Of a stretch of DNA of 64,000 bases, positions 1 through 64,000 are shown piece by piece. Every line of letters starts with the position of its first letter. Within the stretch, counting starts at the first letter, position 1. The stretch is from Frankiaceae bacterium (GTDB taxonomy: Bacteria; Actinomycetota; Actinomycetes; BP-191). The position numbers and the translations under genes were made by a program. A model generated the notes under the pieces. That model ran no database searches. It saw only the letters and a list, made by a program, of their open reading frames with translations, and was not told the origin of the DNA. The stretch covers positions 3,970 to 67,969 of the forward strand of contig DATLNJ010000016.1 of NCBI GenBank assembly GCA_035536815.1, read 5' to 3'.

Positions 1-1497
1 CGCCGACGCGGAGACGCAGGGCGCGGTGTCCGGGCTCTTGCCGGTACGCAGCGAGGCCGGCTGCGCGTCGAACTGCCGGTCGAAGAAGCCCGGCGTGCCG
101 AGCGCGTCGAGCGGCACGTTGGTGACCGGCTGGCGCCACGTCTCCTGGCCCACGACGAGGTTCGTGTCGTCGACGAGCCGGCCGTCGCCCACGGCGGGGA
201 CGAGGTCGGCGAGCCGGCCGCCCATCGTGGTGCCGCCGGACGCGGAGATGTTGCCCAGGCCGCTCATGAAGTGCAGGCCGATGCCGCCGAAGCGCTCCTC
301 GAGCCGGTGCTCGAAGACGCCCGGCCAGTCGGCGTGCGCGACGCCGCCGTTGGTGCCCTTGGTGGTCGGGTGCGCGGCGTACGTGCCGAGCGTCGCGATG
401 ACGCGCGGCGCGGCCGGCTCGTCGGGCGTGGCGGTGGCCGACGGCGACACGGTCGGGGAGGCCGACTCGTGCGGCGGGCCGACGTGCCGGCCGGGCCTGG
501 TCGGCTCGGGCGAGGTGGGTTCGGGCGAGGTGGGCTCGGCGGTCGGCGTGGCCGACGCCGTGCCTGTGGCCTGGACCGCGACCGCGCGCAGCCACGAGAG
601 CTGCTGCTCCTCGGCCGAGCGGTACGTGTCGCGGCGCTCGTTGTTGTGCGGGCGGGCGTCGGCCTCGCCGGTCTCCACGACAGCCGGCTCCATTGCGAGA
701 ACCGCGTCCTTGGCGGTCTGCTTGATGGTGTCGGCGACCTGCTTCATGTACCAGTCCGGGACGAAGCCCCAGCCGCCGATGAAGTCAGGCGCGGCGTGCG
801 AGTGGGTGGCGTGCAGGACGTGCGAGGACGCCTTGACGTGGCGGGCGGCCAGCTCGGGGTCGGCGGCGAGCGCCGCGGCGATCTGCTTCGCGCCGCAGTC
901 CGTGCACTTCTGCGCGTAGTCCCACAGCCAGCCCTCGCCGTCGATCACGGTGAGGACGAGGGTGTCGGCGCCGTCGCTCATCGCGAAGCTGCGGACCCAG
1001 AGGCCGTACTGCGTGTCGTACGACGACACGGGGTTCACCGGGCCGAGGCCGAAGCCGCCCTGGTAGATGCAGTTGGGGTTCTCCGGCCACGGCGAGCCGG
1101 AGCTGGCCAGGTGGTCGAGCTCGACCTGCGTGTCGGTGAGCAGCCGCTGGAGGTACTCCGGCGCGAGCGGCTTGCACTTCGCGGCGTCGGTCTCCCAGCG
1201 CGCGGCCGGGAAGCCGCGGGTCTTCATAGCCTCGGGGTCCGGCGCGATCGAGCTCTTCGCGGCACCCGCGAGCACCTGACCGGCGCCCAGCGGGGGCAGC
1301 TGCCCGGACGCGGCGACCGTGGCGGCGTTGGTCCGCGTCGTCGTCCCCGGCGCCCCCGGAATGGCGGGCACCGCAGTCGGCACCGCGGGCGGCGTGGGCA
1401 GCGGCACCGGCGAGAGGCCGACACCCGCCCAGGCGGCGGTGACGATCATCGCGCCGGTGGTGGCGGCGACGAGCGAGGAACGGACGGCTTTGCGCAT
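1..1497 (-). CDS. secreted hydrolase, neutral/alkaline ceramidase-like (partial; 3' end beyond window start)
   Basis: Absent from the ORF track because it runs off the window edge. My reverse-strand translation from the ATG (rc of 1495-1497) gives MRKAVRSSLVAATTGAMIVTAAWAGV (signal peptide). No complete ORF is listed in this minus frame, consistent with it staying open to position 1. The blocks LVLTVIDGEGW and HVLHATHSHAAPDF resemble the ceramidase N-terminal metal-site region. It starts 15 nt after the upstream PHP gene stop. Confidence 0.6.
   Translation of the reverse strand, partial: MRKAVRSSLVAATTGAMIVTAAWAGVGLSPVPLPTPPAVPTAVPAIPGAPGTTTRTNAATVAASGQLPPLGAGQVLAGAAKSSIAPDPEAMKTRGFPAARWETDAAKCKPLAPEYLQRLLTDTQVELDHLASSGSPWPENPNCIYQGGFGLGPVNPVSSYDTQYGLWVRSFAMSDGADTLVLTVIDGEGWLWDYAQKCTDCGAKQIAAALAADPELAARHVKASSHVLHATHSHAAPDFIGGWGFVPDWYMKQVADTIKQTAKDAVLAMEPAVVETGEADARPHNNERRDTYRSAEEQQLSWLRAVAVQATGTASATPTAEPTSPEPTSPEPTRPGRHVGPPHESASPTVSPSATATPDEPAAPRVIATLGTYAAHPTTKGTNGGVAHADWPGVFEHRLEERFGGIGLHFMSGLGNISASGGTTMGGRLADLVPAVGDGRLVDDTNLVVGQETWRQPVTNVPLDALGTPGFFDRQFDAQPASLRTGKSPDTAPCVSASA
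505..534. repeat. 15-nt tandem duplication inside the CDS (encodes PTSPE-PTSPE linker)
   Basis: ctcgggcgaggtggg / ttcgggcgaggtggg are adjacent copies with 14 of 15 identical positions, read directly from the sequence. Confidence 0.8.
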
Positions 1498-1511
1498 CAG
1501 GGGGTCTCCGG

Positions 1512-2858
1512 TTACGCGTGGGCGCAGGGACAGGACGGGGCGTTGATCACTGCTGGTGGTGCCAGGAACGCGAACCCGGAGCCGTCGTACGTGAGCGGCT
1601 TCCCCCTGGTCGGTTCGCGGCGGACGCGGGCCGGTGCTCGGCCAGCGGCCCGTACACATGAGGTCAACGCCGTGAGGGCGTTCCGTTCTTCCATCAGCAG
1701 CTCGGCGCGCAGCCAGCCGCCCGCGGGGAGCACGACAGGGACCTCGGTCCGGTCGCCCGTGACGTGCGACTCGTGGACCACGTCGGTGCCGCCGGAGACC
1801 AGCCGCAGCCGCATGCCGTGGGCGTTGCGCGTGGTGGCGACGGCGAGCAGCGGCCCCTCGGCGTGCACGGCGCCGCCGACCATCGCGGCCTTCTTGCTCC
1901 ACTCCTCGACGACGTCGAGGGTGAGGAACGGCCCGCCGAGGTTCGGCGGCTGCCAGGAGATCGTGGTGCGGCCGGCGCGCACGCCGGCGATGACACCCGC
2001 GGCGTCGGCGCGGGGCGCGTACACCCACGTCGTCGGCTGCCCGACGCCCGCGACGCCGGCCAGGATGCGCCAGTGGTTGTCGCTGGCGCCGACCGCGGCG
2101 CGGCGGTGCACCCGCTCCCACCAGCGGACCGCGAGGTGGTTGTCCGGCTCGTAGAACGGCGTCGTCTCGTGCCGCGTGAGCCACATCGAGTTCCACACCT
2201 CGACGGCGTCGAAGCGGGTCGTCTCCGCGAGCCCGACGTCCCACATGAGCGTGTCGCCGGCCGTCTCGTCGCCGTAGTACGGGTGGTTGACGATCGCCAT
2301 GCCGCCGCGGTCGTGGATCTCGGCGAGCCACGCCTTGGTGCCCCTGGTCGAGGGGATGACGTCGGGCAACGCCGCCACCGACGGCATGAACACGCCGGAG
2401 TGGTCGGAGCGGGGCAGCGTGTGCTCGTAGCCGGGGACGAGGACGAGGTCGTCGGAGCGGTAGCCCGGGTCGCGCAGCGCGTCGACGCGGTTGTGGTCGG
2501 TGATGGCGAGGAAGTCGAGGCCGCGCACGGTCGCCTGCGCGATCTGCTCGGCGGGCGTGTGGCCGAGCTTGTCCGGCTCCGGCTCGGTGGGCTTGTCGTC
2601 GCCGGGACCGCCCCACACGTCGGGGCTGTAGACGGTGTGGCAGTGGAAGTCGCCGGCCAGCCAGGTGCCGGCCGGGCGGGCGGCGCCGGCGGCGCGCACG
2701 ACGTCCGGCACCAGTGCGGTCGCGGCGGCCGCGCCGAGCAGCTGCCGGCGGCTCAGCGGTCGCACGCGAACGCCTCCAGCGCCGAGTCCGACAGCGACGG
2801 CGGCACGTCGGCGGTGCCCCACTCGCGGTTCGGCGTCGCGCCCATCCGCAACGTTCAC
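1512..2858 (-). CDS. secreted PHP-domain metallophosphoesterase (CehA/McbA-like)
   Basis: 448-aa ORF with a Tat-like signal SRRQLLGAAAATAL. PHP-type His/Asp blocks are GDFHCHTVYS, LAITDHN, VNHP and GASDNHW. The start may lie downstream of 2858. Confidence 0.8.
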   Translation of the reverse strand: MNVADGRDAEPRVGHRRRAAVAVGLGAGGVRVRPLSRRQLLGAAAATALVPDVVRAAGAARPAGTWLAGDFHCHTVYSPDVWGGPGDDKPTEPEPDKLGHTPAEQIAQATVRGLDFLAITDHNRVDALRDPGYRSDDLVLVPGYEHTLPRSDHSGVFMPSVAALPDVIPSTRGTKAWLAEIHDRGGMAIVNHPYYGDETAGDTLMWDVGLAETTRFDAVEVWNSMWLTRHETTPFYEPDNHLAVRWWERVHRRAAVGASDNHWRILAGVAGVGQPTTWVYAPRADAAGVIAGVRAGRTTISWQPPNLGGPFLTLDVVEEWSKKAAMVGGAVHAEGPLLAVATTRNAHGMRLRLVSGGTDVVHESHVTGDRTEVPVVLPAGGWLRAELLMEERNALTALTSCVRAAGRAPARVRREPTRGKPLTYDGSGFAFLAPPAVINAPSCPCAHA

Positions 2859-3008
2859 CGTCCGTTCGTCGCGCCGGTCACCAGTCGGGGGGCTCCGGCT
2901 TACGTCCTCTTCGCCGGGGAGCCGCCCAGGACCTCTTCCGTCACCGCTGTCCCCGGCGGCCCCGCGGGGTCCGGACCCGCGGCCGGCGGCCGGGCCGCGA
3001 GCCGGTCG

Positions 3009-5270
3009 TCAGGGGCGGCCGAGCCGCGCCCACGTGGCGCCGTCCGTCGTCCGCCACACGTGCCCGTCGCGGTCCAGGACCCAGCCGTGGGTGGCGTCGA
3101 GAAAGGTCAGCGCGAACACCCGCGTGCGGATGTCAGGGGCGGCTCGCCACGTGCGGCCGCCGTCCCGCGTGACGAGCAGGCCGGAGCGCGCGCCCGTGCG
3201 CCAGGCGTCGGTCGGTGACAGCGCACGCAGCTCGCCCGCCTCCTCGCCGCGAGCCGGCAGCCGGTGCGTCCGCCACGTCGCGCCGCCGTCGGTGGAGGTA
3301 GCCACCTCCTGCCTGCCGTCGGTGTTGCCGGAGCAGAGGACCCAGAGCCCGTCCGGCGCGTACGACGAGAGGCCGCGCCGGTACGCGTCCGGGCACGGCG
3401 CCGCGTGTGTCTTCCACGTGCTCCCGCCGTCGTCCGTCCCGACCACGACGGGCGAGAAGATGCCGTCCGGGTCGTCGTAGGACGCGTCGACGAAGTACGC
3501 GTGCCGCGCGGTCGGCGCGTCGAACCATCCGCGCAGGTGCCCGGTCCGGTAACCGCTGCTGACGTCGCGCGCCCGGTCCTCGCCGGTTGCGCCGCGGGCG
3601 ACGGACGCGCCGCACGGGTTGCTCGCGCACCCCTCGTACGACACCGTCCACCAGACGTCGCCGCGGGGTACGACGTCGTAGACGTAGTCGGACCTGACCT
3701 CGCGCCACGTCCGGCCGCCGTCATGGGTCGCGAAGACGTTCTGGCCGAACAGCCACCCGTTGCGCTCGTCAGCGAACGCGACCGAGGACACGCGGTGGGG
3801 TGGCATGGCCTCGTCGTCCGCGCGCCAGCTGCCGGCCGGCGCGTTCGCGACCTGCCACGTCGCGCCGCCGTCGGTCGTCCGGCGCAGGACCGCCCGGCAG
3901 CGGCCGCCGACGCACCGGCGGCCGAGCGCCCAGCCGGTGCGCCGGTCGGTGAAGTGCAGGCCGGTGAACTCCACGTCGGTGTCGGAGGGCGCGGCGGCGG
4001 GCGGCTTCGGCGGCGCGGCAAGCGGCGCCTTCGGCGGGAGCGCGAGGCGTTCCCACCGCTCGCCGTCGGTGGTGCGCCACAGCTGGCCCTCGTCGCCCAT
4101 CGCCCACGCGTGGGTGTCGCTGACGACGTCGAGGTTGGCGTAGCCGTACGCCCGCCCGGTGCCGGTCGCCGCGCTCCAGGTGCGGCCGCCGTCGCGGGTG
4201 ACCAGGAGCCGGCCGGGGTTCTGCAGCGTGAGGAACGCCTCCGTGCCCGACCTGGCGACGAGGTCGGTGACCTCGCCGGCAGCGGGCGCGGTGCCGACCG
4301 GTCGCCACGTCGCCCCGCCGTCGGTGGACTGGTACGAGCTGCGTCCGGCGGGCGTCGTGCACACCGCCCACAGCGACACGCGGTCCCACGCGGACAGCGC
4401 GGCCGCCGTCGCGTCGGGGCAGGGGTGCGCGCGCCGGGCCCACGTCGTACCGCGGTCGCGCGTCGCGTGGAACGCCGCGCTCGGCTGCTCGGGCCCGTCC
4501 CACGTGAGCAGGTAGCCGTCATCCGCGGCGCCGCGGCGCACGATCGCGAGGGCGGCGTTGGTCTCCGGCACGTCGAGCTCGCGCAGCTCGCCGCCGACGG
4601 TCCCGGTGCGGACGGCGAGGTCGCAGTCCACGTCGCGCGGGCAGCCGCGCTGGGTGACCCAGACCGACTCGCCGGTCACCGAGACCGAGGTCACCTTGCT
4701 CGGCTGCGGCACGCGCTGCCACGTCTCGCCGCCGTCGTCGCTCCAGTAGAGGTCGGGGTTGAACGCGTAGCCGCGCCGCTCGTCGACCATCCGCAGCGAC
4801 CGCACCGCGCCGCCCGTGGCGTCCTCCTCGTGGAACGACGCGCGCGGCACCCGCAGCGCCAGGTCGACCGCGCCGCCCCAGGTGCGGCCGCCGTCGTTCG
4901 TCCGGAACGTCGCGACGTCGCAGACGGTGCCCTCGCACCGCACGCCGATCGCCCAGCCGGTCGTCGCCGACACGAAGTCCACGTCCGTGACGACGTGGCT
5001 CTCGTGGTCGCCGAGCGGCGGCTGGCGGTCGCCGCTCACGATCGTGTTGCGGGCGGTCGGACGCGCGGCGAGCGGCGGGGCGTCACCGTCGCGGGCGGTG
5101 GGGCGGCCGAGCAGGGCCATGCCGGACGCGGTGCCGACCATGGCCAGCGCGCAGGTCACCGCGATGGTGCGGCGCTGCTGGCGCTGCCGGCGGCGTTCCC
5201 GCAGCGCGGCCAGCGGCGGGGGCGACACCGACGACTCGAGGCCGCGGCGCAGGCCGTCCCAGTCAGCCAT
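3009..5270 (-). CDS. single-pass membrane protein with 12 BNR/Asp-box repeats (two 6-blade propeller-like halves); putative anti-sigma/sensor partner of the ECF sigma
   Basis: 753-aa ORF overlapping the sigma gene stop by 8 nt. It has a short cytoplasmic N-terminus and a TM segment (IAVTCALAMVGTASGMALLG). Twelve S/T-x-D-G-G-x-T-W motifs follow (TNDGGRTW, SDDGGETW, TRDRGTTW, STDGGATW, TRDGGRTW, TTDGERW, then a second set of six). Confidence 0.85.
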   Translation of the reverse strand: MADWDGLRRGLESSVSPPPLAALRERRRQRQQRRTIAVTCALAMVGTASGMALLGRPTARDGDAPPLAARPTARNTIVSGDRQPPLGDHESHVVTDVDFVSATTGWAIGVRCEGTVCDVATFRTNDGGRTWGGAVDLALRVPRASFHEEDATGGAVRSLRMVDERRGYAFNPDLYWSDDGGETWQRVPQPSKVTSVSVTGESVWVTQRGCPRDVDCDLAVRTGTVGGELRELDVPETNAALAIVRRGAADDGYLLTWDGPEQPSAAFHATRDRGTTWARRAHPCPDATAAALSAWDRVSLWAVCTTPAGRSSYQSTDGGATWRPVGTAPAAGEVTDLVARSGTEAFLTLQNPGRLLVTRDGGRTWSAATGTGRAYGYANLDVVSDTHAWAMGDEGQLWRTTDGERWERLALPPKAPLAAPPKPPAAAPSDTDVEFTGLHFTDRRTGWALGRRCVGGRCRAVLRRTTDGGATWQVANAPAGSWRADDEAMPPHRVSSVAFADERNGWLFGQNVFATHDGGRTWREVRSDYVYDVVPRGDVWWTVSYEGCASNPCGASVARGATGEDRARDVSSGYRTGHLRGWFDAPTARHAYFVDASYDDPDGIFSPVVVGTDDGGSTWKTHAAPCPDAYRRGLSSYAPDGLWVLCSGNTDGRQEVATSTDGGATWRTHRLPARGEEAGELRALSPTDAWRTGARSGLLVTRDGGRTWRAAPDIRTRVFALTFLDATHGWVLDRDGHVWRTTDGATWARLGRP

Positions 5271-5763
5271 CGGCGAGCGCTCCTTCCTCGACTCCGAGCC
5301 GGCCCGCGAGCGCGGTACGGCCGCGCGACAAGCGGGCCTTGATCGTGCCGCTCGGCGCCCCGACCGACGCGGCGACCTCGTCCACGGACAGCCCGACGAA
5401 GTGGTGCAGCACCAGCGCCTCGCGCTGCGCCTCGGGCAGCTCGCGCATCGCGGTCATCAACGCCACGTGGTCCGGCGACAGCTCGGGCTCCTCGTGCGGA
5501 ACGCCGAGCTTCACCAGCGCGGCGACGCCGCGCACGGCGCGGCGGAACCGGCTGCGGGCCAGGTTGAGGGCGACGGTGCGCAGCCAGGCCTCCGGGTTGT
5601 CGTACGTACGGACGTCAGACCACCGGCTCATCGCGCGCATGAACGCCTCCTGCACGACGTCCTCCGCCTCCTGCCGGTTGCCGGTGACGGCGTACAGCTG
5701 CGCGACGAGGCGCCGGTACGACGCCGCGTAGAGCTCGTCGAGCGACCCGTCCTCGCGCGGCAC
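5263..5763 (-). CDS. ECF-family RNA polymerase sigma factor
   Basis: 166 aa. The region 2 block is EAEDVVQEAFMRAM...NPEAWLRTVALNLARSRFRR. The region 4 HTH is LPEAQREALVLHHFVGLSVDEVAASVGAPSGTIKARLSRGR. Confidence 0.9.
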   Translation of the reverse strand: MPREDGSLDELYAASYRRLVAQLYAVTGNRQEAEDVVQEAFMRAMSRWSDVRTYDNPEAWLRTVALNLARSRFRRAVRGVAALVKLGVPHEEPELSPDHVALMTAMRELPEAQREALVLHHFVGLSVDEVAASVGAPSGTIKARLSRGRTALAGRLGVEEGALADG

Positions 5764-5910
5764 CCGACCCCCTCTCGCGAACGCCGTCTCCCAGGCGACG
5801 CCTGGGGGCCGTCGCCGGTTGCATCGTTGCGGGGAAAAGTCCGCGCGTCAGCGAAGGGCGGCGGCGTGTCGCCGTCCACCGGCGGTAGGCGGGACCCGGC
5901 GCGACGCCGG

Positions 5911-6837
5911 CTACCTACCGCGAGTCGTGAGCGGTGAGGCCTCGACGGCCGGGTCGGCACACTGGCAGTTCGCCCGCTCGCGCTCGCGCTTGCGTTCCCG
6001 CCGGGCGGCGAGCGCCGGACCGGCGGTGACCGTGACCAGCCCACCGAGCGCCAGGGCCGCCGCCACCGCGTCGGCAAGCTGCTCGTTGGCGCGCTGCGCT
6101 GCCGCGGTCTCGCCCTGCGCCTCCAGCGCCTTGTTTCGCGCGTCGGTCGCCGCACTGAACCCGTTCACCTGCGCCGCGAACAGCCGCGCGGCGTCGGCCT
6201 GGACGGCCGCGGCGACCTGGCCCGGAATCGCCGGGGCGACCGGTGCGGGCGGGACGGCGGGCGGTCGGCGGGTGGCCACGAACGGAGCAGGCACGAACGC
6301 CACGCCGAAGCCGAGCGCGAGCACGCTCGCCCGGATCGCGTACCGGCGGTTGAGAACGGTGCTGTTGACGAACTTCGTGAGCCACCCGGTGCGGTGGAAC
6401 TGGAGGTCCGCGAGCGAGTTGCCGCCACCGAACATCGGCGGCGTCGCCGGCTTGGTCTGGAACGCGAGGTACGCCGTCGACAGCGCGCCCGACAGACCGA
6501 GGAACATCGCCGCCCACACCCCGCGGAGCGGCAACGGGTTGTCCGCCACGGAGAACGCGAGGGCCAGTAACCCGCTGTAAAGCGTGCCGATCGCGGCCGC
6601 CGCCGTCTGCACGTACTTCGCGCTGTCGCGGGAGCGTTCGATGGACCCTGTCGCGACCTCGGCGACCGTGGTGTGGAAGAGCTTGACCAGCTCGTGCTCG
6701 GCGTCACGTTCCGCCTTGTGCAGCGCGGCGAGCGCGGCAACCTCGGCCGCTTCGGCGGCGAAGCGCGCCCTTATCCGCTCCTGCTCGCACTCGTCGCACG
6801 CCGGCGTCGTCGCGTGATCGCCGGCTGGCGAGGTCAC
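5911..6837 (-). CDS. multi-pass membrane protein with coiled-coil-like Ala/Glu/Arg-rich ends, unknown function
   Basis: This is the 3' part of track ORF 5911..7077. A GTG at 6837 overlaps the stop of the upstream 69-aa ORF (GTGA). The coding-looking sequence runs VTSPAGDHATTPACDECEQERIRARF...; hydrophobic segments include IGTLYSGLLALAFSV, VWAAMFLGLSGALSTAYLAF and ASVLALGFGVAFVPAPFV. Confidence 0.6.
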   Translation of the reverse strand: MTSPAGDHATTPACDECEQERIRARFAAEAAEVAALAALHKAERDAEHELVKLFHTTVAEVATGSIERSRDSAKYVQTAAAAIGTLYSGLLALAFSVADNPLPLRGVWAAMFLGLSGALSTAYLAFQTKPATPPMFGGGNSLADLQFHRTGWLTKFVNSTVLNRRYAIRASVLALGFGVAFVPAPFVATRRPPAVPPAPVAPAIPGQVAAAVQADAARLFAAQVNGFSAATDARNKALEAQGETAAAQRANEQLADAVAAALALGGLVTVTAGPALAARRERKRERERANCQCADPAVEASPLTTRGR

Positions 6838-7043
6838 TGCCGGTCGTCCGGCATCGCGTCGGCCATCGCCTCGACCGCCGCCGCGGCGTCGACGCGCAGG
6901 CGGCCGTTCTCCGCGTGCACCGTCATGCCGTCGCTCACGCGGTGCATCGGATCCACCATGTGGACGAGCGTCCCGTCGATGGACTCCAGCTTGTCCATTG
7001 GGACGTACTCGCCCTCGAACGGGCAATACCGCCGACCAGCCAT
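6834..7043 (-). CDS. small hypothetical protein (69 aa), translationally coupled to the downstream membrane protein
   Basis: The ORF MAGRRYCPFEGEYVPMDKLESIDGTLVHMVDPMHRVSDGMTVHAENGRL... has non-shadow-like composition. It shares a 4-nt overlap with the next gene. I do not recognise a family. Confidence 0.55.
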   Translation of the reverse strand: MAGRRYCPFEGEYVPMDKLESIDGTLVHMVDPMHRVSDGMTVHAENGRLRVDAAAAVEAMADAMPDDRQ

Positions 7044-7184
7044 AAGGCATCCCCCGCCTCTCGATGCGACGGTACAACCGCTGTCAACGGCGACTCGCAG
7101 CGCCCCCGCCCGCGAACTTGCGGGGTCCCCGCGGCCCTCCCCGTGCTCGGCGGCACTGGAAGTTCGCGGGGGCGCGCCGATCGG

Positions 7185-8696
7185 CTACGCGGTCCGCTCG
7201 GCCTCGTCCTCGGCGAGCTGGACGAACGTGCGCACCGGCATGCCCGTCCCGCCCTTCGGCGTGTAGCCCCACGGGTCGAGCGTGTTGTACGCCGGGCCGG
7301 CCACGTCGATGTGCGCCCACGGCAGGCCGTCGCGCACGAACTCCTTGAGGAACATGCCGCCGACGAGCATGCCGCCGTAGCGGTCGCCGGTGTTCGTGAT
7401 GTCGGCGACGTCGGAGTCGATCGACTTGCGCAGCTCGGCCGGCAGCGGCATCGGCCACATCAGCTCGCCGGCCCGCTCGGACGCCGCCACGACGCGCGCC
7501 CGCAGGTCGTCGTCGTTGCTCATGACGCCCGCGGTGCGCTGGCCGAGCGCGACGATCTGCGCGCCGGTCAGCGTCGCGGCGTCCACGATCAGGTCGGGGT
7601 CCTCCTCGGCGGCGCGGACGATCGCGTCGGCGAGGATCAGCCGACCCTCGGCGTCGGTGTTGAGGACCTCGACGCGCTTGCCGCCGTACATCGTCAGCAC
7701 GTCGCCCGGCCGGATGGCCGCGCCGGACGGCATGTTCTCGGCCATGGGGACCCAGCCGGTGACGTTGACGTGGAGGCCGAGCCGGGCGATCGCGGTCATC
7801 GCGGCGATGACCGACGCGGCGCCGGCCATGTCCGCCTTCATCCACTCCATCGCGGCGGCCGGCTTGATGGAGATGCCGCCGGAGTCGAACGTGATGCCCT
7901 TGCCGACGATCGCGAGGGTGCGCTTCGCGCGCGGGTGGCGGTACTGGATGCGCACCAGCCGGGGTGGGTTCGACGACCCCTGGCCGACGCCCATGATGCC
8001 GCCGTAGCCGCCCTTGCGGAGCGCCTTGTCGTCCGTCACCTCGACGTCGCAGCCGGCCTTGGTGCACTCGATCCGCGCGATCTCCGCGAGGTCGGCCGGG
8101 TGCAGGTCGCCGGGCGGGGTGTTCACCAGGTCGCGGGCGAGCGCGACGGCGTCGGCAACGGTCTCCGCGCGCTTCGCGGCGTTCGACGCGGCCTTGTTCT
8201 TCGGGTCCGGCACGACGACGGTGACGCCCTGCACCGGCTCCTTGCGGCCTTCGAGGGACGCGTTGCGGAACTTCACGAAGTCGTACGCCCCGAGCAGCGC
8301 GCCCTCCGCGACGGCGCGCTGCGCCTGCCGCGCCTCGACGCCGCCGTGCAGCGCGAGCGTGGTGGCGGCGCGGCGCGCGCCGGCCGCGGCGCGGACGCCG
8401 GTGCCGGCCGCACGGCGCAGCGTCTCGGCGGTCACCTTCTTCGGGTCGCCGAGCCCGACGAACACCACGCTGTTCGCGCCGAGCTTGCCGAGGGTGGGGA
8501 CGCGGACGGCCTCGTCCTCCTCCCCCTGGAAGCCGAGGTCGGCCAGCACCTTGGCGGTCCGGCCGCCGAACGCCTTGTCCACCGCGGCGTTCCCGGCCGC
8601 GAGCGAGAGGCCCTTGGGGCCCTTGGCGACGCCGACGACGAGCACGTCGGCCTTGAGTCCGCCCAGGTCCGGGCCGGCGAGAGAGAGCGAGGTCAT
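7185..8696 (-). CDS. pepA: leucyl aminopeptidase (M17)
   Basis: 503 aa carrying the M17 signature [13 protein letters not shown] plus [16 protein letters not shown]. Confidence 0.95.
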
Positions 8697-8722
8697 GCCC
8701 AGGAACTCTAGTGTTCGGCGAC

Positions 8723-9853
8723 ATGAAGACGACCTCCCTCCACGACCGGCACGTCTCGCTCGGGGCCAAGATGGCCGACTTCGGCGGCTGGGAGATGCCC
8801 ATCGAATACCCCGCCACCGCGCTGTCGCGCGGCGACGGGGACCCCGGGAGGAGCGGGGGCGGCGGCGTGCTCGCCGAGCACGCGGCGGTGCGCGAGCGGG
8901 TCGGGGTCTTCGACGTCTCGCACCTCGGCAAAGCGTCGGTGACCGGCCCCGGCGCGGCCGACTTCGTGAACTCCTGCCTCACCAACGACCTCGGCCGGAT
9001 CAAGCCCGGCCAGGCGCAGTACACGCTCTGCTGCGACGAATCCGGCGGCGTCGTCGACGATCTCATCGCCTACCTACGTAGCGATGACGACGTGCTGCTC
9101 GTCCCCAACGCCGCCAACACGGCCGCCGTGGCGCAGCGCCTCGCGGACGCCGCCCCGCCCGGCGTGGACGTGATGGGCCTGCACGAGGCGTACGCCATCG
9201 TCGCCATCCAGGGCCCGCGCTCGCCCGGCGTCATGCGCGCGCTCGGCCTGCCCGACGACCTCGGCTACATGGCGTTCGCCGAGGACGCCTGGGAGGGGCA
9301 CGCGGCGACCGTCTGCCGGACCGGCTACACCGGCGAGCACGGCTACGAGGTGCTGGTGCGCTGGGACGACGCCGACCAGCTTTGGGACGCCGCACTCGCG
9401 GCGGTGCGCGCGGAGGACGGGCTGCCGTGCGGGCTCGGCGCGCGGGACACGTTGCGGACCGAGATGGGCTACCCGCTGCACGGTCACGAGCTGGCGCTGG
9501 ACATCTCGCCGCTGCAGGCCCGCGCGGGGTGGGCGGTCGGCTGGGGCAAGCCGGCGTTCTGGGGGCGGGAGGCGTTGCTCGCCGAGAAGGAGCGCGGCCC
9601 GGCTCGGGTGCTGTGGGGGCTGCGCGCCACCGACCGGTCGATCCCGCGGCAGGGGATGGCGGTGTCGTCGGCGTCAGGGGTCGGCGGGGTCGTGACCAGC
9701 GGGACGTTCTCGCCGACGCTGCGGGTCGGCATCGGGCTGGCGCTGCTCTCTGGCGAGGTGGCGCCCGGCGACACCGTGGACGTGGACATCCGCGGCCGCA
9801 ACGTCCCGATGGAGGTCGTCAAGCCGCCGTTCGTCTCGTCCTCGCCGCGATGA
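8723..9853 (+). CDS. gcvT: glycine cleavage system aminomethyltransferase T
   Basis: Motifs are [38 protein letters not shown] and [12 protein letters not shown]. An alternative GTG start lies at 8711. It carries a Gly-rich insertion ([14 protein letters not shown]) near the N-terminus. Confidence 0.92.
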
Positions 9854-10194
9854 CCGCGCGCCTGGACCGCCTGCGCAAGGTCTGCCTCGCGCTGCCGGAG
9901 GCGACCGAGGTGCTCACCTGGGAGGACCACCCGACGTTCCGCGTGCGCGACAAGATCTTCGTCATCGCCGCGGCCGACGGCGGCGCGATCACGCTGAAGG
10001 CGACCAAGGACGACCAGGAGGCGCTGGTCGCGACGCACCCGCGGATCACGCCGGCGCCGTACCTCGCCCGGTCCGGCTGGGTCAGCGTGGACCTCACCGG
10101 CAAGGGGCTGGACTGGGCGATGGTCGAGGACCTGATCCTCGACTCGTACCGGCTGATCGCGCCGAAGCGGCTCAGCGCGCAGCTGGCTCGCTGA
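9850..10194 (+). CDS. MmcQ/YjbR family DNA-binding protein
   Basis: The ATG overlaps the gcvT stop (ATGA). The 114-aa sequence reads [38 protein letters not shown]...GWVSVDL, which is typical of the YjbR fold family. Confidence 0.8.
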
Positions 10195-10969
10195 ACGAGG
10201 GCTGCTCGCCGAACGCCGCCCGCCTGGCCGCGCGCCGCAACGCCGCCAGCACCGGCCGCCCGACGGCGACGATCAGCACGACGTTGGACACCGCGCGGAT
10301 CGTGTCGAAGCCGAGCGACGACGACACGTGGAACGCCCAGAACGCCCGCGCGTTGTCGGCCAGCGACGCGGCCGGCACGAACGCCAGCCGCGAGTCGTCG
10401 CTGATGCCGAACGGCCAGAACCACAGGTTGAGGACGAGGCCGTAGGCGAACGCCGCCACGACCGAGTAGAGCGCGACGACCGCGAGCTGCCCGCGCTTCG
10501 GGTGCGGCAGGAAGCCGGCGAACAGCCCGACCCAGCCCGCGCCCAGCATCTGGAACGGCAGCCAGGGCCCGACGCCCGCGGTCAGCAGCGCGGAGGCGAA
10601 GATGGTCAGCGAGCCGAGGACGAAGCCGAAGCCACGGCCGAGCGCGTAGCCGCCGAGCACGATCAGGAAGAAGACCAGCTCGACGCCCGCTCCGCCGCCG
10701 GGCAGCCGCAACGCGCTGCCGAACGCCGCAAGCACGCCGAGCATCGCCACCGCCTTCGCGTCCAGCGCGCCCTCGGACAGCTCGGCAAACAGCACCCCGA
10801 GGATCAACGGCATCAGCACCACGAACAGCCACGGCGCGTCACCCGCGTGCGCGGTGTTCTCGGTGCCCGACGGGTGCGCGAACAGCGGCCAGCAGTACCC
10901 GATCACGCCGACGACGGACACCAGCGCCAGCGCCAGCGCGCTGCGCGGCCGCAGCGCCACGCCCCTCAT
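10172..10969 (-). CDS. ECF transporter substrate-specific (S) component
   Basis: This is the 3' part of track ORF 10172..11812. The ATG at 10969 overlaps the ATPase stop (ATGA). It is 265 aa and very hydrophobic, with about 6 TM segments. It is the last gene of the riboswitch-led operon. Confidence 0.8.
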   Translation of the reverse strand: MRGVALRPRSALALALVSVVGVIGYCWPLFAHPSGTENTAHAGDAPWLFVVLMPLILGVLFAELSEGALDAKAVAMLGVLAAFGSALRLPGGGAGVELVFFLIVLGGYALGRGFGFVLGSLTIFASALLTAGVGPWLPFQMLGAGWVGLFAGFLPHPKRGQLAVVALYSVVAAFAYGLVLNLWFWPFGISDDSRLAFVPAASLADNARAFWAFHVSSSLGFDTIRAVSNVVLIVAVGRPVLAALRRAARRAAFGEQPSFSEPAAR

Positions 10970-12552
10970 GCCAGCGCCCGTTCGACCTCGGCGACCGTGA
11001 GCCAGCCGCCGCCGAGCACCTTGGTGACCTGCGGCGCGAACGCCGGCGACTGGCGCACCACCTCGCGCGTCGGCCCGTCCGCGACCACCTCGCCGTCGGC
11101 GAGCACCACAGTCCGGTCGGCGACCTCGGCGGCCAGCTCGACGTCGTGCGTCGAGAGGACGACGGCGTGGCCGCGCGCGGCGAGCGACCGCAGTACCGGC
11201 ACGAGCCGGGTCTTGGCGGCGTAGTCGAGGCCGCGGGTCGGCTCGTCGAGCAGCACCAGCGGCGGCTCGGCGCCCAGCACCACGGCCAGCGCGAGCGCGA
11301 GGCGTTGCCCCTCGGACAGGTCGCTCGGGTGCCGGTCCGGCGGCAGGTCGGGCGCGATGCTCGCCAGCACGGCGGCGGTCGTGCCGTCGGGCAGCTCGGC
11401 CTCGCGGTCCGCCTGCCGGCACTCGGCGGCGACGGAGTCGGCGTAGAGCAGCCGGCCGGGGTCCTGCGGGACCAGCCCGACCAAGCGGGCCAGCCGCCGG
11501 CTCGGTACGGCGTGCGGCGCGACCCCGCGCACGGTCACCGCGCCGCCGGACGGCTTGCGCAGCCCGACGAGGTGGGAGAGCAGGGTGGTCTTGCCGGCGC
11601 CGTTGCGGCCCATCAGCGCGACGACCTCGCCCGCGCGCACGTCGAGCGTCACGTCGCGCACCGCCGCGAGGTCGCCGTAGCGCGCGGTCAGCCGCGACGT
11701 CGAGCCGACGACCTCGCCGGGGACGGGCGGGGCGTCGGGCACCGGCGGGGCGAGCCGCAACGACGCCGCGGCGCGCCGCGCGTCGCGGACCGACAGGGGC
11801 AGCGGCGTCCACCCGGCCAGCCGCCCGAGCCGCACCACCGCGGGCGCGACCGGCGCGGTCGCGAGTACGTCGGCCGGTGCGCCGGCCGAGACGGTGCCGT
11901 CGCCGGGCACGACGACGACGCGGTCGGCGTACTGGACGACGCGTTCCAGCCGGTGCTCGGCGAGCAGCACGGTGAGGCCGAGGTCGTGCACCAGCCGGTG
12001 CAACGCGGCCAGCACGTCCTCCGCGGCGGGCGGGTCGAGCGCCGACGTGGGCTCGTCCAGCACCAGCACCTGCGGGTGCGCGGTGAGGACGGAGCCGAGC
12101 GCGACGCGTTGCTGCTGGCCGGCCGACAACGTCTGCAACGCGCGCTGCCGCAGGTCGGCGAGCCCGAGCAGGTCGAGCACGTCCTCGACCCGGCGGCGCA
12201 TGGTCGCGGGGTCGAGGCCGAGGTTCTCCATGGCGTACGCCAATTCGTCCTCGACGGTGTCGGTGACGAAGCCGGCGTCCGGGTCCTGGCCGACGTAGCC
12301 CACGACGTCGGCCAGCTCGCGCGGCGGGTGGTCGCGGGTGTCGCGGCCGTCCACGCTCACCCGGCCGGTGAGGGTGCCGCCGGAGAAGTGAGGGACCAGG
12401 CCGTTGACCGCGCGCAGCAGCGTGGACTTGCCGGAGCCGGTGCGCCCGACGACGAGGCAGAGCTCGCCCTCGGGGATGGTCAGGTCGACGCCGGCCAGCA
12501 CCGGCCGAGCCACGCCCGGGTAGGAGAACGTCACCTGCTCGAAGCGGATCAC
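10966..12552 (-). CDS. ECF transporter ATPase, fused duplicated EcfA-EcfA'
   Basis: A GTG at 12552 overlaps the EcfT stop (GTGA). There are two ABC cassettes: Walker A motifs GRTGSGKST and GRNGAGKTT, signature motifs LSAGQQQR and LSEGQRL, and Walker B motifs LVLDEPT and LLLDEPT. Confidence 0.9.
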   Translation of the reverse strand: MIRFEQVTFSYPGVARPVLAGVDLTIPEGELCLVVGRTGSGKSTLLRAVNGLVPHFSGGTLTGRVSVDGRDTRDHPPRELADVVGYVGQDPDAGFVTDTVEDELAYAMENLGLDPATMRRRVEDVLDLLGLADLRQRALQTLSAGQQQRVALGSVLTAHPQVLVLDEPTSALDPPAAEDVLAALHRLVHDLGLTVLLAEHRLERVVQYADRVVVVPGDGTVSAGAPADVLATAPVAPAVVRLGRLAGWTPLPLSVRDARRAAASLRLAPPVPDAPPVPGEVVGSTSRLTARYGDLAAVRDVTLDVRAGEVVALMGRNGAGKTTLLSHLVGLRKPSGGAVTVRGVAPHAVPSRRLARLVGLVPQDPGRLLYADSVAAECRQADREAELPDGTTAAVLASIAPDLPPDRHPSDLSEGQRLALALAVVLGAEPPLVLLDEPTRGLDYAAKTRLVPVLRSLAARGHAVVLSTHDVELAAEVADRTVVLADGEVVADGPTREVVRQSPAFAPQVTKVLGGGWLTVAEVERALA

Positions 12553-13637
12553 GCCGTCGCCGCCCGGAGCGTGCGCGGCAACGTGCTCGGCGGCCGCGGC
12601 GCCACGAACGCCGGCGCCAGCGCGACCAGCACGCCCAGCACTGCGAGCAGCGGGACGGCCGGCGCGACGAGCGGGTTCGTGGACGGCTGCAACGCCGCCG
12701 GGTCCACCAGCGCGAGGGCGACCGGCGGCACCAGCCCGGCCGCGCAGACCGCCCACTCCGGCCAGCGCCAGACGTCCGGGCGGTACCGGCTGCGCGCCGC
12801 GCGCCGGCTGCCGCGGACGAGCGCGTAGCCGAGCAGCGCCGTGCCGGCCGCCATCGCGGGGAAGCCGAGGACCGGCGGCGTCGAGGGGTCGAGCAGGCCG
12901 TACGTCCCCACGCAGAGCGTCAGCAGCCCGCCGAACATCGCCGCGGCCGCGGCCCGGCTCGGCGGCCCGGCCCGGCGGCCGTAGCCGCGCGCGTCCATCG
13001 ACGCGGCGAGCTGGACCGACCGCGCCAGCGCGCCCTCCAGCACCGGCACGACCAGCCCGCGCAACGACCCGGGGCCGCGGGTCGCCCGCCCGCGCAGCCG
13101 GCGCGCTTCGCGCACCGCGTGCGCCGACACGAGCGCCTGCGGCGCGAACGCCAGCGCCACGGTCACCGCGACGCCGGCCTCGTACAGCGCGCCGGGCAGG
13201 GCGCGGAGCAGCCGGTACGGCGACGCGAGCGCGTTGGCCGCGCCGACGCAGGCGAGCAGCGTGCCGAGCCGCAGGCCGGCGTAGAGCTGGCCCACGACGG
13301 CCTCGGCCGTGACCGCGCCGCCGAGCCGGATACCGGCCAGCCAGCGCGGCGGGTCGACCTCCGGCAGCCGGAACAGCACCGTGCCCGGCAGCGGCTGTCC
13401 GAACGCGATCTGCAGCAGCATCCGCACCACCAGCACGAACGCGCCCAGCTTGAGGAACGCCACGTACGCCCGCGCCCACGGCGCGTCGCTGCGCCGCGCG
13501 GCGACGACGTAGCCGGCGACGCCGAGGACGAGCGCGAGCAGCACCGGGTTGGTCGTCCGGGTCGCGGCCACGCCGAGCCCGATCGACCACACCCACCACG
13601 CGCCGGGGTGCAGGTGCCGGGGGAGGGCAGCGGTCAC
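12549..13637 (-). CDS. ECF transporter transmembrane (T) component, EcfT/CbiQ family
   Basis: A GTG at 13637 overlaps the upstream stop (GTGA). The protein is hydrophobic, about 362 aa, with the conserved-looking arginine-rich coupling region AVREARRLRG...MDARGYG. Confidence 0.85.
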   Translation of the reverse strand: MTAALPRHLHPGAWWVWSIGLGVAATRTTNPVLLALVLGVAGYVVAARRSDAPWARAYVAFLKLGAFVLVVRMLLQIAFGQPLPGTVLFRLPEVDPPRWLAGIRLGGAVTAEAVVGQLYAGLRLGTLLACVGAANALASPYRLLRALPGALYEAGVAVTVALAFAPQALVSAHAVREARRLRGRATRGPGSLRGLVVPVLEGALARSVQLAASMDARGYGRRAGPPSRAAAAAMFGGLLTLCVGTYGLLDPSTPPVLGFPAMAAGTALLGYALVRGSRRAARSRYRPDVWRWPEWAVCAAGLVPPVALALVDPAALQPSTNPLVAPAVPLLAVLGVLVALAPAFVAPRPPSTLPRTLRAATA

Positions 13638-14527
13638 GCGGCCGGCTTCCTGAACCGCCACACCGCCGCGCCGAGCAGGCCGAGTGCGAGCACGCCCGCC
13701 GCCGCCGTGCCGACCGGGAACCCGCCTTCGTCCGGCCGGGCGGGCAGCTCGCCCGCCTGCTCGACGGAGGGGTCATCGACGCCCGAGGTGCCGGACGGCG
13801 GGCCGCCCGCGGTGGCCGGTGCGGGCGCCGTCGCCGTCTCGCCGGCCGTCACCGTCGCCAGCGCGCCCGGCGCGCCCGGCGCGGCCGGTGTCCCGGCCGC
13901 CGCCGACGCCGCGCCGTCCGGGGCCGCCGTGACCCCCGCGCCGTTGCCGGGGCTGGTGCGCACCGCGCGCGGCGAACCATCCGCCGCCGGAGCGGCGCTG
14001 GTCTCCCCACCGGACGGCGCCGGCGGCGCCGGCTTCGTCGTGGGCTTGGGCGCGGGCTCCGTCGGCTTCGGGGTCGGCTTCGGGTACGACGGGTCGTAGC
14101 GCGGCGCCTGCCGCTGGTCCACCGCGTGGTACCGGAACCCGAACGGGTCCGGGTGCCCGTCGCGGTCGCGGTCCGCGACCTCGAGCGTCCCTACGCCCTC
14201 CTGCGAGTACACCCACCGCCCGCCGGACCAGTACCAGATCGACCAGTACGGGCTCGGCGGCTCGTCGCCGCAGCCGGACTCCGGGTACCCGTCGATGGCG
14301 CAGAGGAAGTTCCCCTTGTACCGCGCCCGGCCGCGCAGCGCGTCCGCCGCCGTGCCGCCGTAGCCGACGTCGGCGCAGCGCACGGTCGGCCCGGCGGGCG
14401 CGCCCTCGAACGTCCCGTAGTCCACGACCACGCGGACGCACTCCGCGGCCGTCGCCGGCCCGGCCGCGGGCAGCAGCGAGCCCGCGGCCAGCGCCGCGAC
14501 TCCCGCCGTCCGCGCCCGGTACGCCAT
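13634..14527 (-). CDS. secreted, C-terminally membrane-anchored protein with DUF4430-like (transcobalamin beta-domain-like) module; resembles actinobacterial 'SCO2322 family'
   Basis: The ATG at 14527 abuts the upstream stop (TGATG). The signal peptide is MAYRARTAGVAALAAGSLLPAAGPATA. The N-terminal domain is CVRVVVDYG...FLCAIDGYPE...YWSIWYWSGGRWVYSQEGVG. A long Pro/Ala/Thr linker and a C-terminal TM segment (VGTAAAGVLALGLLGAAVW) follow. Confidence 0.7.
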   Translation of the reverse strand: MAYRARTAGVAALAAGSLLPAAGPATAAECVRVVVDYGTFEGAPAGPTVRCADVGYGGTAADALRGRARYKGNFLCAIDGYPESGCGDEPPSPYWSIWYWSGGRWVYSQEGVGTLEVADRDRDGHPDPFGFRYHAVDQRQAPRYDPSYPKPTPKPTEPAPKPTTKPAPPAPSGGETSAAPAADGSPRAVRTSPGNGAGVTAAPDGAASAAAGTPAAPGAPGALATVTAGETATAPAPATAGGPPSGTSGVDDPSVEQAGELPARPDEGGFPVGTAAAGVLALGLLGAAVWRFRKPAA

Positions 14528-15849
14528 CAGCCGGCCAGGCCGTCCCGCCGGCGGGTCATGAACCGCGCGGCGGCAAGGGCCAGGACGCCGTAGCCGATCA
14601 GGCCGAGGCCGAAGACGACCTGGCCGTTGGCGTCCCACGGCTTCTCGCCGATCGAGCCGGTCGCGGGGAGCTCAGGCACCGGGGCGGCGTTGACGACCCG
14701 GGTCGGCGCCGGCACCGGGGCCGGCGGCGTGACCGGCACCTCCGACGGCAGGACCGGCGGCGGCGTCGTCGGTCCCGGCGTGGCCGGCGGCGTCGTCGGC
14801 GCGACCTGCGTGGGGAGCAGCGGCAGCGTGTTGACCAGCGTGCGTGGCGCGATCGGGTACGGGTCCCCGGCCAGCGCCGGCACCGCCTGCACGGTCGCGA
14901 AGACGTTCGCGGTCAGCGACCCGCCGGTGCCCGGCTGGAACGCGAACGCGCCCGCCGTCTTGGCCGGCGGGTTCGGCAGCTGCAGCGACAGCAGGAACGC
15001 GTACGGCGTGCCGTCCGGTGCCGACCAGTCGCCGAGGTCCTCGCCCAGCGCGAGCAGCGCCTGGATCGCGAGCGCGGTCGAGTTGGCGTCGCTGTCGAAG
15101 CCGGGGACGAAGCCGAAGCCGCCGTCGTCCTTCTGCGCGGCCGCGAGGAAGTCGCGCGCGTCGAAGCCCGGGGTCACGCCGAGCGCGTCGAGCGCCTGCG
15201 TGGCGAGGGCGGTGCCGTTGGTGTCCTCGCCGACGAACGTCTCGAAGTCGAACGCCGGGCACGACGCGGCGTCCTGGTCCGGGTTGTTGCCCATCCAGCC
15301 GCCGTCCGGGCACTGCTCGGCGACCAGCCACGCCACGGCGTCGGCGTCGGTCTGCCCGACGGCGGCGAGGGCGAGCAGGCCGAGCGCCTGGCGGTACGCG
15401 CCGTCGTACGTCGCGTCCCCGGCCCCGAACAGGCCCGCGTCGGGACCCGTCGTGCGCTTCGTGGCGAGCAGCCGCGTGACGAGCGCCGAGGTGTCCAGGC
15501 CGCGCGCGTGGCCGACCATGATCAGCTGCGCGAGGTTGCCGGGGTTGTCGGCGCCGCCCTGGACGACGTACGCGTCGACGTTGTCGAAGAGGAACTCCGT
15601 CGCCTCGGCGGCCTGCGCCTCGCCGACACCCGCGGCGACCAGCGCGAGCACCGCGAGGGCGGTCTCGGAGTAGTTGGCGCCGGACAGCGCCGGCACGTAG
15701 TCGGTCGGGTCCATGAGCCGCCCGAGGTAGCCGGCGCCGTAGTCCGCGGCCTGCTCGGGGGTGATCGTGGCGGCGTTGCCGACGCCGGGGATGGCCAGGG
15801 CGGTGGCGAGCGCCAGCCCGGCGGTGAACGTGGGTCGGAGGAGCCGCAC
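14527..15849 (-). CDS. surface protein with prenyltransferase/squalene-oxidase-type alpha/alpha-toroid repeats and LPXTG-like anchor
   Basis: The preferred start is the GTG at 15849, preceded by AGAAAGGGA; the track start is 15879. The signal peptide ends ...AIPGVGNA. Repeat-like blocks include QCPDGGW and QKDDGGFGF. The C-terminus is LPATG followed by a hydrophobic stretch and RRRD. Confidence 0.8.
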   Translation of the reverse strand: MRLLRPTFTAGLALATALAIPGVGNAATITPEQAADYGAGYLGRLMDPTDYVPALSGANYSETALAVLALVAAGVGEAQAAEATEFLFDNVDAYVVQGGADNPGNLAQLIMVGHARGLDTSALVTRLLATKRTTGPDAGLFGAGDATYDGAYRQALGLLALAAVGQTDADAVAWLVAEQCPDGGWMGNNPDQDAASCPAFDFETFVGEDTNGTALATQALDALGVTPGFDARDFLAAAQKDDGGFGFVPGFDSDANSTALAIQALLALGEDLGDWSAPDGTPYAFLLSLQLPNPPAKTAGAFAFQPGTGGSLTANVFATVQAVPALAGDPYPIAPRTLVNTLPLLPTQVAPTTPPATPGPTTPPPVLPSEVPVTPPAPVPAPTRVVNAAPVPELPATGSIGEKPWDANGQVVFGLGLIGYGVLALAAARFMTRRRDGLAG

Positions 15850-15924
15850 CCGGGGTCCCTTTCTGGTCGAGGAGCGCACCCGGGAGAACGACGACGCCCC
15901 CTTCGCTGCACGCGAGAGGGGGCG

Positions 15925-16125
15925 GTATCGGACGTGTAGTCCGGGCTCCTGCCCCGCATTCCACGACGGTTGTCAGTGGAGCCATGTGTGCGACGACCTC
16001 GGGCGTTCCGGCTCACCCGGCGTGCTGCCGGGTCTACGGTTGCGGGTCAGCGCCGGATTTGGACCGGCTTTCCCCGCGGGCGTCGCGATGTTCAGTTGTC
16101 GCGGCGACAGTAGCACCCAAGTCGC
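15925..16125 (-). ncRNA. cobalamin (B12) riboswitch
   Basis: The reverse strand reads ...GGGGAAAGCCGGTCCAAATCCGGCGCTGACCCGCAACCGTAGA...GAGCCGGAA...GGCTCCACTGACAACCGTCGTGGAATGCGGGGCAGGAG. This matches the conserved core (GGGAA-CGGTG-AA-TCCG-GCTG-CCCGCAAC-GTA) and the B12-box (CCACTG...GGAA). It sits directly upstream of the ECF operon. Boundaries are approximate. Confidence 0.8.
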
Positions 16126-16181
16126 GGGCCGGCCGAGCCGATGAAGGAAGCGAACAACCCCCTCACCCCTCGGAGAACACC

Positions 16182-16529
16182 GTGCGCGTCCGCACCCTGC
16201 TCGCCGTGGTGGCCGTCGCCGCCGCGCTCCCCGCCGCCCCCGCCTCTGCGGGCGTCGCGCCCCAGGTCGCCGTCCGCTCGTGCGAGGTCGAGGCGACCAA
16301 CGGCAACGCCGAGTGCATCGTCGCGCTCGAGCCGAACCCGAACGGTTTCTTCGGCCAGTCGACCTGGTCCGGCTACGGCTCGGCCGACCTGACCTGCTTC
16401 GTCAGCGGCCGGTCGTTCCACCTCGAGGGTGGCTACGGCTCCGACTGGATCGAGTGGCCGCACGACGCCGATGTCTGCCGGCTCAGCGTGCGCGCGTCGT
16501 ACGGCACGTCGAGCGCGTACGTCGAATAG
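16182..16529 (+). CDS. small secreted hypothetical protein
   Basis: GTG start at 16182 with GGAG 6-7 nt upstream. The signal peptide is VRVRTLLAVVAVAAALPAAPASA. The mature part contains 4 Cys. Confidence 0.6.
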   Translation: MRVRTLLAVVAVAAALPAAPASAGVAPQVAVRSCEVEATNGNAECIVALEPNPNGFFGQSTWSGYGSADLTCFVSGRSFHLEGGYGSDWIEWPHDADVCRLSVRASYGTSSAYVE

Positions 16530-16539
16530 CGTCCCCCGC

Positions 16540-16722
16540 ATGGCGTGGCGATGGACGTACGACGGCGGCGGCGCGAGCCAGGAGTTCCCCTCGCAGGCGG
16601 ACGCGGAGACCTGGCTCGGCGAGTCGTGGCGCGAGCTGCTCGACGGCGGCACGCGGGCGGTGACGTTGCTGGAGGACGACCGCGAGGTCTACGGCCCGAT
16701 GTCGCTGGAGCCCGCGGAGTAG
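16540..16722 (+). CDS. small acidic hypothetical protein (60 aa)
   Basis: The ORF MAWRWTYDGGGASQEFPSQADAETWLGESWRELLDGG... starts at an ATG and has coding-like composition. Confidence 0.5.
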   Translation: MAWRWTYDGGGASQEFPSQADAETWLGESWRELLDGGTRAVTLLEDDREVYGPMSLEPAE

Positions 16723-16726
16723 GCGG

Positions 16727-17803
16727 CTACGACGTGTCGGATTCGGCGGCGAAGGAGACCACTGCGCCGAACTCCTCGACGAGGTCGGGGTTGCGTCGCA
16801 GCCGGGCGTCGAGGTCCGACCGGTCCCACCAACCCGCGTAGTACTCACCGTCGGCGCGGATCTTGTAGAGCCTGTCCACGAGGGGCGCTGTCAAGCGGGA
16901 CCGGACGACTAGGAAGTAGCCGTTCATCTCGTGGTGCCTAATCGTGTCGTAGATGGCAGTCACACGTGATACTCCGACGGGAGCGGCATCGGACTTGATC
17001 TGCACGATCAGCCTGCGTCGACGCGTCGGAGGGTGCGACTCGTCCGCGCGCTCCGTCGGGAGTATGGGCGTCGTCCATTCGACCAGGAGGTCACGGCCAC
17101 CGTCCCGTTCGGAAGACGCGCCGACCGGCGCAACCCACGACACGCCGTCCTCTCTCATGAGCAGCGCCATCACGAGCCGTTCGAAGACGTCGCCAGGCAC
17201 GTGAGGTGCCCATCGCACCGCCCGGTCGGCCATCAGGAGCTCGTTCTCGGCGTCGCGGCGTTGTCGGATCGCGTCGAGCGCCACGTCGTAGGCACGCCGG
17301 CCGCACTCCGCCGGCAGGAAGACGGTGTGTTCGCCTCCGATGACGGCGACGCCGTTCTCCAACGCGATCAACGTAGGCGCCGCGCCGACGGGAGGCTTTC
17401 CTTCGAGCGCTGTCAAGGCGCGGACCGCCGCCCGAATGGTGCGGGCGGGAACGAACGTCCGGATGCAGCCGTCGGTCGTCCGGCGGAAGACGCCGCTGGC
17501 GTCGGCGAGAAACAACTCGCCTTCGCGGCTCCGCGCGATGGCGCCGAACGCCCCCGCGAGCGACTCGCTGCGAAACACCGAGACCCCGTCGTCGGACCGG
17601 AAGTGCATCCAGTTCGGTTGCCTGCGGCGCCCGTACGTTGCCCGCTGCTTCGTCCGGCGTACCGCACGTTCGACCTGCGCGACCCACGACACGAGGTCGT
17701 CGGTGTCGGTCTCCTTCGCGCTACGACAGCCGGGCTCGCCGTCGTAACAGGCCCGAAGGAACAGGAGCGCGAACTCGCCCGCGACGACCAGCTCGGTCGC
17801 CAT
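16727..17803 (-). CDS. Mrr-type PD-(D/E)xK restriction endonuclease-domain protein (C-terminal nuclease; N-terminal half unknown)
   Basis: This is the coding-looking part of track ORF 16727..18097, starting at MATELVVAGEF. The C-terminal block is GDVFERLVMALLM...SERDGGRDLLVEW...RLIVQIKSD...YFLVVRS, which matches the Mrr_cat pattern (F-E-x-L, D-G-G-x-D, Q-x-K). Confidence 0.75.
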   Translation of the reverse strand: MATELVVAGEFALLFLRACYDGEPGCRSAKETDTDDLVSWVAQVERAVRRTKQRATYGRRRQPNWMHFRSDDGVSVFRSESLAGAFGAIARSREGELFLADASGVFRRTTDGCIRTFVPARTIRAAVRALTALEGKPPVGAAPTLIALENGVAVIGGEHTVFLPAECGRRAYDVALDAIRQRRDAENELLMADRAVRWAPHVPGDVFERLVMALLMREDGVSWVAPVGASSERDGGRDLLVEWTTPILPTERADESHPPTRRRRLIVQIKSDAAPVGVSRVTAIYDTIRHHEMNGYFLVVRSRLTAPLVDRLYKIRADGEYYAGWWDRSDLDARLRRNPDLVEEFGAVVSFAAESDTS

Positions 17804-18204
17804 CTCGACAGTGGTTGACGAGGAGCGGCGGTGTGCCGTTGTTGCTCGACTACGACATACCTCGCGTACAGCTCCCCCGGCAGGTCGACTACGGGGTGGC
17901 CAACTGTGACGAGTCGCGACGACGCGTACCCGGTGGCACGGAGATTCGCCGCGAGGGCCAGCGACAGCATGTCGTGGAGATCCGACCGGTCGCCGGGCGC
18001 GTCCGCCGACAAGGTCCGGCAGTACGCGTACGCGAACAGGCTGCCGCCCGTTGCCTCCACCGCGAAGGAGAACGGTGACCCGGCGCGGCGCAGCCACATG
18101 AGATCACCGGCAACCGAGACGTCGTACCCCGTCGCGCGCGCGGCCTCCTCGACCTCGCTAGCAGACACACCGGTCCGGTCGGCCGGGTCAGCTCCGCCGC
18201 GCAT
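17413..18204 (-). CDS. ORF whose first ~130 codons look coding (unknown domain); probably the N-terminal part of the downstream nuclease gene, separated by a frameshift
   Basis: The ATG at 18204 lies 3 nt after the GHKL gene stop. The stretch MRGGADPADRTGVSASEVEEAARATGYDVSV...GELYARYVVVEQ looks genuine. After ~17830 the translation becomes Arg/Ser-rich shadow while the other frame (MATELVV...) becomes coding. Confidence 0.4.
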   Translation of the reverse strand: MRGGADPADRTGVSASEVEEAARATGYDVSVAGDLMWLRRAGSPFSFAVEATGGSLFAYAYCRTLSADAPGDRSDLHDMLSLALAANLRATGYASSRLVTVGHPVVDLPGELYARYVVVEQQRHTAAPRQPLSRWRPSWSSRASSRSCSFGPVTTASPAVVARRRPTPTTSCRGSRRSNVRYAGRSSGQRTGAAGNRTGCTSGPTTGSRCFAASRSRGRSAPSRGAAKASCFSPTPAASSAGRPTAASGRSFPPAPFGRRSAP

Positions 18205-18207
18205 TCG

Positions 18208-19914
18208 CTACGGCCGTACGTTGCCGAGGAGCGAGCGGAGGAACTTGCCCCAGTCGTCTCGAAGCTCGACGAACTTGTCCGGCTGCGGGTCCATGGACTC
18301 TGCCTTCGCGTACGCCGTCACGAGCAGGGTCAGGGCATCGACCGTGCGTTGCGCGGCCGCCGTCGCCTCGTCCCCGCTCACGGTCCCGGCGGGCGCCTCG
18401 GCGATGGTGCGCAACGGCTGCCACACATCCTGATAGAAGGGGTGACGCTGGTTGATCATGATGATGATCTGATGGCTCAGGTGCTGGATCTCGAGAAAGC
18501 TGTGACCCGGATAATCCACGCTCTCGATCACGTACGGAAGCTCCGCGATGCGCGCGAGATACGCGGCCTTCGCCGCCGGCCCGCTGTGTCCCGCCGATTC
18601 GGCGAGGTTGTTCAGGATCTCCTTCTCGCGGTCCGGCGCAGGCGGTCGCGCCTTCCCACCCGGAAGGGTGCGGTCCGCGTTCTTCAGCCGGTTCGTGATG
18701 GACGCGTGCTCGCCGGCCGCGTCCCGTTGGCGGCGAGAAGCCTCGCCCCAGAGTCGCTTGATCTCCTCGCGCGCCTGTGGCATCCAACGCGACAGCTGCG
18801 TCCTGATCAGCGCGCGCAGGTCACCGTGCGGCTCCACGCCGCGCTTGACGTTGCGCACCCCCATGTAGTCGTCCAGCTCTGGCGTGAAGCTGATCTCGAT
18901 CCCGATGTAGCGGTCGAGCTCGAGGACTCCGGACGGCAGGATCTTCGGCACGTTCGTGTAATTGATCTCGCGGTTGAGACGCACGAACGACAGCGCGCCC
19001 TCGTTGTCGGGGACCGCGAGCGCGGTCGCGAGCTGATCGCCGCCCATGCCGCGGCGACGCACGACCTCAGGTGGGTACACCGTCAGCCGAAGCCGCACGC
19101 TGCTGCCGGCGAACGCGAGAGTTTCGTCGGCGATGACCTTTGCCGGGTAGTGATGCTTCAAGGGGAACGACGGGTCCACCTTTGCACGCTGGTAGTGCCG
19201 GCGCAGGATCCGGTCGGCGTTCGTTCCGTCCATGAGAAGCAACGGGTCGTGCGCCAGCAGCCGCGTGTCGTTGACCCAGATCTCGACGCCGCTGTCGATG
19301 AAGTAGCGAAACATGCGCGCGAGCTCTTTCTCGACCGCGACCCGCAGCGTGTTTGCGTCCGATGCGTGCCGGCCGGCCTCGAGCCGGTCCACTCGCGACC
19401 ACAAGACCAGCGTGCCCGAGGACTGCGGTAGCAGGTCTACGAAGGCCGGGGGAACGGGTGCCTCGGTCGGCGCCGCGATGGTGGCCTCCACGCCGGCCGC
19501 GGAAGAGCTGTCCGCCTCTGCGAGATCGAAGTAAACGTGCATCCAGGGCGAGTCGCCGTGGGTCCTGCTCCAGACGTCGAGACGTTCGCTGTACGCGAGC
19601 GCGGCGAGCTTGGCCCCGACGCCGTACTTGCCGATCGTGGTCGTGGACATGTAGCGGGTCGAGAACCCGATCTGCGGGTAGCGGTGAAGAGTGTCCACGT
19701 CCATCCCGGCGCCGTCGTCCACGATCGCGATCGCGCCGACGCGAGGGCGTCCGTGCGACTCCGCGTCCTCGTTGAGCCGCACGTGGATCGAGTTCGCCTT
19801 CGCCTCCAGCGAGTTGTCGACGACTTCACCGATCGCGGCGGCGAGGCTGTAGCCGGAGTCGCGCAAAGAGCGCAACGCGCGGCCGGCGAGCACGGCCGGA
19901 ATCGAGTTCTCCAT
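18208..19914 (-). CDS. GHKL-superfamily ATPase (HATPase_c_3 / MORC-MutL-like) with a ~350-aa uncharacterised C-terminal region
   Basis: 568 aa. The Bergerat-fold motifs occur in order: N-box EVVDNSLEAKA, G1 IVDDGAGMD, G2 IGKYGVGAKLAA, then SGTLVLWSRVD. Local G+C is visibly lower, with A/T-rich runs near 18450-18480. Confidence 0.85.
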   Translation of the reverse strand: MENSIPAVLAGRALRSLRDSGYSLAAAIGEVVDNSLEAKANSIHVRLNEDAESHGRPRVGAIAIVDDGAGMDVDTLHRYPQIGFSTRYMSTTTIGKYGVGAKLAALAYSERLDVWSRTHGDSPWMHVYFDLAEADSSSAAGVEATIAAPTEAPVPPAFVDLLPQSSGTLVLWSRVDRLEAGRHASDANTLRVAVEKELARMFRYFIDSGVEIWVNDTRLLAHDPLLLMDGTNADRILRRHYQRAKVDPSFPLKHHYPAKVIADETLAFAGSSVRLRLTVYPPEVVRRRGMGGDQLATALAVPDNEGALSFVRLNREINYTNVPKILPSGVLELDRYIGIEISFTPELDDYMGVRNVKRGVEPHGDLRALIRTQLSRWMPQAREEIKRLWGEASRRQRDAAGEHASITNRLKNADRTLPGGKARPPAPDREKEILNNLAESAGHSGPAAKAAYLARIAELPYVIESVDYPGHSFLEIQHLSHQIIIMINQRHPFYQDVWQPLRTIAEAPAGTVSGDEATAAAQRTVDALTLLVTAYAKAESMDPQPDKFVELRDDWGKFLRSLLGNVRP

Positions 19915-19957
19915 CGTTCTTTCCCTTCGGCGGTGGGGAGTGGTCTCGTGGCATCGG

Positions 19958-20590
19958 TCAGGCGGCGGCGTCAGCGACCACCGACTCGGCTACCTCGCGA
20001 ACCTTCGCGCGCAGCCGCACGATCGTGCGGGTGGAGACGGAGAGCCGCGCCGCGGCCTCTCCTACGGTTTCCTCGTGCAGAAGGCAGCTGAGCACCTCTT
20101 CGCCGAGCGCGCCGACGTCGCGCCGGACCGCGGCCGAAATCCGCCGCGCGAGGTCGACGGCGATGGCGTGCTCCTCGGGCGGGTTCGCGCTCGTGACGAT
20201 CGCCGTACCGGCGATGCGTCCGGCGGGCCCCGCGGTGTGGCGTCCTGGCGGAACGTCAGACGGGTTGCCGTGACGCGGGGTCCCGCTGTACAGGTTCGTC
20301 ACGACCCCGCCGTGGAATGCGAGGTCGGTCGGCGCGCACCCGGCGGCGATATCGGCCACGGCGCGCGCCTCGGCGGCGCTCGAACGCTGCACTGCGACCG
20401 ACGCGTTGCGAACGGCATCGTGCTCGAGGAACGCGTCATTCGTCGCGCTGCGCTTCGAGCTCAGCGCGTAGTCGATCGCCTTCTCGATGACCAGCGCGTC
20501 GCGACTACCAGGCCGGGACCGGGCGAGGCGTCGCTGTAGCGAGCGGACCGTGGCCGCTCGGACGTCATCCAGGCGTGCTGCTCTCGTCAT
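19958..20590 (-). CDS. HTH protein with sigma-70 region-4/LuxR-like C-terminus
   Basis: The ATG at 20590 is preceded by a perfect AAGGAG. It is 210 aa with C-terminal LLHEETVGEAAARLSVSTRTIVRLRAKVRE. I do not recognise the N-terminal two-thirds. Confidence 0.65.
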   Translation of the reverse strand: MTRAARLDDVRAATVRSLQRRLARSRPGSRDALVIEKAIDYALSSKRSATNDAFLEHDAVRNASVAVQRSSAAEARAVADIAAGCAPTDLAFHGGVVTNLYSGTPRHGNPSDVPPGRHTAGPAGRIAGTAIVTSANPPEEHAIAVDLARRISAAVRRDVGALGEEVLSCLLHEETVGEAAARLSVSTRTIVRLRAKVREVAESVVADAAA

Positions 20591-20641
20591 CTGAGCTCCT
20601 TTTGGCCCGTTCGCCCCATCAGGTGGCAAACCGGCGCTTCG

Positions 20642-20647
20642 ACTATA
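20642..20647 (-). promoter_or_regulatory. possible -10 element (TATAGT) for the islet operon
   Basis: The reverse strand reads ...gttcTATAGTcgaag..., about 50 nt upstream of the ATG at 20590. The -35 candidate TGCCGA at 17-nt spacing is weak. Confidence 0.25.
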
Positions 20648-20739
20648 GAACGGAGCGTGCAGAGTCGGCACTCACCGCCGTCTCCATGGGGTACGGCGCA
20701 CGACGAGGCGTCGAGAGGACAGGCCGGAGCGTGGAGAAG

Positions 20740-21300
20740 CTACTGCGGCGGGAGCGCGCCGCCGCGCTCCACGCGCGGGCGGGGCATGCGCTGGCGGCGG
20801 AACTGCGTGTTGCGCGCGATGCCGTACCAGGTCAGCGACTTGCGCGGCTGCTTGGTGCCGTCCGGCCAGCGCGCGTCCAGCGCCTTGCGCACGTCGCGCG
20901 CCGCGCCCATCGAGTCGCCGATGAGGATGAACACCACGATCGGGAACATCAGCGTCCCCGCCGCCTGCGCGGCCGGCGCGGGAACGAGCGTCAACAGCAG
21001 CCCGAGGAACCAGCCGGGGATTGCCAGCCACCCGATCGACCGGCGGGCGTCCACGACGTCGCGCACCAGCGCGCGTTCCGGGCCGGCCGCGATCGCCGGG
21101 TAGTAGCGCTCGTCGCCGGTGCGCATCGCCTCGCGCATCCGCCGCCGCGCCGCGGCCCGCTCGGCCTTGTCCGCGCGCTTGTCGCCCTTCGCCGCGGTGC
21201 CGCGCGGCGTGACGACCGGCTGCTTGCGCGCCTTCTGCGCCTCGGAACGCTTCGGGGTCGGGCGGCCCTTGCCGCGTGGCGGCTGCTCGGTCTCGGTCAC
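20740..21300 (-). CDS. DUF3043 family membrane protein
   Basis: 186 aa with a Lys/Arg-rich N-terminus (GKGRPTPKRSEAQKARK) and two TM segments (IGWLAIPGWFLGLLL, MFPIVVFILIG). This is typical of the actinobacterial DUF3043 family. Confidence 0.85.
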   Translation of the reverse strand: MTETEQPPRGKGRPTPKRSEAQKARKQPVVTPRGTAAKGDKRADKAERAAARRRMREAMRTGDERYYPAIAAGPERALVRDVVDARRSIGWLAIPGWFLGLLLTLVPAPAAQAAGTLMFPIVVFILIGDSMGAARDVRKALDARWPDGTKQPRKSLTWYGIARNTQFRRQRMPRPRVERGGALPPQ

Positions 21301-21301
21301 G

Positions 21302-22483
21302 TCAGTCCTTCGCCGCCGACGGCCCCGGCAGCGCGAGCATCCGGTCCAGCGCGAGCCGGGCGTACGCGCGCGTGTCCGGGTCGACCGTGATCTCGTTGAC
21401 GACGGTGCCGGCCACGAGGTTCTCCAGCGCCCAGACGAGGTGCGGGAGGTCGATGCGGTTCATGGTCGAGCAGAAGCACACGGTCTTGTCGAGGTACGTG
21501 ATCGGCTTGTCCGGGTGCTCCCTGGCCAGCCGGTTCACCAGGTTGAGCTCGGTGCCGATCGCGAACGCCGTCCCGCCCGGCGCCTCCCGCACGGTCTTGA
21601 TGATGTACTCGGTCGAGCCGACCAGGTCGGCCGCCTGCACGACCTCGTGCCGGCACTCGGGGTGCACCAGGACGACGACGCCGGGCACCCGCTCGCGCAC
21701 CTCGACGACGTTCTCGTACGAGAACCGCCCGTGCACCGAGCAGTGGCCGCGCCACAGGATCACCTTCGCCGCGCGCAGCTCGCCGGCGGTGAGGCCGCCG
21801 TTCGGCTTGAACGGGTTCCACACCACGCAGTCATCGAGTGAGAGGCCGAGGTCGCGCACGGCGGTGTTGCGGCCGAGGTGCTGGTCGGGGAGGAACAGGA
21901 TCTTCTCGCCCTGCTCGAACGCCCACTCCATCGCGCGCCTGGCGTTGGACGACGTGCAGATCGCGCCGCCGTGCTTGCCGGTGAACGCCTTGATGTCGGC
22001 CGAGGAGTTCATGTACGTGAGCGGCACGACCTGGTCCGCGATGCCCGCGTCGGTCAGCGCGTCCCAGCAGTCCTCGACCTGGGGCAACGCCGCCATGTCG
22101 GCCATCGAGCAGCCGGCCGCGAGGTCGGGGAGGACGACGCGCTGGCGCTCGCTGGTGAGGATGTCCGCGGACTCGGCCATGAAGTGCACGCCGCAGAACA
22201 CGACGTACTCGGCGTCCGGCCGGGCGGCCGCTTCCTGGGCGAGCTTGAACGAGTCCCCGGTCACGTCGGCGAACTGGATGACCTCGTCGCGCTGGTAGTG
22301 GTGCCCGAGCACGAACACCCGCTCGCCGAGCCTCGCCTTCGCCGCCCGCGCGCGCTCGACCAAAGCCGGGTCGCTCGCCTCCGGCAGGTCGCCCGGGCAG
22401 AGCGTCCCGCGCTCGGAGTCCGGGTCCGCGCGGCGGCCGAGCAGCAGCAGCGCGACCGGGGTCGGAGCGGGGGCGGTGGTCAC
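21302..22483 (-). CDS. nadA: quinolinate synthase
   Basis: This is the 3' part of the 861-aa track ORF, with GTG at 22483. The N-terminus VTTAPAPTPVALLLLGRRADPDSERGTLCPGDLP and the block VFVLGHHYQRDEVIQFADVTGDSFKLA...FCGVHFMAESADILTS match long actinobacterial NadA. Confidence 0.9.
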   Translation of the reverse strand: MTTAPAPTPVALLLLGRRADPDSERGTLCPGDLPEASDPALVERARAAKARLGERVFVLGHHYQRDEVIQFADVTGDSFKLAQEAAARPDAEYVVFCGVHFMAESADILTSERQRVVLPDLAAGCSMADMAALPQVEDCWDALTDAGIADQVVPLTYMNSSADIKAFTGKHGGAICTSSNARRAMEWAFEQGEKILFLPDQHLGRNTAVRDLGLSLDDCVVWNPFKPNGGLTAGELRAAKVILWRGHCSVHGRFSYENVVEVRERVPGVVVLVHPECRHEVVQAADLVGSTEYIIKTVREAPGGTAFAIGTELNLVNRLAREHPDKPITYLDKTVCFCSTMNRIDLPHLVWALENLVAGTVVNEITVDPDTRAYARLALDRMLALPGPSAAKD

Positions 22484-22592
22484 GGTCCCTGAGTCTCCCA
22501 CGCTCCGTACAACGCGTTCCGGAGGCCGTTTGCTTCCTTGCGCGTGCAACGGACGCTGCTCGCGCGACGGCGTTGCGGGCACACTGCGAGCC

Positions 22593-23708
22593 ATGCGGGT
22601 CCTCGTCGCGCCGAACGCGTTCGCCGGCACGCTCACCGCCGCCGAGGCCGGCGCGGCGATCGCGGCCGGGTGGCGGCGGCAGCGCCCGGACGACGCGCTG
22701 ACGGTGGTCCCCGTCGCGGACGGCGGGCCGGGGACCGTTGCGGCGCTCGCCCCGCTCGGCGAGCTGCGGACGGCAGGGGTGGAGGACCCGCTGGGGCGGC
22801 GGATCGACGCGCAGTGGCTGCTGCTGCCGGACGGCACCGCGGTCGTCGAGAGCGCGGCGGCGTGCGGGCGGCACCTCGCGGTGGACCCGTTGCGCGCCTC
22901 GACCGGCGGCGTCGGCGAGCTGGTCTGCGCGGCGTTGGGCGAGGAGGTACGGCGGGTCGTCGTCGGCGTCGGCGGGACCGCGTCGACCGACGGCGGCGCG
23001 GGCGCCGCCGCGACGCTCGGCGCCTGGCTGCTCGACGCGTCCGGGCACCCGGTCGGGCCCGGGGGCGCGGCGCTCGCCGCCCTCGAGCGCGTCGACCTTG
23101 CCGACCTCGACCCGCGACTGTCCGGCGTCGCCGTCGAGGTCGCCGCCGACGTCGACAACGTCCTGTGCGGGCCGGACGGCGCGGCGTACGGCTTCGGCCC
23201 GCAGAAGGGCGCGACCGCTGAGCAGGTGGCCGAGCTGGACGCGGCGCTGCGCCGGTACGCCGCCGTCGTCGCCCGCGACGTGCCCGGCGCCGAGGGCGTC
23301 GCGACCCGGCCGCACGCCGGCGCGGGCGGCGGGCTGGCGGCCGGGTTGATGGCGTTCGCGGGCGCGACCGCGCGGCCCGGCGCGGCGGTCGTGCTCGACC
23401 TGCTGCGGCTGTCCCGGGACGTGGCGCTGGCCGACCTCGTCGTGACGGGGGAGGGGACGTTCGACTGGCAGTCGCTGCGCGGCAAGGCGCCCGCCGCGGT
23501 GGCGCGGCTGGCGCAGGTGGAGGGCGTTCCGTGCGTCGTCCTCGCCGGGCAGGTCGAGGCCGGGCGGCGCGAGCTCGGTACGGCCGGCGTGGACGCGGCG
23601 TACGCCGTCGCCGACCTCGCCGGTTCGGTGGAGGAGTCGCTGGCCGAGCCGCGCGGCTGGCTGGAGGAGCTGGCCGCCCGCGTCGCCACCGAGTGGTCGC
23701 GACGCTGA
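22593..23708 (+). CDS. glycerate kinase
   Basis: ATG at 22593. Motifs are MRVLVAPNAFAGTLTAAEAG...VPVADGGPGT...DLVVTGEGTFDWQSLRGKAP. Confidence 0.85.
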   Translation: MRVLVAPNAFAGTLTAAEAGAAIAAGWRRQRPDDALTVVPVADGGPGTVAALAPLGELRTAGVEDPLGRRIDAQWLLLPDGTAVVESAAACGRHLAVDPLRASTGGVGELVCAALGEEVRRVVVGVGGTASTDGGAGAAATLGAWLLDASGHPVGPGGAALAALERVDLADLDPRLSGVAVEVAADVDNVLCGPDGAAYGFGPQKGATAEQVAELDAALRRYAAVVARDVPGAEGVATRPHAGAGGGLAAGLMAFAGATARPGAAVVLDLLRLSRDVALADLVVTGEGTFDWQSLRGKAPAAVARLAQVEGVPCVVLAGQVEAGRRELGTAGVDAAYAVADLAGSVEESLAEPRGWLEELAARVATEWSRR

Positions 23709-23726
23709 GACGCGCGGCGCGAATAC

Positions 23727-24659
23727 CTAGAGGCCGATCGACACCGCGGCGACAATCGCGCGGTCGATGGTGTTCGCCGCGGCGAGCACGAAGTGCGCGG
23801 TCTGTTCACCGCCGTTGATCTGACCGGGGAAGTAGTAGCGACCGTAGTTGTGCAGGAAAATACCCTGCCACGGCGGTGCGGCCGCAAAGATCATCTGATC
23901 CTCGCTGTGGATTCCGCCGTTGCCTTCCTTCGACTCCGTGACGCACGCGGGGTGCTCGGCCGCGCCGATGCAGGAGGGCGTGCTGTTCGTGGTCGTCCGA
24001 GCCGTGCCGCGCGTGATGAGTTGGCTCGTGGTGAACGAGATCGACTTGTTCGAGACGACCGTGATCGGCAGGTCCACCTTCACGGTGCCGGGCGTCGCAA
24101 TCCTGGCCGGCCCACCGGGGAGGAGGTCCTTGGTCACGTTCTTCGAGACGAACGCCACCTTGGCGGGTCGCGTCGCGTGCAGCGTCCGGCCGGCATAGCC
24201 GGTGAAGGGGATGCGAACCTCGACCGGCCCGTCGCCGAGGGCGTAGAGGCGGTAGCGCCCCGCCGGGACGGTGCGCGGGGGGAACGACAGGAAGTCCGCC
24301 CCGCCCAGCGGCAGCGGTAGCCAGTCGAACCGGGAATCGCGGTAGCCCTGGAGGTAGATGTTGCCCGTGCCATTCGGGTAGGACGAGCTCAGCGGGTGGA
24401 GGTAGAAGCCGACGTAGTTGCGGCCACCGCTGACGGTCACCTTGTCGTTGTCGAGTCGGACCGGCCGCGTGAAGGTCACGTCCACGGACGCGCTCGACCT
24501 GGCGCGAAGGATCGTCTGCTTCGGCGCGGCGGCATGGCCGGGTGCCGCGGAGAACCCCGCGATCACGAGCGCGAGTGCGACGGGAACCCGTACGCGCCTG
24601 ACGACTGGGGCTGGCGACACGACACGCTGCGAGCGACCTCGGAGAGTCATCGAGCCCAC
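23727..24659 (-). CDS. secreted hypothetical protein (~300 aa), paralog of 49891..50787
   Basis: It has a signal peptide (VALALVIAGFSAAPGHAAA). Blocks shared with the 49891 gene are SSASVDVTFTRPVRL vs RSASVDVRVPRAVTL, VTVSGG vs IAVSGG, and VPAGRYRLYA vs LPAGTYRLYF. Confidence 0.7.
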   Translation of the reverse strand: MGSMTLRGRSQRVVSPAPVVRRVRVPVALALVIAGFSAAPGHAAAPKQTILRARSSASVDVTFTRPVRLDNDKVTVSGGRNYVGFYLHPLSSSYPNGTGNIYLQGYRDSRFDWLPLPLGGADFLSFPPRTVPAGRYRLYALGDGPVEVRIPFTGYAGRTLHATRPAKVAFVSKNVTKDLLPGGPARIATPGTVKVDLPITVVSNKSISFTTSQLITRGTARTTTNSTPSCIGAAEHPACVTESKEGNGGIHSEDQMIFAAAPPWQGIFLHNYGRYYFPGQINGGEQTAHFVLAAANTIDRAIVAAVSIGL

Positions 24660-24695
24660 CTTTCGGGAGTCGTGCCGCCAGCCGTCGGCCAGCCG

Positions 24696-25217
24696 TCAGC
24701 AGGGGTTGGAGTCGACCGGCGTCGGGTTGCCGAGCGCCGTGACCTGGTAGCGGTCCTCCCAGCAGAAGTTCCCCAGCCGCGACGACGCGAGCATGGTCAC
24801 CGTGACGACGCCTGCCTCACGCACGCCGATCGCGTAGGGGACGTTCTGTGACGCGGTGGCGGTGGTACTGCCCGTCGCCACGACGGTGCGAGGCGCGTGG
24901 GTGGGCGACTGGTCCGAGACGATGATCACGGTCGTCCACGTCACGGACGAGCAGCCGGAGGACTTGACGCTCATCCGCCCTGACTCGTGCGCCGTACCGA
25001 CCGCCAGGCCGGTGCTCGTGAAGATGACGCGGCTCGTCGGCGTGTAGGTGATCGAGCACAGGGCCAGCGCGTTCGCCGGGTCGGGCACGACGAGATGGAT
25101 CGAGAACAGGTCGTCGTCCGCGCCGAGCGGGTTGGGGATGGCGTTCGCGGGCGTGGCCATGCCGACGGTGACAGCGGCGGCTGCGGTCACAGCCAATGCG
25201 GTGCGCTTGAGAAGCAT
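24696..25217 (-). CDS. small secreted 4-Cys hypothetical protein
   Basis: Signal peptide MLLKRTALAVTAAAAVTVGMATPANA. It has four Cys, the last being the C-terminal residue (..DSNPC), and lies upstream of and co-directional with 23727..24659. Confidence 0.7.
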   Translation of the reverse strand: MLLKRTALAVTAAAAVTVGMATPANAIPNPLGADDDLFSIHLVVPDPANALALCSITYTPTSRVIFTSTGLAVGTAHESGRMSVKSSGCSSVTWTTVIIVSDQSPTHAPRTVVATGSTTATASQNVPYAIGVREAGVVTVTMLASSRLGNFCWEDRYQVTALGNPTPVDSNPC

Positions 25218-25720
25218 TTCGAGGTCCTCCGTTGTCGGTGGTTTCGACGCACCGCGTCGGAACCCTTGCCTACCGGGCGTCGAGCACGCGGGGACTTTCG
25301 GTTCGGAGCCAGGTCTGGCTGCCCGATCGGGCGGTCACCCCCTCCCGTGCCGCGTGACGGATGCGCGTCGGGTCGGCGGGCGTCTTTTCGAGATGCCGGG
25401 GGCGCCTGCGGGAGCTTCGCGTAAGGCGTCGGCGGGGCCATACGTGGTCACGGCGAAGCCTCCCCCGGTCGAACACGCGCCCCGCTTCTCGCTTCTTCCC
25501 GGTGAAAGCGGAGGGACAAAGGCAGATTATGGACTGTGAAACGTGCCGTCAATGGAGTTCGCGAGTTGACGTGAATCCACTGACACCGGCTCGCGACGCG
25601 ACGAGTTCGACGACGCAGCGTCGCCTGCTGGCGTTGCCGGCGACGACCGCGCGCGGTTCCGCGACGGGCTGAGCGCCGGCCTGGCGCCGCGCGGGAACGG
25701 GAGACCTGCGAGACGCAGCC

Positions 25721-26025
25721 TCAGTCCTTTCCGTACGCGCGGTGGACGGTCGCGACGCGCACGCGGTACCGCTCGTACCACTGGCCGGTGCCGCGGCGTT
25801 GCGCCTCGACGTGCTCGGCCACCCGCTTCCACGCGCGGGCGTCCTCGTCGGTCGCCCAGTACGACACCGTGATGCCGGGGACGCTCTCCATGCCGAGGTA
25901 GCCGGCTGCGCCGCGGCCAGCTCCTTCATCCGCTCGGCCGTGGCGGCGTAGCCGTCGTCGTCGGCGCCACGCACGGACGTGAAGATGACCGCCGTGTACG
26001 GCGGGTCCGGCGTCTCCGCGAGCAC
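25721..26025 (-). pseudogene. ABM-domain (antibiotic biosynthesis monooxygenase-like) gene with a 1-nt frameshift
   Basis: The N-terminal half (VLAETPDPPYTAVIFTSVRGADDDGYAATAERMKELAAAQP) is in one frame. The C-terminal half (GYLGMESVPGITVSYWATDEDARAWKRVAEHVEAQRRG...) is in another. The junction is at CAGCCGGCTACC (~25908-25915), where one extra G would restore a ~101-aa ABM protein. Confidence 0.6.
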
Positions 26026-26119
26026 GTCGCGACGGTAGCGAACGCCTGTGGGACCATGGAATCCGGAGCGGCCGCGCACGGTTGCACCGCATGTCGCCAG
26101 TCGTACGAATGGGAGCCCC

Positions 26120-26467
26120 ATGACCGAGACCCAGACCGCCTCCTCGACCGTCGTCCTTTCGGACACCGCCGCGGCGAAGGTCAAGTCCCTGCTCGAGCAG
26201 GAGGGCCGCGACGACCTCGCGCTGCGGATCTCCGTGCAGCCCGGTGGCTGCTCGGGCATGCGCTACCAGCTCTTCTTCGACGACCGCACGCTCGACGGCG
26301 ACACGTTCCTCGACTTCAGCGGCGTCAAGGTCGTGGTCGACCGGATGAGCGGCCCGTACCTCGGCGGCGCCACCATCGACTTCGTGGACACCATCGAGAA
26401 GCAGGGCTTCACGATCGACAACCCGAACGCGAAGGGCTCCTGCGCCTGCGGCGACTCGTTCCACTAG
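26120..26467 (+). CDS. HesB/IscA-family iron-sulfur cluster insertion protein
   Basis: 115 aa carrying LRISVQPGGCSGMRYQLFFD and the C-terminal signature GSCACGDSFH. Confidence 0.92.
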   Translation: MTETQTASSTVVLSDTAAAKVKSLLEQEGRDDLALRISVQPGGCSGMRYQLFFDDRTLDGDTFLDFSGVKVVVDRMSGPYLGGATIDFVDTIEKQGFTIDNPNAKGSCACGDSFH

Positions 26468-26525
26468 GCCCGGCAACGTCCGTTGGGGCGGCACCCGCAC
26501 GCGCGGGGCCGCCCCTTCGTCGTTG

Positions 26526-27845
26526 CTACTTGGTTGTCTCCGGTGCGCCGGTCGAGCCGGCCGAGCCGCCGCCCGAGCTGCTGCCGCCGTCGTCCGAGAC
26601 GGGCTCGTCCGGCGGCACCGCGCCGTCGCTCGGCGGCGGCGGCGTCGCGAGGTAGCGGTCCGGCAGCGCCAGCACCGGCTCCTCCCAGGCCGACCCCTCG
26701 AACGTCAGGAACCAGGCCGGCGCCAGGAACGCACCCTGCGCCTGGTCGTACGAGTGGAACAGCACCAGGCCGAGCCGCAGCTTCTGCGCCTCCCGCGGCG
26801 CCGGAGTCGGGCACGGCTGCGGGCTGCCGCCGTCGGTCTCCGGGCAGGCCATGTCGTGCATCGCGCGCGGCTGCCCGTACGGGCCGCTGCGGTCGGCGGC
26901 GTCGCGCGGCGCGAGCAGCGGGTAGTCGCCCTTGAGCTCGGTGCCGCCGAGGTGGCCGTTGGCGTACTGGATGCGGCCGCCGAGCTCGACGGTCACCCGC
27001 GTCTCGAAGCCGGACGTCGGCAGCCCGCCCACGAGCGGCGCGCCGACGACCTCCTTGCCGGACCACGCGTCGTTGATGGTGGTCGCCGGGTCGGTGAGAC
27101 CGGCCGCGTCGAACACCCGCTGCGCGGCAGCCCGCGCCTCCTCGTCGGACGGCTGCGGCGGCTTCGTCGGCTCGGGGACCGGCTCGCAGGCCGGCTCGGT
27201 GCCGGGCGCCGGCGGCGGGCAGCCGGGGGTCGTGCAGTCCTTCTCGCACGGGCTGTCGCTCGCGGTGGCCGGCGGCATCGGGTCGGACTGGACGGGCGTG
27301 TCGGCCGGCTGGTCCGAGGCGGGCTGGTCGGCGGGCTGGTCGGCGGGCTCGTCGGGCGCCGGCTTGGGTGTGACCGGCTCGGCGATCGGCCGCGCGACCG
27401 CGACGCCCTTGTCGGGGCCGAGGTACCAGGGGGTGCCCGGCTGCTTGTACACGCGCAGCACGCGGTCGCCGGTGCCGACCACCCAGCCCTCGTCGTCGGG
27501 GCGCACGACGCCGACCACGCCGAGGGCGCGGGCGAGGCGGAGGAGGCGTTCGTCCGAGACGTCGCCGCGGGTGACGTCGTGGACCGGGCCCTCGGTGGGA
27601 ACGCCCTGGAGCAGCCGGTCGGGGATCACGATGCGGCCCGCGACGTACATCATGTCGGCGGTCGACGCGGCCGGTGCGCCGCGGCCCTCGCCGCCGGATC
27701 GCGCGCCGAGCGCGATCGGCAACGGCTCCAGCGGCTTCGGCGCCGGGTCGCCGCCCGGGCGGACGGCCAGCGCGGTGAGCCCGGCGAGGACGCCGGCGAA
27801 CACCGCGATCGGTGCGCCGCGGCGGACGAGTGCGGAACGGTCCAT
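26526..27845 (-). CDS. membrane-anchored extracytoplasmic hypothetical protein
   Basis: 439 aa with an N-terminal TM segment (IAVFAGVLAGLTALAV), a Pro/Asp/Gln-rich linker with ADQPADQPASDQPAD repeats, and a Cys-rich patch. I do not recognise a family. Confidence 0.75.
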   Translation of the reverse strand: MDRSALVRRGAPIAVFAGVLAGLTALAVRPGGDPAPKPLEPLPIALGARSGGEGRGAPAASTADMMYVAGRIVIPDRLLQGVPTEGPVHDVTRGDVSDERLLRLARALGVVGVVRPDDEGWVVGTGDRVLRVYKQPGTPWYLGPDKGVAVARPIAEPVTPKPAPDEPADQPADQPASDQPADTPVQSDPMPPATASDSPCEKDCTTPGCPPPAPGTEPACEPVPEPTKPPQPSDEEARAAAQRVFDAAGLTDPATTINDAWSGKEVVGAPLVGGLPTSGFETRVTVELGGRIQYANGHLGGTELKGDYPLLAPRDAADRSGPYGQPRAMHDMACPETDGGSPQPCPTPAPREAQKLRLGLVLFHSYDQAQGAFLAPAWFLTFEGSAWEEPVLALPDRYLATPPPPSDGAVPPDEPVSDDGGSSSGGGSAGSTGAPETTK

Positions 27846-27936
27846 GACCCAACTCCCAGCTCGAATGATCGTCGCGGGTGTGACGCCGTGTCCTGCCTAC
27901 CGGTTCCGCCGCCGCCGCGTCGGGTACGACGCGCGC

Positions 27937-28239
27937 ATGACCGATCAGACCCGAGAGCCCACGACCGCGTCCGACATGAGCGCGGACGGCGCCAAGCAGG
28001 GCAACGACTACGGCTCGCCCGGCACGGCGTCCGAGCAGGAGGGCGCGCAGCCCGCCGGCGGGATCGGCGGGTCCGGCGGCGAGACGCCGTGGGCCGGCGC
28101 GTCGGACGGCGGCGGCTCCGGCCTCGACCAGGACGCCGGCGGCTCCGACCCCAACGGTCCGGCCGTTCCCGACGAGCAGGAGGCGGCGGCCGCGCAGGAC
28201 GGCGTGCAGGAGGCGTTCTCGGTCGACCCGCAGGACTGA
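27937..28239 (+). CDS. small acidic Gly/Asp-rich hypothetical protein
   Basis: An ATG-initiated 100-aa tail of a longer shadow ORF: MTDQTREPTTASDMSADGAKQGNDYGSPGTASEQEG.... It is low-complexity, so coding status is uncertain. Confidence 0.45.
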   Translation: MTDQTREPTTASDMSADGAKQGNDYGSPGTASEQEGAQPAGGIGGSGGETPWAGASDGGGSGLDQDAGGSDPNGPAVPDEQEAAAAQDGVQEAFSVDPQD

Positions 28240-28266
28240 TCCGCGAGGCGGGTTAGCCTCAACGGC

Positions 28267-29439
<1,173 letters not shown>

Positions 29440-29616
29440 CGTCTCCGCAGTTCGTACGTACCTCTCCTAACGCCAAGCGGGAAATGTGCTCGAAGCGTGA
29501 GACCGCGGTCACGGTACGCTCGATCACTGGTGAGCACGCAGCCCATCAGCAGTTGGTCAGCCCATGTGCAACCCGTTACAGTTCAGCGACTTCTGATAAG
29601 CAAAGGCGGTGCAACT

Positions 29617-30474
29617 GTGGCGGATGATCCCCAACCCCGCGGCCACCGCCGAGGGTGGCGCCGCGCGGAGCGCGTCACCACGTATACCCCCCGCGAACTA
29701 GAACAGGCGCTTGAGCGAACGGAGTGGCGAGAATCGGCGGAGTACACCACCGCACAACGAGCCAAGGTGCGCGTCGTGATCGCCACCGTCATGGCTGTGG
29801 GGGGAGGTGCAGTCGTAGGGGCTCTCGTCCTGTCGAACAACCGTACAACATCCGCAGTAGCCGGCGCTGCGATTGGCGGTGGTTTTTCCGCTTATGTCGC
29901 CTTCTACGGGTACATGTTTTACATGATTCAGTTACGGCGTAGGTGGCGTGACCGACGGTTGATTGAAAAGGCGCGCGCTGATCTGGACGCTGCCGAAGCT
30001 GCTGTCTCCAAGACCGAGGCGTCTGAGGATACGGATTTCACGTCGCTATGGGCGGCAACGCAGAAGCGACTTGACTACTACCATCAGATTGCGACCGGTC
30101 AGGCTGAGAACAGTTTTCGCGTGGGTCAGGTGGCGGCTGGCAGCGGGTTACTCGTTATCCTCGGCTGCGCAATTGCTGCTGCGTTCGCGAAGTCGGCCGC
30201 CGCCACCGTTGCCGCGTCGCTTCTCGGTGTCGCAGGCGGTGGGCTCGCAGGCTACATCGGTGCCACATTCATGCGGATGCACGAGAACGCGTCGGACCAG
30301 CTGCGAGCCTACTTTCTGCAGCCACTTGAGTTCTCGAAGATCCTTGCCGGTGAACGCCTACTCGCAGCGATCGATGATCCAGTCGCAAAGACATATGCCG
30401 TCCAGACGCTAATTGAATCCCTCTCTCGCGAGTCTGCCGGTCGTTCTGGTGGCGAGGCTTCGCCACAGCGCTGA
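29617..30474 (+). CDS. multi-TM membrane protein on a low-GC islet; reminiscent of TRADD-N-associated / SLATT-like effector-associated membrane modules
   Basis: GTG at 29617 preceded by AAAGGCGG. TM segments include VVIATVMAVGGGAVVGALVL, AGAAIGGGFSAYVAFYGYMFYMI, VAAGSGLLVILGCAIAAAF and LLGVAGGGLAGYIGATF. The central block is WAATQKRLDYYHQIATGQAENSFRVGQ. Codon usage is much less GC3-biased than in flanking genes. Confidence 0.7.
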   Translation: MADDPQPRGHRRGWRRAERVTTYTPRELEQALERTEWRESAEYTTAQRAKVRVVIATVMAVGGGAVVGALVLSNNRTTSAVAGAAIGGGFSAYVAFYGYMFYMIQLRRRWRDRRLIEKARADLDAAEAAVSKTEASEDTDFTSLWAATQKRLDYYHQIATGQAENSFRVGQVAAGSGLLVILGCAIAAAFAKSAAATVAASLLGVAGGGLAGYIGATFMRMHENASDQLRAYFLQPLEFSKILAGERLLAAIDDPVAKTYAVQTLIESLSRESAGRSGGEASPQR

Positions 30475-30592
30475 TTGCTTGTTGCGCGGCGGCACCAAAC
30501 TAAGCCGTACGAACGATCGACGGCTGCAAGAGGGTAAAGCGCAATGGGCCGGCGCCACCCATCAGCTCAGACTGCGCATCGGGCCATCCCGC

Positions 30593-31279
30593 TCAGACTA
30601 CGGCGGCCTGGGCGGTCGCGAGGCGGACGACTTCGCTGGTGTCGCGTTCCCGCGACTGCGTGACGACGGAGACGACGAACAGCACGTTCTCCCGCGTGAG
30701 CACCACGCGCTGCGCGTGCCGCTCCGAGGCGTCCGGCTGGTCGTGGAACGCCGCCGCGTCCAGCGCGAACGGCGTCGCGAACGGCGTCGCGCCCCGGTCG
30801 AGCGCGCGGGCGACGTAGCCGCGGCGCAGCTCCAGCGCCTGGTCCGGCGTCCCCACCTCGACGGCCAGCACGACGACGGCGCGCGGCGGCTCGCCGCGCC
30901 CGCGCCCCCACGCCCGCAGCACGCCGTCGGCGAAGCCGGGTACGTCGTTCCGGCCGAGCGCCGTCGCGGCCATGCCCTCCGAGAGCGGCCCGCCGCCGGA
31001 GCCGGCGTCGGGCAGCGGCGCGTACCCCGGCGGCTCCCGCAGCAGCCGGGTGAGCCCGGACTCGGCCGGCGCGTCGTGACCGCCGTCCGGCGCACGCAGG
31101 AACAACAGCGCCAGCACGCCGACGAACCCGAGGACGAACAGCGCGAACAGCGCCACCGCGCACCCGAGGCGGGAACGTTCGGCGGGCGGCTCGGGCGGGA
31201 CGCCGTACGGGTCGGACACGAGGAGCAGCGTCGCACGCCGGTACGCTCGCCCGATGCGCATCGCCGTCACCGGGTCCAT
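30593..31279 (-). CDS. membrane-anchored hypothetical protein
   Basis: TM segment LGCAVALFALFVLGFVGVLALLFL followed by a soluble domain. The track start 31279 overlaps the divergent adoK start, so a later start (for example GTG at 31219) is likely. Confidence 0.6.
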   Translation of the reverse strand: MDPVTAMRIGRAYRRATLLLVSDPYGVPPEPPAERSRLGCAVALFALFVLGFVGVLALLFLRAPDGGHDAPAESGLTRLLREPPGYAPLPDAGSGGGPLSEGMAATALGRNDVPGFADGVLRAWGRGRGEPPRAVVVLAVEVGTPDQALELRRGYVARALDRGATPFATPFALDAAAFHDQPDASERHAQRVVLTRENVLFVVSVVTQSRERDTSEVVRLATAQAAVV

Positions 31280-32228
31280 CGCGACCGACTACCTCATGAC
31301 GTTCCACGGCCGCTTCGCCGACCAGCTGCTGCCCGACCAGCTGCACCGGCTGTCGCTGTCGTTCCTCGCCGACGAGCTGGACCGCCGCCGCGGTGGCGTC
31401 GCGGCGAACATCGCGTTCGGCATGGCGCAGCTCGGCGAGTCGCCGATCCTCGTCGGCGCCGTCGGCAGCGACTGGACCGACTACGAGGCGTGGCTGTCGC
31501 GGCACGGCGTAGACACCAGCGGCGTTCAGGTCAGCGAGCTCAAGAACACGGCGCGGTTCTTCTGCACGACCGACGCGGACCAGTGCCAGATCGCGACGTT
31601 CTACCCGGGTGCGATGAGCGAGGCGCGCGACATCGAGCTCGGCCCGATCGCCGAGCGGGCCGGCGGCCTGGACCTCGTGGTGGTGTCGCCGAACGACCCG
31701 CAGGCGATGCTGCGGCACACCGAGGAGGCGCGGGCGCTCGGGCTGAAGTTCGTCGCCGACCCGAGCCAGCAGCTCTCGTCGCTGGAGGGCGACCAGATCC
31801 GCACGCTGGTGGACGGCGCGGAGTTCCTCATCACCAACGACTACGAGGCCGCGCTCATCGAGAGCAAGACCGGCTGGTCGGCCGAGGACGTGCTCGCGCA
31901 CGTCGGCACCCGCATCACCACGCTCGGCGCGAAGGGCTGCATCGTGGAACGGCGCGGCGAGGCCGCGATCGAGGTGCCGGTCGTGCCCGAGGAGCGCAAG
32001 GCCGACCCGACCGGCGTCGGCGACGCGTTCCGCGCGGGGTTCCTCGCGGCGCGGTCGTGGGGGCTGGACCTGGAGCGTTCGGCCCAGGTGGGGACGCTGC
32101 TGGCGACGTACGTGCTGGAGACGGTCGGGACGCAGGAGTACGCGATCGAGCGCGAGTCGTTCGTCGCGCGGTTTGCCGGGACCTACGGCGACGAGGCGGC
32201 GGCGGAGGTCGCCAAGCACCTGTCGTAA
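31254..32228 (+). CDS. adoK: PfkB-family carbohydrate/nucleoside kinase, adenosine kinase-like
   Basis: 324 aa. MRIAVTGSIATDYLMTFHGRFADQLLPDQLHRLSLSFL...DPTGVGDAFRAGFL closely resembles mycobacterial adenosine kinase as I recall it. Confidence 0.85.
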   Translation: MRIAVTGSIATDYLMTFHGRFADQLLPDQLHRLSLSFLADELDRRRGGVAANIAFGMAQLGESPILVGAVGSDWTDYEAWLSRHGVDTSGVQVSELKNTARFFCTTDADQCQIATFYPGAMSEARDIELGPIAERAGGLDLVVVSPNDPQAMLRHTEEARALGLKFVADPSQQLSSLEGDQIRTLVDGAEFLITNDYEAALIESKTGWSAEDVLAHVGTRITTLGAKGCIVERRGEAAIEVPVVPEERKADPTGVGDAFRAGFLAARSWGLDLERSAQVGTLLATYVLETVGTQEYAIERESFVARFAGTYGDEAAAEVAKHLS

Positions 32229-32249
32229 CGCCGCGCCGTCCCCTCGCCG

Positions 32250-32780
32250 TCAGGTGTCGGCGGGGCCGTCGGCCAGTGCCTCCAGCTCCGCGGCGAGCAG
32301 GCGGAAGCCGTCGAGCGAGAAGGGGCGCGTCGGGGTCCAGTTCCCCGAGCGGCCGATGCCCTCGTGGTCGGCTACGAGCGCCGCGTACTCGCCGACGGTG
32401 TGCGAGCCGGCGCCGACGACGATCGAGCCGTCGCTCGCGAGAGCGACCGGCAGTGGCGCAATGCCGGGACCGGTGACGCCGGGCCTCGGGTAGCCGAAGA
32501 GGTGGACGGCGCCGACCACCGCCGTGCGGTCCGGCAGGAACCGGCCCACGCCGCGCCGCCCGACGCTCACCTTGACCTGGATGATCCGCCGCTGGTCGAG
32601 CTGCTGGACCCGTGCGAGAACGTGTGGGACGAGCGCCGCGACGCGTGCCTCGAGGCCGTCGATCTGGGCCTGCTTCGCGCTCCGCGCCGCATCGGTCGCG
32701 CGCCGGCGCGCCGCAGCGAGGTCAGCGGCCTTCGCTGCCGCGAGCCGGTCCAGGTCTCGTGGGCTCATCACGTCCCCCAA
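32250..32780 (-). CDS. hypothetical protein
   Basis: 176-aa ORF with coding-like composition and an N-terminal coiled-coil-like region. I do not recognise a family. Confidence 0.55.
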   Translation of the reverse strand: MGDVMSPRDLDRLAAAKAADLAAARRRATDAARSAKQAQIDGLEARVAALVPHVLARVQQLDQRRIIQVKVSVGRRGVGRFLPDRTAVVGAVHLFGYPRPGVTGPGIAPLPVALASDGSIVVGAGSHTVGEYAALVADHEGIGRSGNWTPTRPFSLDGFRLLAAELEALADGPADT

Positions 32781-32804
32781 GGTCGTAGCGGCGACGTCCG
32801 GTCG

Positions 32805-33035
32805 TCACCGGAGGCGCTTCACGAGGTAGCGGGCGCCTGTCTCGGCCGGCTCGGTCCCGACGAACTCGTGGCCCTTCATCCGGCACCACACCGGGATGTC
32901 CACCCGCGCCGCCTCGTCGTCGGCGACGACCGCCACGACCTGGCCGACCTCGACGTCCTCGATGTGCCGCGCCAGCTCGATCACCGGGATCGGGCAGCGG
33001 CGGCCGAGGACGTCGAGCGTGAGGTCGGCGGTCAC
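32805..33035 (-). CDS. TusA/SirA-family sulfurtransferase
   Basis: 76 aa with LDVLGRRCPIPVIELAR (the CPxP motif). It shares a 4-nt overlap with the upstream cysteine desulfurase. Confidence 0.9.
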   Translation of the reverse strand: MTADLTLDVLGRRCPIPVIELARHIEDVEVGQVVAVVADDEAARVDIPVWCRMKGHEFVGTEPAETGARYLVKRLR

Positions 33036-34108
33036 AGCGCGCTCCGTACGTCGCGGACGACGTCCACCACCGCGTCGAGGAACCGCGTGACGTCGTCGCC
33101 GGTGGTGTCTCGGCCGAGCGAGACGCGGACGTTGCCGTGGGTCAGCACGCCCATCGCCTCAAGCACCGGGCTGGGCAGGCCGCTCTCGGTCCCGCACGAC
33201 GACCCGCTGTTGACCGCGAAGCCGCGCCGGTCGAGCTCCGTGACCAGCGCCTCGCCGTCCACGTAGAGGCAGGAGAACGTCACGACGTGCGGCAGCCGGT
33301 CCACCGGCTCGCCGACGACCTCGACGTCCTCGACCCGCGCGGGGACCTCCGCTCGGATGCGGTCGACGAGGGCGGACAGCCGGGCGGCCTCGGCGTCGCG
33401 TTCGGCGACGACGGCCTCCAGCGCGACGGCGGCGGCGACGATCGCGGGGACGTTGGGGAACCCGTCCGCGAACGGCGCCCGCCACCGGATGCCCTTGCGG
33501 ACGACGAGCACGCCGACGCCCGGCGGGCCGCCCCACTTGTGCGCGGAGGCGGTGAGCAGCGCGGGCGTCTCGACCGCGACGCGGCCGGCGGAGGCGGCGG
33601 CGTCGGTGTGCAGCGGGATGCCGCGTTCGGCGCACGCGGCGGCGACCTCGGCGAGCGGCTGGAGCGTGCCGACCTCGTGGTTGGCGTGCTGCAACGACGC
33701 CACCGCCGTGTCCTCCCGCACCGCCGCCGCGAACTCGCCGGGATCGACGCGGCCGGTGCGCGAGGCGCCGACCATGGTCGCGTCCCGCTGCTCGGCGAAC
33801 GAGCGCACCGCCGAGTGCTCGACGGCGGAGGTGACGAGGTGCGCGCCGACGCGGGCGCGCGCGGCGAGCGTTCCGGCGAGGGCCGCGTGCACGGCGGCAG
33901 TGCCGGACGCCAGGAACGTCACCTCGTCCGGCCGCACCCCGAACGCGCCGGCGACGCGGGCCCGCGCGTCGTCCAGCAGCAGGCGGGCGCGGCGGCCGCT
34001 GCCGTAGAGGCGGGCCGGGTCGGCCCAGCCCTCGTCGTGCGCCGCGAGCAGCACCTCGCGCGCCGCCGGGTGCAGCGGCACGGTGGACGCGTGGTCGAGG
34101 TACGTCAC
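33032..34108 (-). CDS. cysteine desulfurase-family class V aminotransferase
   Basis: 358 aa. Blocks are MTYLDHASTVPLHP, NHEVGTLQPL, SAHKWGGPPGVGVL (PLP-Lys region) and GSSCGTES. Confidence 0.88.
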   Translation of the reverse strand: MTYLDHASTVPLHPAAREVLLAAHDEGWADPARLYGSGRRARLLLDDARARVAGAFGVRPDEVTFLASGTAAVHAALAGTLAARARVGAHLVTSAVEHSAVRSFAEQRDATMVGASRTGRVDPGEFAAAVREDTAVASLQHANHEVGTLQPLAEVAAACAERGIPLHTDAAASAGRVAVETPALLTASAHKWGGPPGVGVLVVRKGIRWRAPFADGFPNVPAIVAAAVALEAVVAERDAEAARLSALVDRIRAEVPARVEDVEVVGEPVDRLPHVVTFSCLYVDGEALVTELDRRGFAVNSGSSCGTESGLPSPVLEAMGVLTHGNVRVSLGRDTTGDDVTRFLDAVVDVVRDVRSAL

Positions 34109-34152
34109 CGGACGATCGTGTCAGGTGCGCGGCGGGGTCGGCGCGCGACCGG

Positions 34153-36348
34153 TCAGGCGAAGCGGGCGAGCTGCGCGGCGGCGAGGGCACGGGTCTCGCC
34201 GGCCAGGTTGCCGGTGCCGGGCACCGCCACCCGCGCCTCGATGACGACGGTGCCCGTGCGGACGACCGCGATGGTCTCGTTGTAGTGCCGGCCGCGGATC
34301 GTGGTGCCGACGTAGTAGACGCGGCCGTTCGGGATGAAGCGGCCGGCGTCGAACGGTCGCAGCCGCGCGCCGAGCAGGCGTTCGACCTCCTCCGCCCCGG
34401 CGTGGGTCTGCGAGACGACGACGGTGGTGACGGCGCGTCGGCGCGGCGCGGACGCGTCGCCGTCCCGCCAGTACGCCGCGGCCACCCGGTCCACCCCGGC
34501 CGCCGTGAGGGTCTTGGCGGGGATGCCCTCCTGCTCGGCGAGGTCGCGGACGGTGAGCCGGCCGCGGTCGGCGAGCGTGTACCCGCTGCCGGGGTTGACG
34601 AGCAGCTTGTCCAGGTCGGCGAGCGCGGCGCGGACGTACCGGCGCCAGCCGGCGAGCAGCTCGTCCTCGGTGATGCCGAGGACCTTGCGCAGCGCGCCGG
34701 GCAGCTTCTCGCCGGGTTTCCTGAGGCCGGTGGGCGTGCCCATCTCGTCGTGGAACGCGAGCAGCTTGGCCCGGCCCCAGCGCGAGGCGATGTAACGGGA
34801 GAGCAGCCAGGCGCCGTTGTAGCCGATGCCGGCGTCGTTGATGAGGCCGAAGTCGCTGTCGGTGGGCAGCGACGTGGGAACGCCGTTCTTGCGCACCTCC
34901 TCGGCCAGCTCGGCGGCGAGGACGTCGGTGGCGAGGCCGGCGCCGGCGTTGCCGACGTACTCGGCGACGCCCTCGACCAGCCACTTCGGGCTGAGCGGCC
35001 CGACCCGGTCGAGCATCGCGACGTGCGTGATCTCGTGCCGGATCAGCTGCTTGGTGAACTCGCTGTCCGCCTCGAACCCCTCGGGGTTGATGACGACCCG
35101 GCTCCCCGCGAGCCGCTCGTCCTCACCCTTGCGGGGGGCGGTCGTGAGGTGGCGCGCGACCGCGGCGAACTCGAAGAACGTCGTGGGATTCTCGAGGATG
35201 CGGTCCAGCTCGTCGTCGTCGGTGGGCAGGACGACGACGACCTTGCGGTTCCACCGCTTGCGGCCGACGTAGGAGACGACGTGGCGCAGCGCGCGGTCGA
35301 CCTCCTTGCGGATCGCGCCGATGGCCGCGCGGTCCTCGGGGTGACCGATCACGAGGCTGCTCTTGGTGCGCTCGACGACGATCGGGCCGTTCTCCCAGGG
35401 GTCGACGCGGACCGAGGTGCCGGACGACGTGATGTTCTCCAGGTCGGTGTCGCCGCCGATGTACCAGGTGCCGCGGCGGCGGACCACCGTGTAGACGACG
35501 CGGCGGCCGACCTCGTCCACGTCGAAGCCCTTGAGCTGGTAGCGCAGGGTCAGCACCGGCAGCCAGACGTCCTGGATGGCGCCGTAGCGCGCGAAGTCGA
35601 TGTCGCCGGGGGAGTACGACTCGCCGTCGCGCTCGTAGGACCACGCCGCGAAGTCCAGCTTGCCGAGCGAGGTGAACACCTCGCGCTGCCGCGCCACGAA
35701 CTCCCCCTGCTGCGGGTCGAGGTCGCGCAGGAACGCGTCGAGGTCGCGGTTGCGGATCGCCGCGGCGCGGCGGTCGAACAGCGCGTCGACCGCGGCGTCG
35801 CGCTCGCGGGCGCGACGGGCCGCCTGCTCGGGTGACTCCTCGACCAGGGCGCGTTCGACGGCGACGGAGGCGGGTAGCGCGGAGCCGCCGCCGCCACGGC
35901 GCGCGAGGACGACGACGTCGGCGGCGAGCACGAGCAGCGCGACCAGCAGCGTGACCCACATGAGCGGGAACGGCCGGCGCCGGCGCGGGGCGGGCGGCGG
36001 CGCTCCCGGCGCGGCGTACGGGTCACCGGGGGGCGGGGTGGCCGGCGGCCACGGTGCGCGGGCGGGCGGCGCGTCGTACGGCGCCACCGGGGGAGTGCCA
36101 GCGGCCGGTGGCGGCGGACCGAGTGGTGGCGCGCCCCACGGTGGCTGGGTGGGCGGCGGCGCGACGGGTGGTACGGCAGCCGGCGGGCCGGGCGGCGCGC
36201 CCCACGGCGGCTGCGGCGAGCCAGGCGGCGGGTTGGGCGGAACAGCGCCCCACGGCGGCTGCGGCGGGCCTGACGGCGGGCCTGCGGGCGGCCCGAACCG
36301 ACCCGCCTCCCCGGCGGGCTGCCCGGCGCGCTCGTCCTCCACCCGCAC
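34153..36348 (-). CDS. membrane-anchored putative zinc metallopeptidase (HExxH) with Pro-rich cytoplasmic N-terminus
   Basis: 731 aa. The N-terminus has three PPWGA-type repeats, followed by a TM segment (LMWVTLLVALLVLAADVVVLA). The large external domain contains LIRHEITHVAMLD. Confidence 0.75.
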   Translation of the reverse strand: MRVEDERAGQPAGEAGRFGPPAGPPSGPPQPPWGAVPPNPPPGSPQPPWGAPPGPPAAVPPVAPPPTQPPWGAPPLGPPPPAAGTPPVAPYDAPPARAPWPPATPPPGDPYAAPGAPPPAPRRRRPFPLMWVTLLVALLVLAADVVVLARRGGGGSALPASVAVERALVEESPEQAARRARERDAAVDALFDRRAAAIRNRDLDAFLRDLDPQQGEFVARQREVFTSLGKLDFAAWSYERDGESYSPGDIDFARYGAIQDVWLPVLTLRYQLKGFDVDEVGRRVVYTVVRRRGTWYIGGDTDLENITSSGTSVRVDPWENGPIVVERTKSSLVIGHPEDRAAIGAIRKEVDRALRHVVSYVGRKRWNRKVVVVLPTDDDELDRILENPTTFFEFAAVARHLTTAPRKGEDERLAGSRVVINPEGFEADSEFTKQLIRHEITHVAMLDRVGPLSPKWLVEGVAEYVGNAGAGLATDVLAAELAEEVRKNGVPTSLPTDSDFGLINDAGIGYNGAWLLSRYIASRWGRAKLLAFHDEMGTPTGLRKPGEKLPGALRKVLGITEDELLAGWRRYVRAALADLDKLLVNPGSGYTLADRGRLTVRDLAEQEGIPAKTLTAAGVDRVAAAYWRDGDASAPRRRAVTTVVVSQTHAGAEEVERLLGARLRPFDAGRFIPNGRVYYVGTTIRGRHYNETIAVVRTGTVVIEARVAVPGTGNLAGETRALAAAQLARFA

Positions 36349-36462
36349 GATGCTAGGGGGCGGATGCGACAGAAACCGGCTGAACGCGGTCGTTCACCCT
36401 TCCCACATCCGGATCGGGTGCGAGAATCGGAGTGCTGCCCCTACCTTCCCTGAAGGGCCCTC

Positions 36463-38361
36463 ATGACCACGACCAAGACGGTCAGCGAGCTCGACCGCGT
36501 CGTCATCCGCTTCGCGGGCGACTCCGGCGACGGTATGCAGCTCACCGGCGACCGTTTCACCAGCGCGACCGCCGCGTACGGCAACGACCTGGCGACGCTG
36601 CCCGACTACCCCGCCGAGATCCGCGCGCCAGCCGGCTCGCTGGCCGGTGTCTCCGGCTTCCAGATCCACTTCTCGTCCGAGGACATCACCATGCCGGGCG
36701 ACGCGCCCGACGTCCTCGTGGCGATGAACCCCGCGGCGTTGCGCAGCAACCTGCGCGACCTGCCCCCTGGCGCGACGCTGATCGTCAACGAGGACGCGTT
36801 CACGACCCGCAACATGGAGCGCGTCGGCTACGCCACCAACCCGCTCGACGACGGCACCCTGGAGGCGTACACGGTCTACCGGGTGCAGCTCACGTCGATG
36901 ACGATGAAGGCCGTCGAGGGCCTGGAGATCAGCAAGAAGGACGCGGAGCGCACGAAGAACATGTTCGCGCTCGGGATGATGTGCTGGATGTACGGCCGCC
37001 CGACCGAGGCGACCGAGGCGTGGGTCTCGCAGAAGTTCGCGAGCAAGCCGGCCATCAAGGAAGCGAACCTTCGCTCGTTCCACGCGGGCTGGAACTTCGG
37101 CGAGACGACCGAGATCTTCGCCAGCTCGTACGTCGTCCGGCCGCAGCGCGCGGAGCCCGGCATGTACCGGAACATCAGCGGCAACACCGCGCTCGCGTAC
37201 GGCCTGGTGGCCGCGTCGAGGCTGTCGGGGCTGCCGCTGTTCCTGGGCTCGTACCCCATCACGCCGGCCAGCGACATCCTGCACGAGCTGTCCAAGCACA
37301 AGAACTTCGGCGTCCGTACGTTCCAGGCCGAGGACGAGATCGCGGCCGCGGCCTCCGCGCTGGGCGCGGCGTTCGGCGGCGCGCTGGCGGTCACGACGAC
37401 GGCCGGTCCGGGCGTCGCGCTGAAGTCGGAGACCATCTCGCTGGCCGTCTCGGTCGAGCTGCCGCTGGTGATCGTGAACATCCAGCGCGGCGGCCCCTCT
37501 ACCGGCCTGCCGACCAAGACCGAGCAGAGCGACCTGTTCCAGGCCATGTACGGCCGGCACGGCGAGTCGCCGATGCCGATCGTGGCGGCGTACTCGGCGA
37601 GCGACTGCTTCGACGCCGCCATCGAGGCGTGCCGGATCGCGACGAAGTACCGGACGCCGGTGTTCCTGCTCTCCGACGGCTTCCTCGCCAACGGCGCCGA
37701 GCCGTGGAAGCTGCCGGCCGAGGACCAGCTGCCCGACCTGCGGGTCGAGTTCACGACCGAGCTGAACCACGGCGAGGAGTTCTGGCCGTTCCTGCGCGAC
37801 CCGGAGACGCTGGCGCGGCCGTGGGCCGTGCCCGGCACGCCCGGGCTGATGCACCGCATCGGGGGCATCGAGAAGCAGGACGGCACCGGCCACATCTCGT
37901 ACGACCCGGCCAACCACCAGCTCATGTCCGAGCTGCGCCGCGACAAGGTCGCCGGCATCGCGAAGGACATCCCGCCGCTGGAGGTGGACGACCCGTCCGG
38001 CGAGGCCGACATCCTCGTTCTCGGGTGGGGCTCGACGTGGGGCGCGATCCGCGCCGCGTGCCGGCGGGTCCGCAACGCCGGCGGCACCGTCGCCCACGCG
38101 CACCTGCGGCACCTCAACCCGTTCCCGGCCAACACCGAGGACGTGGTCCGCCGCTACCGCACCGTGCTGATCCCGGAGATGAACCTCGGGCAGCTGGTCA
38201 CGATGATCCGCGCGGCGTACCTCGTCGACGCGCAGGGACTGAACAAGATCATGGGCCGGCCGTTCACGGCCCAGGAGATCGCCGACGAGATCGAGAGGCT
38301 TCGGGCACCCCACGCCGCCGCTGGCGCGGCGCCGCGGGGACCCCAGGAGGGAACACAGTGA
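36463..38361 (+). CDS. korA: 2-oxoglutarate:ferredoxin oxidoreductase, alpha subunit
   Basis: 632 aa. The blocks RFAGDSGDGMQLTG, GSYPITPASDILHEL and IVNIQRGGPSTGLPTKTEQSD are typical KorA sequences. Confidence 0.92.
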   Translation: MTTTKTVSELDRVVIRFAGDSGDGMQLTGDRFTSATAAYGNDLATLPDYPAEIRAPAGSLAGVSGFQIHFSSEDITMPGDAPDVLVAMNPAALRSNLRDLPPGATLIVNEDAFTTRNMERVGYATNPLDDGTLEAYTVYRVQLTSMTMKAVEGLEISKKDAERTKNMFALGMMCWMYGRPTEATEAWVSQKFASKPAIKEANLRSFHAGWNFGETTEIFASSYVVRPQRAEPGMYRNISGNTALAYGLVAASRLSGLPLFLGSYPITPASDILHELSKHKNFGVRTFQAEDEIAAAASALGAAFGGALAVTTTAGPGVALKSETISLAVSVELPLVIVNIQRGGPSTGLPTKTEQSDLFQAMYGRHGESPMPIVAAYSASDCFDAAIEACRIATKYRTPVFLLSDGFLANGAEPWKLPAEDQLPDLRVEFTTELNHGEEFWPFLRDPETLARPWAVPGTPGLMHRIGGIEKQDGTGHISYDPANHQLMSELRRDKVAGIAKDIPPLEVDDPSGEADILVLGWGSTWGAIRAACRRVRNAGGTVAHAHLRHLNPFPANTEDVVRRYRTVLIPEMNLGQLVTMIRAAYLVDAQGLNKIMGRPFTAQEIADEIERLRAPHAAAGAAPRGPQEGTQ

Positions 38362-39386
38362 CAGCCCTGGACGACCAGCCGGTCGCGCTCACCAAGAAGG
38401 ACTTCACCAGCGACCAGGAGGCGCGCTGGTGCCCCGGCTGCGGTGACTACGCGATCCTCGCGTCGGTGCAGTCGCTGATGCCGGAGTTCAACCGCCAGCC
38501 GCACGAGGTGGTGTTCGTCAGCGGGATCGGCTGCTCCAGCCGGTTCCCGTACTACATGAACACCTACGGCTTCCACACGATCCACGGCCGCGCGCCGGCC
38601 GTCGCGACCGGGCTCGCGGTGACGCGGCCCGACCTCGACGTGTGGGTCATCACCGGCGACGGCGACGCGCTGTCCATCGGCGGCAACCACTTCGTCCACC
38701 TGATGCGGCGCAACGTCAACCTCAAGATCCTGCTGTTCAACAATCAGATCTACGGGCTGACGAAAGGCCAGTACTCGCCGACGTCCGAGCTCGGGAAGGT
38801 CACGAAGTCGACGCCGTTCGGCTCGGTGGACCACCCGTTCAACCCGGTGTCGCTGGCGATCGGCGCGGAGGCGACGTTCGTCGCGCGGACGCTCGACGTG
38901 GACAAGGCGCACCTGACCGACGTCCTCCGCCGGGCGAGCGCCCACCGCGGCACGTCGTTCGTCGAGATCTACCAGAACTGCAACATCTTCAACGACAACG
39001 CGTTCCTCAACATCACCGGCCGCGACACCCGCGACGACTTCCAGATCCGGCTCAAGCACGGCCAGCCGATCCGGTTCGGCGCCGACGGCGAGCGCGGCGT
39101 GATCATGGGTGTCGGCGGCAACTGCGAGATCGTCGACGTCGCCGACGTCGGCGAGGACGCGCTGCTCGTCCACGACGAGCACTCGGAGAACCCCGGGCTC
39201 GCGTTCGCGCTGTCCCGGCTCGCGCACGGCCCGTCGAGCGCCACGCCGGTCGGCATCTTCCGCGACGTGGAGCGGACGACGTACGGCGAGGAGATGGACC
39301 GGCAGGTGGCCGCGGCGACCGCGACCAAGGGCGCGGGCGACCTGATGAAGCTGCTGCACAGCTCCGACACGTGGGACGTGCGCTGA
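38358..39386 (+). CDS. korB: 2-oxoglutarate:ferredoxin oxidoreductase, beta subunit
   Basis: GTG at 38358 overlaps the korA stop (GTGA). It carries WCPGCGDYAIL and the TPP-binding block ITGDGDALSIGGNHF...NNQIYGLTKGQ. Confidence 0.92.
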   Translation: MTALDDQPVALTKKDFTSDQEARWCPGCGDYAILASVQSLMPEFNRQPHEVVFVSGIGCSSRFPYYMNTYGFHTIHGRAPAVATGLAVTRPDLDVWVITGDGDALSIGGNHFVHLMRRNVNLKILLFNNQIYGLTKGQYSPTSELGKVTKSTPFGSVDHPFNPVSLAIGAEATFVARTLDVDKAHLTDVLRRASAHRGTSFVEIYQNCNIFNDNAFLNITGRDTRDDFQIRLKHGQPIRFGADGERGVIMGVGGNCEIVDVADVGEDALLVHDEHSENPGLAFALSRLAHGPSSATPVGIFRDVERTTYGEEMDRQVAAATATKGAGDLMKLLHSSDTWDVR

Positions 39387-39817
39387 GGCTCCTCGCCTGC
39401 GACAACTGCATCCCGGGCGACGCGTCGGGGTGGTACGTCCCGCTCGGCGCACTGGTGCTCGCCGCCGTGCTGACGGCCGCGGCCACCTGGCGGCGGGCGG
39501 GGGCGCGCACGGGGTGGCGCGCGGCGGCGTTGCGGCTCAGCGGGCTGGTGCTGCTGGCCGGGCCCCCGGCCGCGGTGCTCGCGGTGGCATCGGACGTCAC
39601 GTACGGCCGCACGCACTGCGGCTCCGCGCTGTCGGCGTCTCTGGAACGCGGCGTGCCCGACGGCAAGGCCCTCGACCCGGCGCAGGCGGGGTGCAAGGAC
39701 AAGGGCGACCGGATCGTGGCGTACGCGTACGCGTACACCGGCGCGACGTTCGTCGCCGCGGCGGTCGCCGCCGGGGCCGGCTCGGCTCCCGGCCGGCGCC
39801 GGCCCGCGGTCGCCTGA
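39383..39817 (+). CDS. possible small two-TM membrane protein (start uncertain)
   Basis: The frame after korB reads ...WYVPLGALVLAAVLTAAATW...LSGLVLLAGPPAAVLAVA...YTGATFVAAAVAAGAG and is more coding-like than the alternatives. There is no ATG; the first in-frame GTG at 39455 would cut TM1, and the CTG at 39383 overlaps the korB stop. Confidence 0.35.
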   Translation: MRLLACDNCIPGDASGWYVPLGALVLAAVLTAAATWRRAGARTGWRAAALRLSGLVLLAGPPAAVLAVASDVTYGRTHCGSALSASLERGVPDGKALDPAQAGCKDKGDRIVAYAYAYTGATFVAAAVAAGAGSAPGRRRPAVA

Positions 39818-39818
39818 C

Positions 39819-40217
39819 GTGGGGCTGTTCCGCCGGCGCAAGCGCGAGCCCGCGCCCGTTCTCGTCGACGACGGGTCGCTGCACGAGGTCGGCCGGGCCG
39901 AGTCGGTGGAGGTCGGCGACGGCGCGGCGGTCGAGGCGATCGCCGCGTCCGGCACGGACCTCACGAAGCCGGTGCTGCTGCGGCACGTGCTGCTCGTCAA
40001 CGACCCGGCGGCGGCCGAGGCGCTCGCCGCGGCGGTTCGCGCGGACGGCTACGACGTCCGCATCGACACCTCCGACGGCGGCTGGACGTGGATCGTGCGC
40101 GCCACCGAGACGGCGTTGCTGACCGCGGTGCACGCGGCGCGGGCGCGGGCCCGGCTCACGTCGCTGGCGTCGCGGCACGGCGCCGAGTACGAGGGCTGGG
40201 AGGCCGCGGCGCCGTAA
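39819..40217 (+). CDS. RraB-like (regulator of ribonuclease activity B domain) protein
   Basis: 132 aa. Blocks are LRHVLLVNDPAAAEALAAAVRADGYDVRI...WTWIVRATE...LASRHGAEYEGWEA. Confidence 0.7.
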   Translation: MGLFRRRKREPAPVLVDDGSLHEVGRAESVEVGDGAAVEAIAASGTDLTKPVLLRHVLLVNDPAAAEALAAAVRADGYDVRIDTSDGGWTWIVRATETALLTAVHAARARARLTSLASRHGAEYEGWEAAAP

Positions 40218-40251
40218 ATGCCGCAATCCGCCCGCTGACCTGCGGTTTTCG

Positions 40252-40281
40252 TTGACGCTCCCGCTCCTCAGTCCATAGGAT
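40252..40281 (+). promoter_or_regulatory. possible sigma-A-type promoter (TTGACG - 18 nt - TAGGAT)
   Basis: TTGACG at 40252-40257 and TAGGAT at 40276-40281, about 30 nt upstream of the ATG at 40312. This is a by-eye match only. Confidence 0.3.
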
Positions 40282-40311
40282 GCCGAACGGCGTTCCGTTC
40301 TTGGAGGATGC

Positions 40312-40488
40312 ATGGCCTCGGGCACCCGTCCCACCGGTGCGACGCTCAAGCCAGTGGCGAAGGCGTCTAGCTCCGTCCGTAGCTGCCCGGTCTGCAACGA
40401 GCGGCTGTCGTCGTACAACCCCGGCCCGAACTGCTGGACCCACACGGTCGGCATCCCGTGGCGGGGCCCCACGGCCAAGCCCAAGTAG
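40312..40488 (+). CDS. small Cys-containing (zinc-ribbon-like) protein, 58 aa
   Basis: Below the track size cut-off. GGAGG lies 5 nt upstream of the ATG. The sequence is MASGTRPTGATLKPVAKASSSVRSCPVCNERLSSYNPGPNCWTHTVGIPWRGPTAKPK, ending at TAG 40486-40488. Confidence 0.5.
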   Translation: MASGTRPTGATLKPVAKASSSVRSCPVCNERLSSYNPGPNCWTHTVGIPWRGPTAKPK

Positions 40489-40623
40489 GCCGCGATCCTG
40501 CTGCCGTACCAGACCCCGACGCCGTCACCGGCGCCGGGGTGCGACCCGCCCTGCCTGCTCGACATCCCGCTGACCGAGTTCGCGCGCGCGGGCATCCGGT
40601 CCGCCGTCGTCCTGCTGCTCGCG

Positions 40624-41379
40624 GTGGTGACCGTCCGCGTCGCGCGCCGCGCGATCCCGCGCACCGTCCGCCGGCTGGCGGGCGGCGTCGTCGGTGACGA
40701 ACGGCTCGAGCAGCGCACCCACACCCTGTCCGGAACGCTCGTCAGCGTCGTCCGCGTCGGCGTGTGGGCGATCGCGTTCTTCACGGTCGTCGGCGCGCTC
40801 GGCTTCGAGCTCGGCCCGCTCATCGCCGGCGCCGGCGTCGTCGGCCTCGCGGTCGGCTTCGGCGCGCAGCAGCTCGTCCGCGACGTCATCACCGGCTTCT
40901 TCGTGCTGGTCGAGGACCAGTTCGGCGTCGGCGACTCGGTGACCCTCGGCGGCGTCAGCGGCACCGTCGAGTCGATGACGCTGCGGCTGACGCGGGTGCG
41001 CGGGGACGACGGTGTGCTGCACCACATCCGCAACGGCGACCTCGGCGTCGTCTCCAACTCCTCCCGCGGCTACAACGTCGCGACGGTCACCGTGCCCGTG
41101 CCCGCGGACGGCAGCGCCGCTGCGGTCGCCGCGCGCATCACCGAAGCGATGGCCGCGCTCAAGGGCGAGGGGTCGCTCGGCGACGCGCTGCTCGCCGAGC
41201 CGCAGGTACTCGGCGTCACCGGCTTCCGGGACGGCACGACGACGCCGGTCGTCACGGTGCAGGCCAGGGTGAAGCCGGAGGCGAAGGCGCGGGTGCAGCG
41301 GGCCGTGCTGCAAGCCGCGCTGGACGCCGTTCCCGAGCCGCCGCCGAAGCGCCGGGCCCGCGCCGCGCCTAGTAGATGA
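40624..41379 (+). CDS. MscS-family mechanosensitive channel (annotated from first GTG; true N-terminus probably upstream)
   Basis: The pore helix and beta domain read GPLIAGAGVVGLAVGFGAQQLVRDVITGFFVLVEDQFGVGDSV. An upstream in-frame TM segment (IRSAVVLLLAVV) has no canonical start codon. Confidence 0.85.
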   Translation: MVTVRVARRAIPRTVRRLAGGVVGDERLEQRTHTLSGTLVSVVRVGVWAIAFFTVVGALGFELGPLIAGAGVVGLAVGFGAQQLVRDVITGFFVLVEDQFGVGDSVTLGGVSGTVESMTLRLTRVRGDDGVLHHIRNGDLGVVSNSSRGYNVATVTVPVPADGSAAAVAARITEAMAALKGEGSLGDALLAEPQVLGVTGFRDGTTTPVVTVQARVKPEAKARVQRAVLQAALDAVPEPPPKRRARAAPSR

Positions 41380-41947
41380 AGCCGCAGCCCGCGTAGTCCT
41401 CGTACTCGGTGTACGAGCTCACCTGCGCCTGGCGGGCGCGCGCCCACGTCACGCGCGCGGTCGCGCCGCGCTTCGGGGTCGCCGGCCCGACCTCCTTCAA
41501 CGGGAGGTGGATGCGCACGGCGCCGGGCTGCGAGTGGTCGGCGCGCGCGCCCTTGAGGTCCCGCACAGGGGACCGGGGTTGGCGCTTGTCCACGACATAG
41601 GCGTAGTTCCCGGGCGCCGCCCCGCGCGGATCCGCGACCACCCAGGACAGGCCGTCACCGCGGACGGTCCGCGCGTAGAACTCGTACCGGTTGTCGTACT
41701 GGAAGAACATCGACCAGGTGCCGTTGCCGGGGGCGGCGCCGGCGGTGTGGAACGTCGCGACCAGCTCGCGGGCGGTCCGCGCCACCGACACCCGGACGAT
41801 GTCGAGGTGCGGCGCGTCCACGGTCACCTTGGTTCGCTCCACCACCACGTCGCCCCGGGGATCGTTCATGCACGCCGGCGCGGCGGCGGACGCCGCGGTG
41901 GCCAGTGCGGTCGTGGCGAGCGCCACGCAGAGCGCGGTACGGAACAT
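41369..41947 (-). CDS. secreted hypothetical protein
   Basis: 192 aa with signal peptide MFRTALCVALATTALATAASAAA. I do not recognise a family. It overlaps the MscS 3' end by 11 nt (convergent). Confidence 0.7.
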   Translation of the reverse strand: MFRTALCVALATTALATAASAAAPACMNDPRGDVVVERTKVTVDAPHLDIVRVSVARTARELVATFHTAGAAPGNGTWSMFFQYDNRYEFYARTVRGDGLSWVVADPRGAAPGNYAYVVDKRQPRSPVRDLKGARADHSQPGAVRIHLPLKEVGPATPKRGATARVTWARARQAQVSSYTEYEDYAGCGFIY

Positions 41948-42020
41948 GGGGATCCCCCCAGGGTGAGACGAGGCGGTCAGCGTACGGCAGACCGGCCGTC
42001 CCGGACAGGACCGTCGCGGC

Positions 42021-42605
42021 TCAGTCGAGGGCGAGGTCCGCGAGCAGGGACAGCCGCATGTCGTGCGGGATCGGTGCGCTCTCGGCGTAGTTCGGGTGGT
42101 CGACGGCCAGCTCGGCCGGCGCGTCCGGGTCGCGGAACGCGTCCCGCTGCTCGTCGGTCAGGGCGAAGCGCAGGTAGTGCACGGTCGCGGTGTAGTCCTC
42201 CTTCGACCGGCCCTCCTCGCCGCGCGCCTTCACGGTCTCGCCCCCGACGGTGAGCGAGAACGTGTGCTCGATTCCGGCGAAGCGCGGCAGTTCCGCCTTC
42301 AGCGTCGCCATGTCGGGGAACTCCAGGAACAGCGTCGCGGAGAGCTCGTTCGGCGTCGGCATCAGCGGGTTGTAGACGTCGAGCTCCTCGCCGACCTTCG
42401 CCAGGTCGGTCGTCTGCTCGACGAAGATCATCTCCTGCACCTGGTGGCGCAGCGTGTCGCGGTTCTCGAACACCAGCGTCACGACGTCGCCGAGCGCGAT
42501 GCGGCGGGTCTTCTTCAACGCGATCGCGGCGGCTCGCGCGTCGGCGCGGCGGGCGCCGTACGCGGCGTGGTCGAGCTCGATGTCGTCGAGCGTGATCGGC
42601 TTCAT
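42021..42605 (-). CDS. DUF3501 family protein
   Basis: 194 aa. The blocks [45 protein letters not shown] and VDHPNY match the DUF3501 pattern commonly linked to rubrerythrin. Confidence 0.8.
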
Positions 42606-42747
42606 GTCAGGCCGTTCTTTCGGTGCGGGGCGCCCCGGCCGCGGGCCCGCCAGGCATCGCCGGGCCCGCCGCCGTCGTAGGGCACTAGGGCGTGTCGCCG
42701 CCCGCGGCCCGGCCCGCGCGAGGCGGCCGGGCGCGGACGTGCACGCG

Positions 42748-43182
42748 TCAGGCGTCGGCGGTCGCGCTGAGCGAGTCGAGGCCCTTCTGGAACCGGCCCG
42801 CGTGGCTCTTCTCCGCGCGCGCCAGCGTCTCGAGCCACTCGGCGATCTCCTCGAAGCCCTCGTCCCGCGCGGTGCGCGCGAAGCCCGGGTACATCTCGGA
42901 GAACTCGTAGGTCTCGCCCTCGATCGACGACCGGAGGTTGTCCTCCGTCTTGCCGACCTTGACGCCCGTCACCGGGTCGCCGACCTCGGCGAGGAAGTCG
43001 AAGTGACCGAACGCGTGACCGGTCTCGCCCTCGGCCACGTCGCGGAACAGGCCCGCGATCTCGGGGTAGCCCTCGATGTCGGCCTTGCGGGCGAAGTAGA
43101 GGTAACGGCGGTTCGCCTGGCTCTCGCCGGCGAACGCCTCCTTGAGGTTCTCGTGCGTCTTGCTGCCCTCGAGCGACGGCAT
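42748..43182 (-). CDS. rubrerythrin-family diiron protein (no rubredoxin domain)
   Basis: 144 aa with [19 protein letters not shown] and the ExxH pairs EGETGHAF and [10 protein letters not shown]. Confidence 0.9.
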
Positions 43183-43195
43183 CGTGATGCTCCTC

Positions 43196-43597
43196 CTAGA
43201 GCGTTGCGGTGCGGGACTGGCAGGTCGGACAGAGGCCGCGGAAGCGCAGGTCGTGGCCGGTGACGGCGAAGCCTGACACCTCGGCCACGGCGTTCGCGAG
43301 CTGGCGCGGCAACGGCGCGTCGACGTCGGCCGCGGCGCCGCAGCGGACGCAGACGACGTGGTCGTGCCGGGCGGTGTTGGCGTCGTAGCGGGCGGCCGCG
43401 TCGCCGAGCGCGAGCTCGAGCGCGTAGCCCTGCTCGACGAGCAGGTTGAGCGCGCGGTAGACGGTCGCCGCGCCGATGCCGGGGGCGGTCCGGCGCACCC
43501 GGTCGAACACGTCCTGCGCCGTCGGGTGGTCGTGCGACCCGCGGAGGGCGTCGAGCACCGCCTGGCGCTGCGGGGTGAGCCGCAGGTCGGCGGTCAT
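43196..43597 (-). CDS. Fur-family transcriptional regulator (PerR/Zur-like)
   Basis: 133 aa. Motifs are [36 protein letters not shown] and CPTCQ. Confidence 0.9.
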
Positions 43598-43639
43598 GGG
43601 CGCTCCTCGGTCAGGTCGGTTCCGTCGGGCGGACGGCGT

Positions 43640-43654
43640 TGAGAACGGTTCTCA
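43640..43654. promoter_or_regulatory. perfect 7-1-7 palindrome TGAGAAC-G-GTTCTCA, candidate Fur-family operator
   Basis: Read directly from the sequence. It lies about 43 nt upstream of the fur-family start codon, in the divergent intergenic region. Confidence 0.5.
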
Positions 43655-43753
43655 GTATCGGCCTCCGTGTCGCGGCCCGCAAACCGGAGTGGGCGCACGT
43701 TCGCGATAGCATCGCGCGGCGTCGCCCCCACTGACGAAAGGTCCCCTCCGCCC

Positions 43754-44170
43754 GTGGCCACCGTGCTCGTCTACGCCACCGACCCGGTCGTCCGCGACCA
43801 GGTCGAGCTGGCGATCGGACGGTCGCCGGCGGCCGGCGTCGAGGAGCTCTCCTACGTCGCCACCGACTCCGCCGCGCAGGTCGTGTCGATGGTCGACGAC
43901 GGGCTGGCCGACCTGCTGATCTTCGACGGCGAGGCCTGGCCGAACGGCGGCCTCGGGCTGTGCCGGCAGCTCAAGAACGAGGTCTCCGACTGCCCGCCCG
44001 CGATCGTGCTGATCGGCCGCAGGGACGACCGGTGGCTGGGGCAGTGGTCGCAGGCCGAGGCGGTCGTCATGCACCCCATCGACGCGATCGAGCTGGCGCG
44101 GACCGCCGTCCGGCTGATGACCACCCCGCTCGCCGCGACCGCGGCGACCATCGAGGAGCGAACGAGTTGA
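43754..44170 (+). CDS. receiver-like (CheY-fold) single-domain protein, atypical
   Basis: GTG at 43754 after GAAAGG. The sequence is VATVLVYATDPVVRDQVE...DLLIFDGEAWPNGGLGLCRQLK...PPAIVLIGRRDD. The usual K-P is replaced by H-P (VVMHPID). Confidence 0.55.
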   Translation: MATVLVYATDPVVRDQVELAIGRSPAAGVEELSYVATDSAAQVVSMVDDGLADLLIFDGEAWPNGGLGLCRQLKNEVSDCPPAIVLIGRRDDRWLGQWSQAEAVVMHPIDAIELARTAVRLMTTPLAATAATIEERTS

Positions 44171-44433
44171 ACACCGAGGCATGGTGCGGGCACTGCGGCG
44201 AGGCGTTCCGGCTCGCCCAGGTGGTCGAGGAGGGCACCGGCGGGCGCTGCCCGCGCTGCGGCATCGTGTTCTCGCACGAGTACAACGCCGTCGTCACGAC
44301 CTCGGCGCAGCAGGCGATCGCCGCGCACGCGCAGCTCGAGGCGGCGCTGCAGCGGATCGCGGAGATCTCGCCGTTGCTGCACGTCGACCGCGAGGCGCTC
44401 TACAAGAGCCTCGACACGTACCTCCTGCGCTAG
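44167..44433 (+). CDS. zinc-ribbon protein (CxxC...CxxC), 88 aa
   Basis: TTG at 44167 overlaps the upstream stop (TTGA). The sequence is [39 protein letters not shown]..., followed by a helical tail. Confidence 0.5.
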
Positions 44434-44446
44434 CGCCGGCCGCGTC

Positions 44447-45481
44447 GTGACGGCCTGGCCAGGCGTGCTGTCCGCGCTGCTCGCGGGGCAGCCGCTCACC
44501 GGCGAGCAGGCCGAGTGGGCGATGTCCGAGGTCATGGACGGCAACGCCACGCCCGCGCAGGTCGCCGGCTTCGCGGTGGCCCTGCGCGCCAAGGGCGAGA
44601 CGCCCGCCGAGGTGTCCGGGCTGGTCGCGGCGATGCTCGCGCGGGCCAGGCCGTGCCCGGTCGAGGGCCCGGTCGTGGACACCTGCGGCACCGGCGGCGA
44701 CCGCTCGCACACCGTGAACATCTCGACCATGGCGGCGTTGGTGGTCGCCGGGACCGGCGCGCGCGTGGTCAAGCACGGCAACCGCGCCGCCTCGTCCACG
44801 TGCGGCTCGGCCGACCTGCTCGAAGCGCTCGGCGTCCGGATCGACCTGCCGCCCGAGGCGGTCGCCGCGTGCGCGGCCGAGGCGGGGATCGCGTTCTGCT
44901 TCGCACCGGTCTTCCACCCGGCGCTGCGGCACGCGGCCGCGCCGCGGCGCGAGCTCGGGATCGCGACGGTGTTCAACTTCCTCGGCCCGCTGACCAACCC
45001 GGCCCGGCCGGGTCACCAGGCGGTGGGGGTCGCCGACACGCGGATGGCGGCGGTGATGGCGGGCGTGCTCGCCGACCGCGGCACGTCGGCGCTGGTGTTC
45101 CGCGGCGACGACGGGCTGGACGAGCTCACGACCGCGACGACGTCGCGGGTGTGGGTGGTGCGGGACGGCGGGGTGAGCGAGGAGGGGCTGGACCCGCGGT
45201 GGCTGGGCATCGCGCTCGCGCCGGTGGAGGCGCTGCGCGGCGGGGACGCGGCGTACAACGCGTCGGTCGCGCGGTCGTTCCTGGCCGGCGAGCAGGGGCC
45301 GGTGCGGGACGCGGTCCTGCTCAATGCGGCGGCCGCGCTGGCGGCGTTGACGCCCTCGGCGGAGCCGCTGGAGACGCGGCTGGCGGCCGGTCTGCTCGGC
45401 GCGGCCGAGGCGGTCGACTCGGGGGCGGCGGCGACGGCGCTGGACCGCTGGGTCGCGGTGTCGCAGCGGCTGGCGTCGTAG
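44447..45481 (+). CDS. trpD: anthranilate phosphoribosyltransferase
   Basis: 344 aa. Motifs are [40 protein letters not shown] and [10 protein letters not shown]. Confidence 0.93.
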
Positions 45482-45490
45482 CGGGTCTCG

Positions 45491-46024
45491 CTACGCGGTC
45501 GCGCGGCGGCGGCGGGCGGCGTAGGCCGCGGCGGTGACGACGACGAGGGCGACGCTGGGCAGCCCGCCACCGGTCCGCGGCATCTGCGGCCCGGCGAGCG
45601 CGGCGCGGACGATCGCGGCCCGGCGCGGCACGTCCTCCTGCGTCGTCACCGGGTCGCACCCGCCGAGCCGCCCGCTGCCGTCGTCGAAGGCGAGGATGGG
45701 CTTCTTCAGCTGGAGCTGCACGCCGCAGAGGCCGCCGTTCGCCGGCGTCGTCATCCGGCGCTGCGTCACCACCGGGCCCTTCAGCGTCTCGGTGACGGTG
45801 ACCGTGTAGTGGTCGGTGCCGCTCATCTCGTCGCCGGTGCGACGGACGCGGTCGACGCGGCCCACGAAGATGTGCGACACCGTCTGCGCCGCCTCGCGGT
45901 ACAGCTGCTCCTCGGTCGGCTGCGGGTGCATCACGCAGCTGCACGCCCAGGCGTGGCCCTGCAGCGCGGGCGTGAGGCCGAGCGTGGTGACGGCGACGGC
46001 CACGAGCCGGACGAGCGTGCGCAT
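45491..46024 (-). CDS. secreted protein with mature N-terminal Cys-Ser-Cys and C-terminal sorting-signal-like tail
   Basis: 177 aa. The signal peptide ends GHAWA followed by CSC. The C-terminus is MPRTGGGLPSVALVVVTAAAYAARRRR (motif, hydrophobic stretch, basic tail). Confidence 0.7.
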   Translation of the reverse strand: MRTLVRLVAVAVTTLGLTPALQGHAWACSCVMHPQPTEEQLYREAAQTVSHIFVGRVDRVRRTGDEMSGTDHYTVTVTETLKGPVVTQRRMTTPANGGLCGVQLQLKKPILAFDDGSGRLGGCDPVTTQEDVPRRAAIVRAALAGPQMPRTGGGLPSVALVVVTAAAYAARRRRATA

Positions 46025-46059
46025 GGATGGTCCCCCCCGGAGGTCGGTGGCGGCCGATG

Positions 46060-46575
46060 CTAGTGGGACGGGGCGGAGGCGTCAGCCGTTCCGAGCGGGC
46101 GGGCGTACTCGGACTCGACCAGCTCGGGGGTGTGCGGGAGCGGCTGCGTGGCGCCGGTAGGGGTGAAGCCGAGGCGGTCGTAGACACGGCGCGCGGCGTC
46201 GTTGCCGTCGGTGGCCCAGAGCCGGACCTCGGCGGCGCCGAGCCCGGCCGCCCAGTCCACGATCGCCTGCACGCACTGCTCGGCGAGGCCGCGGCCGCGC
46301 GCGTCCGGGTGCGTCCAGACGCCGAAGACGTTGGGGATGCCGTCCTCGACGTAACCGCCGGCGCCGGCCAGCCACTCGCCGTCCTCCTCCACGACGACGT
46401 ACGTCGTGTGCTCGGTCGTGGCGAGGTCGCGGGTGCGGGTCCGCCAGTCGTCGTCGGGGCGCGCGATGGCGTCCGCGTACGTCATGCCGAACGCGTTCGG
46501 GGCGTCGCTGAGCATGGCGTAACGGAAGTCGCGCCAGCGCTGCCACTCGTCCTCGCGGATGCGGCGGAGCGGCAT
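46060..46575 (-). CDS. GNAT-family N-acetyltransferase
   Basis: 171 aa with the acetyl-CoA binding block VWTHPDARGRGLAEQCVQAIVDWA and ...RVYDRLGF. Confidence 0.85.
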   Translation of the reverse strand: MPLRRIREDEWQRWRDFRYAMLSDAPNAFGMTYADAIARPDDDWRTRTRDLATTEHTTYVVVEEDGEWLAGAGGYVEDGIPNVFGVWTHPDARGRGLAEQCVQAIVDWAAGLGAAEVRLWATDGNDAARRVYDRLGFTPTGATQPLPHTPELVESEYARPLGTADASAPSH

Positions 46576-46862
46576 CAGTCGGTGTCCTCCAGGCCGATGG
46601 CGAACGCCGCGTCGAGGTCGTGCTTGGAGTACGTGCGGAACGCGATGAGCGTCTGCGTCGAGAGGATGCCGCCGACCTTGTTGAGCTGGCCGGCGATGAC
46701 GTCGGCGAGGTCCTCGTGGTTGGGCACGCGCACCATCGCGACGAGGTCGACGTCGCCGGCGACGGAGTAGACCTCGCTGACGCCGTCGATGTCGGAGACG
46801 CGTTGCGCGATCTCCGGGATCGCGTCGACGGCGGCGTTGATGAGGACTACGGCGGTGATCAA
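46575..46862 (-). CDS. stand-alone Lrp/AsnC ligand-binding (RAM) domain protein
   Basis: 95 aa: MITAVVLINAAVDAIPEIAQRVSDIDGVSEVYSVAGDVDLVAMVRV.... Confidence 0.85.
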   Translation of the reverse strand: MITAVVLINAAVDAIPEIAQRVSDIDGVSEVYSVAGDVDLVAMVRVPNHEDLADVIAGQLNKVGGILSTQTLIAFRTYSKHDLDAAFAIGLEDTD

Positions 46863-46911
46863 AGTGGGCGCCTCCCGGTCTCGCGAGTGCGGCCGATGCT
46901 ACCGGCGGGCC

Positions 46912-47427
46912 CTACGGCGCCGGTGCGGCGTTGCTGCCGGCCGGGCGCGTCAGCTTCTCCAGGTAGACGACGTCGAGGAGGCGGCCGAACTTGGTGCCGA
47001 CCTCGCGGAGCAGCGCGCAGCGCTCGTAGCCGGCGCGTTCGAAGGCGCGGAGGCTCGCGGCGTTCTCGGCGCAGACGACGGCGAGCAGCGCGTGCAGGCC
47101 GGCGCGGGCGGCGTGCGCGTCGACGTGCGCCAGCGCGGCGCGGCCGAGGCCGCGGCCCGCCTGGTCGGGGGAGAGGTAGACGGTGACCTCGGCGGTGTCG
47201 CGGTACGCGCAGCGCGACTTGAACGGCGTCACGACGACGTAGCCCGCGAACGCGCTGTCGCTCTCGATAGCCCACGCGCCGTGCCGGTCGGGGTCGCCGG
47301 CCGCGTCGGCCGCCCACTCCTCGGGCGTGACCGGCTCGGTCTGGAACGTCGCCGTCGAGCCGGTGACGTAGTGGTTGTAGACCGCCGCGGCGGCCGCGTG
47401 GTCGTCGGGGGTGAGCGGGCGGATCAC
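46912..47427 (-). CDS. GNAT-family acetyltransferase (phosphinothricin/MSO acetyltransferase-like)
   Basis: GTG at 47427 overlaps the upstream stop (GTGA). Blocks are VIRPLTPDDHAAAAAVYNHYV...TATFQTEPVT...VYLSPDQAGRGLGRA...NAASLRAFERAGY. Confidence 0.85.
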   Translation of the reverse strand: MIRPLTPDDHAAAAAVYNHYVTGSTATFQTEPVTPEEWAADAAGDPDRHGAWAIESDSAFAGYVVVTPFKSRCAYRDTAEVTVYLSPDQAGRGLGRAALAHVDAHAARAGLHALLAVVCAENAASLRAFERAGYERCALLREVGTKFGRLLDVVYLEKLTRPAGSNAAPAP

Positions 47428-49181
47428 GCGAACATCCTCGCCGGGCGGGTGACGGTACGCAGCGGGCGCCGGTCGGCGAACGCCGCCGCCGGCTCGTACG
47501 CCTCCTCGAACAGTGCGAGCAGCCGCGGCGCCCCGAACGCCGGCGACGCCCACTCGCCCTCGACCCGTACCAGCCGGGTGCCGGGCACGCCCAGCCAGCG
47601 CAGGACGGCCTGCATCTCCTCGCTCGTCGCGCACGGGGTCGGGCCGGGGCCGGGTGGTGGCACGGTCTCGGCCGTCGCCACCAGCGCGTCGACGTGCGGG
47701 CGCGGGTCGGTCCCGTGCGGAACCGCACCGGCGGCGACGAGCCGGCCGTGCCGGACGACCGCGAGGTGCCAGCCGCCGCGGGTGTCGGGCTGCGCCGCGA
47801 CGAGCAACGACACCCGCGCCAGCGCCGCGAGCTGCTGGCCGCGCGCGGCGGCGCGGACGAACGCCGCCAGCCGGTCACGCTGCGCGGCCGCGTCCTCGTA
47901 ACGGCGCTGCTCGGCGAGGACGTCGATCCGGCGCCGGATCGCGCGGTGTACGGCGTCGGGGTCGGCGGTGACCGCGGCCGTGAACGCGCGGGCGTGGGCG
48001 GCGTACTCCTCCTCGCTCTCCTCGCCGGCGCACGGCGCGCCGCAGTGGCCGAGCTCGCGCAGCACGCACGGCGGGGCGACCGTCTTGCGGGTGATCCGCA
48101 TCGTGCACTGGCGCAGCCGGAACGCCTCGTGCGCGGCCGCCGTAGCCAGCTCCGCGGCGCGGGTCGAGCCGAACGGCCCGAGGTACGTCGCGCCGTCGTC
48201 GGTCACCTTGCGGACGACGGACAGCCGGGGGAAGCGCTCGGCGGTGAGCTTCACGTACACGGCGCGCTCGGGAAAGCGGGAGCGGCGGTTGTAGCGCGGC
48301 TTGTGCTCGGCGATCAGGCGCAGCTCGCGGACCTCCGCCTCCAGGCCGTGGCTGCACTCGACGTGGTCGACCCGCTCCGCGCACCCGACCATCTCGGCCA
48401 TCCGGGTGCGCGGCTCGGAGGCGACGAAGTAATTGCGGACGCGGGTCCGCAGGTCCTTCGACTTGCCGACGTAGAGGACCCGGCCGCGTTCGTCGCGGAA
48501 CAGGTAGACGCCGGGGCGGTGCGGCAGGCCGTCGGCGAGGTAGCGCTTGCGCCGCTGCTCGGGCGGGACCAGCGACGAGAACGTTCGCAGCTCCTCCAGC
48601 GAGTGGACGCCGAGGTTGCCGAGCCGCTCGATCAGCCCGTGCAGCACGTCGGTGGTCGCGCGCGCGTCGGCCAGCGCGCGGTGGCAGGGCGTGGTCTGCG
48701 CGCGGAACACGCGGGCCAGCGTCGCGAGCTTGACGTCCGGCGCCTCGTCGCGGGTGAGCGCGCGGCGCGCGAGCGTGACTGTGTCGAGCGACTCGAACGC
48801 CGGCCACTCGTGCCCGGTCCGGCGGCAGGCGTCTTTGAGGAACGACAGGTCGAACCCGGCGTTGTGCGCGACCAGCACCGCGCCGCGGGCGAACTCCAGG
48901 AACGCCGGCACGACGTCGTCGATCCGCGGCGCGCCCGCCACCATCCCGTCCGTGATGCCCGTGAGCACCGCGATGAACGGCGGGATCGCCGACCCGGGGT
49001 TGACCAGGGTCTGGAACTCGCCCTCCACGAGCCCGCCGCGCACGCGTACGGCGCCAACCTCGGTGATCGCCGACGTGGCGGGCGAACCGCCGGTCGTCTC
49101 GAGGTCGACCACGACGAACGTCGTGTCGCGCAGGGGTCGTCCGAGCTCGTCGAGCGTGCTCTGGATGGCGGTCACCGTCAT
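47424..49181 (-). CDS. DEDD (DnaQ-like) 3'-5' exonuclease fused to GIY-YIG (UvrC-like) nuclease domain
   Basis: ATG at 49181 (the track ORF extends further upstream as shadow). The ExoI-III blocks are FVVVDLETTG, LVAHNAGFDLSFL and HRALADA. The GIY-YIG blocks are GVYLFRD...VLYVGKS...LRTRV. Confidence 0.9.
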   Translation of the reverse strand: MTVTAIQSTLDELGRPLRDTTFVVVDLETTGGSPATSAITEVGAVRVRGGLVEGEFQTLVNPGSAIPPFIAVLTGITDGMVAGAPRIDDVVPAFLEFARGAVLVAHNAGFDLSFLKDACRRTGHEWPAFESLDTVTLARRALTRDEAPDVKLATLARVFRAQTTPCHRALADARATTDVLHGLIERLGNLGVHSLEELRTFSSLVPPEQRRKRYLADGLPHRPGVYLFRDERGRVLYVGKSKDLRTRVRNYFVASEPRTRMAEMVGCAERVDHVECSHGLEAEVRELRLIAEHKPRYNRRSRFPERAVYVKLTAERFPRLSVVRKVTDDGATYLGPFGSTRAAELATAAAHEAFRLRQCTMRITRKTVAPPCVLRELGHCGAPCAGEESEEEYAAHARAFTAAVTADPDAVHRAIRRRIDVLAEQRRYEDAAAQRDRLAAFVRAAARGQQLAALARVSLLVAAQPDTRGGWHLAVVRHGRLVAAGAVPHGTDPRPHVDALVATAETVPPPGPGPTPCATSEEMQAVLRWLGVPGTRLVRVEGEWASPAFGAPRLLALFEEAYEPAAAFADRRPLRTVTRPARMFA

Positions 49182-49419
49182 GTCGGGTGACGTTAGGTCG
49201 GGGGTGTGACAAGTTTGCGGCGCCACACCGAGGCCGCCCCGCTGCACCGCGCAGGACGCGGCCACGCGCGGCGCCGAGCGGGCGCCGGCGGGCACGTTCA
49301 GGCCAGGGGGCATGATCGAGTCGCAATTTCCTCGTCGATCTCTTGCGCGGGGCGCCCGGCGAGGCCTAACCTCGCCGCACGACGCGCATTTCGCGCGGAA
49401 ATGAACGGGGGAAACGTTC

Positions 49420-49824
49420 ATGCGGAAGAACATCACCGCGGCCGCTGTGATCGCGGCGGCCGCCATCATGACCACCACGACCCCGGCGTCCGCCGTGCGG
49501 TTCTCGGCGGGGTTGTCCGGCAGCATCTCGGTCGGCCCCGACTTCGGCGCGTGCGCCACCGTCACGGCACCGTCGCCCTGGGACACGATCGTCGGCTCGT
49601 TCACGGCCGCCGGCGAGATGCAGGGCCCAGGCACCCGCGTCGGAACCGTGCGCTACGCCGAACCCTTCGTCGCGCAGGGCTACTGGTCCGGCTGCATCGA
49701 CGGCGCCTACCTCGGCGCGACAGCGGGCGAGGCGAAGTACGTGCTGCACGCGCACCGGATCGGCGGCGAGTTCGCGGAAGTTCAGCACTGCGTCGTGAAC
49801 CGCGGCGTCGTCACGTGCGTCTGA
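49420..49824 (+). CDS. small secreted 4-Cys hypothetical protein (paralog of 50809..51210)
   Basis: GGGGGA RBS. Signal peptide MRKNITAAAVIAAAAIMTTTTPASA. Blocks shared with the 50809 gene are ISV..D.GAC.T.T.P, GSFTAAG and GPGT, and the last Cys is 1 residue from the C-terminus. Confidence 0.7.
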   Translation: MRKNITAAAVIAAAAIMTTTTPASAVRFSAGLSGSISVGPDFGACATVTAPSPWDTIVGSFTAAGEMQGPGTRVGTVRYAEPFVAQGYWSGCIDGAYLGATAGEAKYVLHAHRIGGEFAEVQHCVVNRGVVTCV

Positions 49825-49890
49825 CCGCGTAAGAGGAACTCCCAGCGGGACGTCGAACGACAAATCCATCGCGGGAGACGGGGGTACGAA

Positions 49891-50787
49891 ATGCCGGCCA
49901 GACGGGCGATCGTTTCGGTAGCGGCTTTGGCGGCCGGTGTATTAGCGGCGCCCGGCGCGGACGCCGCGGCCGCGCCGTTGCTCGCGGGAGTCACCGTCGT
50001 CTCCGGAGCGCGGTCCGCCTCCGTGGACGTGCGGGTGCCGCGCGCGGTGACGTTGCGGACGCCGTTCGGCGGTGGTGACGGCATCGCGGTGAGCGGCGGC
50101 GCGGCGCTGACGGCCGTCGTCCTGGCCGGGCTGGACGGCAAGGCCCGCGGCGTGACGATCGCCGGCGGCGCCACGTCGGTGTCGGGCGATACGCAACGGT
50201 TCCTCATGCCGGTCCCGCAGTGGCCGTCGCTCGGCGGCGGGTCGTACGAGGACATCAAGACGTTCGGGCCCACGACGCTGCTGCCGGCCGGGACGTACCG
50301 GCTCTACTTCGTCTCCTCGGCGCCGGCGACGGTGACGTTGCGGCTGCCCGGCCTGCCGGGGCGGCGCACGATCGTGCCGGCCCGCGCCGCTCGGGGTGCC
50401 GTCGAGCCGGCCGACCACGAGCTCAGCGGCAACCCGGTGCGGAACAACGTCTTCGCAGCCACGAACACGGCGAAGCTCGCCCGCCGCGGGTTCGCTCTGC
50501 AGGCGCTGCAGGCACGGCTGGAGACCGAGACCACCTGGCAGCTCGTCATGTGCCACAACAACCCGGCCGACGCGGCAGTGGAGCAGGTCAAGGACGCGCC
50601 GGTCTGCCCGGCCGGGGACAAGCACACGTTCGTCAACCACCGGTACCCGTCGGTGACGCCCGACACGAAGCTGTTCGTCCAGGCGTTCGCCGGCCTGCCG
50701 CCGGGTGAGCACGGACTCGGCACGGTCTACACCGTGCAGTCGAACACGACCTCGATCGCGTACTCGGCGGTGTGGCTCGAGTACTAG
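49891..50787 (+). CDS. secreted hypothetical protein (~300 aa), paralog of 23727..24659
   Basis: Signal peptide ...VAALAAGVLAAPGADAAAAP. For shared blocks see 23727..24659. Confidence 0.7.
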   Translation: MPARRAIVSVAALAAGVLAAPGADAAAAPLLAGVTVVSGARSASVDVRVPRAVTLRTPFGGGDGIAVSGGAALTAVVLAGLDGKARGVTIAGGATSVSGDTQRFLMPVPQWPSLGGGSYEDIKTFGPTTLLPAGTYRLYFVSSAPATVTLRLPGLPGRRTIVPARAARGAVEPADHELSGNPVRNNVFAATNTAKLARRGFALQALQARLETETTWQLVMCHNNPADAAVEQVKDAPVCPAGDKHTFVNHRYPSVTPDTKLFVQAFAGLPPGEHGLGTVYTVQSNTTSIAYSAVWLEY

Positions 50788-50808
50788 CGGTCGGAACGGG
50801 GGATCAGC

Positions 50809-51210
50809 ATGCGCTGTCGAACGATCGCTGCACCGTTGCTGCTACTGGGCGCGCTCGGCGCGCCGCCCGCCGCCGCCGTCGAGACCGAACTCGGCGTGCG
50901 CGGCACCATCTCCGTCTACGCCGACCTCGGCGCGTGCGGCACGTTGACGTTCCCGCGGCCCACGATCGCCGCCGGCTCGTTCACCGCCGCCGGCGCCGTG
51001 GCCGGCCCCGGCACGGCGACCGCTCCGGTGCGCGGGGTGACCGCGGTCGTCGTGACGCAGGCGACGTCGTGGTACGGCTGCCTCCCCGACGCCTACGCCG
51101 GTGCGTCCGTCGGCCACGCGGTCTACCAGCTCTCCGTCAGCGGCGCCGACGGCGACTACGCCTCCGTGCTGTCCTGCGACGTGTGGTCCGGGTGGGTGAC
51201 CTGCCGATGA
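50809..51210 (+). CDS. small secreted 4-Cys hypothetical protein (paralog of 49420..49824)
   Basis: GGGGGA RBS and signal peptide MRCRTIAAPLLLLGALGAPPAAA. The sequence ends ...GWVTCR. Confidence 0.7.
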   Translation: MRCRTIAAPLLLLGALGAPPAAAVETELGVRGTISVYADLGACGTLTFPRPTIAAGSFTAAGAVAGPGTATAPVRGVTAVVVTQATSWYGCLPDAYAGASVGHAVYQLSVSGADGDYASVLSCDVWSGWVTCR

Positions 51211-51632
51211 GACTCCAACTCGCCACCGCGCTCCTGGTCGCCGCGACCGCATCCCCGGCAGCGGCGCACGAGGTCAACGTGAACTCGCGCTCGTCGCACT
51301 CCATCGCGGACGACGCGTCCGTGTGCTTCGAGATCGAGATGGCCGGACCGATCACCGCCGCGGCATCCTCGGCCGGCGCGGTCCGGACCGAGCGGTCCGA
51401 TCCGACCTTGCAGGTTGTGCAGCGCGGGACGATGGGTCCGCCGACGAACTACTACGCCGAGCACGGTGAGTACGTCACGGTTCACGACTTCATATCCGCC
51501 TGCCTGCCGGGCATGGGCAGCCGGGTCGTCGGCGGCTTCGTCGTGTTGACGCTCGTCGCGAACGGCCGGACGGCGGCCGTGGTGATCGTGGTGCACTGCA
51601 CGTTCTCGCCTCGCGGGCCGAACTGCTCCTGA
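51207..51632 (+). CDS. small secreted 4-Cys hypothetical protein
   Basis: The ATG overlaps the upstream stop (ATGA). Signal peptide MRLQLATALLVAATASPAAA. It has four Cys and ends ...GPNCS. Confidence 0.65.
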   Translation: MRLQLATALLVAATASPAAAHEVNVNSRSSHSIADDASVCFEIEMAGPITAAASSAGAVRTERSDPTLQVVQRGTMGPPTNYYAEHGEYVTVHDFISACLPGMGSRVVGGFVVLTLVANGRTAAVVIVVHCTFSPRGPNCS

Positions 51633-51635
51633 GGG

Positions 51636-51845
51636 TCAGTCGCGGCAGGTGACGCGCAGCCGAAGGGCGGCGAGCGTGCCGCCGACGGTGGCGGCGGCGG
51701 TCACGACAGCGACCGCCAGGCCGGCCCGCGGACCGGCGGTGAGGTTGGTCGCGGCGCCGGTCGCGCCGGCGGTCGTGAGCCCGGCGAGCGTGGCGACGGC
51801 GGCGTAGGTACGCGCCTCACGCAGCGTGAACGACGGTCGGTTCAT
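51636..51845 (-). CDS. small two-TM membrane protein (69 aa)
   Basis: The ATG at 51845 is preceded by GGAAGGAAGGGA. The sequence is MNRPSFTLREARTYAAVATLAGLTTAGATGAA...LAVAVVTAAATVGGTLAAL. Confidence 0.5.
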   Translation of the reverse strand: MNRPSFTLREARTYAAVATLAGLTTAGATGAATNLTAGPRAGLAVAVVTAAATVGGTLAALRLRVTCRD

Positions 51846-51953
51846 GAGGGTCCCTTCCTTCCGTGCAGATCGTTCACCGGGAGGGGCCGCGACCCTGCGG
51901 GCGGCGCGCGTGATCTGTCTCACAGGCAGGGCGCGGGTGAGAGAGTTCGCGCC

Positions 51954-53519
51954 ATGACCGAGGAGACGTTGCGCGACGCCGCCGCCGCCCTCGCCGAACG
52001 CCGCGCGGACGCGTTGCGGATGGGCGGCGACGAGCTGGTCGAGCGGCAGCACTCGCTGGGCAAGCTGACCGTGCGGGAACGCCTCGACCTGCTGTTCGAC
52101 CCGGGGACGTTCGTCGAGGCGGGACTGCTCGCGGGCGCGGTCGACTCGCCGCAGTCGCAGGGCAAGCGCACGCCGGCCGACGGCTGCGTCACCGGTGTCG
52201 GCGAGGTCGACGGCCGCAAGGTGATGGTGGTCGCGTACGACTTCACGGTGCTGGCCGGCTCGATCGGCCTGCACGGCGAGCGGAAGGCGGCGCGGGCGCG
52301 CGACCTGGCGGTCCGGCACGGTATGCCGATCGTCTACCTGCTCGACTCGGCGGGCGCGCGCGTGACGGAGACGGTGGGGGCGGCGTTCGCGGGGGCGGGC
52401 GACCTGTTCCGCGAGCTGACGACGATGAGCGGCGCGGTGCCGCAGGTCGCGGCGATGCTCGGGCCGTGCAGCGCGGGGACGGCGTACATCCCCGCCCTGT
52501 GCGACTTCGTGCCGATGGTCAAGGGGACCAGCAGCATGGCGCTCGCGGGCGTCCACCTCGTCCGCGCCGCCACCGGCGAGGAGGTCACCGAGGAGGAGAT
52601 GGGCGGCAGCGCCGTCCACAACAAGATCTCCGGCGTTGCGGACCGCGAGGCGCCCGACGACGCGGCCTGCCTGGCGATGGTGCGCGAGTACCTGTCGTTC
52701 ATGCCGTCGAAGTACGGCGACCCGGTCCCGGACCGTCCGACCGACGACCCGGTGGACCGCCGGTGCGAGGAGCTCTACGACGTCGTCCCGGCCAGCAACC
52801 GGCAGGCGTACGACGTCCGCCGGGTCGTCAAGTCACTCGCCGACGACGGCGCGTTCTTCCCGATGAAGCCGGACTGGGCGCGGTCGGTCGTCACGGGCTT
52901 CGCGCGGTTCGGTGGGCGCGCGGCGGGCGTCGTCGCGTCGCAGCCGATGCACATGGGCGGCGCGCTCGACATGCACTCGGCGGACAAGGCCGCGCGGTTC
53001 GTGAACCTCTGCGACTCGTTCGAGATCCCGCTCGTCTTCCTGGTGGACGTGCCCGGCTTCCTGGTGGGCAAGAAGGTCGAGCACGACGGCATCATCCGGC
53101 ACGGCGCGAAGCTGCTCTACAACGTCTCCGAGGCCACCGTGCCGAAGGTGACGGTGGTGCTGCGGAAGGCGTACGGCGCCGGCTACTTCGTCATGGCCGG
53201 GCGCGCGTACGAGGCCGACACGCTGCTCGCCTGGCCGACCGCGGAGTTCTCGGTGATGGGGCCGGAGGGCGCGGTCAACATCCTGTTCCGCAAGCAGCTC
53301 GCCGCGGCCGAGTCGGAGGAGGCGCGGGAGGAGCTGCGGGCGTCGCTGGTGGCCGGGATCAAGCAGAGCATCGACCCGTACCTCGCGGCGAAGATGGCGT
53401 TCGTCGACGACCTGATCGACCCGGCGGACACGCGGCGGCAGATCTGTCACGCGCTCGCCGTCGCGGCGGGCAAGCGGGTGCTGCGCCCGCCGCGGAAGCG
53501 CGGGGTGAGCCCGGTCTAG
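51954..53519 (+). CDS. acyl-CoA carboxylase carboxyltransferase (beta) subunit
   Basis: 521 aa. Blocks are GKLTVRERLDLLFDPGTF, YDFTVLAGSIG, LLDSAGAR and VDVPGFLVGKKVEHDGIIRHGAKL. Confidence 0.92.
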   Translation: MTEETLRDAAAALAERRADALRMGGDELVERQHSLGKLTVRERLDLLFDPGTFVEAGLLAGAVDSPQSQGKRTPADGCVTGVGEVDGRKVMVVAYDFTVLAGSIGLHGERKAARARDLAVRHGMPIVYLLDSAGARVTETVGAAFAGAGDLFRELTTMSGAVPQVAAMLGPCSAGTAYIPALCDFVPMVKGTSSMALAGVHLVRAATGEEVTEEEMGGSAVHNKISGVADREAPDDAACLAMVREYLSFMPSKYGDPVPDRPTDDPVDRRCEELYDVVPASNRQAYDVRRVVKSLADDGAFFPMKPDWARSVVTGFARFGGRAAGVVASQPMHMGGALDMHSADKAARFVNLCDSFEIPLVFLVDVPGFLVGKKVEHDGIIRHGAKLLYNVSEATVPKVTVVLRKAYGAGYFVMAGRAYEADTLLAWPTAEFSVMGPEGAVNILFRKQLAAAESEEAREELRASLVAGIKQSIDPYLAAKMAFVDDLIDPADTRRQICHALAVAAGKRVLRPPRKRGVSPV

Positions 53520-53821
53520 GAATCCCTGATCCGGTCGACCCAGTACGGCGCGTCGGCGTTCGCCCGCTCGCGGCGGCGGCGGGCGGCGTAGCGCGCGACG
53601 AGCAGGCCGATGCCGACCGCGAGCATCGCGAGCGCGAGCCACAGGAAGACCGGGACGAAGGCCGCCATCGCCAGCGCCGACAGGAAAGCCAGCGCCCAGG
53701 CCATGTCCCGCGACGCCCACTCGTGCGGGTCGTCGCCGCGGCCGGCGCGCCGCGCGAGCCGGCCGCGGTCGCGGCCGTGGCCCAGGTGGTCGCCGGGAGG
53801 CGCGGGTGCCATGCCCTGCAT
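53516..53821 (-). CDS. small membrane protein (about 100 aa)
   Basis: This is the tail of a long shadow ORF: MQGMAPAPPGDH...MAWALAFLSALAMAAFVPVFLWLALAMLAVGIGLLVARYAARRRR. Two hydrophobic helices support the call, but the start is uncertain. Confidence 0.45.
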   Translation of the reverse strand: MQGMAPAPPGDHLGHGRDRGRLARRAGRGDDPHEWASRDMAWALAFLSALAMAAFVPVFLWLALAMLAVGIGLLVARYAARRRRERANADAPYWVDRIRDS

Positions 53822-53893
53822 GATGCCGTGGTTACGCGCGACACGGGATGGGGGAGGCCCCCGGTGGGTGCTCCCGTCGGAGAGGATGGCGCC

Positions 53894-55300
53894 GTGGCTC
53901 GCCTGCCGTCGTTGATGCCGTTGACGTCGTCGATGTTCCTGCTCCCGGAGTCGCGGGACCAGCCGATGCACGTGGGCGGGCTGCAGCTGTTCGAGCCGCC
54001 GGAGGGCGCGGGGCCGGACTACCTCACCCAGCTCTACCGCGAGGCGGTGAGCACGCCGCCGGACCAGGTCGGCCCGCTGTTCCGCCGCCGGCCGCACCGC
54101 GGCTGGGGCACGCTCGGCCAGTGGGGGTGGCTGGACGACGGCGACATCGACCTCGAGCACCACATCCGGCACTCCGCGCTGCCCTCGCCGGGCCGGGTCC
54201 GCGAGTTGCTCGCGCTGGTCTCTCGCCTGCACGGCACGCTGCTCGACCGGCACCGCCCGCTCTGGGAGACGCACCTCATCGAGGGGCTGGCGGACGGCCG
54301 GTTCGCCGTCTACGCCAAGATCCACCACGCCGTGATGGACGGCGTCTCCGCACTGCGGCTCACCGAACGCAGCCTCTCCCGCGACCCCGACTCGCGCGAC
54401 GAGCCGATGCCGTTCGCGCGGCAGCCGCGGCACCGCCGCGAGCCCGACGAGACCAACCTGCTCGACAGCCTCACGAACGCCGCCGGCACCGTCGGCAGCG
54501 CGCTCACCGACGTGGTCGGGCTGACGCCACGGCTGGTGTCCATCGCGGTCAGCGCGCTGCGCGACCAGGCGTCGGCGACGCTGCCCGGCCAGGCGCCGCG
54601 GTCGATGCTCAACGTCCCCATCACCGGCAGCCGCCGGTTCGCGGCCGACGCGTGGGAGCTGGCGCGCATCCGCGCGGTCGGCAAGAAGTCCGGGTGCACG
54701 ATCAACGACGTCATCCTCGCGATGTGCGCGCACGCGCTGCGTGACTACCTCATCGAGCAGGACGCGCTGCCGGACGCGGCGCTGGTCGCGATGACGCCGG
54801 TGTCGTTGCGCACCGACGACGACGACGATGACGACGGCGAGGCCGGCAACGCCGTCGGCGCGATCCTCGTCAGCCTCGGCACCGAGATCCCCGACCCGGA
54901 GGCGCGGCTGCTGGCGATCCGCGCGTCGAGCCGGCAGGCGAAGGCGGCGCTGTCGGGGCTGTCGCAGCTGCAGGTGACGGCGTTGTCGGCGGCGGTCATG
55001 TCGCCGCTGCTCGTCAACCAGGTGCTCGGCGCGCACAGCGTGCTGCGGCCGGCGTTCAACCTGATCATCTCGAACGTCCCAGGCCCGCAGCACCCGCTCT
55101 ACTGGAACGGCGCGCGGCTGGACGGCATGTACCCGCTGTCGATCCCGTTCGCCGGCCAGGCGCTCAACGTCACCATCACCTCGTACAACGGCCGGGCGCA
55201 CTTCGGCCTCACCGGCGACCGGCGCGCGCTGCCGCACCTGCAACGGCTGCTCAACGGCATCGAGGAAGGGCTGGCGGCGCTCGAGAAGGCGTTCGCGTAG
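53894..55300 (+). CDS. wax ester synthase / acyl-CoA:diacylglycerol acyltransferase (WS/DGAT)
   Basis: GTG at 53894 after GGAGAGGA (alternative ATG at 53915). The catalytic motif is HHAVMDG, with N-terminal MFLLPESRDQPMHVGGLQLF and C-terminal NVPGP...PL. Confidence 0.9.
   Translation: MARLPSLMPLTSSMFLLPESRDQPMHVGGLQLFEPPEGAGPDYLTQLYREAVSTPPDQVGPLFRRRPHRGWGTLGQWGWLDDGDIDLEHHIRHSALPSPGRVRELLALVSRLHGTLLDRHRPLWETHLIEGLADGRFAVYAKIHHAVMDGVSALRLTERSLSRDPDSRDEPMPFARQPRHRREPDETNLLDSLTNAAGTVGSALTDVVGLTPRLVSIAVSALRDQASATLPGQAPRSMLNVPITGSRRFAADAWELARIRAVGKKSGCTINDVILAMCAHALRDYLIEQDALPDAALVAMTPVSLRTDDDDDDDGEAGNAVGAILVSLGTEIPDPEARLLAIRASSRQAKAALSGLSQLQVTALSAAVMSPLLVNQVLGAHSVLRPAFNLIISNVPGPQHPLYWNGARLDGMYPLSIPFAGQALNVTITSYNGRAHFGLTGDRRALPHLQRLLNGIEEGLAALEKAFA
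54815..54835 (+). repeat. in-frame (GAC)n trinucleotide run encoding Asp7
   Basis: gacgacgacgacgatgacgac, read directly from the sequence and in frame within the WS/DGAT gene. Confidence 0.9.
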
Positions 55301-56520
55301 TGCCGCGACGCCAGACCCTGGTCGAGGCGGTCCGCCGCCGGGCCGCGACCGATCGCGCCGACGCCCTGGCTGACGTGGACGCGGTGGTGGTGTTCGACGA
55401 CGGAACGGCGCGGGTGGCGTTGCGGCTCACCCACGGCGCGGTCGCGGTGGCCGACGAGGAGGTACGGCCGACGACGTCGATCACGGCCGACCCGGCGACG
55501 TTGCTCGACGTCATCGAGGGGCGGGAGAGCGGCGTCGCGGCGTTCCTCGACGGGCGGCTGCGGGTGGACGGCGACCTGTCGCTGTCGCTGCGGCTGGACG
55601 GCCTGTTCGCGGCGGCCGACCGGTCCGCGCGGTTCACCCGGTCGGCGATGGTGATGGCCGGGCGGATACGCACGTTCCACATCGAGGCGGGGCCGGCCGA
55701 CGCGCCCGCGGTGGTGATGCTGCACGGGCTCGGCGCGACCAACGCGTCGTTGCTCCCGACGCTCTGGGACCTCTCGACGGGGTACCGCGTCCTCGCGCCG
55801 GACCTGCCCGGGCACGGCTCGTCGGCGGCGCCGTACGGCGCGTACGACGCCCGCTTCTTCGCCCGCTGGCTGCGCGACTACCTCGACGCCGTGGGCGTGC
55901 CGTCGTGCGTGCTGCTCGGCAACTCGCTCGGCGGGCGGGTGGCGCTGGAGATCGCGCTGCTGGAACCGGACCGGGTGGACGGGCTGGTGCTGCTCGCGCC
56001 GGCGGTGGCGTTCCGGCGGCTGCGGCAGTTCGTCCCGGTCGTGAAGCTGGCCCGCCCGGAGGCGGCGGCGCTGCCGCTGCCGATGACGCGCGGGATGGCG
56101 CGGCTGACGTTGCGGCGGATGTTCGCGCAGCCCGCGCGGCTGACGACGCAGTCGTACGACGCGGCGGCCGGCGAGTTCGTGCGCGTGTACAAGCGGGCGG
56201 CGTACCGGGTGGCGTTCTTCTCGTCGCTGCGGCAGATCTACCTGGACGAGGCGTTCGGCGACGCCGGGTTCTGGTCGCGGCTGCCGTCGTTACGGCCGCC
56301 GGCGCTGTTCGTGTGGGGCGAGCGCGACCGGCTGGTGCCGTCGGGCTTCGCGCGGCACGTCGCGTCCGCGCTGCCGAACGCGCGCTCGGTGATCCTGCGC
56401 GACTGCGGGCACGTGCCGCAGTTCGAGCTGCCGGACCTCACGCACGCCGAGGTGCGGGCGTTCCTCCGAGAGATCTCTGGAACGGGAACGTGGCTGCGTA
56501 CACCCGCGCCCGGCGCATGA
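55300..56520 (+). CDS. SCP2 sterol-carrier-like domain fused to alpha/beta hydrolase
   Basis: The GTG shares 1 nt with the WS/DGAT stop. The N-terminal SCP2-like block is ITADPATLLDVIEGRESGVAAFLDGRLRVDGDLSLSLRL. The hydrolase blocks are MLHGLGA, the nucleophile elbow GNSLGG, and C-terminal DCGHVPQ. Confidence 0.85.
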   Translation: MPRRQTLVEAVRRRAATDRADALADVDAVVVFDDGTARVALRLTHGAVAVADEEVRPTTSITADPATLLDVIEGRESGVAAFLDGRLRVDGDLSLSLRLDGLFAAADRSARFTRSAMVMAGRIRTFHIEAGPADAPAVVMLHGLGATNASLLPTLWDLSTGYRVLAPDLPGHGSSAAPYGAYDARFFARWLRDYLDAVGVPSCVLLGNSLGGRVALEIALLEPDRVDGLVLLAPAVAFRRLRQFVPVVKLARPEAAALPLPMTRGMARLTLRRMFAQPARLTTQSYDAAAGEFVRVYKRAAYRVAFFSSLRQIYLDEAFGDAGFWSRLPSLRPPALFVWGERDRLVPSGFARHVASALPNARSVILRDCGHVPQFELPDLTHAEVRAFLREISGTGTWLRTPAPGA

Positions 56521-57262
56521 CGTCGCGGTCGGCCCGCGCGGTCGCCGCGGCGACCGTCTCCGCGAGGTCCCAGCCGTAGCCGTCGGCGAGCGAGGCGAGG
56601 TCGTACGCCGGGTCGCCGAGGTGCACCTGGCTCCAGCCGAGGACGCCGGTGAGGCGGGTGTCGTCGGCGTCCCAGCGCAGGGCGCGGTCGTTGAGGTCGC
56701 CGTGCACGAGGACGGGGTCCGGCTTGTCGAGTGCCTTGACGTCGGCGAACGCCGTGGCGGCCGCGGGACCCGCGGCGGCCGCGAGGGTGTCCCAGTCGTC
56801 GTAGAGCGGCGCGCTGGTGAGCGGCAGGCCGGTTGCCGGGGTCGCGGCGAGCGCGTCGAGGAGCCGGGCCAGCTCGACCGCGAACCGGTACGCCATCGGC
56901 CCCACCGCGTCGACCGACGCGCGCGGCAGCGGGTCGCCGCCGAGGTAGCGCTGCGCGACGAACGCCCGGCCGAGCGGGTTCTGCAAGGAGTCCACGAGGA
57001 CGTTGGGGAGGACGTCGTCGACGCGGCCGGCTTCGTTCAGCGCGGTCAGCGCGGCGACCTCGCGTGGGAGCGCGTCGAGCGCGGCGTGGTTCCGGGGAAA
57101 GCGGAAGACCGCGGTGGTTCCGACGACGACCGCGTCGGTGTCGCGGCCCTCGACGAGCCGTACCGGCTCGCGGCCGAACGAGCCCTCCCACGCCGTGGCC
57201 ACGACGCCGACGTAGTGGGACAGGCGCTCCGTCTCCCGCGTCTCCCGCACGACGTGCATCAT
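56438..57262 (-). CDS. aminoglycoside/choline-kinase-type phosphotransferase (APH family)
   Basis: ATG at 57262. The catalytic loop block is VLVHGDLNDRALRWD and is followed by GVLGWSQVHLGDPAYD. The 3' end overlaps the convergent hydrolase gene. Confidence 0.8.
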   Translation of the reverse strand: MMHVVRETRETERLSHYVGVVATAWEGSFGREPVRLVEGRDTDAVVVGTTAVFRFPRNHAALDALPREVAALTALNEAGRVDDVLPNVLVDSLQNPLGRAFVAQRYLGGDPLPRASVDAVGPMAYRFAVELARLLDALAATPATGLPLTSAPLYDDWDTLAAAAGPAAATAFADVKALDKPDPVLVHGDLNDRALRWDADDTRLTGVLGWSQVHLGDPAYDLASLADGYGWDLAETVAAATARADRDVMRRARVYAATFPFQRSLGGTPAPRRA

Positions 57263-57270
57263 GTCGGATC

Positions 57271-57843
57271 GTGCTGCCCGAGCCGCGCAACCCGGACGCC
57301 GCGGCAGCGGCGCGTCTCGCGCGTTCCGTGCTGGCGCGGTCCGGCCCTTCGGCGCCGGCGCTCGCGTCGGTCGGCCTGCTGGACGAGTCGTTACCGGACG
57401 TCGTCCGGGTCGAGGTGCTGCGCGAGTGCGGGTCGGGTGCCGGTTGTGCGTTTGGTCTCTCGGTCGCGGACGACGACCTCGGGCGGGCGGCGGTCCTCTG
57501 CGGCGCGGGGGAGGCGGCGGCCGTGACCGGGATGGCGTACGCGCGGGAGCGGGTCGTGTTCGGCCGGCCGCTGGCGACGATGGCGGTGCAGCGCTACGCG
57601 TTCGCCTCCGTCGCGGGCGGGCTGGAGGCGGCGTTGGCGCTGGTGCGGCGGGTTGCGGCGTCCGGGGCCGGCGGCGGGTCGCTGGACGCGGCGGCGGTGC
57701 TGCCCGTGGCGCTGGACGCTGCGTGGGCGGCGGTCGAGGCGGCGTTGCAGGTGCACGGCGGCTACGGCTACACCGACGAGTACCCGGTCTCGCGGATGTG
57801 GCGCGAGGTGGCGGCGGCGCGGGCGGCGTTGGGCGGCGTGTAA
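57271..57843 (+). CDS. acyl-CoA dehydrogenase C-terminal-domain-only protein
   Basis: GTG at 57271. Blocks are AVTGMAYARERVVFGRPLATMAVQRYAFA...ALQVHGGYGYTDEYPVSRMWRE. It lacks the N-terminal and middle ACAD domains. Confidence 0.6.
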   Translation: MLPEPRNPDAAAAARLARSVLARSGPSAPALASVGLLDESLPDVVRVEVLRECGSGAGCAFGLSVADDDLGRAAVLCGAGEAAAVTGMAYARERVVFGRPLATMAVQRYAFASVAGGLEAALALVRRVAASGAGGGSLDAAAVLPVALDAAWAAVEAALQVHGGYGYTDEYPVSRMWREVAAARAALGGV

Positions 57844-57874
57844 CGCCCTCGCCGTCGCGCGCGATGTCAGGGGC

Positions 57875-59212
57875 ATGACGCGACGACTCGCCGTACTGCT
57901 GCTCGTGCTCGTGGCCGCGCTGTCCCTGCCGGTGCCCGCGTTCGCGGCCACCGTGACCGTGACGATCGGCGGCTCGCTGTCGCCGAAGTCGTTGACGGTG
58001 GTGCCGGGCACGACCGTGACCTGGCGCAACGCCGACGACGAACGCCACCGCCCGCGCTCGACCAGCGGCCCGGCGGAGTTCGACGCGGACGACCTGGAGC
58101 CGGGGGAGTCGTGGTCGTTCACGTTCCGGGTCGCGGGGACGTACCGCTACGTCGACCACCGCGACGAGGACGTGTCGGCGTACTGGGGGACCGTGACGGT
58201 GTCGTCCGGCTCGTCCGGCGGGTCGTCGGGCGGCGGCGGTACTGGTGGGGGCGGAACTGGTGGTGGCGGCGGGGGCGGGGGCGCGACGGCGCCGGGCAGC
58301 GCCACCGTGACCATGGCCGGGCGCACGTTCTCCCCGTCGTCAGTGCGGGTGAGCCCGGGCGGGACGGTGACGTTCGTGAACGACGACGACCGCGAGCACA
58401 CGGCCACCGCGCGGGACGGGTCGTTCGACTCCGGCGTGCTGAACGCCGGCGGCCGCTGGTCGCGTCGCTTCCCCTCGGCGGGGACGTTCGGCTACTTCTG
58501 CGCGATCCACCCGGACATGACCGGCACGGTGACCGTGCCGTCCGCGAACGGCTCCGTGCCGCCGCCCGCGCCGGCCCGCGGCTCGACTGCACGCCCCGGC
58601 GGGAGCGGCGGGGGTGGCGCCGCGCCCGCGCCGTCGCCCCCGCCCGTCCGCGTGCCGGGGAAGCCGAGCACCGTGCGCGTCAACGTCGTCGACTTCGCGT
58701 ACAGCCCGGCGCGCGCGTCCGCGCGGGTCGGCGACACCGTCGTCTGGACCAACGTCGGCCAGGCGCCGCACACCGTGACGCCGTCCGGCGGCGGGTTCGG
58801 GACGTCGATGCTCGCGGCGGGGGCGGCGTACCGGTGGGTGCCGGCGCGCACCGGCACGTTCTCGTACGTCTGCGCCTTCCACCCGCAGATGACCGGGACG
58901 CTGACCGTGCTGCCGAAGTCGGCCGCCCCACCGCGCAACGGCACCGCCACGGCGCCGCGTGTCCGACCGGATTCGTCGCCGTCGGCTTCGCCGTCCGGTC
59001 CGCCGCCGCCCGCGCTGGCGCCGGCGGGGTCGGCCGGGCCCGAGCCGAGCCCCTCGGGGGCGGGCGGTGGCGACCCGCGGGCGCGGTCGTTGCGGCCGGT
59101 CTCGTCGGGGAGCCCGCTCGTCGTGTGGACGGTGTGGGGTGCGCTGGCGCTGGTGGCGTTCCTCGCGCTGGCCTGGTGGCGCGGCCGCGAGGTGCCGGAG
59201 GCGGCTGCGTGA
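57875..59212 (+). CDS. secreted triple-cupredoxin protein with C-terminal TM anchor
   Basis: ATG at 57875 with signal peptide MTRRLAVLLLVLVAALSLPVPAFA. There are three plastocyanin-like modules. Modules 2 and 3 carry type-1 Cu ligands (EHTAT...FCAIHPDM; PHTVT...VCAFHPQM). Module 1 lacks the Cys. Confidence 0.85.
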   Translation: MTRRLAVLLLVLVAALSLPVPAFAATVTVTIGGSLSPKSLTVVPGTTVTWRNADDERHRPRSTSGPAEFDADDLEPGESWSFTFRVAGTYRYVDHRDEDVSAYWGTVTVSSGSSGGSSGGGGTGGGGTGGGGGGGGATAPGSATVTMAGRTFSPSSVRVSPGGTVTFVNDDDREHTATARDGSFDSGVLNAGGRWSRRFPSAGTFGYFCAIHPDMTGTVTVPSANGSVPPPAPARGSTARPGGSGGGGAAPAPSPPPVRVPGKPSTVRVNVVDFAYSPARASARVGDTVVWTNVGQAPHTVTPSGGGFGTSMLAAGAAYRWVPARTGTFSYVCAFHPQMTGTLTVLPKSAAPPRNGTATAPRVRPDSSPSASPSGPPPPALAPAGSAGPEPSPSGAGGGDPRARSLRPVSSGSPLVVWTVWGALALVAFLALAWWRGREVPEAAA

Positions 59213-59310
59213 GGCCGGGCGCGGCCGTCGCCGGTCCGGTCCGGCCGGGCCGCCCCGACGTCGTCGCGCGGCCGGGCCCTGCCGACGGAGCCGCCCGGTA
59301 GGCTCGCCGC

Positions 59311-59556
59311 GTGCCCGTCGCGCCGCCCACGCCCGAGACCCGCTGGCGATGCGCCGCCTGCGGGAACCTCACCCGCTTCGACGTCGTCCGCGCCCGCCGG
59401 CTGCGTGAGTTCGTGCACGCCGACCTGGCTGGCGAGCCGGTGGTCGAGGAGTCCGAGACGCTGTCCGACGTGGTCGAGCACGTCACCTGCCGGTGGTGCG
59501 GCGCCGTCGACCAGGTCGAGCTGGTGCCGCGCCCGGACACCGCGCCCGCGTCGTGA
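59311..59556 (+). CDS. small zinc-ribbon protein (CxxC...CxxC)
   Basis: 81 aa: ...RWRCAACGNLTRFDV...HVTCRWCGAVD.... Confidence 0.6.
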   Translation: MPVAPPTPETRWRCAACGNLTRFDVVRARRLREFVHADLAGEPVVEESETLSDVVEHVTCRWCGAVDQVELVPRPDTAPAS

Positions 59557-59563
59557 CGGCGCC

Positions 59564-60745
59564 ATGACGTCGTTGCCACTCGCCGGGCTCACGGTCCTCG
59601 ACCTGTCCCGGCTGCTGCCCGGCGGCTACGCCACCCTGCTGCTCGCCGACCTCGGCGCCGACGTGCTCAAGGTCGAGGAGCCCGGCAAGGGCGACTACCT
59701 GCGCTGGATGCCGCCGTACGCCGCCACCGGCGAGGGCGGCATGCACCTTGCGCTCAACCGCGGCAAGCGGTCGATGACCCTCCACCTCAAATTGTCACAG
59801 GGCCGTGCTGTGCTCAGGGAGCTCGTCCGGGAGGCGGACGTGCTCGTCGAGTCGTTCCGGCCCGGGGTCATGGACCGGCTCGGCGTGGGATGGGAGGTGC
59901 TATCGAAGGACAACCCGCGGCTGATCTACGCCGCCATCTCTGGTTACGGCGCGGACGGTCCGTACGCCGATCGCGCCGGGCACGACATCAACTACCTCGG
60001 GTACGCCGGCGCGCTGTCGTTCAGCGGCCACCCCGACACCGGTCCGTGGCAGCCGGGGCTGCAGATCGGTGACCTCGGCGGTGGCGCGCTGATGGCGGCC
60101 GTCGGGGTCCTCACCGCGTTGCACGCGCGGGAGCGGACCGGGTTGGGGCAGTACTGCGACGTGTCGATGACCGACGGCGTGCTGTCGTGGCTGACGCTCG
60201 CGGCGGGAGCGTTCGCGGCGACCGGCGGGCCACCACAGGTCGGCGCGGAGGTCCTGAACGGCGGTTACGCCTGCTACGGCGTCTACCGCTGCGCCGACGA
60301 CCGGTACGTCACTGTCGGCGCGCTCGAGCCGCAGTTCTTCGCCGCGCTGTGCGCCGCGCTCGGCCTGGACGAGCTGGTGCCGTGGCACCTCGACCCGGCG
60401 CGCCAGCGCGAGCTGCGCGACCGGCTCGCGGCGGTGTTCGCGACGCGGACGCGCGACGAGTGGCTCGCCCTGCTGGTGCCGGCCGACTGCTGCGTGGGGC
60501 CGGTCAACGACGTCGCAGAGGCGTTCGCCGACGCGCAGGTGCGCGCCCGCGGCATGGTGGCCGAGCAGCGGCTCGCCGACGGCACGCCGTTCCCGCAGGT
60601 CGGCGTGGTGCCGCGGCTGTCCGCCACGCCCGGCCGCGTCGGTGGCGTCGCGTCCGCGCTCGGCGCCGACACCGACGACGTGCTGACCGCGCTCGGCTAC
60701 GACGCCGGCACGGTTGCTGAGCTGCGCGCCGCGGGGGCGGTGTGA
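59564..60745 (+). CDS. family III CoA-transferase (CaiB/BaiF; alpha-methylacyl-CoA racemase-like)
   Basis: ATG at 59564. Blocks are LAGLTVLDLSRLLPGGYATLLLADLGADVLKVE, ESFRPGVMDRLG and GHDINYL...GD.GGG. Confidence 0.9.
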   Translation: MTSLPLAGLTVLDLSRLLPGGYATLLLADLGADVLKVEEPGKGDYLRWMPPYAATGEGGMHLALNRGKRSMTLHLKLSQGRAVLRELVREADVLVESFRPGVMDRLGVGWEVLSKDNPRLIYAAISGYGADGPYADRAGHDINYLGYAGALSFSGHPDTGPWQPGLQIGDLGGGALMAAVGVLTALHARERTGLGQYCDVSMTDGVLSWLTLAAGAFAATGGPPQVGAEVLNGGYACYGVYRCADDRYVTVGALEPQFFAALCAALGLDELVPWHLDPARQRELRDRLAAVFATRTRDEWLALLVPADCCVGPVNDVAEAFADAQVRARGMVAEQRLADGTPFPQVGVVPRLSATPGRVGGVASALGADTDDVLTALGYDAGTVAELRAAGAV

Positions 60746-62037
60746 GCGACGGCGTCGGGCTGCCCGAGGCGGCGCGCCAGCGCGTCCTCGGCTACGCCTC
60801 CACGGCGCTCGGCGCGCTGGAGCCCGCTGACGTGCCGCCCGCGCTCAAGCGGTTCGCGTCGTTCACCCCGGCGAAGCGCGCCCGCCTCGCCGGCCCGGCG
60901 CTCGCGTCGGTCATCGAGGCGATGCCGGCGTTCCGGCAGGCGGTCGCGACGGTGGCGCGGCTGGCGCACCCGGAGCTGGCCGCGTCGGTCGACGCGGGCA
61001 CGGCGCCCGCCGCCGCCGACCCGGCCGAGGTCGCCGCGCTCGCGTACCTGGTCCGCCCCGACGGCTGGGAGGGCCTGGTGGCGGCCGCGGCGGATCGGCT
61101 CACCGACCGCGCCGCCGAGGCGCGCGCCGAGGAGGGCGCCGCCGAGGCGGACCGCCTGCGCGCCGAGGCCACCGAGGCGCGCCGCGCCGCGCGCGAGGAG
61201 CAGGAGCGGCTGCGGGCCGAGGGGGCGGCGGTGAAGGGCGAGCTCGACGCCGCACGGCGTGCCGCGCGGCAGGCAGCCGACGCCACGCGCCGTGCCGAGG
61301 CCGCCGCCGCCGCGGCGACCGCCGAGCTCGACGCCGTGCGCGACGCCGCCGCCCGGGACGCCGCGACCGCTGACACCGCTGCGCGCCGCGCCCGGACCCG
61401 CATCGCCGAGCTCGAGTCGCAGCTGGAGGCCGCGCGGCGGGCCGGGCGGGAGGGGCGTTCCGAGGACAACATCCGGCTGCGCGTCCTGCTCGACGCCGTC
61501 GTGAACGCCGCCGCCGGCCTCCGCCGCGAGCTCGCGCTGCCGCCGACGACCGACCGGCCGGCCGACCTCGTCACCGACGGCGCCGCCGAAGGGTCCGCCA
61601 CGCCCGGCGCCAGGGGCCGCGGGCCGGGTGACGCGAAGTACCTCGACGCGCTGCTCGCCGTTCCCACTGCCCACCTCGTCGTGGACGGCTACAACGTCAC
61701 CAAGACCGGCTACCCCACGCTCTCGCTGGAGGAGCAGCGCACCCGGCTGGTCGCCGCGCTCCGCGCGCTCGCGGCGCGGACCGGCGCCGAGATCACCTGC
61801 GTGTTCGACGGCGCCGCGGTGTCCACGACGGCGCCGGTCGGGTCCCGCCAGGTGCGCGTGCACTTCACCCCGCCCGGGCGGACCGCGGACGAGGCCATCG
61901 CGGCGTTCGTGGCCGCCGAGCCCCCAGGGCGCCCGGTCGTCGTCGTGTCGTCCGACAAGGAGGTCGCCGACGCCGCCCGACGCGCCGACGCGACCGCCGT
62001 TCCGGCCACGACGCTGCTCACGCTGCTCGGCCGCTGA
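60742..62037 (+). CDS. NYN/YacP-like ribonuclease-domain protein with long Ala/Arg/Glu coiled-coil
   Basis: 431 aa with a 4-nt overlap with the upstream gene. The central region is AEARAEE...-type coiled-coil. The C-terminal block is HLVVDGYNV...ITCVFDG...VVSSDKEV. Confidence 0.75.
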   Translation: MSDGVGLPEAARQRVLGYASTALGALEPADVPPALKRFASFTPAKRARLAGPALASVIEAMPAFRQAVATVARLAHPELAASVDAGTAPAAADPAEVAALAYLVRPDGWEGLVAAAADRLTDRAAEARAEEGAAEADRLRAEATEARRAAREEQERLRAEGAAVKGELDAARRAARQAADATRRAEAAAAAATAELDAVRDAAARDAATADTAARRARTRIAELESQLEAARRAGREGRSEDNIRLRVLLDAVVNAAAGLRRELALPPTTDRPADLVTDGAAEGSATPGARGRGPGDAKYLDALLAVPTAHLVVDGYNVTKTGYPTLSLEEQRTRLVAALRALAARTGAEITCVFDGAAVSTTAPVGSRQVRVHFTPPGRTADEAIAAFVAAEPPGRPVVVVSSDKEVADAARRADATAVPATTLLTLLGR

Positions 62038-62118
62038 GGGGCTGTTCGCCCGCCCGTGGAGCGCCGCCCGCCGAAACTTGTCACAGGGGGGTTCTAGCGT
62101 CGTACCCAGACGAACTTC

Positions 62119-62490
62119 GTGGAGGTGCGACCCGTGAACGACTTCCTGCGTGTGCCGCTGCACGTGCTCCCCAGCGAGCCCGGCTGCGTCATCGACTGCG
62201 ACACCTGCACCGTGCGCGGTGACGCCTGCGCGGACTGCGTCGTGAGCGTCATGCTCGGCGGGCCGCCCGACGTCGTGGCGCCGGACGAGCTCGGCGCGCT
62301 CGGCGTCCTCGCCGGGCTCGGGATGGTGCCACCGCTGCAGATGACCCCGCCCGCGCCGCCCGCGGCCGCCGCCCCGCCGCCGCCCGCCGGCCCGTTTGCG
62401 CCGGCCGCGCCTGCCAGGCGGCGCCCCGGGCCGGGCCGACCTCCCGGCGCCGGGTCCCGCGAAGGCGAGGGCGGTGCCCGGCGCGGCTGA
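62119..62490 (+). CDS. hypothetical Cys-rich / Pro-rich protein
   Basis: The ORF contains CVIDCDTCTVRGDACADCVVSVML followed by a Pro/Ala-rich tail. The start may be the internal GTG (VNDFLRV). Confidence 0.55.
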   Translation: MEVRPVNDFLRVPLHVLPSEPGCVIDCDTCTVRGDACADCVVSVMLGGPPDVVAPDELGALGVLAGLGMVPPLQMTPPAPPAAAAPPPPAGPFAPAAPARRRPGPGRPPGAGSREGEGGARRG

Positions 62491-62599
62491 GCCATCAAAA
62501 GCCCGATTGGGTTGATCCCGCCGAACGCCACTCGGTACTCTTTGCCCTGGTTCCGCATGACCTGCCCCCGTCCAGGGAGGCGATGCGGTGCCCCGCCGA

Positions 62600-62755
62600 G
62601 TCCCAGGCTCGCGTCGTTCGACGCGCGTCAGGGAGCCGGGGAACCACGTTCCTCGGGGTGAATCGGGTCCTGGCGCGTCGCCTTCGGCGCGCCCGCCCGT
62701 AGGGCCAGCTTCCGGCCCGAACCCGTCAGCTCACCCGGTAGGCGGTTGGGAAGAA
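62600..62755 (+). ncRNA. ydaO/yuaA-class (c-di-AMP) riboswitch
   Basis: GTCAGGGAGCCGGGGAACCACG...CGGGGTGAATCGGG...CCCGAACCCGTCAGCTCACCCGGTAGGCGG matches the conserved ydaO blocks (GAGC-GGGGA-CCA, GGGGTGAAT, CCCGAA-CCG-CAGCT-ACC-GGTA-GCG). It lies directly upstream of an NlpC/P60 gene. Boundaries are approximate. Confidence 0.8.
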
Positions 62756-62771
62756 GTGGAGTGCCGCCGTC

Positions 62772-63842
62772 TTGGCGACCTCGCGCAACACCGGTACGAC
62801 CCGTACGTCTTCGTTCCTCGGCTCCCACGCCGGCCGCGTGCTCGGCGCGCTGCTGGTCACGGTGCTGGCGTTCACCGCCGTGCCGTTCAGTGGCGCCAAC
62901 GCCGAGCCACCGGTCTCGCCCGCGCAGGCGCGGCGCGAGCTCGCCCGGCTCGAGCGGCAGGTCGACTCGGCGGTCGAGGACTTCAACGACGCCCGAATCG
63001 AGCTCGCCGCGGCGCAGCGCCGCGCGGCCACCGTGCAGGCGCGCGTCGGCCGGACCCAGGCGAAGGTTGGGTCGCTCCGCAAGCGGATGGGCGGCTTCGC
63101 CGCGGCCGCGTACCAGTCCGGCGGGCTCGACTCGTTCGTGACTTTGCTGACCACGAGCAGCCCGCAGACGTTCCTCGACCAGGCGACCGCGCTCGACCAG
63201 ATCGCGCGCGACCAGGCCGGCCAGCTGCGCGAGCTGAAGGCCGCGACCAACGCGCTCCGCGCCCAGCAGGCCGAGGCGGCCGCCGCCGTCGAGGCGACGC
63301 GCGCCGTCGAGCGCAAGATGGCGTCGGTCCGCAAGACGATCGAGGCGCAGGTCGCCCGCCAGCAGCGGTTGGTCGAGATCGCCGACAGCCGCGCCGCCCG
63401 CCTCGCCCGCGCCGCGCGCGACGCGCAGTTCGCGAGCCGCCAGCGGGCCAGTCGCGCGCAGCGGGTCAGCGCGCCCGCGTACTCGGGCCCGGCGTCCGGC
63501 CGCGCGAAGATCGCGGTGGCCGAGGCGTACCGGCAGCTCGGCAAGCCGTACCAGTGGGGCGCCGAGGGCCCGGACCGCTTCGACTGCTCCGGCCTGACGA
63601 TGTGGGTCTGGGCCAAGGCTGGCGTCTCGCTGCCGCACTCGAGCCGCATGCAGATCAACTACGGCCGCCGCGTCTCGCGCAGCGAGCTGGCGCCGGGCGA
63701 CCTCGTCTTCTACGGCAGCCCGATCCACCACGTCGGCATCTACGTCGGCAGCGGCCAGTACATCGCGGCGCCGCACACCGGCGCGTTCGTGAGCTTCCGC
63801 AGCGTCGACCGCGGCGGCTGGGCCGGCGCCACCCGCCTCTAG
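62772..63842 (+). CDS. NlpC/P60 peptidoglycan endopeptidase with N-terminal coiled-coil (RipA/RipC-like)
   Basis: 356 aa with a signal/TM segment VLGALLVTVLAFTAVPFSGANA. The coiled-coil region is followed by the catalytic block YQWGAEGPDRFDCSGLTMWVW...GDLVFY...HHVGIYVG. Confidence 0.9.
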   Translation: MATSRNTGTTRTSSFLGSHAGRVLGALLVTVLAFTAVPFSGANAEPPVSPAQARRELARLERQVDSAVEDFNDARIELAAAQRRAATVQARVGRTQAKVGSLRKRMGGFAAAAYQSGGLDSFVTLLTTSSPQTFLDQATALDQIARDQAGQLRELKAATNALRAQQAEAAAAVEATRAVERKMASVRKTIEAQVARQQRLVEIADSRAARLARAARDAQFASRQRASRAQRVSAPAYSGPASGRAKIAVAEAYRQLGKPYQWGAEGPDRFDCSGLTMWVWAKAGVSLPHSSRMQINYGRRVSRSELAPGDLVFYGSPIHHVGIYVGSGQYIAAPHTGAFVSFRSVDRGGWAGATRL

Positions 63843-64000
63843 CCCGGTCGCCCCGGGACCACCGGCGCCACCTCGGCGCCACCCTGGCACCGCCCGGCAC
63901 CGCGGCAAGCGCCGCGAGCGTCGCCGCCGGTTCCCTCGCCACCCAGCGGGTCGCCTTGTGCGGGATCGCGGCGGCGGGGGATCATGCGGGTCCGGGACTT

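Follow-up and report, generated by a model that had tools for sequence, protein, structure and literature searches.

The 64,000-nt stretch of DNA analysed here (the window) carries a horizontally acquired operon that we explain, with somewhat better than even confidence, as the restriction or reader arm of a phosphorothioation (PT)-type defence system, orphaned and with its nuclease disarmed. The explanation builds on the insertion of the operon, the domain architecture of its products, a frameshift in its nuclease gene and the genomic association of both of its protein families with PT genes. If it is correct, the GHKL-nuclease islet represents an undescribed PT defence partner, found here in a disarmed state.

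The inserted islet

The islet consists of a single minus-strand operon encoding an HTH protein, a MORC-like ATPase and a YbjN-like/Mrr_cat nuclease (Table 1), and the three co-directional genes described in an earlier sequence-only reading are indeed present as ORFs. The first two are separated by 43 nt and the last two by 3 nt, with the ATPase stop (TAG) at 18208-18210 and the next ATG at 18204, exactly as that reading had placed the second frame. The presence/absence comparison that it proposed shows the islet to be missing from the corresponding site of three related contigs (L087, L088 and L089; blastn against the window). Positions 1-731 of L087, which is 89-91% identical to the window at the nucleotide level, correspond to window 21463-20739 and positions 970-2276 to 16722-15419, while in L088 and L089 window positions 20758/20760 are joined to 16714/16720. 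The islet is also distinct in composition, with a GC content of 68.4% vs 73.9% for the window, the lowest among 240 overlapping 4-kb stretches and in keeping with the lower-GC islet first described, and its genes have GC3 values of 0.83-0.88 vs 0.97 in the neighbouring DUF3043 gene. The islet is thus a true strain-specific insertion, and the empty site in three related contigs together with the foreign composition indicates that it was horizontally acquired. The A/T-rich run previously pointed out as atypical is present at 18454-18475 but does not reflect foreign origin alone, since it encodes the conserved ATPase motif QIIIMINQRH and is therefore under amino-acid constraint as well. The islet ends show neither terminal repeats nor a target-site duplication; no methyltransferase, integrase or tRNA is adjacent, as had been noted; and no dnd or ssp genes are found in the whole 64-kb window.

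Table 1. Positions of the islet and its features in the window
Feature	Position	Strand	Description
Inserted islet	16723..20738	.	4,016 nt; stands in place of the 50-240-nt intergenic spacer of related genomes
Leader stem-loop/imperfect palindrome	20605..20635	-	GTTTGCC-N8-GGCGAAC; directly upstream of the AAGGAG RBS
Gene 1, HTH protein	19958..20590	-	210 aa; N-terminal conserved helical region and C-terminal sigma-70-region-4/FixJ-LuxR-type HTH
Gene 2, MORC-like ATPase	18208..19914	-	568 aa; GHKL aa 22-168; S5/transducer-like middle to ~aa 350; C-terminal domain aa ~360-568
H478...N488-x-R490-H491 motif	18442..18483	-	ATPase C-terminal domain; 96-99% conserved in 204 sequences
Gene 3, frameshifted pseudogene	16727..18204	-	Intact form ~480-490 aa: YbjN/T3SS-chaperone-like N-domain, beta-rich middle domain, Mrr_cat PD-(D/E)xK nuclease
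Frameshift	17806..17821	-	Equivalent to a 1-nt deletion; precedes last helix of YbjN-like domain
Mrr_cat catalytic core	16886..17194	-	D366, G368-R369-D370 and Q400-x-K402 intact; columns invariant in alignment A1

The three gene products

Gene 1 probably spans 19958-20590 (210 aa) and not the longest ORF (237 aa, up to 20671), because the ATG at 20590 is preceded, at a distance of 6 nt, by an AAGGAG ribosome-binding site (20596-20601) that the sequence-only reading had correctly recognised; the L001 gene caller also picks this ATG. The predicted leader stem-loop is kept upstream of gene 1 in the window and in L002, L003, L004/5, L008, L051 and L077, and RNAalifold predicts 12 pairs, 2 with compensatory changes. 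The N-terminal region of the protein has the conserved pattern PGS...E.AIDYALS...FL..D.LR.A...R. The C-terminal sigma-70 region-4/LuxR-type HTH assigned earlier holds at the family level, where Pfam searches of 20 members return HTH_23 (9/20), HTH_28 (7/20), Sigma70_ECF (4/20) and Sigma70_r4 (2/20) and the family profile aligns to the PDB C-termini of FixJ (4e-4), sigma-H (3e-3) and FliA, but the HTH matches of the window protein itself are all below threshold (HTH_17, E=0.091).

Gene 2 contains the ATP-binding motifs EVVDNSLEAKA, IVDDGAGMD and IGKYGVGAKLAA already listed from the sequence, and the anticipated HATPase_c_3 domain scores well above threshold (E=1.6e-19, 70.7 bits vs a cut-off of 25, aa 22-168). 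The AF2 model (pLDDT 80.7) is matched by Foldseek most closely to MORC2 (9cdh_B, E=5e-13, 462 columns), SMCHD1, MORC4 and Hsp90, so that about half of the ~350 aa previously left unassigned corresponds to the S5/transducer domain common to MORC, SMCHD1 and Hsp90 while the rest stays unassigned. The catalytic residues (E30, N34, D66, G68, G70, G95, K96, G98, G100, T168 and K357) are 97-100% conserved in 204 sequences. No C-terminal motif of the ATPase is more conserved than QIIIMINQRH, which overlaps the A/T-rich run, and in the model the H478-H491 motif falls in a predicted beta-beta-alpha element (strands 474-478 and 483-488, helix 492-505). The C-terminal domain has no PDB match by sequence.

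Gene 3 carries the Mrr_cat core expected from its FERLV, DGGRD and VQIK motifs, above the Pfam cut-off (E=1.8e-5, 25.2 bits vs 21; aa 302-404 of the 456-aa ORF). Once repaired, the translation can be aligned over its full length with 479-486-aa proteins (P0122-P0126), and its model (pLDDT 74) matches AspBHI (2.7e-4), MspJI (4.5e-3) and YbjN (6vu7_D, probability 1.00) in Foldseek. The break in the reading frame, already suspected, is evident in tblastn with intact homologues, which align over residues ~2-120 in frame -2 (18180-17812; HSPs end at 17812/17821) and over residues 131-478 in frame -1 (17806-16745), and in an agreeing switch of GC3 frame near 17850-17890; over 5,522 nt including this site, the sequence is the same in L001, which Logan assembled independently from the same run. 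Because the shift lies inside the N-terminal domain, this copy of the islet is probably non-functional as a restriction system. Both assemblies derive from one run, SRR8544467, which leaves room for the frameshift to be an assembly artefact or a variant within the population. It is improbable, in our estimate, that the shift is not biological and that the organism has an intact nuclease and a fully functional islet. The source is a metagenome-assembled genome (MAG) and the two assemblies share their reads' origin, and the downstream catalytic residues are all intact with GC3 high in both halves, from which any inactivation would be recent; however, two different assemblers produced identical sequence over 5.5 kb, there is no homopolymer or slippery heptamer at 17806-17821, and the NCBI annotation too starts the nuclease downstream of the shift (358-aa product).

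Association with phosphorothioation genes

The HTH protein and ATPase form a widespread and highly conserved unit, to which a further protein of ~150 aa, missing from the window, is often added, and the pair is also carried on plasmids. The HTH gene lies immediately upstream on the same strand in 69/84 ATPase loci, and dndABCDE or sspABCD genes lie within 10 kb in 56/84 (dnd 38, ssp 22; median distance 1.3 kb). For scale, dnd/ssp are reported in about 6% of gut genomes (PMC12914056). The association persists after de-replication (29/43 clusters at 70% identity, 13/21 at 60%), with Dnd and Ssp identities backed by TIGR03183, TIGR03184, TIGR03185, TIGR03233, TIGR03235 and DUF4007, but could be inflated by co-location in defence islands. 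No PT gene is found within 10 kb of the remaining 28/84 loci, many of them cyanobacterial, which shows that PT genes need not be adjacent for the pair to exist, nor perhaps for it to work; the window and L037 copies have none nearby. Known partners occur at several PT-linked loci (PbeA at 14, an SspE-like protein at 3, a DndH-sized ORF at 2).

The ~480-aa nuclease family is large (at least 244 clusters at 50% identity; profile E<=1e-30, mostly full length) and adjoins dnd or ssp genes in L062, L092, L095, L096, L100 and L102, lying between DndA and DndB-like genes in L095 and 128 nt from SspD in L096. In L006 and L007 it adjoins the dnd-associated putative methyltransferase TIGR04096 (604 bits). 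The regulator, ATPase and nuclease, earlier proposed as a unit, are one only in part: the HTH+ATPase pair is conserved, but the ATPase has this nuclease directly behind it only in the window and L037. In L041, L045 and L073 the place is taken by a second, unrelated Mrr_cat protein (Mrr_cat 2.4e-25), and since most ATPase loci have no nuclease gene at that position the nuclease is an optional partner. Two family members have SAD/SRA fusions which, together with the MspJI/AspBHI-like catalytic domain, point to modification-aware cutting.

Because the pair (56/84 loci) and the nuclease family both recur beside PT genes, gene context makes phosphorothioate the likely cognate modification, and the lack of an adjacent methyltransferase is not the relevant test. 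No paper linking a GHKL ATPase to phosphorothioation was found in the searchable literature, and the PT-gene neighbourhood of the pair and of the nuclease family is newly found here. We infer that the three proteins interact physically, sense PT and act in defence. The MORC-like GHKL-S5 ATPase would dimerise on ATP and clamp or scan DNA, and the sigma-4-like HTH protein may contact DNA, regulate its own expression through the conserved leader palindrome, or do both. The effector that cuts DNA would be the YbjN-like/Mrr_cat protein, its non-catalytic domains docking to the ATPase complex or sensing how the DNA is modified. Most genomes would have the pair working beside dndABCDE or sspABCD, the writers of the self mark. 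The window copy is most likely disarmed, as its nuclease is frameshifted and no PT genes lie within 64 kb, although PT genes could sit elsewhere in the MAG, of which the window shows just 64 kb. A disarmed copy is in line with what is known of PT restriction arms, which are toxic when unrestrained in PT-free cells: DndFGH, SspFGH and DndI damage hosts that lack PT (PMC8092258, PMC11662687).

The pair might instead be regulatory, a transcription or minimal sigma-like factor with an anti-sigma/chaperone-like GHKL protein controlling PT or defence genes, with the nuclease incidental. The gene 1 C-terminus resembles sigma-70 region 4 and FixJ, the conserved palindromic leader just upstream suggests autoregulation, the pair borders dnd/ssp operons, and some GHKL proteins are anti-sigma factors, e.g. 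SpoIIAB and RsbW. However, with its S5 transducer and long conserved C-terminal domain the ATPase belongs to the MORC/MutL/Hsp90 type and not to the small SpoIIAB type, and a local regulator would not usually reach the mean column identity of 65% that its family shows across phyla over 570 aa. The nuclease frame opening right behind the ATPase stop, the recurrence of two unrelated Mrr_cat families after the ATPase and the occurrence of the pair without PT genes to regulate likewise make a purely regulatory role unlikely.

We give similarly little weight to stand-alone type IV-like restriction, in which the Mrr-type enzyme cuts foreign-modified DNA (PT of other specificity or modified cytosine), the ATPase and HTH protein are accessory and the host needs no modification of its own. 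Mrr is itself a type IV enzyme, the best Foldseek matches are modification-dependent (AspBHI, MspJI), SAD/SRA is found in two members of the family, the nuclease of L007 has a HARE-HTH gene ahead of it, and the window and L037 copies lack PT genes nearby. The Foldseek likeness, however, concerns the catalytic fold and not a reader domain, the N-domain is YbjN-like and not SRA or a sulfur-binding domain, and the frequent position immediately beside PT writers (L095, L096) would be self-destructive for a PT-dependent cutter. Least likely is a PT-DNA maintenance or repair module, in which a MutL-like ATPase and DNA-binding partner process nicks or oxidative damage at PT sites, or assist in setting and removing the marks, with the nuclease as repair nickase: PT DNA is prone to oxidative cleavage, GHKL+S5 architecture is common to MutL, the pair closely adjoins both Dnd and Ssp writers and a separate restriction partner is already at several loci, but the distribution is patchy and horizontally mobile (a foreign islet here, plasmids elsewhere), no MutS-like or repair-gene partner occurs, the nuclease family has SAD/SRA fusions and a likeness to type IV enzymes, and the window copy has no PT genes nearby.

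Relation to known systems

PADLOC, NCBIfam and Pfam assign the islet genes to no named system, in agreement with the sequence-only reading. The closest defence-library match to the ATPase is MzaB of MZA (PADLOC PDLC02204; NCBIfam NF041932), which shares its N-terminal HATPase_c_3-type GHKL domain, but the match covers only aa 14-227, at 60 bits vs a family cut-off of 850, and no homologues of MzaA, MzaC, MzaD or MzaE are adjacent. The known PT partners (DndFGH, SspE, SspFGH, DndI, PbeABCD) share with the proposed system the dnd/ssp-edge niche, the ATPase-plus-nuclease logic and the precedent of toxicity without PT, but show no homology to it and none has a GHKL ATPase: DndI and SspE are DUF262+DUF1524 proteins, SspFGH has Walker A and FtsK-like proteins, DndFGH combines a P-loop kinase, REase and HerA/FtsK, and PbeABCD comprises an HKD-SF2 helicase, a small protein, a CxC ABC ATPase and DndE. 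No known restriction partner accompanies 83.9% of sspBCD clusters (PMC8092258).

Like MspJI/AspBHI and Mrr, the window nuclease has the catalytic fold with a D...QxK motif, and some of its family have an SRA reader; unlike them, its YbjN/T3SS-chaperone-like N-domain is followed by a beta-rich domain and not SRA, it is operonic with an ATPase, and its family often adjoins PT writers. In paraMORC3/type I-D Shedu VcSduA a GHKL ATPase also controls a PD-(D/E)xK nuclease and phage defence requires both activities (PMC12137116), whereas here ATPase and nuclease are separate polypeptides, the nuclease is Mrr_cat and not DUF4263, and there is an extra HTH subunit and a PT context.

The general class recognised at the outset, a GHKL/paraMORC ATPase with a restriction-fold nuclease, fits the prediction of Iyer, Abhiman and Aravind 2008 (PMC2292703). 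The prokaryotic MORC/paraMORC operons described there likewise have a GHKL+S5 module with intact ATP-binding motifs and a family-specific C-terminal extension, are sporadic and laterally mobile, and are operonic with restriction-fold endonucleases. They differ in that the constant partner here is the sigma-4-like HTH protein, with or without the ~150-aa protein, and not an SF2 helicase or methylase, and in that the neighbourhood here is mainly phosphorothioation, whereas PMC2292703 has no hits for dnd or phosphorothio. The window's nuclease family does occur in the classic paraMORC helicase+GHKL+nuclease arrangement in L094, where the operon reads nuclease-SF2 helicase-HATPase_c_3-PLD.

The islet and its insertion site

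In this metagenome-assembled Frankiaceae genome, three co-directional minus-strand genes, encoding an HTH protein (gene 1), a GHKL ATPase (gene 2) and an Mrr_cat nuclease (gene 3), sit between the DUF3043 gene and a small convergent gene. In the closest available relative, contig L087 (DUF3043 protein 90% identical, DNA 89-91% identical), the match to window positions 21463-20739 runs straight on at 16722-15419 with a 238-nt spacer between, and the same empty junction is found in the related contigs L088 and L089 (identity ~81-82%), which therefore places the islet at 16723-20738. With 68.4% GC, compared with 73.9% for the window, the islet ranks lowest of 240 overlapping 4-kb stretches, and GC3 in its genes is 0.83-0.88 versus 0.97 next door. 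The empty sites in three contigs and the low GC bear out the sequence-only reading of a lower-GC islet, whose observation as a whole is confirmed. As that reading had also noted, neither an integrase nor a tRNA is present at the islet ends; a search there for terminal repeats and a target-site duplication found none, and an Rfam search gave no known RNA within the islet.

The spacer that stands in place of the islet in L087 (732-969) combines a (GCCC)n run with a ~50-nt repeat, CAACTGACAGTGCGCGCGAGCACGCGAAGGCCCCGCCAGGCACTGCCAGTTG, that can form a hairpin and occurs twice; a REP-like element or a hotspot of recombination is conceivable here. A second low-GC stretch of the window (66-70%) is missing from L088 and L089 and is probably another strain-specific islet; its ORFs 23727-24659(-) and 24696-25217(-) have no Pfam match. 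Beyond the other islet end lies a cobalamin riboswitch (RF00174, window 16010-16129 (-), 33.1 bits versus a gathering score of 31.5, E=1.1e-5), upstream of the gene 14527-15879(-) for a 450-aa secreted protein with weak similarity to prenyltransferase/terpene-cyclase toroids, in a region conserved in related contigs.

Features of the islet, its surroundings and the compared loci (positions are those of the window unless a locus is named)
Feature	Location	Strand	Remarks
Islet	16723-20738		4,016 nt; absent at the same site in related contigs
Small convergent gene	end at 16722		neighbour on one side of the islet genes
DUF3043 gene	20740-21300		neighbour on the other side of the islet genes
Gene 1, HTH protein	start ATG 20590	-	210 aa; AAGGAG 6 nt upstream
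Leader stem-loop / imperfect palindrome	20605-20635	-	~31 nt, directly upstream of gene 1 RBS (20596-20601)
Gene 2, ATPase	19914-18208	-	HATPase_c_3 E=1.6e-19
H...N.RH.FY motif	18442-18483		ATPase aa 478-491
Second low-GC stretch	~23709-26045		between glycerate kinase gene (22476-23708) and Fe-S biosynthesis gene (26048-26467)
~150-aa protein	L004 7517-8008; L037 9535-9987; 38 other loci
Nuclease directly after ATPase	window, L037
Nuclease 5 kb from HTH-ATPase pair, within dnd locus	L062
Nuclease beside dnd/ssp writers	L092, L095, L096, L100, L102		5/16 metagenome loci; several of the rest short
Nuclease beside TIGR04096	L006, L007
Nuclease-SF2 helicase-HATPase_c_3-PLD operon next to TrbL	L094 1434-7328		metagenome contig

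The MORC-like ATPase and its HTH partner

The Bergerat motifs picked out in gene 2 from the sequence are indeed present there. Motifs I-IV (ExxxN, DxGxG, GxxGxG, T) are conserved, with residues E30, N34, D66, G68, G70, G95, G98, G100 and T168 at 97-100% among 204 sequences, and the HATPase_c_3 match scores 70.7 bits against a Pfam cut-off of 25. The protein belongs to the MORC/MutL/Hsp90-like branch of the GHKL (Bergerat-fold) superfamily, and in 24 aligned sequences from Actinomycetota, Acidimicrobiia, Cyanobacteria, Pseudomonadota, Planctomycetota and other groups the mean column identity is 65% over the full ~570 aa. The AlphaFold model (pLDDT 80.7) matches the ATPase modules of MORC2, SMCHD1, MORC4 and Hsp90 in Foldseek over 400-465 columns (E~1e-12), while the sequence profile also matches MORC2 and TopoVI-B. 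Because the model matches these modules, about half of the ~350 aa that had seemed unassignable can be attributed to an S5-fold transducer domain following the GHKL domain; the last ~200 residues have no PDB match by sequence search. K357, 100% conserved in the 204 sequences, is the putative transducer lysine.

The C-terminal region contains a near-invariant E464...H478...N488-x-R490-H491-x-F-Y motif in a predicted beta-beta-alpha element, and the stretch 18455-18480, singled out earlier as an atypical A/T-rich run, encodes QIIIMINQRH, a strand of this motif. The element may serve in catalysis (as a His-Me-type site), in dimerisation or in binding a partner. The first is speculative, arising from the motif and the predicted beta-beta-alpha element; if the element were His-Me-finger-like, the pair of HTH protein and ATPase would have its own nuclease, which would matter wherever the nuclease has no gene of its own, as in many of the loci. 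The PDB sequence search, which came back empty, gave no support for a nuclease domain in the C-terminus, and neither it nor Pfam matched REase, TIR or DUF4263 there.

Gene 1 most likely begins at the ATG at 20590, because AAGGAG lies 6 nt upstream and the gene caller chose the same start on the independent contig L001. In 69 of the 84 genomic loci of ATPase homologues, the gene just before the ATPase, in the same orientation, encodes an HTH homologue; the Comamonadaceae loci carry a divergent equivalent of it. The sigma-70 region-4/LuxR-type HTH proposed earlier finds a resemblance at family level, where the last ~60 aa are similar to sigma-70 region 4 and to FixJ/LuxR HTHs (members match Sigma70_ECF at 9.6e-5 and Sigma70_r4 at 3.5e-5, and the family profile matches FixJ at 4e-4 and sigma-H at 3e-3), whereas the window protein alone gives a sub-threshold Pfam match (HTH_17, E=0.091). 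The N-terminal half is helical and conserved, and matches no known family; no sigma region 2 was detected in the protein, which rules out a bona fide sigma factor.

The leader element of gene 1 (GCCGGTTTGCC-ACCTGAT-GGGGCGAACGGGC) is common to the window and loci L002, L003, L004/5, L008, L051 and L077, from several orders, and has 12 predicted pairs with compensatory changes in 2; an operator bound by the HTH protein is one possible role, a hairpin acting on translation another. The HTH similarity and a possible operator would speak for an improbable rival explanation, that HTH protein and ATPase are a transcription-regulatory pair. Between the two genes, 40 of the 84 loci encode a ~150-aa protein, often overlapping the ATPase start, which has no match in Pfam, NCBIfam or PADLOC and may be an optional third subunit; the window is without it and has a HTH-ATPase spacer of only 43 nt. 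Its identity with dnd_assoc_4 (TIGR04062) was ruled out, as it gave no matches; a weak dnd_assoc_4 match in L006 is a DndE-like protein beside a CxC/DndD-type ABC ATPase.

The Mrr-type nuclease and its frameshift

Gene 3 begins 3 nt past the gene 2 stop (ATG at 18204), where the sequence-only reading had placed a second reading frame, and the Mrr_cat core recognized at the end of the final ORF exceeds the Pfam gathering score (E=1.8e-5, 25.2 bits versus 21) with D...QxK intact; D366, D370, Q400 and K402 are invariant in an alignment of nuclease homologues. By sequence the product is assigned to the Mrr_cat / PD-(D/E)xK restriction endonuclease family, and the gene is frameshifted. GC3 follows the frame of ATG 18204 to about 17870 and then changes frame, intact homologues align in frame -2 at 18180-17812 and in frame -1 at 17806-16745, and the translation repaired at the frameshift aligns end to end with proteins of 479-486 aa. 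In the AlphaFold model (pLDDT 74) the N-terminal domain is interrupted by the frameshift immediately ahead of its last helix, thus the two halves cannot be independent functional genes. A programmed frameshift is ruled out, there being no slippery heptamer or homopolymer and the shift cutting inside a folded domain. In our reading, the gene was recently inactivated by a 1-nt deletion; an artefact of assembly or population, which would leave the islet system intact, is improbable, and a different assembler returned the identical sequence at this point from the same sequencing run (SRR8544467).

An exhaustive profile search finds 244 clusters of the nuclease family (50% identity) at E<=1e-30, nearly all of ~480 aa and matching end to end, and an earlier estimate of the family as very rare, from 5 homologues in a word-indexed search, is withdrawn. 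Its N-terminal domain is YbjN/type-III-chaperone-like (Foldseek 6vu7_D, probability 1.00; SicP), a beta-rich middle domain follows in the model, and the catalytic domain best matches AspBHI and MspJI, which are modification-dependent enzymes. Two members are longer and begin with an additional SAD/SRA domain, and the nuclease gene of L007 comes after a HARE-HTH gene. Such likenesses would also suit an improbable rival reading, a stand-alone type IV enzyme to which ATPase and HTH protein are accessory. In L041, L045 and L073 the gene after the ATPase encodes a second Mrr_cat protein (E=2.4e-25), unrelated to the first; the GHKL-Mrr link therefore recurs with non-orthologous parts. The four-gene L094 operon, with a distant HATPase_c_3 ATPase, is a conflict system of MORC type carried by a conjugative element.

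In Mycobacterium neumannii (L044 8557-10059), a 500-aa protein downstream of the ATPase weakly resembles antiphage GapS1 (NF047931, E=1.1e-13, below cut-off).

Phosphorothioation context and the place of the islet

One genome per GTDB species was scanned with the ATPase alignment and the ORFs in 10-kb flanks were clustered. The commonest neighbours of the pair are the DNA phosphorothioation (PT) proteins DndD, DndA, DndB, DndC, DndE and SspB (DUF4007), an SspC-sized protein and an SspD-like PAPS reductase, their identities backed by TIGR03185 (754 bits), TIGR03235, TIGR03233, TIGR03183, TIGR03184 and Pfam DUF4007. PT-writing genes lie within 10 kb of the pair in 56/84 loci (dnd 38, ssp 22; median distance 1.3 kb), as they do after de-replication of the ATPase in 29/43 clusters at 70% identity and 13/21 at 60%, and the association covers both PT chemistries and at least eight phyla. 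Five of the six nearest relatives of the window ATPase (at least 60% identity) are PT-linked (L003, L004/5, L008, L051, L077). In the Streptomyces loci L056 and L058 the pair lies directly against dndBCDE. Other dnd-associated genes recur in the pair loci (PbeA/TIGR04095 in 14, the putative methyltransferase TIGR04096 in 17), and in a rough survey known restriction partners occupy a minority of PT-linked loci (PbeA 14, SspE-like 3, DndH-sized ORF 2). The pair and the nuclease family are each independently PT-associated. Within the 64-kb window, tblastn with Dnd and Ssp proteins found no dnd or ssp genes, and so no cognate dndABCDE or sspABCD writer for the islet; the sole hit is a housekeeping-type cysteine desulfurase (33089-34117), 32% identical to DndA.

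The islet had been described as matching no named system, and this agrees with PADLOC and NCBIfam, which gave the window proteins only partial N-terminal GHKL similarity (MzaB, BbrUII, MutL, TopoVI-B) at scores far below family cut-offs, ruling out membership of a system named there. MzaB of the MZA system reaches 60.1 bits against an NCBIfam cut-off of 850, over the N-terminal third only, and MZA would have MzaA/C/D/E as neighbours whereas the islet has the HTH protein and Mrr nuclease; the BbrUII/HgiDII GHKL type II enzymes (NF050001) reach 39.6 bits against 550, over aa 22-223 only. None of the three proteins matched DndFGH, SspE/DndI, SspFGH or PbeABCD in PADLOC or NCBIfam, and the published domain descriptions of these differ from the islet proteins: DndI is DUF262+DUF1524 (PMC11662687), SspFGH includes Walker A and FtsK-like proteins (PMC8092258), and PbeABCD consists of HKD-SF2, a small protein, a CxC ABC ATPase and DndE (PMC10853773). 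Among the partners in Dnd neighbourhoods, a 2024 reappraisal counts HKD, HNH, REase (including HARE-HTH fusions), URI, HEPN and PIN, and nowhere names GHKL, MORC, MutL, HATPase or Mrr (PMC10853773). The 2008 MORC/paraMORC paper by Iyer, Abhiman and Aravind predicted GHKL ATPases in R-M-like operons and does not mention PT (PMC2292703). Its paraMORC signatures (ExxxH in S5 of paraMORC2; C-terminal RecB-like, TIR or HxH in paraMORC3-5) cannot be equated with the H...N.RH motif, the families paraMORC1-5 being compared by description only. The open-access literature yielded nothing relevant linking GHKL, HATPase, MORC or paraMORC to phosphorothioate.

The islet would fall among known kinds, GHKL-plus-nuclease conflict systems and PT-associated restriction arms, and its earlier interpretation as an uncharacterised defence or conflict module is partly supported and can be sharpened. 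We lean towards reading it as the orphaned arm of a PT-type defence system, split from the PT writers and with its nuclease disarmed. The MORC-like ATPase would serve as an ATP-driven DNA clamp, the HTH protein as subunit or regulator and the Mrr-type protein as effector, the three interacting, sensing PT and acting in defence; the arm would then have lost its writers and had its nuclease inactivated. Unrestrained DndFGH, SspFGH and DndI are toxic to PT-free cells (PMC8092258, PMC11662687), and such toxicity would favour nuclease inactivation as seen here. The islet would be a natural example of an arm apart from its modification genes with the nuclease knocked out, as expected if unrestrained arms are toxic. 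The PT neighbourhood would also fit an improbable rival, a PT-DNA maintenance module, against which stands the resemblance of the nuclease catalytic domain to modification-dependent enzymes. The window copy is probably non-functional; the family-level PT association is the valuable result.

PT modification is widespread; to our knowledge, the majority of dnd and ssp clusters lack a recognised restriction partner, and we know of no settled answer to how partly modified genomes avoid self-attack. MORC ATPases in eukaryotes are DNA-clamping silencers. One survey leaves 83.9% of sspBCD clusters without a known restriction partner (PMC8092258). New here are two families that track Dnd and Ssp clusters: a MORC-like ATPase, highly conserved and paired with an HTH protein, in at least eight phyla, and a ~480-aa Mrr-type nuclease. 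Both are testable candidates for missing PT components. More doubtfully, the pair could act for both kinds of PT system, Dnd (double-strand) and Ssp (single-strand), as an unrecognised and widespread arm, effector or reader, with the optional ~150-aa protein, exchangeable Mrr-type nucleases and perhaps its own His-Me-like site in the C-terminal H...N.RH. Such an arm would explain some of the many PT clusters without a known restriction partner and would be the first link between a MORC clamp and DNA-backbone modification. A bacterial MORC relative tied to an epigenetic backbone mark would be relevant to the MORC and PT fields alike.

A search of phage databases found no convincing copy of the ATPase. 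Plasmid databases gave 17 records, annotated only 'ATP-binding protein' or 'hypothetical', the former being the name of the ATPase in the public record.
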